IMG/VR virus record: IMGVR_UViG_3300036784_000146
Coordinates: 32,001 to 96,000 of that record
Direction: 5' to 3' (one strand)
Source of the DNA: a virus
Taxonomy: Duplodnaviria > Caudoviricetes
Length of the DNA: 64,000 nt
Numbering within the stretch: position 1 is the stretch's first letter; every line of letters begins with the position of its first letter. The position numbers and the translations under genes were made by a program. The notes under the pieces were generated by a model. That model saw nothing but the letters and a program-made list of their open reading frames with translations. It did not search any database and had not been told where the DNA came from. This document shows, piece by piece, positions 1 through 64,000 of this stretch.

Positions 1-97
1 GTGACCGAGCAGCCCAAGCAGGCCAAGCTGGCGTTCACCGTGGGCTGGTTGACTGAGGAGAGGGTCTAAGGTGCCTTGACGGGTTACCGTTAGGCTC

Positions 98-379
98 ATG
101 CCTCTTGCACACACCAAAGACCTCGACACGCTGGCGGCCTGGGCCGAAGAGCTGGGCTGGGAGCTGATCGAGACCAATCCGCCGATCCTGGTCAAGGCCG
201 GACGGCGCCTGCAGCTGAAGTTCAACGGCGCGGGCAAGATCAACGGCATGAGCTGGACCGGCGGATCTGAGCATGGCGACATGATGTCGGGGGCCTGCAG
301 CTTCCGCCGGGTGCGTGAATGGATGCAGACCGCACTAGACAAGCCACCGCCGACGGATCCCGACGACAATCTCCCCTAG
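98..379 (+). CDS. hypothetical protein (93 aa)
   Basis: ORF with GC3-rich codon usage on the same strand as all neighbours; no recognisable motif. Confidence 0.6.
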   Translation: MPLAHTKDLDTLAAWAEELGWELIETNPPILVKAGRRLQLKFNGAGKINGMSWTGGSEHGDMMSGACSFRRVREWMQTALDKPPPTDPDDNLP

Positions 380-444
380 ACTTTCCTACAATTTTGCCTT
401 AATCTGGGTCCAGCACTGGAATTAACCCGGAAGGTAAACTACAC

Positions 445-744
445 ATGTCTTTCTTGGCAACACTTCCCGCTGACATCGCCGCCACCGCTGGCGGGCTCGC
501 CGGGCTCGGCGCGACCGTTACCGCCGCCCACTCGGCGGCCGCCGGACCGTTGGGGGCTGTCGTTCCTCCGGCGCCGGAGCCGACGTCGATCTTGGCGGCT
601 ATGGCTCACCAGACCCATCACGGCGTCTACCAGGCTGCTGCCAGCGTGGCCGACGCCATCCACGCCATGTTCACCGGAACCATGGGCGTCTCGGGTGTCA
701 CCTATGACCTCGCCGAGGCGGCCACGGCGCTCACGATGTTCTAG
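445..744 (+). CDS. PE family protein (type VII secretion substrate)
   Basis: 99 aa, Ala-rich; MSFLATLPADI N-terminus, VVPPA..E..S segment, YQA..AIH.MF segment and C-terminal YxxxE signal (YDLAE), as in mycobacterial PE proteins; directly upstream of a PPE gene. Confidence 0.9.
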   Translation: MSFLATLPADIAATAGGLAGLGATVTAAHSAAAGPLGAVVPPAPEPTSILAAMAHQTHHGVYQAAASVADAIHAMFTGTMGVSGVTYDLAEAATALTMF

Positions 745-747
745 GCC

Positions 748-1980
748 ATGGACTACGGGGCGGAGCCGCCGGAGGTCAATTCCGGCCGCATGTATGCGGG
801 GGTGGGCAGTGGGCCACTGATGGCGGCAGCAGCTGCCTGGCAAGCCCTGGCCGTCGAGCTGGGGATGTCGGGGGCGGTGTACTCCCAGATGATTGCCAGC
901 CTGCTCGGGTCCTGGATGGGCCCTTCCTCGGCCGCAATGGCTGCCTCCGCCGCTCCTTACGTGGCGTGGATGATTCAGGCCGCCCTGCAGTGCGAGGAGC
1001 ATGCAGTGGCTACTGCGGCCACCGCAGCCTCCTTCGAGACCGCGCTTGCCGGGGTGATTCCGCCGCCGTTGATCGCCGAGAACCGGACCGAGCTGGCCAC
1101 CTTGGTGGCGACCAACTTCCTGGGCGTCAACACTCCGGCGATTGCCGCCAACCAGGCCGAGTACGCCGAGTTCTGGGCTCAGGACTCTTCCACGCTGTAC
1201 AGCTACGCCGGAGAGATGTCGGCCATCCTGGGCGGGCTGATGCCGTTCACGCCGCCGATGCTCAACACCGATCCGGCCGGGCTGGCGGCTCAGGCCGCCG
1301 CCGTCGGCACCGATACCGGGCAGTCAGCCGGACAGGCGGGCCAGACCGTCAGCGGCGTCGGCACCACGATGCCCGGGGCTGCCTCTCCTGCCAGCTCGAT
1401 GCTCGCCGCCGGTCCGTCGATGGTCGGCATGATCCCTCAGGCCCTGCAATCGCTGGCCTCTCCGGCCACCTCGCTGATGAGCGGGGGCGGTCTGTCCAGC
1501 CTCGCCGGGCAGTTCCAGTCGCTGATGGGCCCGTTCATGAGCATGGGCGCGATGGGCTCGTTCACCAACGCTTTCAGTAGCGGCTTGAGTAGCTCGCTGG
1601 GCTCGGGACTCGGCTCGTTGGGCTCTCTGTCGTCCAACGCCAATCTTGGTGGTGGCTATGTCGCCAGCATGGGCCGCGCGGTAGGTGTGGGCGCAGGTCC
1701 CACCAAGCTGTCGGTGCCCGTCTCCTGGGGCCAGACCACCGGCTCCCCTACCAGCCCGTTGATCCGCCCGCTGTTGGCCGCCGAGACCGAGGCCGCACCG
1801 GCGGCCGGTGCGCAGGCGGGGATGATTCCGCCCGGCGTGGGCACCATGGCCGGTGCCGGTCAGCAGCAGGGTGGCACTCCGGGTTTCACAAGCCTTATCC
1901 CAGCCGGGATGAGAGGGAGTCTGGGCAAGGAGGGCGACCCCAATTCCCGTCAACCACAGTTCACCAACTATCTGGTGTGA
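748..1980 (+). CDS. PPE family protein, SVP subfamily
   Basis: MDYGAEPPEVNSGRMYAG N-terminus, WxG motif (SWMGPSS), ATNFLGVNT helical tip, YAEFWAQD, and C-terminal LSVPVSW (SVP motif). Confidence 0.95.
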   Translation: MDYGAEPPEVNSGRMYAGVGSGPLMAAAAAWQALAVELGMSGAVYSQMIASLLGSWMGPSSAAMAASAAPYVAWMIQAALQCEEHAVATAATAASFETALAGVIPPPLIAENRTELATLVATNFLGVNTPAIAANQAEYAEFWAQDSSTLYSYAGEMSAILGGLMPFTPPMLNTDPAGLAAQAAAVGTDTGQSAGQAGQTVSGVGTTMPGAASPASSMLAAGPSMVGMIPQALQSLASPATSLMSGGGLSSLAGQFQSLMGPFMSMGAMGSFTNAFSSGLSSSLGSGLGSLGSLSSNANLGGGYVASMGRAVGVGAGPTKLSVPVSWGQTTGSPTSPLIRPLLAAETEAAPAAGAQAGMIPPGVGTMAGAGQQQGGTPGFTSLIPAGMRGSLGKEGDPNSRQPQFTNYLV

Positions 1981-1995
1981 AAAAGGAGAAACGAA

Positions 1996-2316
1996 ATGAC
2001 TCAGCAGTTTTGGGAGATCACCATCATCGGCGTCCTCGTCGTCCTGATGGTCGGCATCTTCGTGATGGGCAACGTCGTCAACCGTGACCGGTTGAACAAT
2101 GCGCTCAACGATGCCGCAAAAAAGCCCATCGAGTTGCATCAGCAACTGCTGGCGCGCGAAGACGCGGGAGTGAAGGCTCTGGGTATCGTGGCGGATCTGG
2201 TTCAGGAAAACGGCCGACAACTCGCTCACATGCGCGAGGTTGGCGTTCCGGTTATCACCCGCCCGGTGAACGGCCGCGACGAGGCGGTCGTGGTACGAGC
2301 TGCCGTTACAAAGTAG
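1996..2316 (+). CDS. small membrane-anchored protein
   Basis: Strong RBS (AAGGAG); N-terminal hydrophobic helix ITIIGVLVVLMVGIFVMG. Confidence 0.7.
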   Translation: MTQQFWEITIIGVLVVLMVGIFVMGNVVNRDRLNNALNDAAKKPIELHQQLLAREDAGVKALGIVADLVQENGRQLAHMREVGVPVITRPVNGRDEAVVVRAAVTK

Positions 2317-2325
2317 GCGGCGCCG

Positions 2326-2643
2326 ATGACAGCCCAGCGGGTGGTGCTCCCACCACCAACACCACTGGTTCCTGACGGCCAGTGGTGGCTGGTGCTGGAT
2401 CCCGACGGCGTCACGGTCACGCTGGCGATCATGAACGGCACCAACATCGTCGCGTCGGAGGTCGCCGCGATGCCGGGCGGCATGCGCCGGGGCAATTTGA
2501 AAGTGCCCGGCGAGCTGAAGCGGATGGCCGTCGACATCAACAACCGGATCGAGTATCGCGAGTATCTGAGCAAGGAGCTGGGAGGACAGGTCACCGTGGA
2601 ACTCATGCACGTCGGCAACATGGGGATGTGGTCACATGACTAG
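2326..2643 (+). CDS. hypothetical protein (105 aa)
   Basis: Fills the gap in a tight operon and overlaps the next start by 8 nt. Confidence 0.6.
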   Translation: MTAQRVVLPPPTPLVPDGQWWLVLDPDGVTVTLAIMNGTNIVASEVAAMPGGMRRGNLKVPGELKRMAVDINNRIEYREYLSKELGGQVTVELMHVGNMGMWSHD

Positions 2644-3214
2644 TGGCTTCAGCGTCGACCCGAGCCAGCTGTTCGTCGCCGGGAACGGCCACCTGGAATA
2701 CATCGATCAGCTCGGTCAGCTCATCGACTTCGGCCCGGCCCCTAATGACTGGCCCAGCTCGGCCGGGGTGGCGACATCGCGTCAGGGCAAGAACGCCATG
2801 ACATCGGCCATGATGGCCCAGCTGGGTCAGCACGGGGCCACCCTGGGCGCCAACGCCGGGTCCTACGAGGCCCAGGAGGGGGCCAACAAGGCCAAGCTGG
2901 ACACCGGCGGCATGAAGGATATGGCGGGACTGATGACGTCCAGCATGAAGGATGTCGGCGGCCTGGCTACCAACACGTTCAAGGACGTGGAGGGCATCTT
3001 CGGTACCGCCGGTCAGGTCACTGCTGCGGCGGGAGGCAGTCTCGGGGGTGCTGCAGCCTCGGCGTCAGCCTCGTTCATGGGCAAGGTCTCGCCTCCGGCG
3101 TCGACTGCTCATGCCGTGACACCCACCTCGGGCACTCCGGAGTCCGCTGCACCGGCCGGGGCTGACGACGACGGGAGGAAGCACGATGGCACCCACGCTC
3201 AGCAGCATTCGTAA
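2636..3214 (+). CDS. EspC/PE-like type VII secretion target
   Basis: FSVDPSQL N-terminus, ~90 aa helical-hairpin-like domain ending in the YxxxE motif (SYEAQE), then a low-complexity tail. Confidence 0.6.
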   Translation: MTSGFSVDPSQLFVAGNGHLEYIDQLGQLIDFGPAPNDWPSSAGVATSRQGKNAMTSAMMAQLGQHGATLGANAGSYEAQEGANKAKLDTGGMKDMAGLMTSSMKDVGGLATNTFKDVEGIFGTAGQVTAAAGGSLGGAAASASASFMGKVSPPASTAHAVTPTSGTPESAAPAGADDDGRKHDGTHAQQHS

Positions 3215-4196
3215 CTACGACCCGCGCTGGTTGCTGGACGACGCCAGCCACAGCCGCCGGGTGGCCAATGGCTGGACCGACGCCTGGTCCGGTGCCTACA
3301 GCAGCGTCGAGGGGATCCCATGGACCGGCACCGGCAGGGAGGCCGCGCTCGCCGCGCACGGCGCCGACCTCAGCCGGGCGCAATCCCACGCCGCCACTCT
3401 GACCGCTAGCGCCGCGACGACCGAGCAGACCTATCACGACCTCGTCAACGAGCGGGACGCGCTGCTCCGGCAGGTCGACCAGGCGACGAACGAGGGCTAC
3501 CAGGTGACCGAGAGCTTCACCGTGATGCCCGGGCCGAAGATGAAGGGGGCCGAGGTCATCCTGCGCGCGCCGGATATGGCGCAGAAGACCGCCGCGCTGA
3601 CCGAGGCGGCTGGGCAGCTGTTCGCCAACGATGCGGCCGCCGGTGCCGCTGTGGCCGCCCCGGCCGCGACGTTCGCCGACGCGCCGATGGCGGTAGCCCA
3701 CAACGGAGTGCAGCTGGTGGATAAGGTGACCCCGATTCCTTCCCCTGGCGACCTGTCGTCGATCGCGCCGCCCGACATGCCCGATACGTCCGCTCCATTC
3801 TTGGACGGGTACCAGGCCAGCATCGGAGCGACTCCGCCGCAGACCGGGGAGCCCGTGGCACCGATGCCAACCAGCCGTCCGCCGAACGTCCCCAAGGGAG
3901 TGCCGCTCCCGCCGGTCATGACCAAGCCCCCGCCCAACGACGGGGTCTTTGAGCCGGGTCCCGACCCGGGCTTCACCGAGGAGAATCCCAGGACGGGTCC
4001 GGTGCTCGGCGCTGCGGTGATGGGCGGGACATTGGGCTGTGAGACCGGAGCAGGATGGGCGGCCGCCCTTTCGGCCCCGGTGATCCCCGCCGAGGCTATT
4101 GCGGTGCCCGTTGGATGTGCCACCGGAGCTGCCATCGGTGCAGCTCCGCCGTTGCTGTACCCCTGGGTCGACAACTTGTTGGAAGGAGGTGGGTGA
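3186..4196 (+). CDS. WXG100-like-led putative ESX-secreted toxin with glycine-zipper C-terminus
   Basis: N-terminus PTLSSIRNYD...WTGTGREAA...EGYQVTESFTV is typical of mycobacterial T7SS polymorphic-toxin leaders; Pro-rich linker; hydrophobic Gly-zipper C-terminus (GAAVMGGTLGC...GCATGAAIG). Confidence 0.65.
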   Translation: MAPTLSSIRNYDPRWLLDDASHSRRVANGWTDAWSGAYSSVEGIPWTGTGREAALAAHGADLSRAQSHAATLTASAATTEQTYHDLVNERDALLRQVDQATNEGYQVTESFTVMPGPKMKGAEVILRAPDMAQKTAALTEAAGQLFANDAAAGAAVAAPAATFADAPMAVAHNGVQLVDKVTPIPSPGDLSSIAPPDMPDTSAPFLDGYQASIGATPPQTGEPVAPMPTSRPPNVPKGVPLPPVMTKPPPNDGVFEPGPDPGFTEENPRTGPVLGAAVMGGTLGCETGAGWAAALSAPVIPAEAIAVPVGCATGAAIGAAPPLLYPWVDNLLEGGG

Positions 4197-4303
4197 TGCC
4201 CCCGCGCGTGTACCGGTTCTGGAAGCGCTGCCAGCTGGGGACGTTCGAGCTGCTCGTCGCTGCTTCGGCCGTCGGCTGGATCATTCATCTCGTGACGCGG
4301 TGA
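4196..4303 (+). CDS. 35 aa membrane peptide, putative immunity protein
   Basis: ATG overlaps the toxin stop (TGATG) after GGAGG; MPPRVYRFWKRCQLGTFELLVAASAVGWIIHLVTR has a basic N-terminus and one TM helix. Confidence 0.5.
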   Translation: MPPRVYRFWKRCQLGTFELLVAASAVGWIIHLVTR

Positions 4304-4359
4304 AACCTGTCGGTGGGTCGCGTTAGATTCGGTTCGTCAAAGAAAACGGCGCTCTGACG

Positions 4360-4388
4360 TTGGCATTGTAGGAACATTAGGGTAAAGT
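4360..4388 (+). promoter_or_regulatory. SigA-like promoter
   Basis: TTGGCA-17 bp-TAAAGT in an AT-richer intergenic gap upstream of 4438. Confidence 0.6.
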
Positions 4389-4437
4389 TGGAGCCAGTTA
4401 AGCCCGACCGGGGCTTCGAGAAAGGAAGACACACACC

Positions 4438-5619
4438 ATGACCGCAGCAACAGAAGCATTCCCCACCCGCGTAGACCGCGAGCGGGACGTCCGGAAGGTC
4501 CTGGACTACCTCAACCAGCAGCAAACCATCAAGCGCGACTTCGTCGTCCCGGCCTCGGTGCTCAGCTTCGACATCGGCGATATGATCGTCGACGCCGCCA
4601 ACCTCGTGATGGACGAGGAGGGTGTCACCGACGTCAACGGCCGCTACGAGCTGTCCGGCCACGCGCTGAACCAGCTCGCCGACATCTTCAAGATTCCCGG
4701 CCGCTACCTCAAGCGCTGCCGCTCGGAGAAGGTGTCGCTGTTCGACGCCAACCTGAACGGGTGGGTCGAGGAAGATGCGCGCTCGTTCCTCCTGCGGACC
4801 TTCGTGCACAACGCCGAGGACCGCAACTACCTGCGGGCGATCCTGTCCAACGGCTACGGGATCATGGACAACATCGACGTCCTGATGTCGGCCATCCAGG
4901 GTCTGGCTCAGGTGCAGCTGCCCAGCGGTGGGTTCCTGGGGCCGCAGAACATCCGCGACATCCAGGTGACCGAGTCCCGCCTGTACATCCGGGTCGAGGC
5001 TCCCGAGATCACAGCCGTCGGCGGCGAGTACGTCAAGGGCCTGCGCAGCCCCTTCCGGGGTACCGGCCACGGTGGGGTCTCCGCCGAGCACCCCGAGCTG
5101 GTGCACGCCGGGTTCGTCATCACCAACTCCGAGGTGGGTGACGGTGCCTTCAACGCTACCGGCGAGGTGATCGCGAAGGTCTGCGACAACGGCGCCCAGA
5201 TGCGCGACAGCCGGATCCGCAAGGTCCACGTCGGCGAGCGGTTGGACCACGGTCACATCAAGTGGTCGGCGGACACCCAGGCGGCCGAGGTCAAGGCCAT
5301 GCAGCTGAAGGTGCGCGATGCCTTCACCTCCTTCCTGACGGTCGAATGGTTGGAGGAAGCGGTGGCCAAGCTGAACAAGGACGCCGGACACCCGGTGGAG
5401 GACGTTCAGAAGACCATCGAGGTGGTCTCCAACCAGCTGCAGTTCAACCAGGACGAGCAGGCCGCCATCATGCGGATGTTCTTCGACGGTGGCCAGCGGA
5501 CCTCCGGCGGGGTGGCGAACGCCATCACGGCTGCCGCCCAGACCATCGAGGATGCCGATCGGGCGAACTACTTCACCGAGGTGGCCGTCGACGCGATGAA
5601 GATTGCCGCCACGGTGTAA
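4438..5619 (+). CDS. DUF932-like phage protein
   Basis: LRAILSNGY...DN and GFVITNSEVGDG...KVCDNG motifs match the DUF932/DUF945 pattern; strong RBS. Confidence 0.65.
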   Translation: MTAATEAFPTRVDRERDVRKVLDYLNQQQTIKRDFVVPASVLSFDIGDMIVDAANLVMDEEGVTDVNGRYELSGHALNQLADIFKIPGRYLKRCRSEKVSLFDANLNGWVEEDARSFLLRTFVHNAEDRNYLRAILSNGYGIMDNIDVLMSAIQGLAQVQLPSGGFLGPQNIRDIQVTESRLYIRVEAPEITAVGGEYVKGLRSPFRGTGHGGVSAEHPELVHAGFVITNSEVGDGAFNATGEVIAKVCDNGAQMRDSRIRKVHVGERLDHGHIKWSADTQAAEVKAMQLKVRDAFTSFLTVEWLEEAVAKLNKDAGHPVEDVQKTIEVVSNQLQFNQDEQAAIMRMFFDGGQRTSGGVANAITAAAQTIEDADRANYFTEVAVDAMKIAATV

Positions 5620-5627
5620 CAACTTGG

Positions 5628-5726
5628 CCCCGGTGGGCTGCTGCCCGACACCCACCGGGGTCAATACCACACAACCCGAAGACCACCCCCGCGAGCCCTT
5701 CCTTCCCGAACTCGCGGGGGTCTTCG
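5628..5726 (+). terminator. two GC-rich hairpins after the DUF932-like gene
   Basis: CCCCGGTGGG/CCCACCGGGG and CGAAGAC..CCCCCGCGAG/CTCGCGGGGGTCTTCG inverted repeats. Confidence 0.5.
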
Positions 5727-5765
5727 TGTATCTGAGCCCTTCTCGGCCCTAAAAGGGTGGAGGAG
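5727..5765 (+). promoter_or_regulatory. bipartite TGT-N22-AAAGGG motif, copy 1 (putative late promoter)
   Basis: TGTA at 5727, AAAGGGTGGAGGAG from 5752. Confidence 0.55.
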
Positions 5766-5770
5766 GCATC

Positions 5771-6463
5771 ATGCAATTCACCGGCTCATTGGCCCGTGAG
5801 GCCGATCTGACCAACCGGCGGCTGGCGCAAGAGGCCCAGAAATTCCGTGAGGGCCGTGACGACTGGTTCGACGGCACCCCGGCATCGACCGACCGGCGCA
5901 TCTCAGCCTGCCAGCGTGTGCTTCACAGCGCCCGCAGCGCGCGGGCCCGCAGCCCCTTCGACTGGGAACCCCAGCAGATCATCGCCGAGCTGGAAGAGGA
6001 CCTGCGCGCCTTGGTCGGCCAGCGCGAGGACCTGCTCAGCGGTTACCAGGATCGCAAGGCCGCGTTGCCCTGGGGGAAGTCCGACGAGGAGCGAGAGGAG
6101 GAAAAACGCCAGCGCGAACACTGGCGGCAAGAAGACGGCCAAAGGGTGCGCCGTGGCTTGGAGCAGGCTTACGGTCGTCCCCGGGCGGCAGCCATCGACG
6201 ACGACGAGCTGCGCTGGGCTCACCTGGAAGCGCCCAAGTTCCTGCGCGCCAATCTCGACGTCGTCCACTATCGTGACGAGCTGGCCACTCGTGCCCAGCA
6301 CTGGGCGCAGAAGATGGCTTCCGGATTCGATCATCCAGCTGAGACCACCCGGGTCTTCGTGGGCGCGGTCGTCGAAGCAGCCCGCGCGGTGCCTTTCCAG
6401 CCGCCGATGCAGGTAGCTCATACGATTGACTTCGATCTCGACCCTGCGGCGATGTGGCTGTGA
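5771..6463 (+). CDS. hypothetical protein (230 aa), possibly head-associated
   Basis: ORF after the motif and RBS; contains RKAA and RPRAAA motifs like the head proteins. Confidence 0.65.
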   Translation: MQFTGSLAREADLTNRRLAQEAQKFREGRDDWFDGTPASTDRRISACQRVLHSARSARARSPFDWEPQQIIAELEEDLRALVGQREDLLSGYQDRKAALPWGKSDEEREEEKRQREHWRQEDGQRVRRGLEQAYGRPRAAAIDDDELRWAHLEAPKFLRANLDVVHYRDELATRAQHWAQKMASGFDHPAETTRVFVGAVVEAARAVPFQPPMQVAHTIDFDLDPAAMWL

Positions 6464-6945
6464 GAAGTTGGCTGCAAATTCTCTACCCGAACGCCACCCA
6501 ACTGGGATGGAGACCCGTCCGGTTCCAGCCGTTCCTTATGGTGGCCATGTTCGTCGGTGGCGTCATCTTGATTTACGCCAACTTCGATCCGGACTTGTCG
6601 CCACACTTCGCCCAGGACCGAGGCTTGGGTCTGGTGCCCGGCCTGTGGCTGGCTATGTTGGTAACCACCCCGGTGCTGGCGCTGGTGTCTTCGGCCCTGA
6701 TATTCAAGGGCCGGGGGCGCAACGTGCGTACTTTAGGCCTGGGCTTGAGGCTGGCCGCAGACATCACCTCCGCCACGACGCTGTGGTCTTACATCATTGC
6801 TCGCCTGACCGTCGAGACCTACGTGATGTCCGGCAGCCTGTTGGTCGCCGTTGGCTTGTTCTCCTTCGCCATCGTGCTTCGCGATATTTTGGCCCTCTCC
6901 GAGGAACGCAAACGGCTGCAGTTGTGGGAGGAACTGCGTTCATGA
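6454..6945 (+). CDS. 4-TM membrane protein, holin-like
   Basis: Four hydrophobic segments; lies in the lysis region upstream of LysB. Confidence 0.6.
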   Translation: MAVRSWLQILYPNATQLGWRPVRFQPFLMVAMFVGGVILIYANFDPDLSPHFAQDRGLGLVPGLWLAMLVTTPVLALVSSALIFKGRGRNVRTLGLGLRLAADITSATTLWSYIIARLTVETYVMSGSLLVAVGLFSFAIVLRDILALSEERKRLQLWEELRS

Positions 6946-7298
6946 TGGTCCTGGCCTCCCATGCACTTTCTCACAGCGAAGCAGACACCGGTCACTTCCT
7001 TGCCAACGCGTGCATCTGGTTCGGGCTCTTTGCGACGGTGGCTGCCGTCCTATGGGTCTTTTTCGTCCAGGCGCGATCCAGCAAAACCGTCTCGTCAGAT
7101 CTGTTGGTTGCCAAGAGCATCGCCGACAACGACAACAGTCGGTTGGTCGAGGACAACAAGTTGTTGCGTCGGGTTCTGGTCGACCTGGCCCGCGTAAGCA
7201 ATCAGGTTCAAGAAGAGTACCCAGACATGCCCGACGTCGTCGCTAAACGCTTACGCACCACGCTCTTGGCGGCTGAGGCAATTTTGACTAGTCATTAG
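6942..7298 (+). CDS. 1-TM coiled-coil membrane protein (lysis accessory)
   Basis: ATG overlaps the previous stop (ATGA); one TM helix (CIWFGLFATVAAVLWVFFV) followed by a coiled coil; true start is 6942, not 6426. Confidence 0.6.
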   Translation: MMVLASHALSHSEADTGHFLANACIWFGLFATVAAVLWVFFVQARSSKTVSSDLLVAKSIADNDNSRLVEDNKLLRRVLVDLARVSNQVQEEYPDMPDVVAKRLRTTLLAAEAILTSH

Positions 7299-7310
7299 GA
7301 GGCATCAATC

Positions 7311-7799
7311 ATGACCGCACCCGATCCGGCTTGGGTTGTCCAGCAACAGGTATTCCCTCCCGGCCCGCAGCCGCCGGACGCCATCACCATGTACGACGGC
7401 GCTGTGCAGGCCAAGAACGGCTTCGGGCCGTGGAAGGCTTGGGACCTCCGGGGCTGGCTGAACCGGCTCGTCTGGGACCTGCTGCGGTTCCAGACCATCG
7501 ACTCCGGCAAGCCCAACGCCGACCGCACCGTCCCCTACGGCCTGCGCGACAGCGTCAGCGCGATCTGGTACCTCACCGACCAGAACAACCAGCTGCTGAA
7601 GGCCATCGCCACCAAGGTCGGCGCCGACACCACTCACCTGGTGATGGCCCAGAAGGACGTGCAGGAGGCCGCGCTGGCCAACGAGGCCTTCGTCGCCTCG
7701 GTGCGTGAGCACCTGACCGCGATGGAGGACACCCTCAGGGCCAGCGGTGTCGTCAACCCCGGGCTGCTGCGGCAGGCCGGTCTGCACGTGGTGCTCTGA
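7311..7799 (+). CDS. hypothetical protein in the lysis cassette
   Basis: Strong RBS AGGAGG; no catalytic motif seen. Confidence 0.65.
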   Translation: MTAPDPAWVVQQQVFPPGPQPPDAITMYDGAVQAKNGFGPWKAWDLRGWLNRLVWDLLRFQTIDSGKPNADRTVPYGLRDSVSAIWYLTDQNNQLLKAIATKVGADTTHLVMAQKDVQEAALANEAFVASVREHLTAMEDTLRASGVVNPGLLRQAGLHVVL

Positions 7800-7800
7800 C

Positions 7801-8739
7801 ATGCCGGGCCCCATGCTCGTCACGGTCAACGGGACCGGCGTTCCGGATCCGTTTGGGCCGGGCTTCTCCGGCGATCTCGGCCGGGCGTTGACCAATCCCT
7901 GGAACGGCATCGCCGCCCAGTTCTGGGGACAGGGTGCCGACCAGGCCTACGGCAGGTTCATTTTCTGGCAACCGATCGGCTATCCGGCGGGCGTCTTCCC
8001 GATGAACCCGTCGGTCAATACCGGTGTCGCCGAGGTCAGCCGCCAGGTCACCTTGCACGAGGCCGACGGCAGTTGCCCGCCCGGCTACCCGCTGTTCCTC
8101 TCGGGGTACTCGCAGGGCGCTTTGGTGACGAATGTGTTCTGGCGTGATTTCGTGTTAAACCCCAACGGGCCACACAACAACCGGCTGAACGACATCGTGG
8201 ACCTGGGCGGCATCATCAACTTCGGGGACCCGATGGCCTGTCCCGGGGTGTACAACGGCAACATCGCCGCCGGGTTCGCCAAGCCCAAGCTCCTGGACGG
8301 TGTCATCCCCGGCGGCATCGCCGGACCGGGATGCCTGACCCCGGCGCAGACCCCTGATTGCCTACTGACGTGCGGACTGGACGGGGACCTCTATGGTGCC
8401 GCGCCGGTCGGACCGGCCAGCCTGCCGGTCTTACCTACCGGGGCCCCTTGGGTCAAAGAGCCCCTGGTCGGCCAGATCGAGACCCGCATCTATGGCTTCA
8501 TCGAGAGCGGCTCGATATTGACCGGCCTCATGGCCGTCGCCGAGGGTGTGGCCCAGGAGTTCGAGCAGCCGCTGTCCAACACGATCGCCCTGGTGCACGC
8601 CATCTTCAACGGCATGGGCTTTGCGGCCCAAGGAACAAACGCACCGCACTGGCGTTATCAGGGATTTATCCCTCCCATGGTCGGTTGGATCATCAGGCGG
8701 GCCCAGACTTCGATGGCTCGGATCGCGGCGGCCGCCTGA
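7801..8739 (+). CDS. lysB: Lysin B (mycolylarabinogalactan esterase, cutinase fold)
   Basis: TVNGTGVPDPFGPG...WQPIGYPAGVFPMNPSVNTGVAE...GYSQGA...FGDPM closely parallels D29 LysB; nucleophile motif GYSQG at 8104-8118. Confidence 0.9.
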   Translation: MPGPMLVTVNGTGVPDPFGPGFSGDLGRALTNPWNGIAAQFWGQGADQAYGRFIFWQPIGYPAGVFPMNPSVNTGVAEVSRQVTLHEADGSCPPGYPLFLSGYSQGALVTNVFWRDFVLNPNGPHNNRLNDIVDLGGIINFGDPMACPGVYNGNIAAGFAKPKLLDGVIPGGIAGPGCLTPAQTPDCLLTCGLDGDLYGAAPVGPASLPVLPTGAPWVKEPLVGQIETRIYGFIESGSILTGLMAVAEGVAQEFEQPLSNTIALVHAIFNGMGFAAQGTNAPHWRYQGFIPPMVGWIIRRAQTSMARIAAAA

Positions 8740-9326
8740 TGCGGTTCCTCCCTGTTCTACTGGGGTTGTTTGCTGCGTTCTGTCTGGGGATCGCTCCCGC
8801 GCACGCCAACATCGGTGGCAGCGTGCCCAGCCCGGGCGAGTGCGACTACCCCGGCGTCGGTACGTTCGGCGCCGCCTTCGGTGAATACGACGCGGGCTGT
8901 GCCTTTCCTACCGAGATCAACGGCAGTCACTGGCAGCTGCTTTACGGCGGCGGGATGTGGTCGGTGCAGGCCGGGGTGGGTTTCAGCCTGGCCGTCACTT
9001 TGAATTTCCAGGTCAACTCGCCCGCCGGTGTACTGCGCGGGATCACTTACTGGGCCTGCCCGGATCTCTCCATGGCCGAGCCCCCCAACCCACCGGGGGC
9101 CTGGAACCAGCACATCACCCCTTCCCCGTGCAAGACGGTCGCTCCCCGGCCGGTGCTACTGCGCGACGAGCCCCCGCCTCCACCCTTCGGGGTTCCCCCG
9201 CCTCCGCCGCCTCCTGCCGATATTGAGCCGCCGCTTCCCGCCGGTCCTCCGATGACCCCTCAGACCGGGGCCCAGACCAACCCCACCCCGGGTAATCCGG
9301 TGGCTCCCGACAGTCCCCGCCGTTAA
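8739..9326 (+). CDS. secreted Cys-containing protein with Pro-rich tail
   Basis: Sec signal MRFLPVLLGLFAAFCLGIAPAHA (AxA site); start overlaps the lysB stop. Confidence 0.65.
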   Translation: MRFLPVLLGLFAAFCLGIAPAHANIGGSVPSPGECDYPGVGTFGAAFGEYDAGCAFPTEINGSHWQLLYGGGMWSVQAGVGFSLAVTLNFQVNSPAGVLRGITYWACPDLSMAEPPNPPGAWNQHITPSPCKTVAPRPVLLRDEPPPPPFGVPPPPPPPADIEPPLPAGPPMTPQTGAQTNPTPGNPVAPDSPRR

Positions 9327-9332
9327 GGCCCC

Positions 9333-9372
9333 TGTAACACGCCCGATCCGGCCCGAGAAAGGGAGAAGGGAC
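9333..9372 (+). promoter_or_regulatory. bipartite TGT-N22-AAAGGG motif, copy 2
   Basis: CCTGTAA (TGT at 9333), AAAGGGAGAAGGGA from 9358. Confidence 0.55.
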
Positions 9373-9402
9373 GTTTCATTGGCTGACGGAAGCAGGGTCG
9401 CA

Positions 9403-11367
9403 ATGTCCGGTGGTTGTTTTGAAGTTTTGGCCGCATCGGAGGACGAGCAGAAGCTCGCCCAACAGCAAGCAGGTGACAGGCTTGCCGCCGCCGTCTATGA
9501 CGTGCGCCAGGAGTTTGGTGACTTCCTGTTCAAGGCCGCCAACATCCAGGAGTTCCGCACCCGGGTGGCACTGGTCAAGGACGACATGATGAAAGTCGTC
9601 GATCGCCACCTTCCGCCGGTGTCCGGCGTGATGGGCCGCATCGCGGTGCGCCGGGGCTCGATCCTGGAACGCCAGTTCAAGGCCTTCAAGAAGGGCGCCC
9701 CGTTCGCCGACTATGACAACTTCGCCGACTGCACTTCCAAGAACAGCGACAAGGACAACCCCGACGCCTACTGCGGGGAGATCAAGCACCGTACCGAGGA
9801 CAAGACAAGCGCCCGGCGGCTGGAAGCGACCCACAGCATCGTCGCCGACGACCCGCACTTGGGCTGGTTCGCGGTCGCCGACGCCACCTCCGGCGCCGGT
9901 GAGTACGTGAACGACATGGAGGGCCAGCTGTCCGGCGGGTCGGCGATGCCTCCCTCTCCTCTCACGTCAGGTGATCCCACCGGCGGCATGCTGGGCGACA
10001 CGGTGGTCCCAGGCAACATCCCAGGCAATCCCGGGATCGAGGGGGACAAGCCCACGATGCCCGGCGGCCTGAAGAGCTGGGGCCGTCGACGGCACTGGGC
10101 CACCGGCGAGGGCGGTGCGTTGTCCACTGACGAGACCTATCACCCTGAGTCCGGCGCGCTGATCCCTGAGGGCGACTGGCACGGCTTCCAGGACAGTGTC
10201 GACCAGGGTGCGGAGTCCAAGGTCGACGACGCGTTCGCCTCCGGCGAGCACGACAAGCACTACGACGGCGACCCGTCGAACACCGACTTCGTCAGCGGCC
10301 ACGAGGCGGCCTGGGTCGGCCCAGACCAGCACAGCTACGTGGGCAAGCCGAAGGGTCAAGATGCTGAAGACTGGGGAAACTGGGAAGAGCACCTGAAGTC
10401 CCGAAGTGCCGATCCTCGCAATCGCGAACACCCTTTGGTGCAAGACGCCAGGGACTCTCACGACCGGGCCATTGGGGCCCGGCGACGTCAAGCGGTGGAC
10501 GACGACAACAACGGCATCTACAACGTCATGCAGGGGCAGGGCTTCGGTCCCGAGCACGAGACCGGTGGGTTCGACGAAGCGTTCCCCTCCAAGATGGGCG
10601 CTCTGACTCTGCGCTACCTGTCGTTTTGCCATCGCAACAACCTGGCGCCGACGCTGGCCAGCCTGGAACGCCACGGCAAGAGGCTTGATCCTGGCGAGTA
10701 CTTAGCGCTCGCCAACGGGCTGGACAAGCTGGCCCGGCTGCCTCGGTCCGAGAAGGTCAAGGTGGCCCGGCTGGTGGACTGGACGCTGCGCCAGGCCGAG
10801 ACCTACCACGGCGAGGGCGACGTCGAGGACAAGTCGGGTCCTTTCGCTGGTCCGCACGGCTCCTTCCCGGTCGGCACCGAGAGCGACCTGAGTGGCGCCA
10901 AGGACGTGTGCAATATGCCTTCGGTGCACGGCAAGCACCCGGGCACGTGCGACCGCATCGAGCACATGCAGAAACCGGCTGCCCGACGGCGTCGAGCTGC
11001 ACCGGACTATCTGATGAAGGCCAAGGACGCGCTGGAAGGCCTGCTCAATCAGAAGGCCGAGGAGTTCCAGACTGGCGTGGCCCCGCTGCAGCAGGCGCTG
11101 CAGGTGGTCCAGCAGTCTCAGGCCATCGAGCAGGCCAACAACCCGCTTAGTGTCCAGCCCCCGGCGGGCACCGTAAACGTCTTGCCCGATCCTCCACAGG
11201 GTATGCCCGGCGCTCCGGCGGCTGGCGGCGGCGCTCCGGCGGACCAGAACGCTCCCCCTCCGGCAGCCGACGCAGCTGGTCTGTCAGGGATGCCTCCTGA
11301 CCCCACCCAGCAGATGGCGGCGAGCCGGAGGCGTGGTGGTCACCCAAAAGGCCGGGTCCCCGCGTAG
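9403..11367 (+). CDS. large low-complexity head-region protein (short form of a frameshifted gene)
   Basis: Long ORF, likely ATG at 9403; modular blocks separated by Arg-rich x-Ala motifs. Confidence 0.75.
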   Translation: MSGGCFEVLAASEDEQKLAQQQAGDRLAAAVYDVRQEFGDFLFKAANIQEFRTRVALVKDDMMKVVDRHLPPVSGVMGRIAVRRGSILERQFKAFKKGAPFADYDNFADCTSKNSDKDNPDAYCGEIKHRTEDKTSARRLEATHSIVADDPHLGWFAVADATSGAGEYVNDMEGQLSGGSAMPPSPLTSGDPTGGMLGDTVVPGNIPGNPGIEGDKPTMPGGLKSWGRRRHWATGEGGALSTDETYHPESGALIPEGDWHGFQDSVDQGAESKVDDAFASGEHDKHYDGDPSNTDFVSGHEAAWVGPDQHSYVGKPKGQDAEDWGNWEEHLKSRSADPRNREHPLVQDARDSHDRAIGARRRQAVDDDNNGIYNVMQGQGFGPEHETGGFDEAFPSKMGALTLRYLSFCHRNNLAPTLASLERHGKRLDPGEYLALANGLDKLARLPRSEKVKVARLVDWTLRQAETYHGEGDVEDKSGPFAGPHGSFPVGTESDLSGAKDVCNMPSVHGKHPGTCDRIEHMQKPAARRRRAAPDYLMKAKDALEGLLNQKAEEFQTGVAPLQQALQVVQQSQAIEQANNPLSVQPPAGTVNVLPDPPQGMPGAPAAGGGAPADQNAPPPAADAAGLSGMPPDPTQQMAASRRRGGHPKGRVPA

Positions 11368-11372
11368 GGGAC
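11343..11372 (+). other. -1 programmed ribosomal frameshift signal
   Basis: C CCA AAA heptamer in register with the zero frame, 6-nt spacer, then a GTCCCC-GCGTA-GGGGAC hairpin. Confidence 0.7.
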
Positions 11373-12077
11373 GTCGTCAAGGACTACCAGAGCTGGCTGA
11401 ACCGGCGCCCGGACAACCGGGGCGGTTCGGATCTCGAAGAGTTCGCCGTCGAGCATCCCATCGGTGACCGTGCCAAGCGCACCCTGCAGGAGCAGATGTA
11501 CGGCCAGCCGTCGCAGACCACGGCGGCCTACCAGGCGGCCTGCAAGGTATTCGGCAAGCAGGCCGTCGACGCCAGTCGTCGCGGCCGCACCGCGTCTCGC
11601 AAGCAGGCCTGGATGGGCTGGGGCCCTGCCCAGCTCGACCATCACCCCCGGGTGGCCGGATGGGACTGGGATCCGCACCTTGAGGCCTACACGGCCAGGA
11701 CACCCGGCCGGTTCGCCTGCTCGTGCGGCAATCAGATGGACATGCCCGGCCATCACGAGTGCAAGTGCGGGCGGCTGTACAACGGCTACGTGATCGGTAC
11801 CGGCGGATCCAACCACGAGGCCAGCGCCGAGAAGTATCTGGTGCGTGAGATCACCGTGCGCCCCGACGTCATCGTGGCCAACAAACAAGCGGCGCCGTCC
11901 GGCTACTACGGCAGCCCCGCTTACGATCCCGACGACCCCGACGCCGACTTCCCGTCAGACCACCACCCGTCCGTCGGCCGTCAGCCAGCAACCCCGGACG
12001 ACTGGGCGCACCGCAACGAGAAGAACGATTGGACGTCTCATCCGTTGCCCCGGCGTAAGAGGCGCCAGCCAGCTTGA
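11343..12077 (+). CDS. -1 frame extension of the 9403 gene (Zn-finger-like CxC..CxC domain)
   Basis: Frame is open and coding-like from 11343 (PKRPGPRVGDVVKDYQSWLN...), ~50 codons before the first ATG at 11496; contains FACSCG...HECKCG. Confidence 0.65.
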   Translation, partial: PKRPGPRVGDVVKDYQSWLNRRPDNRGGSDLEEFAVEHPIGDRAKRTLQEQMYGQPSQTTAAYQAACKVFGKQAVDASRRGRTASRKQAWMGWGPAQLDHHPRVAGWDWDPHLEAYTARTPGRFACSCGNQMDMPGHHECKCGRLYNGYVIGTGGSNHEASAEKYLVREITVRPDVIVANKQAAPSGYYGSPAYDPDDPDADFPSDHHPSVGRQPATPDDWAHRNEKNDWTSHPLPRRKRRQPA

Positions 12078-12107
12078 CTTCCTCCCAAGGCCGAGGCCGA
12101 GGGATTC

Positions 12108-12234
12108 CCACAAGGAGATTCGACATGCTGAGTGTACAGCTAAAGCGGGCAGGGGCACCGTTTGGTTATCGCGGTATCGCCCCTGCCCGCAAAGTGGCAT
12201 CTTCCACACCTGGGGGTGTCGAATCTCCTTGTGG
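12108..12234. repeat. nested perfect inverted repeats (candidate structured RNA)
   Basis: 18-bp CCACAAGGAGATTCGACA/TGTCGAATCTCCTTGTGG enclosing 12-bp GCGGGCAGGGGC/GCCCCTGCCCGC. Confidence 0.75.
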
Positions 12235-12372
12235 AGGTTCGCGGATCGTCGCCGTGTCTAACTGCACAAGAAGGCTTACCGCGCTGCCACCGCCAGCCCG
12301 GCGGCGGGTTCCGAGGAACGTATTTAACGATAGCAGTCGATTAAAGGCGGGAGTTTTGCCGGGCGGTTTTGC

Positions 12373-12732
12373 ATGATTGGCACGGTGTGCCAAGGCTGCA
12401 AGCAGCTCGCCGAGATCGCCCACACCGATAGCCTCGGCCTCGGCTACTGCGCTCGGTGCGCCAAGGACATCCCAATCCAAAGCGAGACACTGGGTTTGGA
12501 GTACCTGATAGCCAACCCCCCGTTCTTCCCCGGCGATCGAGTAGAGTGCCGGACCGGCGGAGAGATTTTCGACGGAGTCGGAACCGTCCAGGAGATGAGT
12601 TTCGATTTCGAGCACGGGGGAACTTTGATCTATCCTGCCTTCCGCGTGACCATCGACGAACCTGCCAACGAGCACAGTCCGGTCGAAGGCTGGTGGACCG
12701 AGGTCTGCTTGAAGAAGGTGGGTAAGCCATGA
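12373..12732 (+). CDS. hypothetical protein with N-terminal CxxC...CxxC
   Basis: CQGC and CARC pairs; stop overlaps the portal start. Confidence 0.6.
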   Translation: MIGTVCQGCKQLAEIAHTDSLGLGYCARCAKDIPIQSETLGLEYLIANPPFFPGDRVECRTGGEIFDGVGTVQEMSFDFEHGGTLIYPAFRVTIDEPANEHSPVEGWWTEVCLKKVGKP

Positions 12733-15305
12733 CGGCGCCGGGCGGGCGGTTCTGGACCGGCAACCCCGATGCCGAGATGCGCCGTCTGCGGGCGGCCGGG
12801 GCCACGCTCCCCAACTCCGCGCCGAGGGCCCGGCTGGAAGCCAAACGCTTCGGCGATCAGATACGCAGCGGCTCCCTGGTGGACAACACCAACCGGATGA
12901 TGGGTGCCGACTTCCGGCGCCGCCGGGCCTCAGGCCTGCGTACCGGTGCCAACGTCCAGATGGCGATGCCCAAGTTCCGCACCCCGCTGGGCTCCCTGGA
13001 AGACAAGAACGTCCCGTTCAACGTCGAGGACCGCAAGGAGCTGCAGGAATGCCGCCGGTGGGCGCGGGCCTTCTATATCACCCACGACCTGGTCCCGCTG
13101 CTGATCGACATCTACGCGCGCTTCCCGCTGGTTGGCTTGGAGTTCAAGAGCACCGACCCGCTGATCGAGAAGTTCTACACCCAGATGTTCCTCAACGACC
13201 TGGACTACGAGAACTTCCTGCCCGACAGCCTGGGCCGCGAGTACTACGTCGCCGGTGAGGTCACCACGCTGGCTCATTTCAACGAGTCGCTGGGCATCTG
13301 GTCGTCGGAGGAGGTCCTCAACCCCGACTTCGTGCGGGTGTCCAAGGGCCTGTTCGTCGAGGAGGAACGTGTCCAGCTGATGGTCAAGGACCTCGTCGAC
13401 GGCCTACGCGACGGGCCGCAGGGGATGGGCCCCGACGAGGAGACCCGCAGCGAGCGCGAGGAGCGCCTCTACGAGTACCGCATGCTGGTGCAGAACTACC
13501 CCGAGATCATCCGCGCCGCCCAGATGGAAGACGGCCTGGACATCAGCCCGGCCAAGTGGAGCCGCATCGTCAACAAGAGCGCCCCGTGGCATGAGTACGG
13601 CACGCCGCCGCTGTTGCGCAGCTTCCGCACCCTGATGATGGAGGAGTCCCTCAACGCTGCTCAGGACGCCGTGGCGGACCGTTTGTACTCCCCGATGATC
13701 GTGGCCACCCTGGGCCTGGAAAACATGGGCGACGGGCTGCCCTGGATCCCGATGCAGTCCGACCTCGACGACCTGCGCGACGACATGCAGAACGCGTTCA
13801 TGGCCGACTTCAAGCTCGTCTGCCACCACATGGGCCTCAACGTGGAGAACGTCTTCGGCCGCGAGTCGGTCCCCCGATTCGATCAGGACTACGAGCGCAT
13901 CGACCTCAAGCTGATGCAGGCCTGGGGCATCGGCTCGGCACTGATCATGGGCGGCACCGGCGCGGCCGGTACCTACGCCAGCTCGGCACTGAACCGCGAG
14001 GTGTGCGAGCTGCTGATGAAGAGCTACCAGAAGAAGGTCATCCGCCACATCGTGAAGCGGATGGAAGTCATTGCCGAGGCCCAGCAGCACTACGCCTACG
14101 AGAAGAAGGGCGGCTACCGGCGGCCCCTCTACAAGGAGGTCGTGCAGTTCAACGAGGAGACCGGCGAGGAAGAGATCGTCCGCGTTCCGCAGCTGCTGAT
14201 TCCCAAGGTTGAGTTCGCCTCGCTCAACTTGCGCGACGAGACCCAAGAGCGTTCGTTCATGATGGAACTCAAGCAGGCCGGGGTGCCGATCAGCGACAAG
14301 AGCTTGGCGATCAACATCCCGATCGATTTCGAGCAAGAGCTGCCTCGCGGCGCCGACGAGACGGTCGACAAGCTGGTGGCCCAGGCCGAGGCGATGGGCA
14401 AGGCCCAGTCGATTATCGACCACAAGGACCTGCCGTACCCCGCCGAGCTGGCCCAGTACCTGACTCAGACCCTGATCCTGCGCCAGCAGCTGGCCCAGAC
14501 CAAGATGATGGAGGGCCAGGAGGAGATGCAGGAGACCGCCCAGCAGCAGCAGACTCCCGCCGGTGCGATGGGTGCACTGCCCGGCGTCCCGCCAGCTCCC
14601 CCGCCGCAGCCTGAGGGCGGCGAAGGCGAGGATGGCCAGTTGCCGCCTCCGGGCCCGATGCCCGTCCCGATGCTGCCCGGCGACGGCGGTCCGCCCATGG
14701 GCCCCGGTGGTCCGATGCCCATGCCGCCCCAGATGGCCTCTCCGGAGATGCAGACCGAGATGGGGCTGGTGGCCGCCAAGGGGCAGAAGCGCACGCCCTT
14801 CCAGGTCAATGCCCCACATGCCGGTGGCCCCGGAATCCTGCCGCCCGACATGGAGTTCGGCAACGAGAACGAGTTCGGAGGCGGACAGCCTTCCGAGGTC
14901 GTCGAGCCCCCGCGCAACCGCACTCGTCCCGAGGAGAGCGACGAGATGCGGGCCAACTCCCCGCGCAAGGCCACCCGGGTGGGCCGTAGCGGGATCCGCA
15001 AGAAGGCCGAGTTCGAGATGGACCCCAGCTCCTACGGCCACCGCAACCGGGTCAGCGAGAGCGCGGTGGAGAAGGCCGTCCGGCGCCGGGAGGCCCAGGC
15101 CAACCCGCCCCGGGTCGACGAGCTGATCCAGGACCCCAAGTTCTACGCCCTTACCGGCATCGGCGGTTACCAGGCCCAGATCCAAGGCGACTTCCCGCAC
15201 ATCATGGCCGGTGACGACGACGACAGCACCAAGGAGTCGATCCAGATTCTTGAGGACGCGTTACTGCAGTACGAGCGGCAAACAGGAGTGAGGCCGATAT
15301 GGTGA
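12729..15305 (+). CDS. portal protein
   Basis: 858 aa; LIDIYARFP, GREYYVAGE, EEVLNPD, GTPPLLRSFRTL..EE.L..AQ.A.A.R and Y.S..LN segments resemble large-myovirus portals; position ahead of protease and capsid. Confidence 0.8.
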   Translation: MTAPGGRFWTGNPDAEMRRLRAAGATLPNSAPRARLEAKRFGDQIRSGSLVDNTNRMMGADFRRRRASGLRTGANVQMAMPKFRTPLGSLEDKNVPFNVEDRKELQECRRWARAFYITHDLVPLLIDIYARFPLVGLEFKSTDPLIEKFYTQMFLNDLDYENFLPDSLGREYYVAGEVTTLAHFNESLGIWSSEEVLNPDFVRVSKGLFVEEERVQLMVKDLVDGLRDGPQGMGPDEETRSEREERLYEYRMLVQNYPEIIRAAQMEDGLDISPAKWSRIVNKSAPWHEYGTPPLLRSFRTLMMEESLNAAQDAVADRLYSPMIVATLGLENMGDGLPWIPMQSDLDDLRDDMQNAFMADFKLVCHHMGLNVENVFGRESVPRFDQDYERIDLKLMQAWGIGSALIMGGTGAAGTYASSALNREVCELLMKSYQKKVIRHIVKRMEVIAEAQQHYAYEKKGGYRRPLYKEVVQFNEETGEEEIVRVPQLLIPKVEFASLNLRDETQERSFMMELKQAGVPISDKSLAINIPIDFEQELPRGADETVDKLVAQAEAMGKAQSIIDHKDLPYPAELAQYLTQTLILRQQLAQTKMMEGQEEMQETAQQQQTPAGAMGALPGVPPAPPPQPEGGEGEDGQLPPPGPMPVPMLPGDGGPPMGPGGPMPMPPQMASPEMQTEMGLVAAKGQKRTPFQVNAPHAGGPGILPPDMEFGNENEFGGGQPSEVVEPPRNRTRPEESDEMRANSPRKATRVGRSGIRKKAEFEMDPSSYGHRNRVSESAVEKAVRRREAQANPPRVDELIQDPKFYALTGIGGYQAQIQGDFPHIMAGDDDDSTKESIQILEDALLQYERQTGVRPIW

Positions 15306-15805
15306 TGGGCAGGTTGACCAACATCGTGCACGCCACCCTGGACATGGGCGAGTTGATAGGCTTCCTTATCCGGGGTCCGGGGCTCTCTCCCTCCTTCAAC
15401 GGGGAGCAGGCGTTGGTTGGGGGTGATCCCGAGCCGAACACCAACGGCCACGAGTTACCGGCGCCCCCCGTTGTTCCGCAGCCGATCGAGCAATGGGGGT
15501 TGCGGTTGCCGAACGGCAACATCGTCTGGGAGAACTGCCTCTATCAAGGGCTGCCGATTCGGGAGCCGGACCAGCGCCAGGTCTTGGTAAACGTCCTGCG
15601 CCGTACGGCGGCCGACCTCGATTTTGACGAGGGCACCTTCCTGGGCCACTATGGCTGGGCCCGGCGCTTCGGCATCCCGGCGGTGCAATGGGGGGATATC
15701 ACCGTGCACCCCTTGACAATTGAAAACAGTGGTTCCGACACGCCCAGGGCGAACGGTATGTTAGAGGGTCCCGGCGTGTCGGAAATTGGTTCACCGAATA
15801 GGTAA
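15299..15805 (+). CDS. hypothetical protein (168 aa)
   Basis: Overlaps the portal stop; RBS present. Confidence 0.6.
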   Translation: MVMGRLTNIVHATLDMGELIGFLIRGPGLSPSFNGEQALVGGDPEPNTNGHELPAPPVVPQPIEQWGLRLPNGNIVWENCLYQGLPIREPDQRQVLVNVLRRTAADLDFDEGTFLGHYGWARRFGIPAVQWGDITVHPLTIENSGSDTPRANGMLEGPGVSEIGSPNR

Positions 15806-15879
15806 ATTTTCAGGTAAGGTGTGACGGTATCCCATGGCAACGATTAGGTGGGGAACGTCGCCCGAACAAGGGAAAGTGA

Positions 15880-16179
15880 TTGTCTGACATGAAGTCTGAC
15901 TCCGAGAATGCTGTCGATGTCTACTATCTGACGCTGCCAGTGGCTAGTTCGGACCAAGCCAGAAGTTTGGCCAACTACCTGAACGCCCATGGGGTGGAAG
16001 CGGTTCCGGACGGCAACGACGGCGTCACGTGCCCAGTGGCCAAGGACGAGACGGTTAGCGACATCCGCCAGTTGCAGAAGTCGTGGTACAAATTCTGGGA
16101 ACACTCCGATGCCGAAGTTTTCGGACTGTCCGTCTACGTCAAGCCTGCCGGGGTAACCTGCAGCCATGAGTCTCCCTGA
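15880..16179 (+). CDS. hypothetical protein (~99 aa)
   Basis: ORF overlapping the next gene start. Confidence 0.55.
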   Translation: MSDMKSDSENAVDVYYLTLPVASSDQARSLANYLNAHGVEAVPDGNDGVTCPVAKDETVSDIRQLQKSWYKFWEHSDAEVFGLSVYVKPAGVTCSHESP

Positions 16180-16807
16180 CATCGAAGCCAATATCGAGGC
16201 TGCCATGGATTGGGCTCGATCGGTCAACGGCCAGCCCTACTTCAAGACCGCCGACGCCGAAGAGGCCAAGCAGTCCGGCGGCATGATCGCGCTTTACCCA
16301 CGCACCGACTTCGCTCAGATGTTGGCCGTGCCCGGCGGGGAGCCCGAAGACGACCTGCACCTGACCTTGGTCTTCCTGGGCGATGACGTCAGCACTCTGG
16401 ACCCCGCGAACCTAGGCGCGATCGTCGGCCGGGTCGCCGATTCCTACACCGAGATCACCGCGCGCGTCTTCGGTCACGCCGTGCTCAACCCCGACGGCGC
16501 CGAGGGCCGTGACCCCTGTGGTGTTTACCTGGTAGGTCATTCCCCCGAACTGAGCCAGATCCATGATGACGTGCGCGAGGCCGCCGAGATGGGTGCTCAG
16601 ATCCCCGAGCAGCACGATCCCTGGCTGCCTCACATCACCGCCGGATACGCCTCTCAGATGGGCGAAAGCACCCAGGTACGGGAGTACACCGGAGAGGTGA
16701 TTTTCGATCGTCTGGGGCTCGCTGTGGCCGGGGAAACGCAGTTCTATCCCTTCCATGGTGCCTCGATTGCGGCCGCATATACCTCTCTTGCGCACTGGCC
16801 CCTGTAG
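16166..16807 (+). CDS. 2H phosphoesterase (2'-5' RNA ligase/Acb1-like fold)
   Basis: Two HxT motifs, LHLTLVFLG and WLPHITAGY. Confidence 0.85.
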   Translation: MSLPDIEANIEAAMDWARSVNGQPYFKTADAEEAKQSGGMIALYPRTDFAQMLAVPGGEPEDDLHLTLVFLGDDVSTLDPANLGAIVGRVADSYTEITARVFGHAVLNPDGAEGRDPCGVYLVGHSPELSQIHDDVREAAEMGAQIPEQHDPWLPHITAGYASQMGESTQVREYTGEVIFDRLGLAVAGETQFYPFHGASIAAAYTSLAHWPL

Positions 16808-16842
16808 ATAGCGGTCTTCCGCCCTAGGAAAGGGTAGGAGGA
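16803..16842 (+). promoter_or_regulatory. bipartite TGT-N23-AAAGGG motif, copy 3
   Basis: CCTGTAG (TGT at 16803), AAAGGGTAGGAGGA from 16829. Confidence 0.55.
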
Positions 16843-16847
16843 CTGCG

Positions 16848-19800
16848 ATGACAATGATCCACACGGCGCACGGCGTCGGTGAGGTAGTCGAGACCGTCAC
16901 CGAGCGCGGCGGGCGCGTCAGCTACAAGGTCAAGGTTGGCCTCAACGAGGTCTGGGTGAAGGCCGCCGACGCGCGCTTCGCCGAGGGTGGCCCAGAGAAC
17001 CTGTTCAGCTACCAGTTCACTCCGGATCGCCACATCGATCCCACCGCCGAGATGTACGGAGCCTCGACTCCGGAAAAGGACTTCGTCGTGGGCAACGTCT
17101 TCGCCATGGGATCCAAGGGCTTCTCTCCGATGGCTCCGGCCAAGAGCGTGCGCGACATCAAGCGTCCCTACCCGTACGACCCCACCCCGCAGTACCCGGT
17201 CGACATGTTCACAGACTCGACCATTCAGCCCGGCGAGTACGAGATCGATCCCGACAAGCGGCTCAAGCCCTCGCAGCCGAGCACGCAGCCCCCGTCGCCG
17301 GGGCCGAGCCCCAGCCTGTTCGCCACCGGTGCTTACAGCGCGATCCAAGACCGCCCCGAGATCGTCCTGGGCAGTCGTCCCGGCAGCGACGAGGACTACC
17401 TCATCCACGAGGGCTTCTTCGCCGAGGCCGAAGAGCTGACCGACGAGCAGCGCGGCAAGCGCCGCGAGGACTATCCACGTCAGAGTCGCGACCCGGCGGC
17501 CGACCGTCCCCGCTTGCGCGAGCACGACGAGCCGGTCCTCCCCTTCGACAAGGTCTCTCCGTCCGGCCACACCACCCACGAGATGGGCAAGAAGAGCGAG
17601 CCCGACTGGTACAGCTGCCCGGACTGCGGGGCCTGGCACAACCCGTTCCGGCACATGAAGAACCGCCGGGGTCCCAAGCCGCCGCGCTCCGACGACGCTT
17701 TCCAGCCCGCCTACAAGGGCGCTTCGATGCGCTGTGCGGCCTGCGAGCATGACCACCAAGAGCACGGCATGGGCTATCACGAGGGCGAGGGCGAGTTCGA
17801 GAACTATCAGCCGCCTTGGGAGCGCTCGGCTGAAGGGCGCCACCGCGCGCCGCCCAACGAGGTGGACCCCTTCATCGACACTCTCGACCGTGGTGCGTTG
17901 CCCGAACTGGTCAGAGATCCCGGCAACGACCAGCAGGTCTTCATGAAGCGCACTCCGACACCGAAGCCACGTGGGGAGCACTTCGCCCCGGGCATCATGG
18001 ACCGTCTGCGCGGCCGGGCGGCCGGTGTCTTCGACGGCATCGAGTTCCCCACCGACATGCCCGAGAAGTTCGCCTACATCCCCGGGCCCGAAGACTTCAC
18101 CGACTCGGCGCAGACCGCGCTGGCCGCGATCACTCGCCAGGCCGCGATCCTGGAAGGCGAGTATGGACTGAGCCCGCGCGTGGCCGTCGAGATGGACTTG
18201 GTCGAACACGACGCGCACGTGCGCGAGGCAGCATGGCGTGACGTCCAGCGCAAAGCCAAGCGCCTGCGCGCCGAGGGCCGGGTGCACATCAAGGACAGCA
18301 GTCCCGAGCACATCGTGGCCACCGTCGACGGCGACACCGGCACCTACGACACGATCATCGTGCGCGGCAACGTCTTCGACCTGGGTGGCCAGTCGGTCAC
18401 CAGCTGGCACTGCGGCTGCGACTGGGGTCGATGGGCGTTCAAACGCCGCCTGACCTACGTCGGGCGCTTCTGCTCTCACGCGTACGCCACCTACCAGGAA
18501 ATGCGTTCAGCGCACGATCTACCCGGCGGGACACGCAGCCGTACGCGCAGCGCCGGAAGCCATGAATTTGCGGACCCCACCGACGAAGCGGATGCCCGTT
18601 TGCAGTACGAGCAGTCCGGTGCAAGGCCGGTAGCTCCTGGTAGCGATGCGTACCTTCACGCCCCCAGACCCGCCGGTCCTCCCATTCCTGGCTGGGTGGG
18701 TCAGTCTGTCGAGGGCGGCGAGCCCGGCCGACACCGTGCGGCCGGAGTGGTCGAGGACTACAAGAAGTGGCTCAAGGAGAACGACCAGGTTCCCGGCGTG
18801 GACTCGGTGGCTGATTTCGTCACGCTGCCCCAAGACGACGATGAAGAGGCACCGCTGACCGAGGACGAGGTGGCCAAGCTCTACGACTACGCCGAGGGCA
18901 ACCTGCCGGAGTCTCGGGAGCGCAACTACGATGTGGGGTACACCTTCGACCCTGATGAGGTGTACAAGACCAGCCGCGAGATGCTGCGCACCAAGCCGCA
19001 GAGCCTCACCCCGGACCTGCAGTTCGTGCCCGAGGGCGAAGACGAGCATCTGGTCGACGTCACCAAGGACGACCGCAAGACCACCGGCCCGGGCCAGATC
19101 ATGCACGGCAACACCGATGACGAGGGTGGCCAAGAGCCCGGCGACGGCGAGATTGTGCACTTCGCCAGCCTGCAGCGGCTCTGCGACACCGAGGGCTTGC
19201 CCTACCCGGTCGAGCTGACTGCGTTCCTACAGCACTACGCCGAAGAGCAGAAGGTCAACAACCCGACCCCAGGCTCTCCGGCCAACCCCCGGCCGGACGC
19301 CGGTGAGGCCACTCGCGACCTCAACAAGCTGCGCAACCTGATCCAGGACCCGCTCTCCGACAGCTTCGGTCACATGGACGAGCGCAACGACAAGGTCCGC
19401 GATCTGGTGGAAGAGCTGCACGACGCCGGAACGGCCGCCGAGAACCTGGTGGCCAGCCGCCAGTTCGAGGCCGAGGGCGACTTTGCCTCTCCGGGTGGTG
19501 GCACCTGGGCCGATCTTCCCTTCGCGGGATCCGGCCCTGACCCCAAGGACTGGTACAGCAGCTCGGCCGACTACGTCGACGAGCACGAGCGGCCCAACTT
19601 CACCGACGTCACCGACCTGCCCGACGGCGACATCCTGAAGTACAACGACTCCGACTCGCCGGTGAGCAAGCCCAAAGAAGCCCGGTACGAGCACGAGGGT
19701 GAAGAAGAGGATTACGGCGACGAGGGTCCCCTGGAAGCTCCTTCCGATGCGCCTTGGGGCGAAAAGAACCCGCGTTGGAGCCCGCGCCACGCCGACTTGT

Positions 19801-20924
19801 TCTCCAACGAGACCAGCTCGATGCAGCCGATGGAGCCCAACGTTGGTGGCGGGGGGCCGGGCGACGTCAACAACGCGCCTCCCATCATGAACGCTGGGGA
19901 CAACGTCTCGGGCGCTGAAGAGGACCCCACCGGCACGCTGGCCAGTCTGCTGCACTTCGCCGACGACGATGACCTCACTAGCGGTGACACCATGGGCGAT
20001 CCCGGCGGCGGCATGACCGATGGTGGCGGCAACTCGATGGGGATGGGTGGCGGCGACTCGATGGGTGGTGGTGGCGACTGGATGGGCACCCCTAGCGGTG
20101 GCCTCCACTATCCGGGTCTCGACACCGACTCGGGCGGCGTCAGGTTTGGACCTATGTCCCCGGATTCTTCTACCCCTTCGGCCACTCCGGGCCTTCCCGG
20201 TGGAGCCGGTGCCAGTGACTTCGTGCATCCGTCCGGTCCGGTCGGTGCCCCGGGCGACATGATCCATCCGGATAAGAGCGTGACTTACGCCAATCAGCAG
20301 CGTCCTTCGATCCGAGACAGCATCGCGAAGCGCAACCAGCACTGGCGGCACGGCTACGACTGGTCGAACGTGCCTCCCGGCTGGGGTGACGTCCCCAGCA
20401 ACCCCGACGACGACAGCGATCCGCTGCCCCCGTTGCCGGGCCAGAAAGAAGTCGAGAACCTGCTGCCCAACCAGATGCCCAAGATCCCCGGCATGGGTAA
20501 GGGCGGCCCCGGCGGTGCCGGTGGTGCAGCTGGCGAGGCCGGGATGGCCGAGGAGTTGCCGTTGGTGGCGGCCTCCATCGACCCGCGTTGGGACCAGTCC
20601 GACGTGGTGGCCCAATTCCAGCGGTCAGCCGGGGCGGCAGCCCTGCGTGGACGCGGCCAAGGTGGCCCGCCTCAATCCGACCCGCGCGCGCAGGCGATGT
20701 CCCAGTGGGGCGGGGCGCCGGGCGGCGTCACCCGCGCCGGTAGCCGTGGCAACTTCTCCGAGGGCGACATCGCCGGGGCGGCAGCTAGCTTCCTACACCG
20801 CACCGCCGGACGCACCTATTCACCGGCCGAGCAGGCCAGTCTGATGAACGAGGAGCCGGTCAACGGCCGGGGTGCGCGCAACCTCGGTGGTCTCGATCTC
20901 CAAGGGACCCACTACGTCCAATGA
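16848..20924 (+). CDS. large multidomain head-region protein with SWIM-like zinc finger
   Basis: 1358 aa; WHCGCDWGRW...RFCSHAYA SWIM-like motif; extensive acidic/Pro/Gly low complexity. Confidence 0.75.
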   Translation: MTMIHTAHGVGEVVETVTERGGRVSYKVKVGLNEVWVKAADARFAEGGPENLFSYQFTPDRHIDPTAEMYGASTPEKDFVVGNVFAMGSKGFSPMAPAKSVRDIKRPYPYDPTPQYPVDMFTDSTIQPGEYEIDPDKRLKPSQPSTQPPSPGPSPSLFATGAYSAIQDRPEIVLGSRPGSDEDYLIHEGFFAEAEELTDEQRGKRREDYPRQSRDPAADRPRLREHDEPVLPFDKVSPSGHTTHEMGKKSEPDWYSCPDCGAWHNPFRHMKNRRGPKPPRSDDAFQPAYKGASMRCAACEHDHQEHGMGYHEGEGEFENYQPPWERSAEGRHRAPPNEVDPFIDTLDRGALPELVRDPGNDQQVFMKRTPTPKPRGEHFAPGIMDRLRGRAAGVFDGIEFPTDMPEKFAYIPGPEDFTDSAQTALAAITRQAAILEGEYGLSPRVAVEMDLVEHDAHVREAAWRDVQRKAKRLRAEGRVHIKDSSPEHIVATVDGDTGTYDTIIVRGNVFDLGGQSVTSWHCGCDWGRWAFKRRLTYVGRFCSHAYATYQEMRSAHDLPGGTRSRTRSAGSHEFADPTDEADARLQYEQSGARPVAPGSDAYLHAPRPAGPPIPGWVGQSVEGGEPGRHRAAGVVEDYKKWLKENDQVPGVDSVADFVTLPQDDDEEAPLTEDEVAKLYDYAEGNLPESRERNYDVGYTFDPDEVYKTSREMLRTKPQSLTPDLQFVPEGEDEHLVDVTKDDRKTTGPGQIMHGNTDDEGGQEPGDGEIVHFASLQRLCDTEGLPYPVELTAFLQHYAEEQKVNNPTPGSPANPRPDAGEATRDLNKLRNLIQDPLSDSFGHMDERNDKVRDLVEELHDAGTAAENLVASRQFEAEGDFASPGGGTWADLPFAGSGPDPKDWYSSSADYVDEHERPNFTDVTDLPDGDILKYNDSDSPVSKPKEARYEHEGEEEDYGDEGPLEAPSDAPWGEKNPRWSPRHADLFSNETSSMQPMEPNVGGGGPGDVNNAPPIMNAGDNVSGAEEDPTGTLASLLHFADDDDLTSGDTMGDPGGGMTDGGGNSMGMGGGDSMGGGGDWMGTPSGGLHYPGLDTDSGGVRFGPMSPDSSTPSATPGLPGGAGASDFVHPSGPVGAPGDMIHPDKSVTYANQQRPSIRDSIAKRNQHWRHGYDWSNVPPGWGDVPSNPDDDSDPLPPLPGQKEVENLLPNQMPKIPGMGKGGPGGAGGAAGEAGMAEELPLVAASIDPRWDQSDVVAQFQRSAGAAALRGRGQGGPPQSDPRAQAMSQWGGAPGGVTRAGSRGNFSEGDIAGAAASFLHRTAGRTYSPAEQASLMNEEPVNGRGARNLGGLDLQGTHYVQ

Positions 20925-23900
20925 CTGTCGACCTGCGTGACCACGACGTAGAGCGCCGCTTCGTGCAAGCGCTCAAGCACAGCGGTGTTCCCGTCTCCAA
21001 CAAGGCCATGCCGTCGACCCGGCAGCTGCGCGCAACGTCGATTTTGGCCAACAGGCAGCACAAGGTTGTCGGGAAGATTGCGGCCGTCAAGACCAGCCGC
21101 AAGGCGGTCTACTCGATGGTGGAGCCCTTCGCCAAACACGGCACCGTCGTCAAGGACTTCGAGTTCGTTCCCGGGATGCTCTACACCAAGGTGCGGGCGA
21201 TCTCGGCGCGCATCAACCAGAACTACGACGCGTGGCCGTCTGGTCAGCTCAAGACCAGCTACCTCACCTTCTTGGGCAAGCCGATCTTCGTCAATCACGC
21301 CAACTTCGACCCCGATCGGGCACGGGGTCGGGTGGTGGCCGCGCGCTACATCGAGAACGGCCGGGACAAGTACGTCGAGACCGTGATGGAGGTCGACGCA
21401 CTCAACTTCCCCCGGCTGGCGGCCGAGATCCACAACGGCGGCCTGGACAGCGTGTCCATGGGCGTCGAGGCGGGCTTCACGATCTGCAGCTTCTGCGGCA
21501 ACAAGGCTACCGACGTGTTCGACATGTGCGACCACGTTAAGTTCCACAAGGGTAGTCACCTACCAGACCCACGCACCGGACAACCCAAGCTGGTGTACGA
21601 AGACTGTCACAAGCTAGGTTTCTTCGAGCTGAGCTACGTGTTCGACCCGGCCGACGAGACGGCGGTGGTCTCACAGGTAATCGTGGCCGACAAGCGTGTC
21701 GCCGACAACCAGTTCATCAAGCGCGAAGGTGCCCGGCCGATCGACCCCAGCCAGGAGGTCTTCGTCCACTACAACCGGCACGCCTTCAATCGGCAGAAGC
21801 GCACCGGCCAGCCTCAGGCCGACCTGTGGTCGATCCGCCAGGACGATCCGGAGACCAGAAAGCACGTGCGCGGTTACATCAACGACCTGCACTTGCGTGA
21901 TGCCCGCCTGCACGTCCAGCCCGGTGGCAGCCAGCTTTACAAGGACACCTACACCGATGATCGCGGCGAGGGTGATCGCACCGTGCACGCGGGCATCTAC
22001 GGGACGCTGGACAGCGGGCCTCCCCCGGAGGGCATGTCGATGTCGGTTCTGGGTTACAACCCCAAGACCGACTCCACCTTCGTCCACAAGGACACAGGAG
22101 AGCCCGTGCACGAGGCCGACCACATCCACGTCGACCCCGCTGGCAAGGTCTACGGCTACAAGGCCGACGGCTGGGGACGCACTGCACGCCGCAAGAAGGC
22201 CTGGGGTGAAACCGAAGCCCCCGAGGACATCGACACGCTGCGCGAGGACGACGACGACAGCGATGACGACTACGAGTTCGTCACCCCCTATCGACCCGAC
22301 GGTGCTGATGACATGCCGTTCGCGAACGAGATCGGCTCACCGCAGGAATTGCAAACCCCAGACTTCGACCAGACCAAGCGCCTCGACCGCGACCAAGAGG
22401 AAGAGGGCCTGGACTCCGACCGAAGGGTCGAGGACGTCGGAGAGGTCGGAGCCCCGTCCAACGGGACTCAAGCTCAGCCGAAAGCGGCAAGGAAACAAAG
22501 GAGGAAGGCGATGGCTCGCACCAAATACGCCGCTGAGGAGGACCGGGACGACGACCGTCTCCCCCCGTGGCTTCAGGATGACGACCAGGGTGGCGGCGAC
22601 GAAGGTGGCTTCCCCGACGATGGCGGCGATGGCGGTCCCCCGCCTCAGGGTCCGCCCGACGACGGCGGTGACTTCGGCGACGACGGCGGTGATGACCTCG
22701 AATCCCGCGTCGACCAGCTTGAGCAGGCTGTCGGCGAGCTGCAGGACGAGGTGGGCCCCGACGAAGACGACAGCATGGACGGGCCGCCTGCGCCCCCGCC
22801 GCCAGGTCCCCTTGGTCCTCCGCAGTTCGCCGCCCGTAACCGGCGTCAACAGCCTCGTCAGGCCACTCGGCGCACCGCCAAGGATGACGACGATTCGGAC
22901 GATGACGATGACGACGATTCGGACAAGGACGACAACAAGCCGCCGTGGCTCAAGGAGAAAGAATCTCGGCGTCGTACGCCCCAACGCCCTGTGAACGGGC
23001 GCTCCCCGCAAAAGAAGGGGAGAAAGGGCTCGCAGAAAGGAGCGCCGACCGTGGGAGCACCTCGTCTCTCTGAGCGCAGCAAGGTGGCCGCCTCTTCGCG
23101 TGCGCGCAACCGTCGCACCGCCGACGACAGCGGACACACCGACGGCGGCCCGTACGGCGAGAACACCCTCGGCGAGCAGGCCGAGACTTACATCCCGTCG
23201 GTGTACGGCGAGGGTGACGGCGTTCCGCCCGAAGAGCCCGTGGCCGCTCCGGCTGGCGACGAGTCCAAGGCGCCCAATAGCGAGAGCAACCTGGTGGCCA
23301 GGATCCACAAGCAGAAGGTGGCCTTGGAGCGTGACATCCAGACCTACATGCGGATGCAGGCCGGGCGTCGGACCGCTGAGGACTCCGGCGTGGTGCAGCC
23401 CACTACGGTCAACCCAGAGTTGAGCGGCACCGAGGACCAGTCCGTGCGCGGCGACGACTTCCAGGACGTCGGTCTGGATTACGGCAGCTCGGCCGAGACT
23501 CAGCCCAAGGACGCCAGTCGCCACTGGTTCGCTCAGTTCAACAACTGGTTGCGCCAGGTCACCGGCAAGAACTGGAACCAGCACACCTCCGGGCACCTGA
23601 CCCGGTATGCCGCCCATTGGGCGAAGGGGACCGGCGTTCCGCTGGATGCCATGTTCCCGACCCTGCAAACTGCGCTTCGCCAGGCGAAGAAGGGTGAGGC
23701 AAGGAGTAGTTCCATGAGACGTCGCGCCGAGGACGAGAAGCTGGAAGTAGCAGCTCCGGACGAGCGTGTCGACGTGGAGCGGCCGGTTTCCAACGAGACC
23801 GACGCGGACGCGCAAGCGTCACAGTTCGATCTGCACGATTTCGGCGACAATGCGGGGGATAACCTCGCCGATCCAGATATGGACGTCGACTCGCAGATCT

Positions 23901-24283
23901 GGGCTCCGGGCGAGGGAGAGGCAGCCGCCGGTAGCGGCGATCGCTCTGCCTCCCGGGTCAAGATGGCCGACGGTATGCAGGCGCTGCGGTGCGCCGAGGC
24001 ATACATCAGGTGCGGCCTGGTCCATCCCAGCCAGAAGTGGAAGGTCGGCAGCTGGCTGCAGACCATCCGGATGGCCACGGTGGTGGATCGTACGAAGCTC
24101 CTGGAAGCTGTCTACGCGGCTAACCAGCGGGCTTTCACCGCAGCGAGGCAACCCGCAGGAAACATGCGCGGGGCCACGACAGGCACTGTTCCTCCGGGCT
24201 TCGGCTCGGGACGGCGAGTTGCGTCAACCGCCCGAGAGAGTGCCTTGGACCCCAAGTTCGACGCGATGATGTGGCTCAGCTAA
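20921..24283 (+). CDS. capsid maturation protease fused to an inserted domain and scaffold
   Basis: KPIFVNH...ARGRVV, DSVSMG, CSFC..C.H and FFELSYVFDPAD are prohead-protease-like; acidic/coiled-coil scaffold follows; lies upstream of capsid genes. Confidence 0.8.
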   Translation: MTVDLRDHDVERRFVQALKHSGVPVSNKAMPSTRQLRATSILANRQHKVVGKIAAVKTSRKAVYSMVEPFAKHGTVVKDFEFVPGMLYTKVRAISARINQNYDAWPSGQLKTSYLTFLGKPIFVNHANFDPDRARGRVVAARYIENGRDKYVETVMEVDALNFPRLAAEIHNGGLDSVSMGVEAGFTICSFCGNKATDVFDMCDHVKFHKGSHLPDPRTGQPKLVYEDCHKLGFFELSYVFDPADETAVVSQVIVADKRVADNQFIKREGARPIDPSQEVFVHYNRHAFNRQKRTGQPQADLWSIRQDDPETRKHVRGYINDLHLRDARLHVQPGGSQLYKDTYTDDRGEGDRTVHAGIYGTLDSGPPPEGMSMSVLGYNPKTDSTFVHKDTGEPVHEADHIHVDPAGKVYGYKADGWGRTARRKKAWGETEAPEDIDTLREDDDDSDDDYEFVTPYRPDGADDMPFANEIGSPQELQTPDFDQTKRLDRDQEEEGLDSDRRVEDVGEVGAPSNGTQAQPKAARKQRRKAMARTKYAAEEDRDDDRLPPWLQDDDQGGGDEGGFPDDGGDGGPPPQGPPDDGGDFGDDGGDDLESRVDQLEQAVGELQDEVGPDEDDSMDGPPAPPPPGPLGPPQFAARNRRQQPRQATRRTAKDDDDSDDDDDDDSDKDDNKPPWLKEKESRRRTPQRPVNGRSPQKKGRKGSQKGAPTVGAPRLSERSKVAASSRARNRRTADDSGHTDGGPYGENTLGEQAETYIPSVYGEGDGVPPEEPVAAPAGDESKAPNSESNLVARIHKQKVALERDIQTYMRMQAGRRTAEDSGVVQPTTVNPELSGTEDQSVRGDDFQDVGLDYGSSAETQPKDASRHWFAQFNNWLRQVTGKNWNQHTSGHLTRYAAHWAKGTGVPLDAMFPTLQTALRQAKKGEARSSSMRRRAEDEKLEVAAPDERVDVERPVSNETDADAQASQFDLHDFGDNAGDNLADPDMDVDSQIWAPGEGEAAAGSGDRSASRVKMADGMQALRCAEAYIRCGLVHPSQKWKVGSWLQTIRMATVVDRTKLLEAVYAANQRAFTAARQPAGNMRGATTGTVPPGFGSGRRVASTARESALDPKFDAMMWLS

Positions 24284-24322
24284 CCCCCGAGCCCCGAGTT
24301 TCCTGAGAGGAGGCGAACCCTT

Positions 24323-24883
24323 ATGTTGCGGGTAACACTGAACAACCCGGCGCAACAGCGGACCTTGCTGCCCAAGTACGCGCAGACCCAAGCGACTGCC
24401 TACTCCGGCTTCTGGGTCCCCACCTGGACGCGCCAGTACGACGTCTACCCCGGCAGCGTGGTCAAGCTCTTGCATGACGAGGTCTTCACGCTCTGGGACG
24501 GCTTCGGCGAGCCCTTCGGCTTGTCGTCGCTGTTTATCGCCCCGGCCCTGGGGATCGACGAGATCCTCAACACCGGAGGCAACGAGTTCACCGCATGGCA
24601 GATCGAGCCGCAGGGCCTGTTCGAGGTCCTGGCACCGGCGTTCGACCAGACGGCCACGTGGGCGTCTGAGCAGCACGGCGGTCAAGTGCTGCTGACGGGC
24701 ACCACAGCGCCGGTCACGCTGCCGAGTGGGGTTGTGCAACCCCCGGGTGTGCTCACTCCGGTGGGCGCCAACAACGCCAATTCGGTCGCGACCCTGGTCT
24801 CGGTCGAATCCACGTCCAAGATCCTGATCAGCGGCCGCCGGTACAGCTTCGGCACGGGCGTTGCTCTGGGCACCGGAAGCTAA
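24323..24883 (+). CDS. head decoration/cement protein
   Basis: 186 aa beta-rich protein between scaffold and major capsid gene; YPG..V and GLFEV motifs. Confidence 0.55.
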   Translation: MLRVTLNNPAQQRTLLPKYAQTQATAYSGFWVPTWTRQYDVYPGSVVKLLHDEVFTLWDGFGEPFGLSSLFIAPALGIDEILNTGGNEFTAWQIEPQGLFEVLAPAFDQTATWASEQHGGQVLLTGTTAPVTLPSGVVQPPGVLTPVGANNANSVATLVSVESTSKILISGRRYSFGTGVALGTGS

Positions 24884-24895
24884 GGGGAGGAAACC

Positions 24896-25909
24896 ATGGG
24901 ACTTCCAGCTCTAGTGGCAAACGCCCCCGGCCTCGAAAGGTTCGGCGCAGCAACATCGAGCGACGAGATTGTCGTGAAGATGGGTCAGCTGCAGCAACGT
25001 CTGGGCGGCCGTAAACTGTCCATGCGGGAGAAGCAGATCCGGATGGCGCACATGCTGCGGGATGCCAACAGCGGCATGTTGCGGCTCGGCCAGTCGATGA
25101 TCGGCCCGATCCAGCTGCAGTTGCGCTATCAAGGGATCCTGCGAAATGTGTTGTTAGAGGACACATTAACGCCCGGAGTACCAATTCAGTACGACATCCT
25201 CGACCAGCTCGGTCAGGCCTATGTGCTGCACGGTGCCGAGGGTGAAATCCGCATCACGCCCTTCGAGGGCAAGCGTGTGGAGGTGCAGCTGTTCCGCATA
25301 GCTACCTTCCCGATCATCCGCAAGGAGGACCTGTACTTCCTCAGGGCTAACCTGGTCGAGTATCAACAGGACTTCTCCAAGCAGGCGATCATGCGCCAAG
25401 AGGACGGCCGTCTGGTCAGCCTCATCGAGACCGCCGTCGCGCAGTACCGGCTGGTGGACACCTCGTCGGTGCCGGTTACCGGGTCGCTGCCCAACGAGAT
25501 CTCGGTGGCCGGAGACATCCTGGCTCCCGACGACCTCTACAACGCGGTCACCTACACCGACCAGCGCATGCTCGACAGCACGCGTTTGCTGGTGAATCCC
25601 AAAGAATATCGGGATTTCTACAGGTGGGACATCAACACAACCGGCTGGGCCTTCAAGGACAGCGTGGTTGCTGGCGAGCGCATCGTACAATTCGGTGAGT
25701 TCCAGATCGGGAAGAGCATCATCATCCCGATCGGCACGACTTACCTCACGCCGGACCCCGAGTTCCTCGGCGTCTTCCCCGTGATGTACAGCCTCGATGT
25801 CGAAGAGAACAACCTCGTCCAGCAGTTCCATAAGGGCTGGGTGATGGACGAACTGGTCGGCATGGCGATCCTTAACCCTCGTGGTTTGATCATTCTGCGC
25901 AAGCAGTAA
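24896..25909 (+). CDS. major capsid protein
   Basis: 337 aa; IGPIQLQLRYQG...AIMRQED...GW.MDELVGMAILNPRG is an HK97-fold-like pattern; followed by a terminator. Confidence 0.85.
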   Translation: MGLPALVANAPGLERFGAATSSDEIVVKMGQLQQRLGGRKLSMREKQIRMAHMLRDANSGMLRLGQSMIGPIQLQLRYQGILRNVLLEDTLTPGVPIQYDILDQLGQAYVLHGAEGEIRITPFEGKRVEVQLFRIATFPIIRKEDLYFLRANLVEYQQDFSKQAIMRQEDGRLVSLIETAVAQYRLVDTSSVPVTGSLPNEISVAGDILAPDDLYNAVTYTDQRMLDSTRLLVNPKEYRDFYRWDINTTGWAFKDSVVAGERIVQFGEFQIGKSIIIPIGTTYLTPDPEFLGVFPVMYSLDVEENNLVQQFHKGWVMDELVGMAILNPRGLIILRKQ

Positions 25910-25945
25910 GCCATTTGCTGAACATTCGTTCCAGGTGGACGACAA

Positions 25946-25980
25946 AGGAATCCCCCGGGCGATCCCCGGGGGTTTTCTTT
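25946..25980 (+). terminator. intrinsic terminator
   Basis: CCCCCGGG-loop-CCCGGGGG followed by TTTTCTTT. Confidence 0.85.
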
Positions 25981-25999
25981 CTGGGCTAAGGAGTTAGCT

Positions 26000-27520
26000 G
26001 TGGACATGGGGTCTCTGATGGTCCTCGCTGACGCGATCACCCTACTGGCCTACGACATCCAGTCCCCGGCTCCCGGTGCTCCGCTGACGACCATCAGGGG
26101 GCCCAAGGGCCCCTCTCTGGATCCGGCCAACGACCCCATGGGTCACCTGGACAAACGGCCCTACAACTACGACACGATGGTCTCTAACCTAGAGAGCCAC
26201 TACCACGGCGCGAGCGACAACGAGCGCAGGCAGGGCAGGTTCTGGTACAAGGGCGCCAACGATCTGTTCGGCAAGTTCGCCAAGAACAACGACATCAGCC
26301 CCGAGCGTGCGGTCGCCTACGGCGCGGCGTTCTCGCCGCTGACCGACTGGGGCGACAACGTCCACCACGCTCAGCAGTTCATGCTGGGCTACCGGCCAGG
26401 GGACCCTAATTTCAGTGAGCACGACTGGCAGGTTGCTCATATCCATCCCGGGGCGTTGGACGCCTTCCGGCAGCAGACTGGACGCGATCCGTCGCACTCG
26501 GACGAGGATCTGCACCAGCTGGCCGACTTGCACGCTGACGCGTTCTCACGTGGGCCCAAGAAGAACGCGGTCAACGATCTCTCCAACCCTGCGGCCCGGG
26601 CCGACTGGATGGCCAACATCCAGCACAAGGGCATGGATGCCGTCCTAGAAGACCACGAGCGCCAGAAGGAGGCTTGGCGTAAGGACGTCAACAGGAGCGG
26701 CCCCTACAACCCGTCGATGGCGATGCGCCCCTCGGGCATCAAGACGCTCGGCGGCAACATCCAGAAGGCCAAGGACCTCTACCACGCACCCGAGGACGTC
26801 GCGCAGATGTTCGGGGTGCTGGGCGGCCCGAAGATCAGCCACTTCACCGACAACATCCTCGACGACACCCCGATCAATGAGGAGGGGTATTATCAGCACC
26901 CCAACGGCGACTGGACTCAGAACAAAGACCTGGGCGGCACGATCGACAGCCATCACATCCGGGCTTCGAGCATGCCCCACGGGGGCTGGGAGCGTAAGGC
27001 CTATGCCTCCAAGAACCCCAACACCGCCCATGAGTACGACGTGTTCAACCGTGGCCTCTACGACGCCACCAAGCGCATCAATGACGCCGAACCCGATGCC
27101 ACCAAGCACATCACCCCCAAGCAGCTACAGGCCATCGTGTGGCTCAAACACAAGAACGACAAGGACTACTTCGAGCGCCAGCGCAACCCCCAGACCGGCC
27201 AGCTGATCAACCACGAGAGCGAGCTGGGCGGCGCCGGGCGTCCTGAGGACTGGCAGTATGCCGAGAAGAGCTACAAGTCCAAGGGCAAGGGCTTGGGCAA
27301 GGGACGCAGCCGTGCGGCCGCGCTGGACGAGGCCGACTTCGCCGACATGCCGCCGCTGTGGCGCAAGATGTTCATGAGTCGGCGCCCCGCCGAATGGACC
27401 GAGCTGCTTTCCGCGTGGGTGAACCACCACGCGCCGGAATCTGTGGACCCGGATCCCACGCGTGAGGCTCGCACCATCAACGACGCGGTGGTCTTGACGG
27501 CGGTGGCGGCTCTTGTCTGA
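26000..27520 (+). CDS. DUF7178-like helical phage protein (possible DNA-acting enzyme)
   Basis: GRFWY...AAFSP..DW.DN, GPKISHF.DNI, TIDSH and TPKQLQAIVW motifs. Confidence 0.55.
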   Translation: MDMGSLMVLADAITLLAYDIQSPAPGAPLTTIRGPKGPSLDPANDPMGHLDKRPYNYDTMVSNLESHYHGASDNERRQGRFWYKGANDLFGKFAKNNDISPERAVAYGAAFSPLTDWGDNVHHAQQFMLGYRPGDPNFSEHDWQVAHIHPGALDAFRQQTGRDPSHSDEDLHQLADLHADAFSRGPKKNAVNDLSNPAARADWMANIQHKGMDAVLEDHERQKEAWRKDVNRSGPYNPSMAMRPSGIKTLGGNIQKAKDLYHAPEDVAQMFGVLGGPKISHFTDNILDDTPINEEGYYQHPNGDWTQNKDLGGTIDSHHIRASSMPHGGWERKAYASKNPNTAHEYDVFNRGLYDATKRINDAEPDATKHITPKQLQAIVWLKHKNDKDYFERQRNPQTGQLINHESELGGAGRPEDWQYAEKSYKSKGKGLGKGRSRAAALDEADFADMPPLWRKMFMSRRPAEWTELLSAWVNHHAPESVDPDPTREARTINDAVVLTAVAALV

Positions 27521-27637
27521 GGATTCGCTTCGGGTTTACGCTCTGGCCGTGTTGGCCCCCCTAATTGCAGCATGGTTATTCAAGAAGCGGGGTAACCTAA
27601 ACGGTGGTTCTGACACCAAACCAGGAGGCACCGCGCC

Positions 27638-28639
27638 GTGAGCGAGATAGCTCAAGACCTCGAACGCATCCTCGCCGACCTCGTTCGACGGGAGCTGGGA
27701 GCCCTTGGCGATCAGCTCGTCTCCGCCATCGGCAACATCAATTCCAAATTCAATGATTTCGACACCAAGCTAGGAGCAATCGTGACAACTCTCGACGAAT
27801 TGACCACATTGACGAACCAGGTGCAGACCTTGGTACAGGGCTTCTCTCAGGCCGGTACGGATGTAGCTGCGGCGGAGGCCCAGATCGCGGACCTGCAGGG
27901 CCAGTTGGCCACCGCGCAGACCCAGATCGCCACCGATGCCACCACCGCGCAGGCCGACGAGGCGCAGGTCGCCACGCTGACCACCGCGATAAGCCAGCTG
28001 CAGGACCAGCTCACCGCACTGCAGAATGTCCTCAACCCGCCCGCGCCGACCCCCACTCCGACTCCCACTCCGACGCCTACCCCGACACCCACTCCGACCC
28101 CGACGCCTACTCCAACCCCGGCGGCTTCCATCACGGTCACCAGCGTGTCTCCGGCCACGGGCAGCGACCAGGGTGGCGACACCTTGACGGTTGCAGGCTC
28201 GGGCTTCGCCAACGCGTCGGGCGTGAACTTCGTTGACTCGACCGGCGCCGCCACTCCGGCCGCCAGCTGGTCGCTGTTGGACGACGGCAATCTGCAGGCG
28301 GTCACCCCGGCGCTGGCCGACGGCACCTACGACGTGGTTGTGACGGCCACTGACGGCACCAGCTCGGCAACGAGCGCGGCCGACCAGTTCAGCACCTCGG
28401 CTCCGGCCCCTGCGCCCACTCCGACACCCACGCCTACACCCACCCCGGCTCCTAGCGGCACGCTGAGCCCGGTGGACCCTAACGCCGCTCCGGTTCCGGC
28501 CGGGACTCTGGACCCGACCACCCTGGTGGTCGAGGTGCCTGCGGGTACCACTCCGGTAGTCCTTCCGGCTAACGCCGTAGCTGTGGCCGCCGGTACCCTG
28601 CCCGCCGACGCGACAGTAACGCCTGTACAGCAGTCGTAA
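27638..28639 (+). CDS. coiled-coil / Pro-Thr linker / IPT-TIG (Ig-like) domain protein
   Basis: Heptad coiled coil, (PT)n linkers, ITVTSVSPATGS..GG.TLTV.GSGF...V.F IPT signature. Confidence 0.75.
   Translation: MSEIAQDLERILADLVRRELGALGDQLVSAIGNINSKFNDFDTKLGAIVTTLDELTTLTNQVQTLVQGFSQAGTDVAAAEAQIADLQGQLATAQTQIATDATTAQADEAQVATLTTAISQLQDQLTALQNVLNPPAPTPTPTPTPTPTPTPTPTPTPTPTPAASITVTSVSPATGSDQGGDTLTVAGSGFANASGVNFVDSTGAATPAASWSLLDDGNLQAVTPALADGTYDVVVTATDGTSSATSAADQFSTSAPAPAPTPTPTPTPTPAPSGTLSPVDPNAAPVPAGTLDPTTLVVEVPAGTTPVVLPANAVAVAAGTLPADATVTPVQQS
28046..28120 (+). repeat. 6-bp tandem repeat encoding (Pro-Thr)n
   Basis: CCNACN repeats; a second shorter tract lies near 28410-28447. Confidence 0.85.
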
Positions 28640-28685
28640 AACTAAAACCGATCCGGTAAACGCAAGAGTGACCCGGATGGTAACG

Positions 28686-28733
28686 AAGAAACCAGGCTGG
28701 TAAACAAAATGCTTTTTCCGGCCTGGTTTCTTT
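28686..28733 (+). terminator. intrinsic (possibly bidirectional) terminator
   Basis: AAGAAACCAGGCTGG...CCGGCCTGGTTTCTTT inverted repeat. Confidence 0.65.
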
Positions 28734-28809
28734 CGCGTTCATGTGCTATGTGGCTACTATGGGCTAACCTTTAGGGGAAAGCTAGAGAACAACTAGCAGA
28801 GAGAGCCCG

Positions 28810-29001
28810 ATGAAGAACTATCTGGTGACGCTGATCAGTCGAGACAGCGGCGATCTGCAGCGCATCGTGGTGCAGTCAGAGTGCCCTTGCGGCATGCAAG
28901 AGTTCGTCGACGGTCTGAGCGACCTTCATGTCACGAGCCCTGTGGTCGTTGATATCAACGAGACAGCTGCCAGTCATCTGCCTCAGGTAGATCCGACCTA
29001 A
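28810..29001 (+). CDS. hypothetical protein (63 aa)
   Basis: Small ORF with a TACTAT -10-like hexamer upstream at 28755. Confidence 0.5.
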   Translation: MKNYLVTLISRDSGDLQRIVVQSECPCGMQEFVDGLSDLHVTSPVVVDINETAASHLPQVDPT

Positions 29002-29083
29002 ACCCCGGCGCCGCACTGGCCCTGCGGCAAGTCCTACGGCCCGCCCCGATCTCCCGGGGGCGGGCTGTAGTGCGTCTGGGACC

Positions 29084-29122
29084 TGTGAACCTGCACCCGA
29101 GCATCCTTAAAGGGTAGGAGGA
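29084..29122 (+). promoter_or_regulatory. bipartite TGT-N22-AAAGGG motif, copy 4
   Basis: CCTGTG (TGT at 29084), AAAGGGTAGGAGGA from 29109. Confidence 0.55.
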
Positions 29123-29178
29123 CGCTGCGCAGCGGGAAGAGAACCCTGGCAGGACTCCCTGACCCCGAGAGGATCATC

Positions 29179-30015
29179 GTGAACGCACCGACCGACACCC
29201 CCACTGACAAAGTCGCCGCCGACGAGAAGATCGCCAACCTGGAATCTCAGCTCGCCGAGGCCATGAGCTTCATCAACCAGATGAAAGCAAGCGGTGTCGG
29301 GGCTCCCGCCGCCGCGCCGGATGTGGTCATGGCGGCGCCTGAGAAGCCGCGTACCGTGATGAACCTCCGCGAGTTGCGCCAATACGAGGGCACGCTCTAC
29401 GTCAAACACAACGACCCTCAGCGCCAATTCAGCTGCCACCAGGCGTTGGGCGAGCACCGCGTCGACTTCGATCTCGGTCCGGCCGGGCGCGGCGACGACG
29501 TCGCCATCCTGCCCAAGCTGGCCTTGGAGATCCGGGGCATCCAGCGTGCTTGGAAGCGCAAGACGATCACTATCTCCAAAGAGGAGGACATGGACGAAGA
29601 GATCGATCTGATGATGGCGACCCACGGCAGCTACGCCGAGTCGGTGCTGGCCGAGCTGCAGGTCCAGGTCACTCCGTCAAACAACGAGCGCGACATCCTC
29701 ACCCGGCCCTGCCTGCGGTGTGGTCGGTGGGGTCGCGACCAGTATGGCCAGTCAACGCCGGTGGTTGAGGGCGGCAGCTCGATGATGACCTACGCCGACT
29801 ACAAGGGTGGGCGTCCGCCCCTGTGCACCGCCCACCAACACGAGGAGCACCTGTGGGTGGCCTCGCTGATCACCAACCCGTCGACCGGCCAGCAAGACTG
29901 GGCCTACAACCCGATGGTCGTTGGGGAGACTCAGCCCGGGATACCCCCACAGCAGCAACAGCAGCCCTATACAGGGGCGATCACGCCGCAGCATATGCAG
30001 CAGTACTACCAGTAA
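29179..30015 (+). CDS. hypothetical protein with C-terminal CxxC..CxxH
   Basis: 278 aa ORF with RBS GAGG; PCLRCG...PLCTAH. Confidence 0.7.
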   Translation: MNAPTDTPTDKVAADEKIANLESQLAEAMSFINQMKASGVGAPAAAPDVVMAAPEKPRTVMNLRELRQYEGTLYVKHNDPQRQFSCHQALGEHRVDFDLGPAGRGDDVAILPKLALEIRGIQRAWKRKTITISKEEDMDEEIDLMMATHGSYAESVLAELQVQVTPSNNERDILTRPCLRCGRWGRDQYGQSTPVVEGGSSMMTYADYKGGRPPLCTAHQHEEHLWVASLITNPSTGQQDWAYNPMVVGETQPGIPPQQQQQPYTGAITPQHMQQYYQ

Positions 30016-30027
30016 AGGAAGGTAGCC

Positions 30028-30318
30028 ATGACTAGTCCTCAACAGCCGGGGATCTTGTTTACCGGCAACTACCGCGTCGTAGCGGGCAATCCCGGTGTTC
30101 CGGGTGCCCCGAGCGTTCTCGATGAGTTGGCCAATCCGCCCGCCACAGCGGTGCAGGCCCAGACGGACGGCAAGGCCGCCCAGGCTGCGCTCGGCGTTGT
30201 CAAGACGGCGGCTTTCCAGGCAGCCACTAAGGTCGCCTCGTCCCATTACGACAAGATCAAGAACTTCTACGACGGGGCCGGTGTCGTCGGCATCGCCAAC
30301 AACAACCCGCTGTCGTAG
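30028..30318 (+). CDS. small virion-associated hypothetical protein
   Basis: RBS AAGGAAGG; tight operon. Confidence 0.65.
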   Translation: MTSPQQPGILFTGNYRVVAGNPGVPGAPSVLDELANPPATAVQAQTDGKAAQAALGVVKTAAFQAATKVASSHYDKIKNFYDGAGVVGIANNNPLS

Positions 30319-30401
30319 GGGGAGAAGTAACCGGCGCGTCAAGGCTGACACCAGGGCCGACGCGCCGGTCAGATTCCCAGTTTAGTACCCGGAGGTAGGA
30401 A

Positions 30402-30563
30402 ATGACTCAGCCAGCACCGCCAACGCCATATATGACTCGGGCAGCCATCAACAACCTGGCCAACTCCAACGAAGACCCGATTAAGGACTTCGCCGACTCG
30501 GTCGGCGTCGTCAACTCGCCAGCCAGCGGCTTGAGTGCGCCGCCGCCTACCAAGGAGTTCTAA
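30402..30563 (+). CDS. 53 aa hypothetical protein
   Basis: GGAGG RBS; MTQPAPPTPY...PIKDFADSVGVV; below the ORF-track cutoff. Confidence 0.55.
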   Translation: MTQPAPPTPYMTRAAINNLANSNEDPIKDFADSVGVVNSPASGLSAPPPTKEF

Positions 30564-30566
30564 CCA

Positions 30567-31544
30567 GTGGGATCGGGATCGACCGCCTATCCCGGCGGCG
30601 ACGATACGTTCACCATCCCCTCCGATCCCGAGAACACACCCACTTCATCGGCAGGGGACGGTACGAGAGACCTGCCGCAATCGATCGCCGACGAAGGTGC
30701 GGCGATCATGGCTCTGGAAGCCAATGCGGCCCAGAAGCCCCACACCCACTCCGGTGGCTCCGACGGCACGGTGATCCTGAGGCAGTCCTCCACGCACGCC
30801 AACGCCGACACCGATACGTCCAACACGTCGATTCACCACACCATCGGGCCCGGTGCACACCAGGCGTCGGCCGGGAACCATACGCACAACTACAACTCCC
30901 TGACCGGCGACCCGCTGATCATTTGTACGTCAGTGAATCGTCCGCCCAGCCCGTTCGTCGGCCAGATGATCTTCGAGACCGACACCGGTGTCTGGCGCCA
31001 GTGGTATGCCTACTCCACACCGAGCCCCGTCTGGCAAATCCTGCCGATGGGCAGAGTCCCGAACTTCCGCGCCGAGGCCCAGACCGTCCAGGCCGTGCTG
31101 CGCGAGGAGAGCCACGCGCTCTCACTCACCACGATCATTCAAGACTTCTTCTGGGGGATCTTCGGTATCGCCCAGTTCATGGTGACCGACGTCTCCGCCA
31201 CCGATATCGTCATCCCCGAGCCCGGCACCTACCACGTGCACGCCTCGATCTGCTGGGACCCGTCCAACACCTACCAGGACCAGTCCTCGGTGCAGGTCAC
31301 CGTCAACGGCGCCGACGTCGGGCGCAAGAATTGGGAGTGGGTACGCGGGCCGGTCAACCCCTACTCGGGCACGGCAGGCTTCTCGCAGACCAACGAGATC
31401 GAGTTCTACTACCCGTTCCAAGCCGGGGATGTGTTGCGGGTGATCGCCGAGCACAACGCCCAGGAGACCTCGTTCCTGTGGTACAACCCCAACCCGCCGG
31501 TGCGTCAGGTCTGCTTCGTCGAGTGCATGTTCCATAGCCCGTAA
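30567..31544 (+). CDS. collar/whisker-type fibre protein with C1q-like C-terminus
   Basis: HxH repeats, TS..RP..PFVGQMIFETDTG fibre motif, PGTYHVHASICW...AGDVLRV beta-sandwich. Confidence 0.55.
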   Translation: MGSGSTAYPGGDDTFTIPSDPENTPTSSAGDGTRDLPQSIADEGAAIMALEANAAQKPHTHSGGSDGTVILRQSSTHANADTDTSNTSIHHTIGPGAHQASAGNHTHNYNSLTGDPLIICTSVNRPPSPFVGQMIFETDTGVWRQWYAYSTPSPVWQILPMGRVPNFRAEAQTVQAVLREESHALSLTTIIQDFFWGIFGIAQFMVTDVSATDIVIPEPGTYHVHASICWDPSNTYQDQSSVQVTVNGADVGRKNWEWVRGPVNPYSGTAGFSQTNEIEFYYPFQAGDVLRVIAEHNAQETSFLWYNPNPPVRQVCFVECMFHSP

Positions 31545-31552
31545 GGAGGATC

Positions 31553-32542
31553 GTGGTTGCCTATCCGTCGGGCATGGCCGTCTGGTCCCCGAAGATCACC
31601 AACTCGGCGTTGGCCCGAAAGTTCGTCTCGCTCAACGGGTATGGCTACGTCGCGATCACCATCTATAACGGCCAGACTGCCGTCGACCCCGACCCGGGGA
31701 CGCTGGCCCTGCAGGTCTGGTTCGACGACGTCACCAATCCCGATGCGACACTGAGCGATCCGCGCGGCACTCAGGTGATCAACGTGACGGCCAGCGAGAT
31801 CACTCGCGCCGATACTGGCATGTACCACTACGCCATTGGACCCGAGTACACCGGCAATATCGGGGTGCTCACCGCCGAGTGGTCCTATCAGGTTGCCGGT
31901 CAGGCCATCACCTACAGCGACTACCTGCAGATCCTCGAACAGATGCCGTTGTACGAGACGCTCACCGACGCCGAGAAAGGCCTTGTCGAGCAAGTGAATT
32001 GGATGCTCGGGGACCTCTTCGATTCCACCACCGGCGGCCCGCACCTGATGGACGAGTTCCAGACGCACTTCAATTCGGAGCGCATCGCCGAGCTGGCCCA
32101 GATCGCCACCACCCGGTTCAACTACATCGGCTTCCCGGTGACCGACTACGCCTTCGGGGGTACCAGCTCGGGCCAGGGTGGCTTCACCGGCCTGTTGGTG
32201 ATCGGCACTTACCTGGAAGTGCTGCGCCACCTTATCCGCAGCTACGTCGAGATCCCGGTGTGGCAGAACATGAACGTCACCTACGAGGACCGCCGCGAGT
32301 ACATGGCCCGCTGGAAGCAGGTCTTCGACGACGAGTGGGCCGACTACCAGACGATGGTCAAGATGGCCAAGCGCTCGCTGCTGCAGCTGGGTCGGGGCTC
32401 GCTGCTGCTCGGCGGTGGCTACTTCGGCATGAACGGCAGCCGGGGCCTGTTCCTGTTCAGCCCCTACTCGGCTCTCGCTCGGAGCTTCCGCTTCTATCCC
32501 GCCGCCCCGGCGATCAGCTTCCCGTCGACGAGGATCCCGTGA
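31553..32542 (+). CDS. head-tail adaptor/neck protein
   Basis: Synteny; DRREYMARW and LLLGGG motifs typical of large-myovirus adaptors. Confidence 0.55.
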   Translation: MVAYPSGMAVWSPKITNSALARKFVSLNGYGYVAITIYNGQTAVDPDPGTLALQVWFDDVTNPDATLSDPRGTQVINVTASEITRADTGMYHYAIGPEYTGNIGVLTAEWSYQVAGQAITYSDYLQILEQMPLYETLTDAEKGLVEQVNWMLGDLFDSTTGGPHLMDEFQTHFNSERIAELAQIATTRFNYIGFPVTDYAFGGTSSGQGGFTGLLVIGTYLEVLRHLIRSYVEIPVWQNMNVTYEDRREYMARWKQVFDDEWADYQTMVKMAKRSLLQLGRGSLLLGGGYFGMNGSRGLFLFSPYSALARSFRFYPAAPAISFPSTRIP

Positions 32543-33261
32543 TGCGCATCCACAGGCAGGCCGAGACTTTTGCCTACCGGCTGGCGACACCCGCCATGCC
32601 GGGAGCTTCGCTAAACGTCACCGACAGCGCTCCCCAGAGAAACAGACCCGTCAAGCTGGTGTACGGCGGCGCATTCAACCCGCCGCACGAGGGGCACGTA
32701 GGCGCGCTGCGAGACGCGCACAATGCGCTCGCCGGTGCTGGGTACCAAGTAGACGGCACCGTCGTTACGCCTACCGCAGACAAGCTGTTGGCGAAGAAGC
32801 AGATGGATCCGCAGTATCAACTGGGCCTGCAGGCTCGCGCCAACGTGAGCCGGGCCGCATTCCCACCCGAGATAAACGGTTCTCCCGTGGAGGTTCACAC
32901 CGGGCCGTCCGAGGAGGTCGAGCACTCCGCAGGGAAGCCACGGCGCACCGATCTCGCGAACTGGGTGCAGCGGCAATACCCGAATCACACCATCGTCAAC
33001 GTCACCGGAGAAGACGCCACCGTGCCCGGTGCCCCTGAGGGCGGTCCGCATCCGTCGCTGTACTCCGGCGAGGTCGGCTCCAATCATGCGGGCTACAACT
33101 ATCTCACGCTGCCGCGCGATCCCGTAGAGAGCATGAGTTCAAGCAAGATTCGCGCTGCCGAAGCTGCAGGCCAGCCGCTCCCTGGAATGACGCCAGGGTC
33201 GGAGCGTGCCTATCGCGAAGAGCTGGCAAAGCATCGAGCGAACTTCGCCGGGATTCCGTAA
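32542..33261 (+). CDS. NadD/NMNAT-like HxGH nucleotidyltransferase
   Basis: YGGAFNPPHEGH and MSSSKIR motifs; true start ATG 32542 overlaps the upstream stop. Confidence 0.8.
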   Translation: MRIHRQAETFAYRLATPAMPGASLNVTDSAPQRNRPVKLVYGGAFNPPHEGHVGALRDAHNALAGAGYQVDGTVVTPTADKLLAKKQMDPQYQLGLQARANVSRAAFPPEINGSPVEVHTGPSEEVEHSAGKPRRTDLANWVQRQYPNHTIVNVTGEDATVPGAPEGGPHPSLYSGEVGSNHAGYNYLTLPRDPVESMSSSKIRAAEAAGQPLPGMTPGSERAYREELAKHRANFAGIP

Positions 33262-34226
33262 TGCAGGTCCTTCGGCAGCGCGAGCAGTTCGCCTACCGGC
33301 TGGCGGCGTCGACCAAGCTCTATCGAGGGCTCAATATCGACACGCGCCAGCCTGGGCTTGAGAAGGTGCATTCCATTCTGAATCCACCAGGCACACAGCC
33401 CCTAGAACACCACCCGGGTTGGGATCACCCCGAGGTGGGCACGCACTTACTGAACTGGCTGTCCGACAACAGGAGCGGTCTGGGCAGGCATTGGAGTGAA
33501 GACCCCGCTCAAGCCGAGACGTTCGCCAGGTGGCCCGACGAGACCACCGGACGAGGTGGCAATCTGCAGGCCGTCGTCGAGGGCGACTGGGGTGGGCAGG
33601 GAGCCGATCCCAACCGCACCAACACTCGCGAGTTCAACGACGCCGGAGAGCAGATCCGATCCTTCCCCTGGGAGAAGGAGCACACGCTGTCGCCGGGTGC
33701 CCACCTCAACGTCACCGGCCTGAAGATCCGGCCCTACGACGACGAGTACTGGAATGGCCCTAGCACGGGTGATGAGCCCATCGACGAGAACCACGAGGGG
33801 CCTTGGCATTCGGTGCTCGGTGCCTCGTCGTCGCGAACGGCCGCTGCTGCCGAGCCGTTCATGGTGCCGACCGAGCATTTGGCCCCTCATATCGTCTTCG
33901 ACCGGTCCACCATGATGGAGCAGAGCAAGCCCAACTTCCAGGAGCTGCTGGCGCACATCAAGAAGCACGGGATCCAAGATCCCGTCACCATGGAGACCGA
34001 CGGGCAAACGGGCACCTTGGCCGACGGCAACCACCGGTGGGCGGCCGCCAAGATCCTTGGCCTCCCTCACGTCCCCACTCGGTTCGTTCGAGAGAACACC
34101 AAGTTCTTGCAGCACATCGGTGCTCCGGAACTGCATCCGATGATCCGTCAGCACCTGGCGGCGCACCCGGAGGCCATTCAGGAGGACGTCGAGCGCCAGC
34201 CATCCTGGCAGCAGGGGGAACGATGA
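33261..34226 (+). CDS. ADP-ribosyltransferase-like domain fused to ParB/Srx N-terminal domain
   Basis: LYRG...G.HWS.D...A..FA...EKE (R-S-E-like), then IKKHGIQDPV...LADGNHRWAAAKILG (ParB-N). Confidence 0.65.
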   Translation: MQVLRQREQFAYRLAASTKLYRGLNIDTRQPGLEKVHSILNPPGTQPLEHHPGWDHPEVGTHLLNWLSDNRSGLGRHWSEDPAQAETFARWPDETTGRGGNLQAVVEGDWGGQGADPNRTNTREFNDAGEQIRSFPWEKEHTLSPGAHLNVTGLKIRPYDDEYWNGPSTGDEPIDENHEGPWHSVLGASSSRTAAAAEPFMVPTEHLAPHIVFDRSTMMEQSKPNFQELLAHIKKHGIQDPVTMETDGQTGTLADGNHRWAAAKILGLPHVPTRFVRENTKFLQHIGAPELHPMIRQHLAAHPEAIQEDVERQPSWQQGER

Positions 34227-34831
34227 CGATCCGAGTCCCCATGCAGTACTCGGTCTACCGGGCCCGTCGGTGGGTCAGGGGATCTCTGCAGGCTCACGGC
34301 GAGCAGTGCATCCTGCTGCCCATCTACCATCCCAGCCGGGATAAGGACGGCACGCGCTGTCCGCGCTGCACCGATGACATCTACACCGGCGGCAAGGCCA
34401 GTTGCTCGATCTGCTACGGCACGGCCTTCGTCGGCGGTCCCCGCACGGCCGCCCGCGTCTGGGCGCTCTTCAGCGATACCAAGCGCCCCGAGCAGTACGG
34501 CCAGCGCGGTGTCTGGGCGGCCGACGCGCGCGAGATCCAGACCGAGGCCTTCCCCGAGCTGCGCGAGCACGATTACGTGGCGCGGATAAAGAGCTGGGAC
34601 GTCACCGGCGCCATCCCGCAGGAGGTGTACGCCATTTACGGCGTCGGCGAGGTCAACCAGGACTCGCTGCGCACCGGCGGCCGGTTCGGCCAGTACCACC
34701 TCGACGTTGTCGGCCAGCGCGCACCGGTCACTAAGCTGGCGCCCAACATCAAGATCTACGACTACCCGCTCGTCGGCCAGACTTTCCCGGGCGTGAGCTG
34801 GGACAACCAGGGGAGGGTGATCGAGGGATGA
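34223..34831 (+). CDS. head-to-tail stopper/closure protein with Zn finger
   Basis: RCPRC...CSICYGT.F; synteny; start ATG 34223. Confidence 0.55.
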   Translation: MTIRVPMQYSVYRARRWVRGSLQAHGEQCILLPIYHPSRDKDGTRCPRCTDDIYTGGKASCSICYGTAFVGGPRTAARVWALFSDTKRPEQYGQRGVWAADAREIQTEAFPELREHDYVARIKSWDVTGAIPQEVYAIYGVGEVNQDSLRTGGRFGQYHLDVVGQRAPVTKLAPNIKIYDYPLVGQTFPGVSWDNQGRVIEG

Positions 34832-35316
34832 GGATTCCGCACCCCAAGAACGGCTGCGTGCGCACCTCCGAGCTGGCCGCCAAGAAGGCCCGTATGTCGG
34901 CGCGCTCGTTCGGCTGGTCGGACAAGACCATCGAGTCGATCGTCCCGGCAGAGCAGGCGCCCGGGAGGGTCGCAATCACCAGCCACCTCAAGTACATCCG
35001 CGTCTATCAAGAGCAAGGCACCCGACCTTTCTTGATGTGGTGGGTGCAGAACCGCACGGTCCCGATCGGCTGCAAGCAGGGCGACGGCCCGCACTTCCGG
35101 CATGGCTCTCACGTCGGCGAGCCCGGCTACGTCAACATCCCGCACGTCGGCCGGGTCTACCGCGAGCAGCGCTGGCGCCACCCCGGTATCAAGCCCAAGC
35201 ACTTCATGCAGCAGGCCATCACCGACGCCATCCTCGAAGACAGGCCCAACCTCAAGATGGACATCATGACCCTGCTGAAGAGCCTGGCCGGTGTAGTGAG
35301 GAGGGGGAGAACATGA
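34828..35316 (+). CDS. neck/tail completion protein
   Basis: EQGTRPF...WRHPGIKPKHFMQQA is an HK97 gp10-like pattern. Confidence 0.55.
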   Translation: MRIPHPKNGCVRTSELAAKKARMSARSFGWSDKTIESIVPAEQAPGRVAITSHLKYIRVYQEQGTRPFLMWWVQNRTVPIGCKQGDGPHFRHGSHVGEPGYVNIPHVGRVYREQRWRHPGIKPKHFMQQAITDAILEDRPNLKMDIMTLLKSLAGVVRRGRT

Positions 35317-36125
35317 CCAACCCGGATGACGGGCCCTATGGTCCCGACGCCTTCATGTCGGACGATCCGCAGAACCTGCTTGAATACGTCAACGAGAAGC
35401 TGCCGGAGGCATCCGAGGGCGGTCCCATCGAGGCCACCAAGCGCGCGATCGTCGCCGCGCTGCGCGACGGTTTCAAGAGCGTCGACATCCGCGTCCAGGG
35501 CAAGCCACCCTATATCGATCTGGAATATCCGCTGGAAGAGACGCAGTATCCGGGTATCTGGGTCCAGTTCACGCTCAGCCAGTTCGTCCCGAGCGGGCTG
35601 GGCAACGAGTATATGGTCCAGACCATCGTCAACGGCAACCCGGTGTGGACGCCTGTCGCGTCCTTCCACTTCGAGGGCGAGCTGTCGCTGTCGCTGGTGG
35701 CGCTGACCAACCTGGACCGTGACCAGATGGCCGACGCCATCTCCACGTCGCTGGTTGCCTCGCGCACGCCGGAGGTGTGGGTCACCCAGGCTGGACAGGA
35801 CACCCAGAAGAACCGTTCGTTCATGGCCGCGCTGATGAGCAACCCGTCTGTGAGTCTGACGCCCAACTTCGGCAGCCTGAAGTCCGGAGGCCAGGGCGCA
35901 GAGATGGGAACCCCCTGGCAGCCCGACATCATGGTCTACACCGACAGCTATTCGTTCGGGCTGATGGGGGAGACTCAGATCAAGTACATGCACGACGGTG
36001 CATACACCCTGTCCCGAGTCGACTACGTGCCCACAGCCGTGGATTCGATCGCCGATGCCTACCCACCTGCACCGGACCCGCTGGGCCGAGGAGAGGTCGG
36101 CTTCCAGACCTCGCGAACGCTGTAA
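35313..36125 (+). CDS. tail terminator-like protein
   Basis: IDLEYP...YP.IWVQF...RDQMAD; immediately before the sheath; start ATG 35313. Confidence 0.5.
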   Translation: MTNPDDGPYGPDAFMSDDPQNLLEYVNEKLPEASEGGPIEATKRAIVAALRDGFKSVDIRVQGKPPYIDLEYPLEETQYPGIWVQFTLSQFVPSGLGNEYMVQTIVNGNPVWTPVASFHFEGELSLSLVALTNLDRDQMADAISTSLVASRTPEVWVTQAGQDTQKNRSFMAALMSNPSVSLTPNFGSLKSGGQGAEMGTPWQPDIMVYTDSYSFGLMGETQIKYMHDGAYTLSRVDYVPTAVDSIADAYPPAPDPLGRGEVGFQTSRTL

Positions 36126-36160
36126 ACGAACCGCCCGCGCGCAAGAAAGGGAGAGAGGGA
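36121..36160 (+). promoter_or_regulatory. bipartite TGT-N22-AAAGGG motif, copy 5
   Basis: CTGTAA (TGT at 36121), AAAGGGAGAGAGGGA from 36146. Confidence 0.55.
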
Positions 36161-36182
36161 CGCGTTTTAGCAGGGAGGTTCC

Positions 36183-37748
36183 ATGACCAACCCGTCGTCG
36201 GCCATCGACTTCAGTCGGTACCTGCCGCCCGGTGTGTACGTCAATCCACAGCCTGGGCCGCAGCTGGCTGTCAACTCAAGCCTGCCGACGGCAGTTGGCC
36301 TGTTCGGGGTGGCGATCGGCTTTCGGACTTTCATCGAGTCGGTCATCATCAACCCCGACACCAACGGCACGACACCGGCGGTCAACCGCACGCTAGCCAA
36401 CCAGGGCATCAACACCGCCACCATCCAGGTGACCGACCCCAACACGGGCCAGATCTATGTGTTGGGCACTGATTACACCATCGTTAACGTGGGCGGCACT
36501 GTGGGCACCAGCAATGCGCTGACCACGATCAGCCGGGTGATCGCCGGTGGCCACATCAACGCGGGGTCAACGGTCCAGGTCGCCTATGAGTTCACCGACC
36601 CGACCTACTACGACGCCAAACTCTTCTACACCTACCGCGACATCGTCACCGCCTTCGGCGCCCCGTACAACCTGACCACCGGCGCCATCCAGTCCGAGTT
36701 GACTCTGGCCGCGCAGTTCGCTTTCCTCAACGGCGCCTACCAGATCGTGTGCGCGCCGGTGCACCCAACCACCCCGGGGAATCCCACCACTGGCGACTAC
36801 AACGACGCCTTGGCCAAGCTGGCGGACAACGGCCTGGTCGGCATTATCGTGCCTTGCACCGGCCAGCAGCCGCTGCAGCAGCTGGTCCAGGAGCACGTGG
36901 ACCAACAGTCGGCCAACCGCTTTGAGCGCCGGGCGATCATGGGCATGGACGGCACCGGCACGGCCGTTCCCTCTGGTCAGCGCATGACCAACGCGATGGA
37001 GTTGACCGACCAGCGGATCATGTTGCTCTCGCCAGCAACGTTCACCTACTTCTCGACCGAGCTGAACAACGATGTCACAGTTGGCGCCCAATTCATGGCG
37101 GCCTCACTGGCCGGGATGGCGATGCAGTTGAGCTGGGCGATGCCGCTCACGCGCAAGCTGCCTACCGGCTGGACGGACATCCCCGAGGTCGAGCCCGAAG
37201 CCCAGAAGAATCTGGAAACTGAGAACGGCCTATGCGTCATCGAGAAGACGCGCCGTCAACAGATCCAGGTCCGGCACGGGGTGACCACCGACAACATCGA
37301 CATGTTGCATCGGGAATGGTCGATCATAGGCCAACAGGATGCAATGGTTTATCGTTTGCGGGACTACCTCGAAAACGCAAACTTAATCGGTCAGCCTATT
37401 TACGACTACACGCTCGTGAATGTGAAGGCATCTGCTGAAGCTGCACTTCAGAGCCTTAGACGCGACGGACTAATGGTCGACTATTACGGCCTTGCGGCCC
37501 GACAATTGTTGACCAACCCGGACGTTATCGAGATTAGCTACAGCTGGCTGCCCGCGTTCCCATTGAATTACATTGTGGTCACGTTCAACATCAGCCTGAC
37601 CTCCGGCGACGTCACCCAGCAGGGCACGACCAGCAACATCGCCAACTCGACGAACACTTCGACGACTGGAAGTGCGACCATCACGGCCCCGGCCAGTTCG
37701 TCGACGACCGACTTCGGCGGTCCGTCCAACACGCTGCAGCACACCTAA
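36183..37748 (+). CDS. contractile tail sheath protein
   Basis: YLPPGVY N-terminus, AF.NGA, PLTRK, VRHGVTT and Y..LPAFPLNYIVVTF C-terminus. Confidence 0.9.
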   Translation: MTNPSSAIDFSRYLPPGVYVNPQPGPQLAVNSSLPTAVGLFGVAIGFRTFIESVIINPDTNGTTPAVNRTLANQGINTATIQVTDPNTGQIYVLGTDYTIVNVGGTVGTSNALTTISRVIAGGHINAGSTVQVAYEFTDPTYYDAKLFYTYRDIVTAFGAPYNLTTGAIQSELTLAAQFAFLNGAYQIVCAPVHPTTPGNPTTGDYNDALAKLADNGLVGIIVPCTGQQPLQQLVQEHVDQQSANRFERRAIMGMDGTGTAVPSGQRMTNAMELTDQRIMLLSPATFTYFSTELNNDVTVGAQFMAASLAGMAMQLSWAMPLTRKLPTGWTDIPEVEPEAQKNLETENGLCVIEKTRRQQIQVRHGVTTDNIDMLHREWSIIGQQDAMVYRLRDYLENANLIGQPIYDYTLVNVKASAEAALQSLRRDGLMVDYYGLAARQLLTNPDVIEISYSWLPAFPLNYIVVTFNISLTSGDVTQQGTTSNIANSTNTSTTGSATITAPASSSTTDFGGPSNTLQHT

Positions 37749-37760
37749 TAAGGAGGAGAT

Positions 37761-38231
37761 GTGGCTCCATCGTTAACCCGTGTAGGTGGCTCTGGGTTTA
37801 CCACCATGATGTACCAGGGCCTTCGCATGGCGATGCTGCAGGTCATCAACGACACGCAGCCCACTCCGGTGGCGGCCGCCCAAGCCATCCAGCCCATCGA
37901 CGAGTCGGTGCCTATCGAGATCGTGACCGCCCAGGCCGTCGGCGTCGGCACGATGCGAGGAACTTTCTACGAGCTGTGGAACCAGCCGGTCTGGCAGGCG
38001 CTCCCCGGCTTGGCGGGCACCTGGACACTGCTCGACATCCTGCAACGGCAGACCAGCTTGGGCTCGGTCACGATGCAGAAGGTCATCAAGAGCCCGACCG
38101 GCATCATGCGCTCGCTGGTCTACCACGCCACCCAGATCACCGACGTGGATGCGGGCGAGAACATCACGATCGGGACGATGTCCCTGCCGAAGACCATTAC
38201 CTGGCAGTACTGCTACAGCTCGAACGTCTAA
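37761..38231 (+). CDS. tail tube protein
   Basis: 156 aa directly after the sheath; RVGGSGFT, ELWN.PVW and E.I.IGTM..PK.IT..Y motifs. Confidence 0.75.
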   Translation: MAPSLTRVGGSGFTTMMYQGLRMAMLQVINDTQPTPVAAAQAIQPIDESVPIEIVTAQAVGVGTMRGTFYELWNQPVWQALPGLAGTWTLLDILQRQTSLGSVTMQKVIKSPTGIMRSLVYHATQITDVDAGENITIGTMSLPKTITWQYCYSSNV

Positions 38232-38240
38232 GGAGGCACC

Positions 38241-38504
38241 ATGGGACTGGGCATCGTCCGGCAAGCAGATCAATACGGGTTGGATGACGGCGTGCACGCG
38301 CCGGGAGAGTACGAAGCTCCTCCCGAGATCGATCCAGCCGAATCTCGGCGTCCACAGCACCAGCAGCAGCCGTCGTCGCCTTCCCCGTCTCCTGCTCCGT
38401 CGGTGATGGCGCAGCGCATGGGTCCACGCATCCAGGCGGGCACGATGGAGCGTGTTTCACGTGAAACATCGGCACCGATCCTGCCACCTGGTCTGGGGGG
38501 CTGA
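38241..38504 (+). CDS. hypothetical protein (87 aa) containing the parS site
   Basis: AAGGAGG RBS; stop overlaps the next start. Confidence 0.55.
   Translation: MGLGIVRQADQYGLDDGVHAPGEYEAPPEIDPAESRRPQHQQQPSSPSPSPAPSVMAQRMGPRIQAGTMERVSRETSAPILPPGLGG
38453..38468. promoter_or_regulatory. parS: parS centromere-like site
   Basis: Perfect 16-bp palindrome TGTTTCACGTGAAACA, identical to the bacterial chromosomal parS consensus. Confidence 0.85.
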
Positions 38505-39241
38505 TGTCTGGTCGTCGTCTACATCCCGACCCAGCTATGGCTCAGCCAATCACCGAGCTGATCGACCCCGCGCTGGCTCAGCCCGTGGCGCCCAGTGGTT
38601 CCCAGATGGGTCCTCCTCCGGGCCAGAACCCTGGCACAGGGCCCCAGATCGGCACGCCGCCCATGGTGCACCCCGCCATGATCCAGGCCCAGCAGGACGC
38701 AGCTGCGGCCGCTCAAGGCATCCCTGGTTTCCAACCGGCCAGCGAACCGTTCATGAAGTTCCACGACGACGACCAGCCCGGGTACGAGGCGGGTGCGGAG
38801 GCGGCACCCCAGCAGGTCGCTGAGCCCGAGCAGATCACCGAGCTGACCCCAGCCGAGCGCCAGGAGTTCTCCGACATCCTCACCATCGGGCGCCGGTCCA
38901 AGCAGATCGATGTCTACGGGCATCCGGTGTTCGTCGAGAACCTCTCCGTCGGAGACGACAAGCTCATCGGCAAGTACTGCAGGGAGTTCCAGGGATCGCC
39001 TCCGGCGGATTCGCGGTCCTACCAGATCGCCGTAGTGGCCTGTGGTGTTCGCACCATCGACGGCCAGGCGCTCTACCAGAGCCTGTCTCCGGACGAGGAC
39101 CCTGACGCCGCCTTCCAGGCGAAGGTGGCCAAGATCGAGAAGCTCTACCCGCCAGTGGTCAGCAAGATCTACCGCGCGATCCAGGACCTCGACCTAGAGT
39201 TCGCCGAGCTGGAAGCCAAACTGGTAAAAGCAAGAGGCTAG
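38504..39241 (+). CDS. tail assembly chaperone (gpG-like)
   Basis: Between tube and tape measure; slippery G GTA AAA G near the 3' end. Confidence 0.7.
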   Translation: MSGRRLHPDPAMAQPITELIDPALAQPVAPSGSQMGPPPGQNPGTGPQIGTPPMVHPAMIQAQQDAAAAAQGIPGFQPASEPFMKFHDDDQPGYEAGAEAAPQQVAEPEQITELTPAERQEFSDILTIGRRSKQIDVYGHPVFVENLSVGDDKLIGKYCREFQGSPPADSRSYQIAVVACGVRTIDGQALYQSLSPDEDPDAAFQAKVAKIEKLYPPVVSKIYRAIQDLDLEFAELEAKLVKARG

Positions 39242-39636
39242 ACGCGGGAGCTGAGTTGGAAGTGCGTCTAGCCTATGAAAAGGGTTTGCTGACTCGGAGA
39301 AACGTCACCAGGATACAGCATTGGGCTTTGCTGTACTGGTTATACATGGAGCGCCGGATTAAGCAGGCGGACCAGCGTGCCTACCTCATCCAGCAAACTC
39401 TCAACCTGAATCCTGACCAGTGGGAAGCGCTGGGCTACCGCGACGAGATGCTGAAGATGCTCGGCATCACCGAGGAGGAGCAGCAGTCCGAGGAGGGCGT
39501 GCCCTTCACTCCCGAGGACGAGGACGCCATCGAGCAGTTCATGCGCCAGCAGGACCAGATTGCGGCCAAGCGCTGGATCTCGGCCGGGATGCTGCCACCG
39601 GACTTCGTCCCTGACACCCAGGGGACGCCCGTCTAA
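39223..39636 (+). CDS. tail assembly chaperone -1 frameshift extension (gpGT-like)
   Basis: The -1 frame is open from GGT AAA AGC (GKSKRLDAGAELEVRLAYEKG...) to the stop at 39636. Confidence 0.65.
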   Translation, partial: GKSKRLDAGAELEVRLAYEKGLLTRRNVTRIQHWALLYWLYMERRIKQADQRAYLIQQTLNLNPDQWEALGYRDEMLKMLGITEEEQQSEEGVPFTPEDEDAIEQFMRQQDQIAAKRWISAGMLPPDFVPDTQGTPV

Positions 39637-42086
39637 TGACCACTGGGGGCAACGAGTTTCTTTCGGCGAGGATCGACTTCGAGATCCCGCAAGAGGCAAT
39701 GAGCCAAATGCGCGAGTTCAACAACGAACTTGAGCGTACGAGAGTCAACTCTGAGTCGGCCGCGCGCGGCGTGGACAGCTTCATGCGCTACATCGACCTG
39801 ATGAACGCCGCGCAGGAGCGCACGATCCAGACCAGCCGCAACCTGGCCGCCAACCTGGAACGGATCCTGCAGATCCAGGAGCGCGCCGGGCAGGCAGAGG
39901 CTGGTACTGCCGTGCCCCAGCAGTACACCGCTCCCTGGTCGGGAGGCGCCGAAGGGATGGGCGGCCCGCACCGCGACGTCCGTCCGCTGCCGACCACCGT
40001 CCCCGCCGTCGGTGGCTCGCAGGCCGAGTTCGACCACCTGATGGCCAACGACCCGCGCGCCTACCTCAACGCCCGAGCGGCGTGGGGTGGTCGCCAGCCC
40101 GGCGAGCAGATGCCTCCTGTGTCGATCTCGGACCAGTCCCTGGACAGGCTGGCACGCACCATCGCTGGCCGCGACCACGACCAGCAGGTGCAGGAGGCCA
40201 AGTCGACGCCTCCCTCTCCGGGCCCGGGCGACGGCGGCCTGGGCGGAGGCCGAGGAGGACCACCTTCTCCGAAGCCCGGCCAAGCCCCCTGGGAGGCCTG
40301 GCGTAACCGTGCCGCGCAGTGGACCGGAGCGGCTGGGACCGTCATGAGCGGCCTGGGGATGGGCGGCAGCATGAGCGGCATGCTCGGCGCGGCCGGACGC
40401 GCCATGCAGGGCTGGGGAGCTGCTCGTCAGCGGCAGGATGGCGCCATCGGCGAAGGTCCCGGTTCGACGGTTCCCCGTCCCCGCAGGGGAGGTAGTGGCG
40501 GCACCTCCCCATCGGTGCCCACCGAGGGGGAGACCGAAGAGGGCGGCAATGCGGGCGAGGATGAGGGCGCAGGCAGCCTGAGCCTGGGTCAAGCTGCGGG
40601 GATGGGTGGTGCTGCCCTGGGCGTCGGCCTGGGTGTCTTCGGCGCCATCCAGAAGGGCGGCCAGGAGGTCCAGCGCTACCGCAATCTGGGCTCGATTCGA
40701 GGCGGTGGCTTCGGCGAGGGCTTCGGCTACGAGATGCAGGCTCGCATGATGGCGATGAACCCGTTTATCACCACCGAGCAGTCGCGCCAGATCATGCAGA
40801 GCGCGCTGACCCAGGGCTACACCGGCAAGGAGTTCGACACCGTCACCCAGTTCATGGCCAACAACCTCAAGGAAATGAACATGTCGGTGGCCGAGTCCTC
40901 CAAACTGCTGCAGAAGTCCGCGCAAAACAGCAACGAATCCATCCAATCGATGGCCGAGAACCTCGAACACAATATGACCTCGATGAAGGACCTTTCCAAG
41001 ACCGGCTACAACACGCTGCCTTACCGCCAAGAGGCTTACGAGCAGGTCTATGGTGCTGCCCTACAGAGTGGGGCTAACCCCCAGGCTGCCGGTCGTGAGG
41101 GCCTTATCGCAGGTCAAGAGTTTTCAGACATGCCCGGAATGAAAGGGGTCGGCCCGGCCCTGGATCAGGCTGCCATCAACAACCCCAACTTCGGCTACAT
41201 GATGATGCAATTCGGGGGCGCCAACGGCGGCCCGATGCGTGTCCCCGGTGCCAATATGGGCGACCCGGGATCCATTGCCGAAGCGTTGCAAAATTCGGGT
41301 CAATTCAACGAGGCGAAATGGCGCACCCTGAAGAGAATTGCGGGAATGTCGCCGAACGTCGGCGTCTTCCAACGTCTGGTGGGGACGATGCTGGGAGTAC
41401 ACCTCGACCGTGCTCAGGCCAAGAACCTCTACCAGGCCGCCAAGGCAGTGGGTACCGGTACCGACTTCGACCCCCTGAAGTCCGCGAAAGACGTTCAGCA
41501 ACAGGACGACAAGGAGGCCAAGAAGCGCCGTCAGGTCTGGGGCGAGGAGCACATGCGAGCCGACATGGGCGGTCCCCTCGGACTGGGGAACGCCTTCGGC
41601 GGTAACGCTCAGATCACTCCCGACCAGGCCGAGAGGTACGCCAAAGAACACGGCTACTCAGGTCGCAGCGAGGGTAGCGAGATCGAAGACCAGGTTATGC
41701 AGGCCTATGGGGGCATGCCCATTGAGGTGGGCTCGGCCGACAAGGGTTGGAAGGCTTTCGATCCCTCCAACCAGGACATGATCCGCGACCTGAAGAGCGG
41801 CAAGATGCGTATCCGCGAACGCGGGGACCAGGGGCCAGGTGACGCGATCTCCGACCTTCCCGGCTCGGGGAAGGGCAAAGGAGGGATGGGTGGCGCCGGT
41901 AACCAGGTGCACGGTCAGCTGCAGATCACCGTGCACCCGGCCAACATGCGCAGCGTGCTTAATGTGCCCTCGTTCATCCCCCTCACCGCCAACGAGCAGG
42001 CCGCTAACTCGGGCTACGGCAACGCCACCAAGAACAACCCGCCGCCGGGCGACGGAATCACCTCGCGTGGGGCCAGGGGTGGCTGA
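39636..42086 (+). CDS. tape measure protein
   Basis: 816 aa, Ala/Gly/Gln-rich and helical; follows the frameshifted chaperone. Confidence 0.7.
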   Translation: MTTGGNEFLSARIDFEIPQEAMSQMREFNNELERTRVNSESAARGVDSFMRYIDLMNAAQERTIQTSRNLAANLERILQIQERAGQAEAGTAVPQQYTAPWSGGAEGMGGPHRDVRPLPTTVPAVGGSQAEFDHLMANDPRAYLNARAAWGGRQPGEQMPPVSISDQSLDRLARTIAGRDHDQQVQEAKSTPPSPGPGDGGLGGGRGGPPSPKPGQAPWEAWRNRAAQWTGAAGTVMSGLGMGGSMSGMLGAAGRAMQGWGAARQRQDGAIGEGPGSTVPRPRRGGSGGTSPSVPTEGETEEGGNAGEDEGAGSLSLGQAAGMGGAALGVGLGVFGAIQKGGQEVQRYRNLGSIRGGGFGEGFGYEMQARMMAMNPFITTEQSRQIMQSALTQGYTGKEFDTVTQFMANNLKEMNMSVAESSKLLQKSAQNSNESIQSMAENLEHNMTSMKDLSKTGYNTLPYRQEAYEQVYGAALQSGANPQAAGREGLIAGQEFSDMPGMKGVGPALDQAAINNPNFGYMMMQFGGANGGPMRVPGANMGDPGSIAEALQNSGQFNEAKWRTLKRIAGMSPNVGVFQRLVGTMLGVHLDRAQAKNLYQAAKAVGTGTDFDPLKSAKDVQQQDDKEAKKRRQVWGEEHMRADMGGPLGLGNAFGGNAQITPDQAERYAKEHGYSGRSEGSEIEDQVMQAYGGMPIEVGSADKGWKAFDPSNQDMIRDLKSGKMRIRERGDQGPGDAISDLPGSGKGKGGMGGAGNQVHGQLQITVHPANMRSVLNVPSFIPLTANEQAANSGYGNATKNNPPPGDGITSRGARGG

Positions 42087-42856
42087 TGGGTAGTCCATTC
42101 CAAAACCCCAGCGTCCTGGGGGCTCAGGCCCAGCCTCTGCTGGCCTTCCCGCAGCTGCCGATGACGGCACCGCACAGCTACTCAAGCAACGAGTTCAGCA
42201 CGGTCTCACGAGGTATCGCTTCGCTGGCCTTCGGTGGCCGTACCTGGCGCTTCCGGACCAACCCCAATTCGGTGCGGTTCTCCTACCAGCTCAACACCCA
42301 CATCGAGCAGACCTTCGGCGGACGGGTGTGCCAAATCCTGTCCTGCAAGATCGAGGACCTGGTTGTGGTGGTCGAGGCCGGAAGTGCGGGCTGGGCCTAC
42401 GCCGCTAACTTGGCGCTGTTCCTTCGTGACTTCTTGGACTACCAGCGCAACCCGTCGGCGCCGCCGGGCAACTTCGTCTACACCACACGCAACTGGAACT
42501 TCCAGGTCTACCAGCTGTCGATTCCGTTCCAGGATCAGGTGCAGGCCACGGTGCGCCCGCTCGAACTGCACTTCAAGGTCCAGGAAGACGTTTCCGGCGT
42601 GGTGTCCGGCGCGATCCTGGACGCCACCCTGGCCGCGCTGCAGGACGGCGTCGGCTGGCGGCGCGACCAGTACAACAGCGGTTCTGCTGCCATCTACGGC
42701 ACGTACAACGGGCCCAACGCCGGTTCGTCCACCCCGGGGCAACCGACCATCCAGAGCGTGGCCAACGGGGCTGCCAGCTCGCTGGGGCTGCCTGGCCTCA
42801 ACAACCTCAACAACGCGCCGTCCTCGTCCACAGCCCCGCCCGTCCTCAGCGCCTAA
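42086..42856 (+). CDS. baseplate/tail tube initiator-like protein
   Basis: FRTNPNSV.FSY...QTFGGRV.Q motif; synteny. Confidence 0.55.
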   Translation: MGSPFQNPSVLGAQAQPLLAFPQLPMTAPHSYSSNEFSTVSRGIASLAFGGRTWRFRTNPNSVRFSYQLNTHIEQTFGGRVCQILSCKIEDLVVVVEAGSAGWAYAANLALFLRDFLDYQRNPSAPPGNFVYTTRNWNFQVYQLSIPFQDQVQATVRPLELHFKVQEDVSGVVSGAILDATLAALQDGVGWRRDQYNSGSAAIYGTYNGPNAGSSTPGQPTIQSVANGAASSLGLPGLNNLNNAPSSSTAPPVLSA

Positions 42857-42865
42857 GGAGAGATC

Positions 42866-43036
42866 ATGGCCTACGCATCTAACTGCCCCGTCTCGCGGCC
42901 CAACCCGCTGCCCCATTTTCCGCCGGACGTCGACCTTAACGGCATCGGGTTCAGCTACGACATCGGGCTGTTGTATCCCGTCAACTCCGATGGCTCCGAC
43001 GACAAGTTCGTAGTGCCCGCAGTGCAGCCGCGATGA
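42866..43036 (+). CDS. 56 aa hypothetical protein
   Basis: AAGGAG RBS; stop overlaps the next ATG. Confidence 0.55.
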   Translation: MAYASNCPVSRPNPLPHFPPDVDLNGIGFSYDIGLLYPVNSDGSDDKFVVPAVQPR

Positions 43037-43572
43037 GCCAGCTCGTCATCACGACCACCTATGCAGGGACGTTCACCATGAACGTCCTGCAGTTCTCTGC
43101 GCCGATGTTCGGCACGATGATGAGCGGGCAGACCAAGAAGAAGATCGTCTACTTCCCGATCAAGGCTCAGCAGCCCCAGCTGGAACTGGAAGTCATCTTT
43201 GCCAGCGTGGCCGACTACAACGGCTTTCAGGCCTTTGTGCGCGCTACCCAGCTCAATGCGCTCACCAACGACATCGAGCCCGGCGTCACGCTGACCTGGC
43301 CCCAGCGCAACATCCTCAACTGGACCGGAGTCATCCGAAACTTCCAGGCCGGTGGAGAGCGCTTTGTCTACGCACCCAAGGCCAGGTTCGTCATCGACCT
43401 CATTGACTGCTTCGTTTCCTCGCGGACGACGATCGCCTCGCAGGCGCCGATCTTCGACACGGTCTACGGCCTGGGCAGCCCCGACGGAGTGATGAAGATA
43501 CCGACCCCTCCGGTGAGCGGCCAACCTGGCACCGTGGTGACACCCCTACCGGGGGCGGTGACGAACGCGTGA
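43033..43572 (+). CDS. baseplate-region structural protein
   Basis: Synteny; translational coupling on both sides. Confidence 0.55.
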   Translation: MSQLVITTTYAGTFTMNVLQFSAPMFGTMMSGQTKKKIVYFPIKAQQPQLELEVIFASVADYNGFQAFVRATQLNALTNDIEPGVTLTWPQRNILNWTGVIRNFQAGGERFVYAPKARFVIDLIDCFVSSRTTIASQAPIFDTVYGLGSPDGVMKIPTPPVSGQPGTVVTPLPGAVTNA

Positions 43573-46500
43573 CGATCTTGCCGGGCGACTCCTCGGGCAA
43601 CGGTAGCGGAACCCCCGGTATCTTTTCGCCAGCTGGCGCGGGCGACTACGTCCCGCTGCCCAATGCCCCTGTGAGCCCGTACAACAGCATCTTCCAGCAG
43701 GCCAACCACGTTTCCTCTCCGACCCCGGCCAACAACACGCTGGTCTACTCGCCGGACGTGCGCATCATCATCGCGCACAACTCGGTGCAGTACGACATCA
43801 GCAACGACCTGGTTCGCGGCACGCTGATCCGCAAGGAAAACTCCGCCTCGACGCTGATCTGGCAGTGCCACAACAAGAACCTGCGCTACACCAACAGCCT
43901 GATCAACAACGCGCCGATCTTCTCGCGTATGGACCGGATAGTTTGCTACATGAAGCGCGCCGGGACTTGGGTCCAGGTGTTCTCCGGCTACCTCGACAGC
44001 GTCCCGTACCTGCAGCTCTACCCCAGTATCGTGCAGTTCAAGGCGACCTGCACCCTCAAGCGGCTGTTGTGCTACTGGTGGAATCCCGGGCTGCCGGAAT
44101 CTATCGCCATCTTCAACCAGTTCATGCAGGCCAGCACGGCCACCCAGGGTGACGGACAGGCTCAGCAGGGCACCTCAGGCAAGTATCAGGACACTGGCCT
44201 GGGCAACCTGTTGGCGGCGCTGCTCACCCAGGTGGGTCACTGGGCCCCTCCCACGGTGCACATCCAGAACTTCCCCAGCGGCTTCATGGACCTGCTGCAG
44301 CTTCAGATGCAGAACCAGCAGAAGAACCAGCGGTCCGCGCAGTGGTTCCAGCAGCTCATCGAGGGCAACGTCAGCGGTCCGGCGCCGGGCGCGGCCGCCT
44401 CGTACAACACTGGCGCCGGAGCCCCGGGCCCACAGTCGTCCGTTCCTGTTCCTGGTGGGGTAGGAGCGCCTAGTGCGGGTGGATCCGGTCAGGCCTTCTA
44501 CGTCCAAGAGATCGTGGCTGCCTGTGACGCTCTGGGCATGGGTCCCACCACCCAGAACCTCAACGTCGCGACCGGCTTGTCGCAGGCGGCGACCGTCGGT
44601 GAGGGGTCTCGTGATCAGGCCACTCAAACAGCCTTCCAGCAGACCCAGACGGTGGCCAAGAACTACCAGACCTCCTTGCTGAGTAGCGATGCAGCCATTC
44701 TGGGGGTCGCCACGGCGATCGTGGAGTCTAGCCTGCATAACTGGGCCAACCCAGGGGTTCCGGAGTCTCAGAACATCGCCAGCGACGGAAATCCTCCCAC
44801 CGGCGGCGACGGTCAATCCTGTGGCCTGTTCCAGCAGCAGGCGCAATACGGCTGGGGCACGGTAGCCCAGGAGATGAATCCGCGTCAGGCGGCCACTATG
44901 TTCTTCCAGCATCTGGCCACCTACGACTGGCGCAACCTCGACCCCGGCGTGGCGTGCTGGGATGTACAACGCGCGGCTAATCAAAGCAAGTATCAAGGGC
45001 TGATCGACGCGGCCATCCCGCAGGCCACTCAGCTGGTGCAGCAATACCGCAACGCCACGTCGTCTCCCGGCAGCAGCACCGTGTCCACAGCCACCGGCAG
45101 CCTTCCCACTCAGCAGGCCACGTCGCTGGCCAATACTCTGGGCAACTCTGGCACCGGTGCCATCAACTCGGCGACGGCCAGCCCGGGCCTCAACCCCAGC
45201 GTCATCCTCACCAGCGGCGGCTCTGCAGGCACCGGTGTCGGCGGCGGTCTTGGTGCTCCCACCGTCGGTGGAGCTACCGGCACCCGACCGAATCCCGACT
45301 CCGAGGGTGCCATTGCGTTCGCGGCCGCCCAGATCGGCAAGCCCTACATCTGGGGTGGCACGGGGCCCAACGGGTACGACTGCTCGGGCTTGTTGCAGGC
45401 GGCCTTTGCTTCGATCGGCGTGGCTATCGGCCGTGACACCTTCTCGCAAGCGACTCATGGTCAGCGCATCGCGCCGTCCAACATCCAGCGCGGGGATGCC
45501 ATGCAGTGTGATGGTGGCGGCCACACCATGCTGTGGCTCGGCGATGGCACCATCATCGAGGCCTCCACCGAGGGGGTGCCGATCCACCGGCGCCCCGCCT
45601 ACGTGTCGCCGTCCGGGGCCAGCGGGATCTTCCGGTACTGCCAGAATGGCGGCGCTATCCCGGGAGTCGGCGGGGCCATCACCGGCGCCCCCTACAACAA
45701 CCCGCAGATATCGGGCCCGGGTAATCCGCCATCGATCATTCTGGCTTCGCAAGGTTCGGTGGCCGGTGCGTCTGCCGGGGCGCTCCAAGAGCCGATCGCG
45801 CAGAACTTGTTCGCCTATATTTTCCAGCCGCAGACCTTCATCTCCGATACGGCGTTCATGTACTCGGCGGCCACCCCCGAGAAGGACTTCATCAACGCCC
45901 AGCCGCTGTTCCAGGCCGTTGCCTCGGTTGCTGCAGCCAGTCTCCGCAACTTCGCTAGCGCACCCAACGGGGACTTTATCGCCTACTATCCGGACTTTTT
46001 CGGCATGGATGGCAAACCGGCTGTCTTTTTGCTGGAAGACGTCGAGCTGAAGGATTTGACACTCAACTTCTCCGACGACTCGCTGGCCACTCACGTCTAC
46101 GTCAACGGCGACCTGTCCATGGTCGGCGAGATGGACGCCACCATGGGCTGGCTGCTGACGATGGGCTACGCCACCGTCGAGAACACCGCGCTCTTCCAGC
46201 GGATGCGGCTGGTGAGCCCCGGCGACCTGGAAAACATGACCGGCCAGGCGCTCATGGCGCGCTTCGGTGTGCGTCCCGTCCAGGTCACCCAGGCCATGGC
46301 CGGGACCGCCGAGTTGGAGTTCCTGCTGGCCGTGCGTCTCTTCATGGAGAAGTGGGCGGCCCAGTACCAGTCCTCGGTCGGCATGACCTTCATGCCGGAC
46401 CTCTTCCCGGGCATGAGGGTGCTCTTCGTCAACCACAGCCTGCAGGTCTATGTCCAGGAGGTCACCCACCACTTCGACTTCGAGCAGGGCTTCCAAACCG

Positions 46501-46616
46501 AGTGCGTGGTGACCGCGCCGTCCAACCCGAACGTGCGCAACCTGTGGGCAGGCGCCAACGTCAACATCCCGACCACGACCGGCCAGGTCCCGACGACCAC
46601 CACGATCAGCACATGA
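43569..46616 (+). CDS. baseplate hub with lysozyme-like and NlpC/P60 peptidoglycan hydrolase domains
   Basis: ATAIVESSL...SCGLFQQ...WG...MNP..A..MFF...VQR (lysozyme-like); GKPYIWGG.GP.GYDCSGL...GHT (NlpC/P60); hub-type C-terminus FMP.L.PGMR...YV.EVTH. Confidence 0.85.
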   Translation: MTILPGDSSGNGSGTPGIFSPAGAGDYVPLPNAPVSPYNSIFQQANHVSSPTPANNTLVYSPDVRIIIAHNSVQYDISNDLVRGTLIRKENSASTLIWQCHNKNLRYTNSLINNAPIFSRMDRIVCYMKRAGTWVQVFSGYLDSVPYLQLYPSIVQFKATCTLKRLLCYWWNPGLPESIAIFNQFMQASTATQGDGQAQQGTSGKYQDTGLGNLLAALLTQVGHWAPPTVHIQNFPSGFMDLLQLQMQNQQKNQRSAQWFQQLIEGNVSGPAPGAAASYNTGAGAPGPQSSVPVPGGVGAPSAGGSGQAFYVQEIVAACDALGMGPTTQNLNVATGLSQAATVGEGSRDQATQTAFQQTQTVAKNYQTSLLSSDAAILGVATAIVESSLHNWANPGVPESQNIASDGNPPTGGDGQSCGLFQQQAQYGWGTVAQEMNPRQAATMFFQHLATYDWRNLDPGVACWDVQRAANQSKYQGLIDAAIPQATQLVQQYRNATSSPGSSTVSTATGSLPTQQATSLANTLGNSGTGAINSATASPGLNPSVILTSGGSAGTGVGGGLGAPTVGGATGTRPNPDSEGAIAFAAAQIGKPYIWGGTGPNGYDCSGLLQAAFASIGVAIGRDTFSQATHGQRIAPSNIQRGDAMQCDGGGHTMLWLGDGTIIEASTEGVPIHRRPAYVSPSGASGIFRYCQNGGAIPGVGGAITGAPYNNPQISGPGNPPSIILASQGSVAGASAGALQEPIAQNLFAYIFQPQTFISDTAFMYSAATPEKDFINAQPLFQAVASVAAASLRNFASAPNGDFIAYYPDFFGMDGKPAVFLLEDVELKDLTLNFSDDSLATHVYVNGDLSMVGEMDATMGWLLTMGYATVENTALFQRMRLVSPGDLENMTGQALMARFGVRPVQVTQAMAGTAELEFLLAVRLFMEKWAAQYQSSVGMTFMPDLFPGMRVLFVNHSLQVYVQEVTHHFDFEQGFQTECVVTAPSNPNVRNLWAGANVNIPTTTGQVPTTTTIST

Positions 46617-49600
46617 CCAACCCAGGATTCGCTACGGCCCTCGCCCCCGCTTGGCAGAGACAAGCGGTGGCAATCCTGTCCGTCGACGCGGCAAGCAACA
46701 CCGCCCTGGGCTTAACTCGGCGCGAGACCCAGGTCCAGATCGACCTGAGTTACCACGTCGGCTCGGTGCAGGTCACCCCGTCGGTCGGTGAGCAGTGGTA
46801 CATCACGAAGCAGACCCCACCGACGCCCAGGATGGGTATCACTTGGGTGCTCGACGCCAAGATCCCGTTCAACACCCCCGAGATCACCCTCCCGGCCACC
46901 GAGGGCCAGCAGCAGATCGGCACCGGCAAGGGGCCCATCCAGCTGCACGGGACCCAGGTCAACGCCAACGGCCCGCTGAGGCTGGCCAACGCCAACAGCT
47001 CGCTGGCCGACTCGATTGCACGCGCCCGTGACGGACATAAGCGCGCCGCCTCGCTGCCGGGTGCTAGCACCGTCGACGCGGGATCGCTGGTCTACAACGG
47101 GGCGGCCCCGGCCTACTCCAACGGCAGCAACTGGATCCAGCTGGGTACCTACGACCTGCCATCGGGTGGTATCCCTAACAGCCAGCTGGCTGCCGACGTC
47201 CAGGCACTGCTTGCGTTGGCCGGTAGTGCCTTCCAGCTGCCCTCTGGCGGCATCTCCGCGACCGATCTGACCACTGAGGTCCAGAACTTCCTCAGTCTGG
47301 CTGGGACGGCCCTGCAGGATGTCGTCGGATCGGTGGGGCTGGGTAACTTACACACCTCTGGTACGCCCTCTGCCGGGCAATCTCTTCTCGTCGATTCCAG
47401 CGGCACCGGCCTGACCTTCGGCACTCCTTCCACTTCTGGCACCTCCTCCGGCTTGCTGAGCCTGCTGGAAGGAATGACCGGTATCAGCGGCGCCCTTCCT
47501 GCAGATCTGATCGGCTTGTGGACCAGCGTGCTCGGCGACATTACCGGGCTGGCGACCGGCACCTTGACCATTCCCGAGTTGGTCGCTGGCATCGTGCCTC
47601 GTCTGCAGAATCTGTCCCCCAACGGGCTGATCAACTCTCAGGCCCTGGACAACATCGCCGGGTCCATCCTGCGCAACCTTGACGGCACCGGGAAGTTCGA
47701 CGCCGCCCAATTGTTCAACATCAACAACATCCCCAGCATCCCCCAGGAAGCGATCTCTGGGCTGACGTACACCATCAGCCAGCTGCTTCAGGTGGTGGAC
47801 TTCCAGAACCTGCTGCAAGGTCTGTTTGGCACCACCAGCATCGGGTCGTTCTTGGGCGTTCCGGGGTTGCTGTCGGGATTCGGCACCTCGACGAGCATCC
47901 TGACTCAGCTGCTCGGGCTGTTCCCAGGGCTCGCGGGGGGCCTATCTGGCCTTCCTGGGCTAGGAGCGGTCTTCACCGACTTGACGGGCCTCCTTGGGAC
48001 TCCTACGGGTCTGGGTTCTGGATCCCCGACGTTGCCGGGTGTCGGCAGCATTCCCGTCCTGGGTGGTCTCCTGGGCTCCGGCAATCTGTTGGGCGGTGGC
48101 CTTTCCACCGCCAGTCCTATCACCACTCAGCTCCTGGGCTTGTTCCCTGGTCTAGCCACGGGACTCTCCGGCCTCACCGGGTTGGGGTCGGTCTTCACCG
48201 ACCTGACTGGTCTCCTCGGGACCCCAACCCACCTTGGCTCCGGATCGCCTTCGCTGCCAGGGATCGGAAGCATTCCGTTGCTCGGTGGACTGCTGTCGGG
48301 CGGGACGACACTCCTCACCTCGCTGATTCCGGGCCTCGACGCCAGCAAGATAGTCTCCGGAATTTTTGGCACCGGCCTGATTCCCGGCCTCGACGCCAGC
48401 AAGATAGTCTCCGGAATTTTCGGGTCGGGATTCATCCCCGGCTTAGACGCCAGCAAGATCATCTCCGGTGCTTTCCCGTTATCGATGACGCCGCTGGCTT
48501 TGGCCACGAGTCTCTGGAAGACGGGTAAGCAGGGTAATACAAACCTAGTCATCGATCCGCAGTTTGAAGATTCAACAATCACTCACGGCAGTGCTCTCGG
48601 CACGGGCGCATCTTTAGCGTATTCCACGGTGACCGCTCGCAGTGGAACACAGTGCCTCGCGCTGACTACCCAAACCTCGACCACCGGGCAGAACGATTTC
48701 TTCATGTTGGCCCCGGTGCCCACGACGGGTATATGGGAAGCGGCTAGTGGGCTGAAGACCCAACCGGGACAGACGTTTTACTGCGAGTTTTACGTTAAGG
48801 CCAAAGCAACTAATACCGCAACAGTGGGAACGGTGGCGTTCGGCATTAGCTTTGTTGACTCAACCGGCGTCACCGCACAAACCTATGTAGGTTTGGGCAC
48901 CGTTAACATGTCGGGCCTGAGCAGTTCCGCGTGGACGAAAGTGTCTGGCTGGTACACAGTCCCAGCGGGGTATGACACGGCGTTCCCATTCGCATGGACC
49001 AATGCCTGCAACGCCGCCAATCAGGTGTTCTACTTTGACGACGCCCTGGTGCGCGAGGAAACCCGTTCGCAGAGCATCATCTCCAACCTCTGGGGCTCTG
49101 TCGGTAGTCCGCTAACCAACATCCTGGCCGCCGTTGTCCCCGGCCTTGACGCCAGCAAGATCATCAGCGGAATCGTTGGGGTCGCCCAAATACCGTTGCT
49201 CGACGCAGCCAAAATCGTCAGCGGCGTGTTCGGCCAATCGCTCATACCGAGCCTTACGTCTGGCTGGGGTGGCTCGATCCTATCGTCGTTTCTGTCGGGC
49301 ACTCTTGGCACGGGGCTAATCCCCGGCCTCGACGCGAGTAAAATTATTAGTGGGGTCCTGGGCGGCACACTGATCCCGTTGTTACCCGCCAGCCAAATCA
49401 CCAGCGGCACATTCCTAACCAGCCTGATCCCTGGCCTTGATGCCTCCAAGATCATTTCGGGGGCATTTCCCCAGTCGATGATCACGAGTCTGACTAGTGA
49501 TCTCGGTGCTCTGCTGCCTATCAACATCTTCAACCAGCGCACCAACGCTGGCTCAAACTTGGTGATATCACCTAACTTTGACGACTCGACCATCTATCGG

Positions 49601-52600
49601 TCGTGGGGTTCATTTCCTGGTACTGACCGCGCCGGGATCGCGGCGGGCGGTGCCGCCGATCAGTCCTACTCAACAGATGTGGCCCATAGCGGAACGCAGT
49701 CTTGGAAGATGCACATCCACGGCGTCACTGGCGGCGGTTTCACCGGCACCAACTCCGAGGGCTGGTTGTGGTTGCTGCCCAACGTGAATGACATTGAAAA
49801 CGAACCCAACCCACCCACTTCCGCGATCAAAGTCCAACCGGGACAGAAGTTCTATTTGGAGGTTTGGGTCTACGGCGCGGCCACCAACACCCAACCCAAC
49901 CACATGGCTTTAACTGCTCAAATCTGGGACTCCAAAGGCGTTAACCCCCCAAGCAGCATAGATGCTCAGATCATAGCCGGTTACGCCACCACGGGCGCAT
50001 GGACACAACTATCTGGATACGTCACTATCCCAACGGGTTACGACCTGTTCGCGCCGTACGCCGATGCGAACAACTACAACGGCTCGGCTGGCGATAGCAC
50101 CTTTTACTGGGATGACGCCACGATCCGCGAGGAAACCGCTGCCCAGAACATTATCAATTCACTGTTTGGCGGATCGTCCATTCTCGGGTCGGTCTTATCG
50201 AGCGTCATTCCCGGCCTCGATGTGTCCAAAATCATCAGCGGTGTCTTTGGTTCGGGATTCATACCGGGCCTCGACGCAAGCAAGATTATCAGCGGAATTT
50301 TCGGGACCGGGCTGATCCCGGGTCTCGACGTCAGCAAGATCATCTCCGGTGTTTTTGGCTCAGGATTCATCCCGGGCTTAGATGCCTCCAAGATCATCAG
50401 CGGGGCATTCCCATTGTCGATGACGCCGCTAGCTTTGGCTCAAAGCCTTTGGCAGACAGCGCGGATCGGCCAGAGTAGTCTGGTTATCAATGGAGATTTC
50501 AGTGATTCGACCATCAATCGCGGCCCTTTAACCGGCGCGGGTGGCTCGTTCGCTTATACTACGACAACCGCGCATAGCGGCACGCAGTGCATCCAGTTCA
50601 CAGGCGGTACAGCGTCGGGTGCGTCGGAAACATTCGACCTCGGCCCGTACCCAAGCACCGGGCCGTTCACCGCAGTTATCAAAGCCCAACCGGGACAATC
50701 GTTTTACGCCGAAGCCTATATCAAAGCTGGGGCGACCAACACGACGACAGCGGGATCAGTCGGCATAGCAGCGTTCCTGACAGACTCGACTGGCGTCAAT
50801 GCCAACACCATTATTTGGTTCGGCTCTGCCGTTGGAATGAATGTGATTCCCAATTCGTCGTGGACGAAGCTAGGTGGTGTCTATACAATCCCGGCTGGCT
50901 ATGACACGCTTCAACCGTTCGCGTGGATGGTGAGCGCCAATGTCGGCAGTCAGGTTTGGTACTGGGATGACGCTTTAATCCGCGAGGAATCGCGTGTTCA
51001 ACAGGTCATCTCGAATTTATGGGGTGGCGTCGGCAACCCGCTAACCAACATCCTGTCCTCCGTTGTCCCCGGTTTAGACGCAAGCAAAATCATCAGCGGT
51101 CTATTCAGTCAGGTCCAGATCCCCTCCTTGACGAGCGGCTGGGCCGGAACAGTCGACGTCAGCCGTATCCTCGGTCAGCTCGCCCAGACGGCGGTCTCTG
51201 GGGTTCTGGGTGGGGCGACCACGCTGGCCGACGATCTCACCGGCCTGGTGACCAACGCGGTCGGCCTTAGTGGCGGCAGTGGGTTCCCGTGGGCGTTCCC
51301 GATCAGCTTCGGCGGCGGAAATAACAACCTCGCCAGCGTCGGCACCGCAATCGCCGGGTCCACGCAGCTCGCTCAGCAGGTGCTCGACACCATCGTCAAG
51401 ATCAACACCGGGTCGACCGCCACTAACAACTCGTTGTCGCAGTTAGAGGCCGCCCTTCGACAGCAGCCCGGTAGCACCATCGTGTCGCAGCTCCCGCCTG
51501 CAGTGCTGCCCGACATCACGCTGCCGATGTCGACGGCCTTACAGGCAGTACACGCCTCCACCGGCCTCAACACGTCCGACATCAACGACATCGTCTCCTA
51601 CGCCGAACAAGAGAGCGCGGCGGCGCTGGGCACGTTCATCGGAAATACCGGCGGGATCGCCCAGGCCGCCCAGGGATTCGCGGGCGGAGCTGTCGACACC
51701 ATCAACAGTGTGTTGAGTGGCATCCCGGTGGTCGGTAGCGAACTCAGCGACCTGTTCAAGCAGTTCACCGGATTCCTCACCCCGCTGCACAACAACTGGA
51801 CCGGCTCTACGTTGCCCGCCGCCACCTCGACCGATGTGGCCGCCGCCGCGCTGAACTCGGCCACACAGGCCAACCAACAATCCCAGCTGATCTCGTCCAT
51901 CCAGACCCAGCTCCCCAAGTTCTACGGAGGCGGCAACAGCGGTATTTCGTATCAGACCGGGTTCGTCGGAGGTCTGCCAGCGGGGTTCGTGGCGTTCACG
52001 CCGGGCTCGGGCCCGGCCTACAACTGTGCGATCAACACCGCGCAGAAGGCCCAGACCGACACTCAAGCTGTCAGCGGGATTTGGAGCACCGCCGACGGCT
52101 GGGCCAAGGCGCTGATTCTGCGGTCCAACGCTGCCGCAACCTCATTCCATTACGCCGAGTGGTGGCCTGGTGGTGGCGTCATCGGGGTTTGCGTTGCTGG
52201 TGTGTACCACACCCTGCTGTCGTTCGCGGCACCGGCTTTCGTAGCCAACTACGCCTACACGTTTGAGGCTGTCGGCCGTCAACTAACGCTGACCGGCCCC
52301 GGCGGCCTGGACGCAACGGTCACCGACTCCGGCAACGTCGGCACCATCAACTCCAACTGCCGTTACGGCGGATTCGGCACAGATGGTTCCATCATTCAAA
52401 CGCAGGGCTGGGGCGCGGCCGGTGGCTACACCTTCACACCGCCCGGGGGCCTGGTCAACGGCGACCTCTACGACATCTACGGCTACGGAGCAGGTGGCGG
52501 TGGAGGTGGCGGCGTCGACGCCTGGGGCAATGGTGGCGGCGGCGGTGGGTACTCCGAGAACTACGGTATCGGCGGTTCCGGGTCAATCTCGGGGAGCACG

Positions 52601-53587
52601 ATTATCGGCGCGGCGAATGGCCTCTCGGTAGGCCAACAGATCGCCATCACCATCGGCGGCGGCGGTCCGCCCGGGTCCAGCGAATACTATGCGACCGGCG
52701 AGATCACGTACTACTACTACGGCGGCAACAGCGGCCTCAGCAAACCGGTCTACGCCAACTACGGGTCAAGCGGAGCAGCTGGCGGGGCTACCGGCGCGTC
52801 GTGGTCGGGCGCGCTCGGCAGCGGATCGGTGTATTGCCCTGGTGGTGCGGGCGGCGCGGCCTACGGCGGTGCACCGACCGGCGGCGGCTCCTACGGCGCG
52901 GCGCAAGGTGGCGAGGCATTGGTCAACGGCAGCGCGCCCGCCTACAACGGCTATAACGGCAATCAGTGGGGCGGCGGCGGCTCAGGCTGTTATTCGGGCA
53001 GCGGCCAAACTTACGAGCACGATTATTACGGCACACTCGGCAGTCACACCTACGACTACATTTACGGCGTCAACGGTGCGCAGAGTGCTGGGGCTGGCTA
53101 CGACGGTGTGATGTGGATCGACTCGGTCAGCCGCCAATTGCCGGGATCGATCGCCTCGTTCGCATTCTGGGATGCGGCTATTTCTGGCCCGCAGTATGTT
53201 GCGGTGCAGCCAGGCACGTACACGGAAACCACCACGTCAACTACCTGGGCTGATTTGGCGACAACGAGCGATCAACTTACCGTCAACGTCGGCCCAAGCG
53301 GTATGGTCGCTATTTTCATATCGTGCGAGTTCGCTTACAACACAGCGGTCAACGGACAATGCTTTATATCCATTGGCATTACCGGAGCTAATAACATTGG
53401 AACCGGATTTGCGTCGTCTGGTATGCAGACCAGCACTGGCGCGGGCGGGTTGACCGCTGACTCTCTGTTCGGTTTTTACTTGATGACCGGGGGAGCGCAA
53501 GGCGCAACAGTTTTCAAAATGAAATACTTGGTCAATACCGGCACAGGTAATTTCGGGCCGCGATACATGTTGGCTATACCGTTCTAG
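46613..53587 (+). CDS. baseplate spike / long tail fibre with three carbohydrate-binding-like modules and a Gly-rich domain (~2324 aa)
   Basis: True start ATG 46613; OB-like N-terminus (TPSVGEQWY); PGLD[AV]SKI repeats; three NL..N/DP.F...DDA..REE modules; GAGGGGGG domain. Confidence 0.8.
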   Translation: MTNPGFATALAPAWQRQAVAILSVDAASNTALGLTRRETQVQIDLSYHVGSVQVTPSVGEQWYITKQTPPTPRMGITWVLDAKIPFNTPEITLPATEGQQQIGTGKGPIQLHGTQVNANGPLRLANANSSLADSIARARDGHKRAASLPGASTVDAGSLVYNGAAPAYSNGSNWIQLGTYDLPSGGIPNSQLAADVQALLALAGSAFQLPSGGISATDLTTEVQNFLSLAGTALQDVVGSVGLGNLHTSGTPSAGQSLLVDSSGTGLTFGTPSTSGTSSGLLSLLEGMTGISGALPADLIGLWTSVLGDITGLATGTLTIPELVAGIVPRLQNLSPNGLINSQALDNIAGSILRNLDGTGKFDAAQLFNINNIPSIPQEAISGLTYTISQLLQVVDFQNLLQGLFGTTSIGSFLGVPGLLSGFGTSTSILTQLLGLFPGLAGGLSGLPGLGAVFTDLTGLLGTPTGLGSGSPTLPGVGSIPVLGGLLGSGNLLGGGLSTASPITTQLLGLFPGLATGLSGLTGLGSVFTDLTGLLGTPTHLGSGSPSLPGIGSIPLLGGLLSGGTTLLTSLIPGLDASKIVSGIFGTGLIPGLDASKIVSGIFGSGFIPGLDASKIISGAFPLSMTPLALATSLWKTGKQGNTNLVIDPQFEDSTITHGSALGTGASLAYSTVTARSGTQCLALTTQTSTTGQNDFFMLAPVPTTGIWEAASGLKTQPGQTFYCEFYVKAKATNTATVGTVAFGISFVDSTGVTAQTYVGLGTVNMSGLSSSAWTKVSGWYTVPAGYDTAFPFAWTNACNAANQVFYFDDALVREETRSQSIISNLWGSVGSPLTNILAAVVPGLDASKIISGIVGVAQIPLLDAAKIVSGVFGQSLIPSLTSGWGGSILSSFLSGTLGTGLIPGLDASKIISGVLGGTLIPLLPASQITSGTFLTSLIPGLDASKIISGAFPQSMITSLTSDLGALLPINIFNQRTNAGSNLVISPNFDDSTIYRSWGSFPGTDRAGIAAGGAADQSYSTDVAHSGTQSWKMHIHGVTGGGFTGTNSEGWLWLLPNVNDIENEPNPPTSAIKVQPGQKFYLEVWVYGAATNTQPNHMALTAQIWDSKGVNPPSSIDAQIIAGYATTGAWTQLSGYVTIPTGYDLFAPYADANNYNGSAGDSTFYWDDATIREETAAQNIINSLFGGSSILGSVLSSVIPGLDVSKIISGVFGSGFIPGLDASKIISGIFGTGLIPGLDVSKIISGVFGSGFIPGLDASKIISGAFPLSMTPLALAQSLWQTARIGQSSLVINGDFSDSTINRGPLTGAGGSFAYTTTTAHSGTQCIQFTGGTASGASETFDLGPYPSTGPFTAVIKAQPGQSFYAEAYIKAGATNTTTAGSVGIAAFLTDSTGVNANTIIWFGSAVGMNVIPNSSWTKLGGVYTIPAGYDTLQPFAWMVSANVGSQVWYWDDALIREESRVQQVISNLWGGVGNPLTNILSSVVPGLDASKIISGLFSQVQIPSLTSGWAGTVDVSRILGQLAQTAVSGVLGGATTLADDLTGLVTNAVGLSGGSGFPWAFPISFGGGNNNLASVGTAIAGSTQLAQQVLDTIVKINTGSTATNNSLSQLEAALRQQPGSTIVSQLPPAVLPDITLPMSTALQAVHASTGLNTSDINDIVSYAEQESAAALGTFIGNTGGIAQAAQGFAGGAVDTINSVLSGIPVVGSELSDLFKQFTGFLTPLHNNWTGSTLPAATSTDVAAAALNSATQANQQSQLISSIQTQLPKFYGGGNSGISYQTGFVGGLPAGFVAFTPGSGPAYNCAINTAQKAQTDTQAVSGIWSTADGWAKALILRSNAAATSFHYAEWWPGGGVIGVCVAGVYHTLLSFAAPAFVANYAYTFEAVGRQLTLTGPGGLDATVTDSGNVGTINSNCRYGGFGTDGSIIQTQGWGAAGGYTFTPPGGLVNGDLYDIYGYGAGGGGGGGVDAWGNGGGGGGYSENYGIGGSGSISGSTIIGAANGLSVGQQIAITIGGGGPPGSSEYYATGEITYYYYGGNSGLSKPVYANYGSSGAAGGATGASWSGALGSGSVYCPGGAGGAAYGGAPTGGGSYGAAQGGEALVNGSAPAYNGYNGNQWGGGGSGCYSGSGQTYEHDYYGTLGSHTYDYIYGVNGAQSAGAGYDGVMWIDSVSRQLPGSIASFAFWDAAISGPQYVAVQPGTYTETTTSTTWADLATTSDQLTVNVGPSGMVAIFISCEFAYNTAVNGQCFISIGITGANNIGTGFASSGMQTSTGAGGLTADSLFGFYLMTGGAQGATVFKMKYLVNTGTGNFGPRYMLAIPF

Positions 53588-53596
53588 GAGGAATCA

Positions 53597-54415
53597 ATGT
53601 CAGATGTTTTGCCGGTCACCCGGCTCACACCTCAAAGCATCCAGGCCGTTCGCATGGAACTTGGGCCGGGCGGTCAGACTGCCGGTAAGATCGCCGCACT
53701 ACTGGCGATGCTGATGAATCCTGCACTTAACCTGGGATACACAACCGAGAGCGCCACCGACCTAGCGCAGTACAACGGTGGCTGGCGAATTAAAATTTTG
53801 CGTGGTGATGACGCTGAACTCATTTCCTACACGGGGGATTGGATTGTTGTCACCGACGCACTCTACGATGACACCAATGGGTGGCGGCTACAGAAGACGA
53901 GCCGTGTCCACATCTACGGCGTATCGGCCGGAATGTCCGGTACCGCAGTCGATTTCGTTAACACATTCAGCGCGAACACTCCATTGATCTGGGATGCGTT
54001 GGCGACCGCACCCGTGGCCACGCCGTTGGATAATCTCTCGGCGCAGCTCACGTTCAAGCAGCCGCTCAGCGCGAACGGCCCGTGGACTTACCAGATCGCC
54101 AGCGGTCCCGGCACAGCCGGAGCCTTCAGCGAGCCCGACGAGCAGGGCAACGTCACCGTGGTCATCACCGGCTTGACCGACCAAGAGCAGTGCGCGTGGA
54201 CGGTCCAGGTCACCGCCTCGCAGTACACCGGAATCACCGGCACGTCGGCAGCAAGCAACACAATCACGGCGGTTACCGTATTGCCGACACCGGCCGTGCA
54301 AGCGGCCGATGTTGTTCCTGACATATCACAATTCAGAGGACCGAACCGGGCACCGCGCGTTGCCCCGCCGACCGCACCGCCCACACCGCCGACCACACCG
54401 ATCATGGTGGTTTAG
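53597..54415 (+). CDS. tail-associated protein with Fn3/Ig-like C-terminal half
   Basis: P.ATP.D..SA.LTF..P...NG...Y...TGLTD...W.V.VTA...G..S.ASN Fn3-like pattern. Confidence 0.55.
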   Translation: MSDVLPVTRLTPQSIQAVRMELGPGGQTAGKIAALLAMLMNPALNLGYTTESATDLAQYNGGWRIKILRGDDAELISYTGDWIVVTDALYDDTNGWRLQKTSRVHIYGVSAGMSGTAVDFVNTFSANTPLIWDALATAPVATPLDNLSAQLTFKQPLSANGPWTYQIASGPGTAGAFSEPDEQGNVTVVITGLTDQEQCAWTVQVTASQYTGITGTSAASNTITAVTVLPTPAVQAADVVPDISQFRGPNRAPRVAPPTAPPTPPTTPIMVV

Positions 54416-54422
54416 GAGAGAC

Positions 54423-55289
54423 ATGCCCGTATGTCCCGCAAGCTGGCTGCCGACCGGCGGCGGCCCGGCCGGTCACGGTGCGCCGGTCGTCGGCAGTCCT
54501 GGCAACTTCTACTACGACGGCGTCAACCAGAACCGGCTAGAAGTCGCAGTCAACTCGGTCCCGTCCAAGCCCTTCGCCAACGTGGTCGCGCAGAGCAACC
54601 AGGTGGGCACCTACAACCAACCCGCCGGAGGCAGCAACGCGGTCGGGGCGACGTTCACCTATACGGCGACCGGGCCCACCGTCATCGACGGGCACACACT
54701 AGGCGCGCTAGAGAAGGTGCTACTCGTCAGCCAGACCGCCCCGGCACAGAACGGCCTGTACGACGTGACGACACCGGGCTCTACGGGCGTGTCGACCATC
54801 CTGACCCGCAACCCGGCACTGAACAGTTCAGCCGACTTCCCGGGCGCATTAGTCACGGTGGGTGGCGATGGCACAACCTACGGCGGCACGGCGTGGCTGT
54901 GTGTGGCGACCGGCTCCCCGGTGATGGGCACCAGCGCGCTGCCCTTTGACGAGTTCTCCCCCACCAGCGTTGTCATCCTCAACACCAGCTCTCCGGCATC
55001 GGTGACGCTGAACCCGCAGACGTTCCAGTGCTACAAGATCACGGGGCTGGCCAATCAGCTCGCGCTCGACTTGACAGGCAGCCCGCCCGATCGCTACCCG
55101 TTCGAGGTGCTCATCACCGACAACAACACGCCGCAGAACCTCATCTGGACGGCGAAGTTCGCGCCGATGGGGGTGGTTGGGGCGCTGCCCAACGTCACGC
55201 CGATGGGCAAACGCATGACGATGAAGTTCATCTACGACGTCGATAACGCAACCGCGATGCTTGCCGCCATTGACGGCGTGGGCTACTAG
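54423..55289 (+). CDS. tail fibre-associated protein
   Basis: IDG.TL....VLL.SQT..AQNGLY fibre-repeat motif; start ATG 54423. Confidence 0.6.
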   Translation: MPVCPASWLPTGGGPAGHGAPVVGSPGNFYYDGVNQNRLEVAVNSVPSKPFANVVAQSNQVGTYNQPAGGSNAVGATFTYTATGPTVIDGHTLGALEKVLLVSQTAPAQNGLYDVTTPGSTGVSTILTRNPALNSSADFPGALVTVGGDGTTYGGTAWLCVATGSPVMGTSALPFDEFSPTSVVILNTSSPASVTLNPQTFQCYKITGLANQLALDLTGSPPDRYPFEVLITDNNTPQNLIWTAKFAPMGVVGALPNVTPMGKRMTMKFIYDVDNATAMLAAIDGVGY

Positions 55290-55304
55290 GAAAGGGAAAC
55301 ACAA

Positions 55305-55898
55305 ATGTCAGGTGGTAACACAGGGACGTGGGTGGAAACACTCTACACAAGCACAGGTGTCGGTACGGCGAAGAATACATTCGCCGTTGAATCGCAGATC
55401 AACGACGTTGCGGGGATGGGTGTTCAGGCACGCATACCCAAAGACTTCTGGCTGCCAAATAACGCGCAAATTGGTCGCGGCATCAGGATCAAGGCAGCCG
55501 GTATTGTGTCATCGACCGGCACCCCGACTTATACGCTCACTTGTCGGCTCGGCGCACAGGGCAATACGACCACCGCCGCCATTCTGCAGACCCCCGCAAT
55601 GACTACGGTATCTGGTGCGGCGAATGGCTTCTGGGAGTTTGAAGGCGACTTCATTTTAACCGCCATCGGTGGCGTTGGCGCTAATTCAAGCGGTCGCGGC
55701 ATCGGCCATGTTCTTTCTGGCGCTAGTGCTTTTGCGACATCGATCTACCCACTGTTCGGCGGCGGCGCTTCGCCGGGCTCGATCTCCAATCTGGACACGT
55801 CGGTCGATAATTTCGTGAACTTCAACGCCAACTGCTCCACCAGCAACGTCGCCAACCAGATCCAGTTGCTGAAACTTCTCGTGAAGGGGCTGAACTGA
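55305..55898 (+). CDS. beta-rich structural protein
   Basis: RBS; lies in the tail operon. Confidence 0.6.
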   Translation: MSGGNTGTWVETLYTSTGVGTAKNTFAVESQINDVAGMGVQARIPKDFWLPNNAQIGRGIRIKAAGIVSSTGTPTYTLTCRLGAQGNTTTAAILQTPAMTTVSGAANGFWEFEGDFILTAIGGVGANSSGRGIGHVLSGASAFATSIYPLFGGGASPGSISNLDTSVDNFVNFNANCSTSNVANQIQLLKLLVKGLN

Positions 55899-56051
55899 TG
55901 CCGAACACCAGTTACCCGACAGCCGATCCTCGCCAAGGTCCGCTAGCACCTATGCCGGGTCCGATACAGCAGGTGTCAGCCCCGACCAAACGGAAGCGCA
56001 ACTTGTTCTTCATGGGCATGAGATAACCGGTCCGGTGATATCGTGCTGACC

Positions 56052-56384
56052 ATGGCTTCAACCCTCAGTAAGGGCACCGCGTTTCGCGGCCCCAACGGAC
56101 AGGTGGCAGTGCGTACCGGCCCGGCGGTCGCTGTCGGTCAATACTTCGTGTTTGACCCCGACAACGGCGGCTATTACGAGAACGCCGACGACAAGGTCGC
56201 CGAGATCGAAGCGTGGGACGAACTCGACGTCAAAGCGTCTACGGCGTCGACCACTACGACTACGCCGACTCCGGCCCCTCCGGCTGCACCGACCCCTCCT
56301 GCAACACCGACCCCGGCCGCTGCTGCCGCACCGCCGCTTCCGCCTAGGCCTCCTACGGCTCCGGCGGCTCCCTCGGGCAAGTGA
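56052..56384 (+). CDS. small protein with Pro/Thr-rich tail
   Basis: ORF with coding-like codon usage. Confidence 0.55.
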   Translation: MASTLSKGTAFRGPNGQVAVRTGPAVAVGQYFVFDPDNGGYYENADDKVAEIEAWDELDVKASTASTTTTTPTPAPPAAPTPPATPTPAAAAAPPLPPRPPTAPAAPSGK

Positions 56385-56408
56385 GCTACCCATAGCCTCC
56401 TGACGCCC

Positions 56409-56449
56409 TGTAGGCGTTCACCTCTCCCGCCTTAAAGGGAGAGAGGAGG
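56409..56449 (+). promoter_or_regulatory. bipartite TGT-N22-AAAGGG motif, copy 6
   Basis: CCTGTAG (TGT at 56409), AAAGGGAGAGAGGAGG from 56434. Confidence 0.55.
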
Positions 56450-56457
56450 CTTCGCGG

Positions 56458-56874
56458 ATGACGTTCTCGCTGGCGCTTCAAAACGGCGACTTGGTGCAGC
56501 AGGGGTCCAGCTTGGCGATTGTCTCGGGGACCGCCAAGCTGCAACAGGACATGGGTCTGTGGTTGACCGAGCGCCTCGGGGTCGACCGGTTCCATCCTCG
56601 TTATGGCTCGGAGCTGCCGAACTTCATCGGCGGGGTCGTCGACATGACCACCCAGTCCAAGGTGCAGGGCGAGGTGGACCGGGTGCTGGGGAACTATCAG
56701 GTGATCCAGATGATGGCCTTCCAGAACAGCCCGCAGCTATTCAGCTTCGACGAGCTGCTCCAAACACTGACCGGCGTGCAGGTGGGCCTCAATTTCGACA
56801 CGGTCAGCGTGGCGGTCTCGGTAGCCACCGGCAGCGGTTCCACGGCGATAGCTTCAGCCTCAACGAGCGTCTAG
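56458..56874 (+). CDS. baseplate wedge protein (gp25/GPW-like)
   Basis: NGDL...G..KL.QD..W..E..G.DRFHP.YGS.L motif. Confidence 0.8.
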   Translation: MTFSLALQNGDLVQQGSSLAIVSGTAKLQQDMGLWLTERLGVDRFHPRYGSELPNFIGGVVDMTTQSKVQGEVDRVLGNYQVIQMMAFQNSPQLFSFDELLQTLTGVQVGLNFDTVSVAVSVATGSGSTAIASASTSV

Positions 56875-56883
56875 GGAGTCGGA

Positions 56884-58626
56884 GTGAGCAAGACTCCCGA
56901 TCAGATAGCCCAGCAGATCCTGGCCACCCTGGCCCAGACGATGCCGACGCTGTCGTGTGCGATTGGCACGCCGGAGCGCAAAATCATCGACGCCTGCGCC
57001 GAACAGATCTCGACCGCGTCCATCGACACCTATCTGGTGGGTTCGTTGCTGGACATCGACACCAAGGCCGGGGCCGAACTCGAACAGTTCGTCGGCATCT
57101 TTGGTTACGGCAGGCTGTCGGGCAAGCCAGCTCAGGGCACCGTGCGGGTCACCCTCACGGTGGCCTCGACCTCCGACTACACCATCAGCCAGGGCGTCAC
57201 CTTCTACACCGGGACCGGCGTGTCGGGGCTGACCACCCAGTTGTACTACTCGGCCAACCAGAGCGTGGTATTGCCAGCCGGTGACTATTCGGTAGACGTC
57301 CCGGTCACCTGCACCACCGTCGGCGTGGCTGGCAACGTGCCGCCGGGCTCGATCACCAACCTGTCTTCGGCGATCGGCTCCTCTGCGGTCACCAACCTGC
57401 AGGCCATGACCGACGGTACCGACCCCGAGAGCGACGATCAGCTGCGCCAGCGGTTCAAGGACACCTTCCTGCGCAACGTCGCGGGCACCGCCGACTGGTA
57501 TATCGCGCTGTGCCAGCAGAACAACGCGGTCACTCGGGTCGTGGTCTTCGGGCCCACCGCGCTTTACACCACCCAGATCGCGGCGCCCTCCACCACGCTG
57601 GCGTTGCCGGTCGACCAGGACGTCAAGTACGTGTGGCCCGACCAGACGAGCTGCTTCATCAACCTGGGCCAGCCGACCGAGACCTTCTACGCCGAGAACG
57701 ACGACTACGTCTTGTCGACCGGCATCTCGCCGGTGTTCACCACCGTGTCCTCCGGTGCGATCAGCCCCGGCGACATCGTCGACTTGGAGTTCCAGTACAC
57801 CCCGGTGTGCTCGCGCAACGACCCGGCCAACGGGATCGCCAACAAGGTCGACGTCTTCTGCGACGGCATCGCGCCCTTCACGGTCACCGAGCGCAGCGTC
57901 ATCGACGGCACCGAGCTGTCTTCGGAGTCCGGCGACCCGTTCTACACCGGCAACTTCATGCGCCTGGGATCTACGGGTAGCCCAGTGGCCACCAACCGCT
58001 ACACCCGGCTGGGCAACGTCCCGCTGGTCACCTTCCCGCCGACGCTGACCGTGGGCGGCGAGATCTATACCCTGGGCACCCACTACTTCGTGATCCAGGA
58101 CATCACGCTGTTGCAGGGCTCGCGACTGGAAGCCACCGGCATCGAGTGGGATTCGTCCGGCCCGGCCACCGGCGCCGAGCTGACCTTGGAATACGTCTAC
58201 AACCAGGTGCCCGAGGTGCTCGACAACGTGATGACCACCTCCAAGCAGCTGACCACCGACGTGATGGTGCACCAGGCCCAGTACGTCTACCTGCAGCCCT
58301 GCCTGAACATCGAGTACGACCGCAGCTACTCCCCGGCCACCGTCAATGCCGCTGTGGCCACCCGGCTGCAGAGCTACATCGCCGGGCTGCCGTTCGGTTC
58401 GCAGATCAAGTTCTCGGTGCTGTGCTCGGTGATCGGCCAGGTGTTGGGTGTGGTCGACGTCAAGGTCACCAGCAGCACCGATAACCCCGACGTCTACGGG
58501 ATCCAGGTGTTCGCCAACTCCGAAGACATCGCCCCCCTCAGCGTGCAGGCCACCGACTTCAAGCTCGACGACAACCAGGTCGCTTACTTCCTGGGCTCCA
58601 TCATCACCCGGACGGCGGCGCCGTAA
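56884..58626 (+). CDS. baseplate J-like protein
   Basis: G.ELE.FV.IFG..R, G.AGNV..G.I and DG.D.ESD.QLR.R motifs. Confidence 0.85.
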   Translation: MSKTPDQIAQQILATLAQTMPTLSCAIGTPERKIIDACAEQISTASIDTYLVGSLLDIDTKAGAELEQFVGIFGYGRLSGKPAQGTVRVTLTVASTSDYTISQGVTFYTGTGVSGLTTQLYYSANQSVVLPAGDYSVDVPVTCTTVGVAGNVPPGSITNLSSAIGSSAVTNLQAMTDGTDPESDDQLRQRFKDTFLRNVAGTADWYIALCQQNNAVTRVVVFGPTALYTTQIAAPSTTLALPVDQDVKYVWPDQTSCFINLGQPTETFYAENDDYVLSTGISPVFTTVSSGAISPGDIVDLEFQYTPVCSRNDPANGIANKVDVFCDGIAPFTVTERSVIDGTELSSESGDPFYTGNFMRLGSTGSPVATNRYTRLGNVPLVTFPPTLTVGGEIYTLGTHYFVIQDITLLQGSRLEATGIEWDSSGPATGAELTLEYVYNQVPEVLDNVMTTSKQLTTDVMVHQAQYVYLQPCLNIEYDRSYSPATVNAAVATRLQSYIAGLPFGSQIKFSVLCSVIGQVLGVVDVKVTSSTDNPDVYGIQVFANSEDIAPLSVQATDFKLDDNQVAYFLGSIITRTAAP

Positions 58627-61553
58627 TGGGGGTGTTGAACAGCCCGTGGCCGTGGATGCCACCCAAGAGCACCGAGCTGCTCTTAATGCACTGCGACGAC
58701 ACCGCGTACACGGCCACACCGGACACCGCCATGTACAAGCTGGTGGACGCGATCTGCGGCACCACCGGCGCCGGGGCATTGGTCAACCAGGTCTTCATCG
58801 CGCGGCTGGCCGGGGCTATGGAGACGATCTACTACGGCGACCTCGACTCGGTCTTCTCCAACATGCACTTCCTGGCGCGCGCGCCCGAGGAGTCCTACCC
58901 CTACAACCCCCTGACCGACATGCTCACCGCTAACCAGTGGAACGAGGTCAGAGTCAAAGACGCGTGGTACCGCGCGCGGGTGCGCGACCACTTCGTCGCG
59001 TGCGGGCTGGGCTCGACCGTCGAGGGCGTGCGGATGTGCGTGCAGGCCGCACTGTCGGTGGACTGCTATGTCTATGAGATCTGGCGCTACATGGACAATT
59101 TCGGGATCACCGCAGACCTGGGGCGCTCGCCGGTCAGCGTGCGCAACGAGCTGGTGATCCAGCCGCACAAGACGTCGCTGGCCCCCGACGAGATGCGGCT
59201 CGCGCGCGACATGCTCGCGATGTTCATGTCCCTGGACATCATCGTCACGATCAACGTCAACGGCATCCCGGTGCAGATCCCGGTCCCGATCACGGCGGCC
59301 GCCTCCGACTCGACCTACTACGAGGTCCAGAAGGTGGTCACCAACACCCCGTTGATAAGCCAGCTGCCGCCGCCGGAGCTGCTACCCATCGACCTGCTGC
59401 CGACCCAGACCTGGATGTACTCCAAGGACCCGACGCTGGCCCCCTACGCGGCGTTCAATATCTCGCAGGAGTATGGCTACTACTATCTGACCGGCGGGGG
59501 CGCGCGTTCGCCGATCGACTCGGTCTCTTACGGCACGATCAACACCTCGACGCCGGTGAAGGTCGCAGTCTTCGAGCTGTCGGGCACCTTCAATCTCGTG
59601 GGCAGCATTCCCGAGCCCGGGGCCGTGGTCACCAACTCGTGGTTCTCCACTCTTGACGGTGACTTCTTCCAGTGGATCCCGGTCAATTACTCCGCTGATC
59701 TCTACCCCATGAACACCAGCGTGGCTCAGGGCGTCACCAATCTGACGAATGCCATTAACGCCTGGACGGGCCCGTTTATCATCGTGGGCTACAGCCAGGG
59801 CGCAATCGTCGTCAGCAACGTCTACGACGAGATCCGAACCGGCTCGTTGCAAAATCGGCGGACCGATCTGCTGGCCGGGCTGGCCTACGGCAATCCCCGG
59901 CGTCAGGCCGGGCAGATCTTCCCCGGCGGGACCGACCCTGGCGGACACGGCATCATGAACTGGGCCCTGCTGGCCAACACCGAGCCCCTGTGGTGGGAGT
60001 TCGCCAACCCAGGTGACATCTCCTGCAACGTCTACGATGACCAGGCTGGCCAGGACCTCAGTACCTTGTTCGGGCTGATCTATGAGCACTACAACGGCAT
60101 TCTGTCGGTGATCGTCTCCCTGATCACTAGCGGCATTGCAGGAGCTGAGGCTCTGATCCAGAGCCTGCTGGACCTCTTCTACTTCGCGGAGCCCGGCGGT
60201 ACACATCCGCATGGGCAGTACCAAAACCCCGCCTACCAGCCGGTGGCCGGGGACTCGCGCGACCAGGTGCAGATCGGCCGCGACTACATCAACAGCCTGG
60301 CGTTGCCCAACTTGACCGCATTGAGCACCCTCGTGGCCTCCACCGCCACGGCGGTCACCGTCTACGAGGTCGACGAGATCACCACCGGCACACCGTCGAG
60401 CTGGTTCTCTGCCAATCTCGACCCTCGCATCCGCTACGTGTGGGTGCCCTACCCCTCGAACACCGAGCTGCCGTTGCAGGACGCGATCGACGCAGGTGTG
60501 TCTGCCCTTGTCACCATGATCAACAACAGCCCCGGCAAGTTCATCCTGCTGGGCACCGGCGAGGGCGCCATCGTCACCTCCAACGTCTACGACGAGCTGC
60601 GCACCGGCTACATGCAGCACCGAGATACCGATCTGCTGGCCGGTATCGCCATAGGCAACCCTCGTCGCGAGGCGGGTGTCATCGCGCCAGGCTGTACCGA
60701 CCCCGGCGGCCATGGCATCAGCGCCAACCGGCTGGCTGCCACCGACTCGTATTGGTGGGAGTTCGCCAATCCGGGCGACGTCCTGGCCACTACGGGTGAT
60801 GACGACAACGGAATTTGGACGACAACCCTGTTCGACGCGATAGTGGCCAGCTACGCGGGCGGGGACCCGAGCCCGATCACCAATGCCTATCCCAGTGCCG
60901 ACGTCAACATCTCGTTGATCATGCAGACCATCCTCAGCGTCGTCGTCAGCCAGGTCGGCTCGGCTCACACCACTTACCAGAGCAGCACCCCAATCGCTGG
61001 GGACAACCGCACCAGCTTCCAGATAGCGCGCGACTACATCAACACCTTCGCGGTGTTGTCGACGGCGTACGCGGCCGCCCCGGCCGATCCCATGCAGACC
61101 TACCTGCCTGCGCAGGACTTCGAGTCCTACGTCAACAACTCGCAGTTCGGGGCCTGGCAAACCTACGAGATCGTGGACAGCCCGGACAACTACCCGGGTG
61201 GCAAGTTCGGCAAGACCCCCAACGCCGCGCCGCCGATCAATCCCGACGGCACGCCGTACAACTTCCCTTGGCCGAGCCAGCAGGCCTACATCACCGCCAA
61301 GATGAACCAGGTGATATCGCTGGGCGGACAGGCCGACAACTACCACTACCGGATCCCGGTGGGTCAGGCCAGCATCACCAAGGAGGTCTTCCTGCCCGAA
61401 TACGCCATCGCCGCGACGGAGCCCACGATGGACTCCACCCTCTCGATGTCGCTGACGATGCTGCGACCTTCTCCCACGAGCCAGACCGGCTGGAATCAGG
61501 TCTTCGCCACCAGCGCGGCTGCACCGGCCGGGGCGGCGGGGAGCAGCGGCTGA
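58626..61553 (+). CDS. baseplate wedge protein with two inserted LysB/cutinase-like domains
   Basis: Wedge-like N-terminus (YRARV...G.T.EG); domain 1 has GYSQG...GNPRR, domain 2 has GTGEG...GNPRR. Confidence 0.75.
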   Translation: MGVLNSPWPWMPPKSTELLLMHCDDTAYTATPDTAMYKLVDAICGTTGAGALVNQVFIARLAGAMETIYYGDLDSVFSNMHFLARAPEESYPYNPLTDMLTANQWNEVRVKDAWYRARVRDHFVACGLGSTVEGVRMCVQAALSVDCYVYEIWRYMDNFGITADLGRSPVSVRNELVIQPHKTSLAPDEMRLARDMLAMFMSLDIIVTINVNGIPVQIPVPITAAASDSTYYEVQKVVTNTPLISQLPPPELLPIDLLPTQTWMYSKDPTLAPYAAFNISQEYGYYYLTGGGARSPIDSVSYGTINTSTPVKVAVFELSGTFNLVGSIPEPGAVVTNSWFSTLDGDFFQWIPVNYSADLYPMNTSVAQGVTNLTNAINAWTGPFIIVGYSQGAIVVSNVYDEIRTGSLQNRRTDLLAGLAYGNPRRQAGQIFPGGTDPGGHGIMNWALLANTEPLWWEFANPGDISCNVYDDQAGQDLSTLFGLIYEHYNGILSVIVSLITSGIAGAEALIQSLLDLFYFAEPGGTHPHGQYQNPAYQPVAGDSRDQVQIGRDYINSLALPNLTALSTLVASTATAVTVYEVDEITTGTPSSWFSANLDPRIRYVWVPYPSNTELPLQDAIDAGVSALVTMINNSPGKFILLGTGEGAIVTSNVYDELRTGYMQHRDTDLLAGIAIGNPRREAGVIAPGCTDPGGHGISANRLAATDSYWWEFANPGDVLATTGDDDNGIWTTTLFDAIVASYAGGDPSPITNAYPSADVNISLIMQTILSVVVSQVGSAHTTYQSSTPIAGDNRTSFQIARDYINTFAVLSTAYAAAPADPMQTYLPAQDFESYVNNSQFGAWQTYEIVDSPDNYPGGKFGKTPNAAPPINPDGTPYNFPWPSQQAYITAKMNQVISLGGQADNYHYRIPVGQASITKEVFLPEYAIAATEPTMDSTLSMSLTMLRPSPTSQTGWNQVFATSAAAPAGAAGSSG

Positions 61554-64000
61554 TGGCTGCCTCACCCCTACAGGGGATGTTCCTCAACTTCCACTGGCCG
61601 CTACCGCTGGTGAACCTGGTCCAGGACCTGATCGGCAAGCAGCAGTCGGCGCCCAATACCCCGCAGATCACCACCAGCGCGGCGGGCAGCGCATCGTCGG
61701 CACCTCAGGTCTGGTTCTCTCAGCCCCGCTCGGCCACCGACCCGACCATCGAGGTGCTGACCGTCAATTTCAAACTCCCACTCTCGATCGGCGAGTTCTC
61801 CATCGAGATCCTGCGCGTCTCGTGCACCTTCCAAGTCTGGTACCAGGACCGCAACAACAACTGGATCCAGATGCGCGACGAGAGCTACCAGCCGATGCAG
61901 ATCACGCTGTCCTCGTCTCAGGAGGTGAGCTGGTACAAGTACCACGTCTATACCTATCAGATCGTCGCGAAGGCGGTGCAGTTCCGCATCTCGCGCAACC
62001 CCGACCTCATATTGGGCAACCAGCCGTTCAACATCGGTCTGCAGAACGGGCTGATCCGGCGCAACATCTATGCCCTGTCCGACGGCACTCAGGCCATGGA
62101 GCCCGAGCAGGACGCGTTGGGAAACGTCATCGCCAAGTACATCCAGGACTGGGGCGCCTCCGACGCGATCGACGACGAGCCCTTCACCTTCTGGCGCAGC
62201 GCTCCCCAGCCTGACCCGCAGGCCGTGGTGTCGCTCTACCTGGACCTGCGTAACCCCGACGGCACGCCGCAGCTGATTGACACGCTCTATATCGACCCGG
62301 TCTACATCAACCAGAACCTCAACCTCTACTACTCGGTCGACGACACCGTGGGGACCCGTAACCTGTCGCCGGTCAGCCTGCCTCCCGACATCGACGAGAA
62401 CACCCAGTGGACGGCCGGATCGGGTCTCTCCGACATCTCTGCGACCGGGGGCACCAGTCTCTATCAGATAGCGCTGGCGATCGGCCCACAGCTGTCTCAG
62501 CCCGTCTGGATGGGTATCCAATGGGCGCCCGACTTCGACGTGCTTACTGGTGCACCGCCGAACAACCCCATCCTGTTCGGGGTGTCTCCGGGGCTGAACG
62601 CCGTGCAGACCATCTCCATCGTGGGGGACGCCGTCGGCGGGTCCTTCGAGCTGAGTCTGGACGGCACCAACTACAGCGCCTCGATCGCTAACAACGCGAC
62701 CGGTGACGCCATGCAGACCGCGCTGGCAGCGCTCGCGGCGATCGGTACCGGTAATGTGTTGGTGGCCGGAGACCCAGGTGGCCCGTGGACGGTGAACTTC
62801 CAGAACCAGCTGGGTCAGCAGGCGGTGCCCGACCTGCAGGTGGTCAACTCCCTGACCGGCGCCCCGCAGCCCAAGGTCAACGTACAGACCACCACCGCCG
62901 GGTACTCGCCGCCCAACGCCGGGGGGAGTCAGTACTGGCCCCGGGTGTACTTCGATGCCGGTGCCTCTGAGATCGCGCTCGAACTGACCAACGGCCAGGA
63001 CACGCAGCTCTTTACGGTGCCGCTGTCCCCGCTGCCCACTCAGTACACCCCGATGCGCATCGTGGTCGGCTGGGTCTACGAGCCCACCCCGCAGGTCTTC
63101 CTGTCGGTCACGCGGCCCGACGGACAGCTCATGGCCGACTCCACCCAGAGCGCGCCCCATCTGCCCACCCAGATCACGCTGGACGGCGAGGTAGGCTACC
63201 AGGACTTCCGAGGCAACATGACTGCGCTCGTGGTCAAGCTCGGCAACTGGGCCAACGGGTACCGGGCGTTTCAGGCCAACCCGGCGATGTACGTCAACCC
63301 CGACCCGGTGCAACCTGACCCCAACACCGGTATCGTGCCGTCGACCACGCTCGACGATGCGGTGCTGGCGGTCGACTGGACGCTGCAGGACACACCGATC
63401 GGCGGCGGGCACGCCAGCTTCTACACCTCCAAGATCTGGACGCCGATCTTCGCCAACTATGTCACCCAGAAGGGCAAGTTCTACTTCCCCAAGCCGGTGA
63501 TGGTGAAGTACCTGCAGCTAGAGTTCTCCAACCTCACCCAGGAGAGCTACCCGGTCTACGACTCGGGCATCAAGGTGATGTACCAGGTCTTCCCGATCTC
63601 GGTGAGCCAGACCCAGACCAAGCCGACGCTGGGCAGCATCATCAACGGTCTGGTATCGATCGGCGGCCAGATCCTCACCGGTGGCATCGGCAGCGTCAAC
63701 TGGCTCAACCCCTCGACGATCACTGCTGCGGTCAACTCAGTGTTCGGTCAGACAGTGTCGCCGATCAGCGTGCAGGTGGGTCCGGGCTATACCACGAGCA
63801 CCGCACCGGCCATTCCCAACACGCTGGGCTCCTCGGCCTCAGACATCGTTCCTGAGATATCCAGCCCGTGGGTCTACCGGCGTCAGCTGCCCAACGTGGC
63901 CGTGCTGGCCGCCCAGCAGCTCGGTGGCTTCCTGAACAACGTCGGCGCCCAGGTGGTCAACCCGTTGATCAACGGCATCGCCTCGACGATCGCGGGGGCC
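61553..64000 (+). CDS. large baseplate/minor tail protein (truncated by the window edge)
   Basis: ATG overlaps the previous stop; frame reads MAASPLQGMFLNFHWPLPL...WFSQPR... and appears to stay open to the window end. Confidence 0.7.
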   Translation, partial: MAASPLQGMFLNFHWPLPLVNLVQDLIGKQQSAPNTPQITTSAAGSASSAPQVWFSQPRSATDPTIEVLTVNFKLPLSIGEFSIEILRVSCTFQVWYQDRNNNWIQMRDESYQPMQITLSSSQEVSWYKYHVYTYQIVAKAVQFRISRNPDLILGNQPFNIGLQNGLIRRNIYALSDGTQAMEPEQDALGNVIAKYIQDWGASDAIDDEPFTFWRSAPQPDPQAVVSLYLDLRNPDGTPQLIDTLYIDPVYINQNLNLYYSVDDTVGTRNLSPVSLPPDIDENTQWTAGSGLSDISATGGTSLYQIALAIGPQLSQPVWMGIQWAPDFDVLTGAPPNNPILFGVSPGLNAVQTISIVGDAVGGSFELSLDGTNYSASIANNATGDAMQTALAALAAIGTGNVLVAGDPGGPWTVNFQNQLGQQAVPDLQVVNSLTGAPQPKVNVQTTTAGYSPPNAGGSQYWPRVYFDAGASEIALELTNGQDTQLFTVPLSPLPTQYTPMRIVVGWVYEPTPQVFLSVTRPDGQLMADSTQSAPHLPTQITLDGEVGYQDFRGNMTALVVKLGNWANGYRAFQANPAMYVNPDPVQPDPNTGIVPSTTLDDAVLAVDWTLQDTPIGGGHASFYTSKIWTPIFANYVTQKGKFYFPKPVMVKYLQLEFSNLTQESYPVYDSGIKVMYQVFPISVSQTQTKPTLGSIINGLVSIGGQILTGGIGSVNWLNPSTITAAVNSVFGQTVSPISVQVGPGYTTSTAPAIPNTLGSSASDIVPEISSPWVYRRQLPNVAVLAAQQLGGFLNNVGAQVVNPLINGIASTIAGA

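Follow-up and report, generated by a model that had tools for sequence, protein, structure and literature searches.

What does a short peptide do that stands at the N-termini of two otherwise dissimilar predicted enzymes encoded among the neck genes of a phage? This question is raised by two genes, here termed A and B, of a large, actinobacterial tailed phage (Duplodnaviria; Caudoviricetes; IMG/VR record IMGVR_UViG_3300036784_000146), for which a stretch of 64,000 nucleotides (positions 32,001 to 96,000 of the record; hereafter the window, to which coordinates refer unless stated otherwise) was analyzed. Gene A (32542..33261, 239 aa) and gene B (33261..34226, 321 aa) lie on the plus strand, 3' of the portal (12729-15305), protease-scaffold (20921-24283), and capsid genes; positions 16848-20924 encode a protein of 1358 aa. 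Their upstream border is a conserved structural gene of 329 aa (31553..32542, plus strand; phrog_2791, PHROGs E 1.8e-119) homologous to gp120 of Mycobacterium phage StephanieG, and their downstream border is a zinc-ribbon neck gene of 201 aa (34226..34831, plus strand; phrog_2806, PHROGs E 1.2e-56) homologous to StephanieG gp121. Both assignments agree with synteny, which for the gp120-like gene holds in StephanieG, L005, L019, L020, L033, L037, and L043. The four genes are chained by 1-nt stop/start overlaps, i.e., the ATG of gene A shares a nucleotide with the stop codon of the gp120-like gene, that of gene B does so with the TAA of gene A, and gene B in turn overlaps the gp121-like gene. 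In StephanieG, the gp120 and gp121 homologs adjoin with no A or B between them. The pair fills a variable slot flanked by two conserved neck genes, which fits the sequence-only reading that it had been inserted in the neck operon. The head genes of this phage match Bxz1-type PHROGs, not those of T4.

Genes A and B begin with a common 15-residue peptide, M-[RQ]-[IV]-x-R-Q-[AR]-E-x-F-A-Y-R-L-A, encoded at 32542..32586 in gene A (MRIHRQAETFAYRLA; 28.7-31.5 bits against a leader profile) and at 33261..33305 in gene B (MQVLRQREQFAYRLA; 36.8 bits). The two leaders are identical at nine of 15 residues, each translation being counted from residue 1, and BLASTP of both proteins found no credible similarity between them beyond the leader. 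At the DNA level, the 15-nt core GCCTACCGGCTGGCG has just two exact copies in the window, one at the start of A and one at the start of B; with up to two mismatches there are five matches, compared to 0.46 expected. When all six translated frames of the entire genome (143,610 bp) were searched with the leader profile, exactly five matches were obtained (22-37 bits), all directly at start codons, and the next best match scored no more than 8.5 bits. The shared tag that had been noticed on A and B is real and larger than a pair, since it heads five genes of the same phage. Their products are a CTP_transf_like protein (A), two ART-like proteins, a Zeta_toxin protein, and one unnamed protein.

The three further tagged genes lie outside the window, beside minor-tail-like genes. 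They encode the unnamed 94-aa protein (G000:C1 14998-15282, corresponding to L002 5998-6282), a 202-aa paralog of B that is the second ART-like protein (G000:C1 15848-16456; L002 6848-7456), and a Zeta-toxin-type kinase (G000:C1 16453-17679; L002 7453-8679; Zeta_toxin PF06414, E 4e-17). Orthologs of the Zeta protein with body identities of only 42-54% retain 10 of the 15 leader residues (8/15 and 6/15 in two of them); no homolog was found in the 84%-complete relative G001. Searches of PDB sequences with the protein and its profile returned nothing usable for telling whether PezT/Zeta or AvrRxo1 is the closer kin of the kinase. In three unrelated phage lineages, the head module contains a Zeta-type kinase together with the NMNAT-like gene.

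The leader is conserved as a peptide, because synonymous codons vary and the DNA 5' of the leaders is unrelated between copies: among nine leaders compared, 117 of 297 same-residue codon pairs (39%) differ in codon. Glu8 (E8) is invariant in the N-terminal leaders. In the AF2 model of gene A, the leader is disordered (pLDDT <50, residues 1-20) and is for this reason predicted to lie outside the NadD/enzyme fold, while residues 6-15 of the gene B leader are modeled as a helix (pLDDT about 84). The idea that the leader forms an amphipathic helix was rejected: the hydrophobic moment is marginally above that of shuffled sequences for the short form and shows no such excess for the long form described below.

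Gene A encodes the leader followed by a predicted NadD/NMNAT-like nucleotidyltransferase, an assignment based on motifs and fold. Its conserved core starts at about residue 24 (LNVTDSAP) and contains the segment GGAFNPPHEGH, with HxGH at residues 49-52 (H49-H52), and the motif SSSKIR at residues 199-204. S199, S200, and R204 are invariant in all 17 aligned sequences, and the HxGH segment is conserved in all 14 sequences that cover it, the other three being fragments that do not reach it. The protein scores 20.6 bits against Pfam CTP_transf_like, for which the curated cut-off is 21, and the orthologous module of L005 scores 25.8 bits across the whole profile. When the AF2 model (pLDDT 83.7) was compared with PDB structures by Foldseek, the top 45 matches were all NaMNAT or NMNAT enzymes (E 2.2e-7 to 1e-5; probability 1.0; TM 0.41-0.67), with 1kam_B the best (E 2.2e-7). 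Searches of PDB sequences by phmmer and profile gave nothing usable, and tblastn found no match to gene A among GenBank phages. Both the HxGH and SSSKIR motifs and the Foldseek matches bear out the earlier proposal that A is NadD/NMNAT-like.

Gene B encodes the leader, a predicted ART-like domain (about residues 16-200; 33306..33860, plus strand), and a ParB_N-like tail. The ART-like domain contains the R-S-ExE pattern in order (R22-G23, W78-S79, E138-K139-E140); in 35 sequences, E140 never varies, and conservation reaches at least 90% at R22, G23, and W78. The domain has 191 representative homologs, many of them within proteins of 2-3 kaa, and matches phrog_3147 (E 3.5e-18). Foldseek matched only ARTs, but weakly (best E 4.5e-3); the leading, likewise weak, fold matches are cholera toxin, pertussis toxin, LT, the Rhs toxin TreX, Tpt1, and PARP16, and the comparison with TreX is itself a weak match (VIA Z 5.4, rmsd 4.0 Å over 101 aa). 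Pfam ART-PolyVal (PF18760) had no match in this genome at E <= 1 and matched one of 35 relatives (E 0.0094), and the ART profile retrieved nothing usable from PDB sequences. The ParB_N-like segment (residues 222-278; 33924..34094, plus strand) contains a DGNHR motif and matches Pfam ParB_N at E 4.3e-5, with a score of 23.9 bits that is below the cut-off of 26.3; several ParB PHROGs match too. This part of the AF2 model is of low quality. The segment is missing in four of the five closest homologs, and there are homologs of 189-216 aa without it. The closest GenBank homolog, Cluster C gp82 (Roots515), has a start without this leader. Small genes encoding DGHHR on the opposite strand by the NadD-like genes of L026 and L028 were considered as kin of the ParB-like part and rejected as not significant (E 0.08-0.13). 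The earlier description of B as ART-like plus ParB-N is supported in that the protein is ART-like with a ParB_N-like C-terminus, although both the fold and the ParB_N scores are weak.

In relatives, the tag is kept by every ortholog that aligns from residue 1, namely five ART, two NadD, and 12 Zeta homologs. The modules themselves are arranged differently: L005 and G001 each have a single 818-aa ORF in the order leader, NadD, HExxH, ART, X, and L021 has a single 866-aa ORF in the order leader, ART, NadD, GNAT, X, GNAT. Thus A and B, previously described as an unrelated pair, are modules of a single polyvalent protein in close relatives. The fused forms carry one intact leader at the front, together with decayed relics at internal joints, while each separate gene of the present genome carries a full leader. 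In L021, the relic is a partial leader copy (ARNVIRAATFCLAMPPG); in L005, the joint (SMAYRFGSIQLHRGGNLDTT) duplicates the end of the leader plus the start of the ART. These internal copies have lost E8, while the N-terminal copies are intact.

A search of IMG/VR with the DNA pattern of this short form of the leader found one relative only, plus chance matches. A longer form, (R)RI(V/L)TAREQxEMLxPWR (also read RRI(V/L)TAREQxEMLxPWR), aligns with the short form. In IMG/VR, its DNA pattern matched at least 18 times, never more than a few codons away from the start of an ORF. Its cargos are unrelated proteins of 112 to >861 aa, including DUF7178 (three), GNAT (two), and others that are unnamed. 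Bxz1-type structural (head or neck) genes are present in 12 of 15 long-form loci, and in these 12 the tagged gene is just 3' of the major capsid protein or in the slot between the gp120-like and gp121-like genes. In BananaFence, for example, the tagged genes gp104 and gp105 follow the genes for capsid gp98 and decoration protein gp100. The search of related genomes that had been proposed as a check thus showed the same peptide at the head of dozens of cargos. In the siphovirus-like contigs L026 and L028, whose head genes include SPP1_portal and VG15, proteins of the NadD-like, Zeta, and DUF7178 kinds all begin with GNP(Y/N)(H/R)DxxG(R/K)F (also written GNPYHDxxGRF), which differs from the Bxz1-type tag on the same kinds of cargo. 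Two tagged proteins of L026 share about 30 N-terminal residues.

Since one peptide recurs at the front of many different proteins encoded in the head and neck gene blocks of relatives, we consider it probable that the leader is a lineage-specific virion-loading tag, which would act like the capsid-targeting sequence (CTS) of T4 but appears unrelated to it in sequence. It would serve as a portable address tag that Bxz1-type actinobacterial myoviruses put on effector enzymes, with cargos that belong among the known polyvalent protein modules. Tagged effectors would be made together with the late structural proteins, and the tag would most likely anchor them to some part of the head under assembly, such as the scaffold, protease core, or portal; the docked cargo would thereby end up inside the virion and be carried into the next host along with the DNA. 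The tag may be trimmed after its (Y/W)-R-x-A end. In many relatives, the tag ends in (Y/W)R-x-A-M-P, and the cleavage-like ending R-x-A/M-P (the slash marking the candidate cut) is not general in this phage, where B reads YRLA-AST and Zeta reads YRIL-GFT. The strict motif [RK]-x-A-M-P is absent from its head proteins and not enriched in its genome, and no peptidase family was matched by the protease domain (residues 102-255) of the protease-scaffold protein (20921-24283). No virion proteome of a Bixzunavirus turned up in the literature searched. The proposal of the sequence-only reading, i.e., a capsid-targeting tag for injected NAD effectors, has gained strong comparative support as far as the tag is concerned: one tag on five cargos in this genome and on dozens among its relatives, a single tag on fused forms as opposed to one for each gene in split forms, a change of tag with a change of head type, and a position among head and neck genes. 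Its NAD+-rebuilding framing fared differently, as discussed below.

Two other readings also treat the leader as a working peptide. A common non-structural partner, e.g., a chaperone, an inhibitor silencing toxic enzymes, or a modifying enzyme, could use the tag as a handle unrelated to the particle. The Zeta kinase and the ARTs are toxin-like, so that a shared handle would let one protector serve them all, and the gene B leader is modeled as a confident helix. However, apart from the head/neck module, no gene that might encode such a partner accompanies the tagged genes, the type of tag changes when the type of head changes, and a lytic phage late in infection would hardly need its host protected; we regard such a partner as unlikely. 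Alternatively, the tag could dock cargo to the neck or to the lumen of the contractile tail rather than the capsid interior, with delivery still by injection. Effectors of extracellular contractile injection systems are loaded by N-terminal packing signals. In terms of gene order, a tail or neck destination is as compatible as the capsid interior, because A and B occupy a slot between two neck genes, with 1-nt overlaps, and the other three tagged genes adjoin minor-tail-like genes. In addition, a small conserved ORF of 87 aa between the tail tube and chaperone genes (38241-38504) begins with the leader-like MGLGIVRQADQYGL; this resemblance is weak, at 5.5-11.6 bits against the leader profile in three genomes. 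Against this, the major capsid and decoration genes immediately precede the tagged gene in half of the long-form loci, and the lumen of phage tails is occupied by the tape measure protein. We regard a neck or tail destination as improbable as well.

The remaining readings place the function, if any, in the DNA or RNA. The leader could be a functionless relic, kept as the conserved 5' joint through which homologous recombination swaps effector cassettes. The variable module order in relatives (NadD then ART, or ART then NadD) and the partial leader copies at the internal joints of L021 and L005 are consistent with this. Yet a DNA joint should be conserved as DNA, whereas over a third of same-residue codons differ; the internal copies decay while the N-terminal ones stay intact, the leader is retained down to 42% body identity, and the DNA upstream of the three genes at 15-17.7 kb is unrelated. 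A leader with no function but this is quite improbable, although the decayed copies show that leader-coding DNA also serves as a recombination joint. A role at the nucleic-acid level instead of the peptide level, e.g., as a translation start region or the target of an sRNA, is very improbable indeed: the shared stretch always sits at a start codon, but synonymous variation is high, the five starts have no common upstream motif, and several are simply coupled to the preceding stop.

The virion-loading reading can be compared with three known systems. T4 CTSs are N-terminal propeptides of 10-19 residues common to otherwise diverse internal proteins (PMC9026906; PMC3012670). As with the CTSs of IPI-III and Alt, the present tag is a short N-terminal peptide on otherwise unrelated, fast-evolving proteins of one phage; in both cases the virus has a contractile tail, the cargo includes an ADP-ribosyltransferase (here predicted), and the cargo set varies in relatives while the tag is kept (PMC9026906; PMC3012670). 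In contrast to T4, the head gene set and the described leader sequence differ, tagged A and B lie inside the neck operon rather than outside it as the T4 IP genes do, and tagged modules also occur fused into polyproteins in relatives. For the T4 CTS, function, gp21 cleavage, and ejection have been demonstrated, whereas the present tag is known from its sequence.

Polyvalent proteins and ARTs of head gene clusters have been predicted to be packaged (PMC5512222; PMC9503650). Like polyvalent proteins (Iyer, Burroughs, Anand, de Souza, Aravind 2017, PMC5512222; PMC9503650), the proteins described here combine ART, GNAT, zincin-like HExxH, and ParB-like modules in variable order. Polyvalent proteins carry at least two unrelated effector domains and are encoded beside virion or packaging genes of portal-terminase phages, as in the A/B slot, and they are predicted to be packaged and injected. 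Gene B carries two such domains (ART-like and ParB_N-like), and the 818- and 866-aa relatives, with four to six modules, fit the class directly; gene A on its own is a single-domain, split-off module. Unlike typical members, this genome splits the protein into single- and two-domain genes, each with its own leader. The terms 'NMNAT', 'NadD', 'adenylyltransferase', 'leader', and 'N-terminal signal' do not occur in the text of PMC5512222. In phage P1, the first 30 residues of DarB (N30) are sufficient for capsid loading (PMC9024508). The P1 Dar system resembles the present case in that an N-terminal stretch of <30 residues loads the large DarB effector into the capsid (PMC9024508) and in that DdrB has a ParB-like domain (PMC9024508; PMC5512222). 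It differs in that Dar proteins are without a common consensus tag (PMC9024508), whereas here one tag heads many cargos.

We also considered whether the tagged set serves to rebuild NAD+ against NAD-depleting defenses, as had been suggested. Models for NAPRTase/Nampt (PF04095) and PnuC (PF04973) had no match in the 96%-complete genome, in which control models did match. The NARP2 and NARP3 routes require a partner of the Nampt/PnuC type (10.1101/2024.02.11.579819; PMC13464706). Their last step is a phage-encoded NMN adenylyltransferase activity, which for gene A is predicted; NARP2 additionally needs Nampt and NARP3 needs PnuC and an NR kinase, and neither a Nampt-family nor a PnuC gene is present here. 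Because the Nampt or PnuC partner is absent, the rebuilding idea is unsupported. The NARP1 enzymes Adps and Namat differ from the kind of enzyme encoded by gene A, and unlike the NARPs, the gene context here consists of virion genes plus an ART. The NMNAT-like enzyme is thus not read as a stand-alone NAD-rebuilding pathway; it would likely be a local NAD+ supplier for the co-delivered ART, to which it is covalently fused in relatives. An extended version of this proposal is that the tagged set forms a virion-delivered, NAD-autonomous toolkit. An injected NMNAT-like enzyme would make NAD+ from NMN and ATP at entry, so that the co-injected ART works in NAD+-depleted cells, and the Zeta-type kinase would act on the same nucleotide pool, through phosphorylation of the ribose of NAD or NAAD or formation of NMN from nicotinamide riboside. 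AvrRxo1, an effector of the Zeta family, phosphorylates a ribose of NAD or NAAD. All of these enzymes would be sorted by an undescribed actinophage targeting peptide, usable for loading foreign proteins into mycobacteriophages. We regard the toolkit as a whole as unlikely.

If the tag loads proteins into the particle, the effectors of a large group of actinobacterial myoviruses, among them the Bxz1-type mycobacteriophages in wide use, could be recognized by a simple sequence rule, and dozens of proteins now called 'hypothetical' would turn into candidates for injected factors of host takeover or anti-defense. Reporters or enzymes could then also be packed into mycobacteriophage particles by means of a short handle, a use to which the T4 CTS and P1 DarB N30 have been put in E. 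coli phages. The fusion of NMNAT-like and ART-like modules, together with the recurrent Zeta-type kinase in head gene blocks, links the synthesis of NAD to its use in phage effectors. The surveys of polyvalent proteins and NAD-ADPr systems (PMC5512222; PMC9503650) do not mention such a link.

The window spans 32,001–96,000 of a single 143,610-bp virus contig, 96% complete by CheckV, that is distant kin to the Bxz1-type cluster C mycobacteriophages (genus Bixzunavirus; about 64% nucleotide identity). Its late region encodes a pre-portal protein (window 9379–11367; phrog_2922), the portal (12729–15305), a 1358-aa protein (16848–20924), a protease-scaffold fusion (20921–24283), a cement protein (24323–24883), the major capsid protein (24896–25909), and a DUF7178 protein (26000–27520), followed by further genes. 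Next come a 329-aa gene (31553–32542; phrog_2791, homologue of StephanieG gp120), genes A (32542–33261; 239 aa) and B (33261–34226; 321 aa), a zinc-ribbon gene (34226–34831; phrog_2806, homologue of StephanieG gp121), and then a phrog_2819 gene, sheath, and tube. All four genes of 31553–34831 are joined by 1-nt stop/start overlaps, and in StephanieG gp120 and gp121 are adjacent. Genes A and B thus fill a slot within the neck gene block, bearing out the sequence-only reading, which had placed the pair as an insertion in the neck operon.

Both proteins begin with the 15-residue leader described in that reading and show no relatedness outside it. A six-frame search of the whole genome by regular expression and profile added three genes with the same start, located 47–50 kb upstream: those of a 94-aa protein (MRIYRQAETFALQAA), a 202-aa paralogue of the ADP-ribosyltransferase (ART)-like part of gene B (30–34% identical; MRILRQAEMFGYRTG), and a 408-aa Zeta_toxin/AAA_33 kinase (PF06414, E = 4e-17; MRILSQREQYAYRILG). 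The five matches score 22–37 bits, compared with at most 8.5 bits in the rest of the 143.6 kb, and every one begins at the start codon. The leader is conserved as a peptide, since codons differ in 117 of 297 same-residue pairs and the five starts share nothing in their upstream DNA.

Weaker resemblances to the leader were also observed. Flanked by the tail tube and tail chaperone genes, an 87-aa ORF (window 38241–38504, + strand) with no Pfam or PHROG family starts with MGLGIVRQADQYGL (5.5 bits); its counterparts in G001, the record of the nearest relative (IVRQADQFGL, 8.1 bits), and in metagenome locus L019 (IIRQAEQYGL, 11.6 bits) are likewise leader-like. This ORF may encode a sixth tagged protein, a divergent one, or be leader-like by chance. 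The top non-N-terminal match, LRQAETYHGEGD (window 10786; 6.1 bits), lies inside the ORF of the 662-aa pre-portal protein and is possibly a relic joint. A gene that separates the tagged 94-aa and 202-aa genes (15279–15851 of the whole record; 6279–6851 of L002, a stretch of this phage) encodes a 190-aa protein that lacks the leader and has a DCSGW motif and a weak NlpC/P60 match (E = 0.064); an HNH/NUMOD4 homing endonuclease is encoded on the opposite strand just upstream of this region (L002 5459–6025, − strand).

Gene A contains HxGH (GGAFNPPHEGH) and SSSKIR motifs; its Pfam match is borderline, whereas the orthologous module of L005, a locus of the nearest relative, passes the cut-off across the whole profile. 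For an AlphaFold model built from 17 homologues (pLDDT 83.7), the best 45 Foldseek matches in the PDB were all nicotinate/nicotinamide mononucleotide adenylyltransferases (E down to 2.2e-7). The motifs and matches uphold the NadD/NMNAT-like assignment, the activity itself being predicted. Residues 1–20 of the model are disordered, which places the leader outside the fold, as an appendage. Residues 16–200 of gene B form a domain present in 191 representative proteins, many of them within 2,000–3,000-residue proteins. This domain is confidently modelled and keeps the R-S-ExE catalytic pattern of ARTs (R22-G23, W78-S79, E138-x-E140), with E140 invariant in 35 sequences. All leading structural matches are ARTs, with modest scores (best Foldseek E = 4.5e-3; VIA Z = 5.4); given these scores and the lack of a match to the Pfam model ART-PolyVal, we name the domain only ART-like, as an unannotated family. 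Residues 222–278 contain a DGNHR motif and match ParB_N below threshold. This tail is optional, as it is missing from four of the five closest homologues (189–216 aa).

The leader recurs well beyond this genome. It is present in all homologues aligning from residue 1 (five ART, two NadD, and twelve Zeta), the Zeta homologues reaching down to 41% identity. Where the Zeta bodies are 42–54% identical, it mostly retains 10 of its 15 residues, falling to 8 and 6 in two cases. More distant stand-alone ART homologues start with one of two forms, the short one seen here or a long one, (M)RRI(V/L)TAREQxEML(S/A)PWR; the two align on R2, I3, E8, and the aromatic-Arg pair. In 2.9 million viral contigs, a degenerate DNA pattern encoding the long form had 18 matches at 15 loci, each no more than a few codons from the start of an ORF, and all followed by mutually unrelated sequences of 112 to >861 residues (three DUF7178, two GNAT, the remainder without a Pfam family). 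Recognisable Bxz1-type structural genes occur at 12 of the 15 loci; the tagged gene directly follows the capsid and cement genes in L031, L032, L034, L036, L038, and L042, and occupies the gp120-like/gp121-like slot, as here, in L033, L037, and L043. In BananaFence, the tagged genes gp104 (MRITTAREQFEMLLPWREAD...) and gp105 are both annotated as hypothetical.

In relatives, the slot holds the same modules in fused form or an ART module alone. In L005 (within the 125.7-kb G001, the nearest IMG/VR relative), a single 818-aa ORF comprises, in order, the leader, a NadD-like module (79% identical to gene A), an HExxH module, an ART-like module (55% identical to gene B), and one unknown C-terminal domain. 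Metagenome contigs L021 and L022 have an ORF of 866 aa there, arranged differently: leader, ART, NadD, GNAT, the L005-type unknown domain, and a second GNAT. In L019 and L020 the slot contains just a leader-ART gene. An intact leader occurs exactly once per polypeptide, always N-terminally, whereas stand-alone modules, as in this genome, each carry a full leader. Decayed copies remain at internal joints (ARNVIRAATFCLAMPPG in L021; SMAYRFGSIQLHRGGNLDTT in L005, which repeats the leader end and the opening of the ART domain), so effector cassettes recombine at or near the leader. These sequence comparisons show genes A and B to be modules and the leader to travel with the polypeptide. Separately, a 312-aa cysteine-rich homing-endonuclease-like gene lies between the gp120-like and leader-ART genes of L019 (9062–10000); the 13 residues at its end (AAPAISFPSTRIP) repeat the C-terminus of the gp120-like protein, as an insertion footprint might.

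Further homologues of the NadD-like core (60–70% identical) have different N-termini. Two siphovirus-like contigs, L026 and L028, encode terminase, SPP1-type portal, VG15, cargo genes, and capsid, in that order, with no match to Bxz1-type head proteins. In L028, (M/V)GNP(N/Y)HDxLG(R/K)F starts NadD-like, Zeta, and DUF7178 proteins alike; in L026, about 30 N-terminal residues containing GNPYRDLRNGKF are common to the NadD-like and Zeta proteins. Within a lineage, then, a single tag heads many cargos, and across lineages that differ in head genes a given cargo bears different tags, as would be expected of a targeting signal read by the assembly machinery.

This second leader, GNPYHDxxGRF (L026 3490–5810; L028 7162–10771; IMG/VR loci L047–L064), gave 19 DNA-pattern matches, in viral contigs that differ in GC content. 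Of these, about 8 lie near ORF starts; since the rest fall at internal junctions of long ORFs, 160–640 aa from the upstream stop, it also acts as an inter-domain joint. In both siphovirus-like contigs, abutting the NadD-like gene on the opposite strand, is a 108–116-aa gene with a DGHHR motif (L026 4280–4630, −; L028 10731–11057, −), which may be a partner or antidote; it resembles the ParB_N segment of gene B only at the level of the motif (BLASTP E = 0.08–0.13; no Pfam ParB match). Compared by eye, the last ~90 residues of this genome's Zeta kinase (16453–17679 of the whole record) resemble 88–89-aa ORFs that follow the Zeta gene (L026 5807–6076; L028 8148–8414), a possible fused/split partner.

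Most likely, the leader is a docking signal: effector modules made late would bind through it to some component of the particle under assembly and so be carried into the next cell. The proposed role is analogous to those of the T4 capsid-targeting sequence (CTS), a 10–19-residue propeptide on IPI-III and a 7-residue N-terminal propeptide on Alt (PMC9026906), and of P1 DarB N30, a precedent for capsid loading (PMC9024508). The earlier proposal of a capsid-targeting peptide gains from the many cargos per tag and from the change of tag with the head genes, but the leader could possibly direct cargo to the neck or tail instead. The slot itself lies in the neck gene block, and the small conserved ORF flanked by the tube and chaperone genes has a leader-like start. 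In many relatives (Y/W)R-x-A-M-P ends the tag, and x-A-M-P also occurs at polyprotein joints, which suggests a putative protease site; in this genome the motif is loose and confined to gene A (YRLATPAMPG), with none found in the head proteins.

The idea that the phage rebuilds NAD+ against host defences gained no support. NARP2 and NARP3 start from nicotinamide or from imported nicotinamide riboside (10.1101/2024.02.11.579819; PMC13464706) and end with an NMNAT step, the activity predicted for gene A. No NAPRTase/Nampt-family gene or PnuC occurs in this 96% complete genome, and the NMNAT-like enzyme therefore cannot rebuild NAD+ in their manner. In each of three lineages (this genome, L026, and L028), a NadD-like gene is accompanied by a Zeta-type kinase. 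This recurrent company, together with the ART fusion in relatives, suggests a role tied to other effectors, the simplest of which, we infer, would be local supply of the ART substrate.

Polyvalent proteins are predicted to be packaged and injected (Iyer et al., 2017; PMC5512222, PMC9503650), and combine ART, GNAT, zincin-like, and ParB-like domains in shuffled order beside virion genes, the same architectures as in the relatives here. Head-cluster ARTs, polyvalent proteins, and the CTS concept are already known. A search through the text of Iyer et al. (2017; PMC5512222) found none of the terms NMNAT, NadD, adenylyltransferase, leader, or N-terminal signal. In the literature searched, this leader family marking a large set of actinophage proteins, the clear contrast of fused and split forms, and the NMNAT-ART link all appear undescribed. 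A further candidate packaged anti-defence enzyme, without the leader, is a 213-aa 2H-superfamily phosphodiesterase encoded after the portal region and before the 1358-aa head protein (window 16166–16807, + strand), which matches 2_5_RNA_ligase2 (E = 2.3e-7) and, below the cut-off, the Acb1 anti-CBASS model (E = 6.3e-4).
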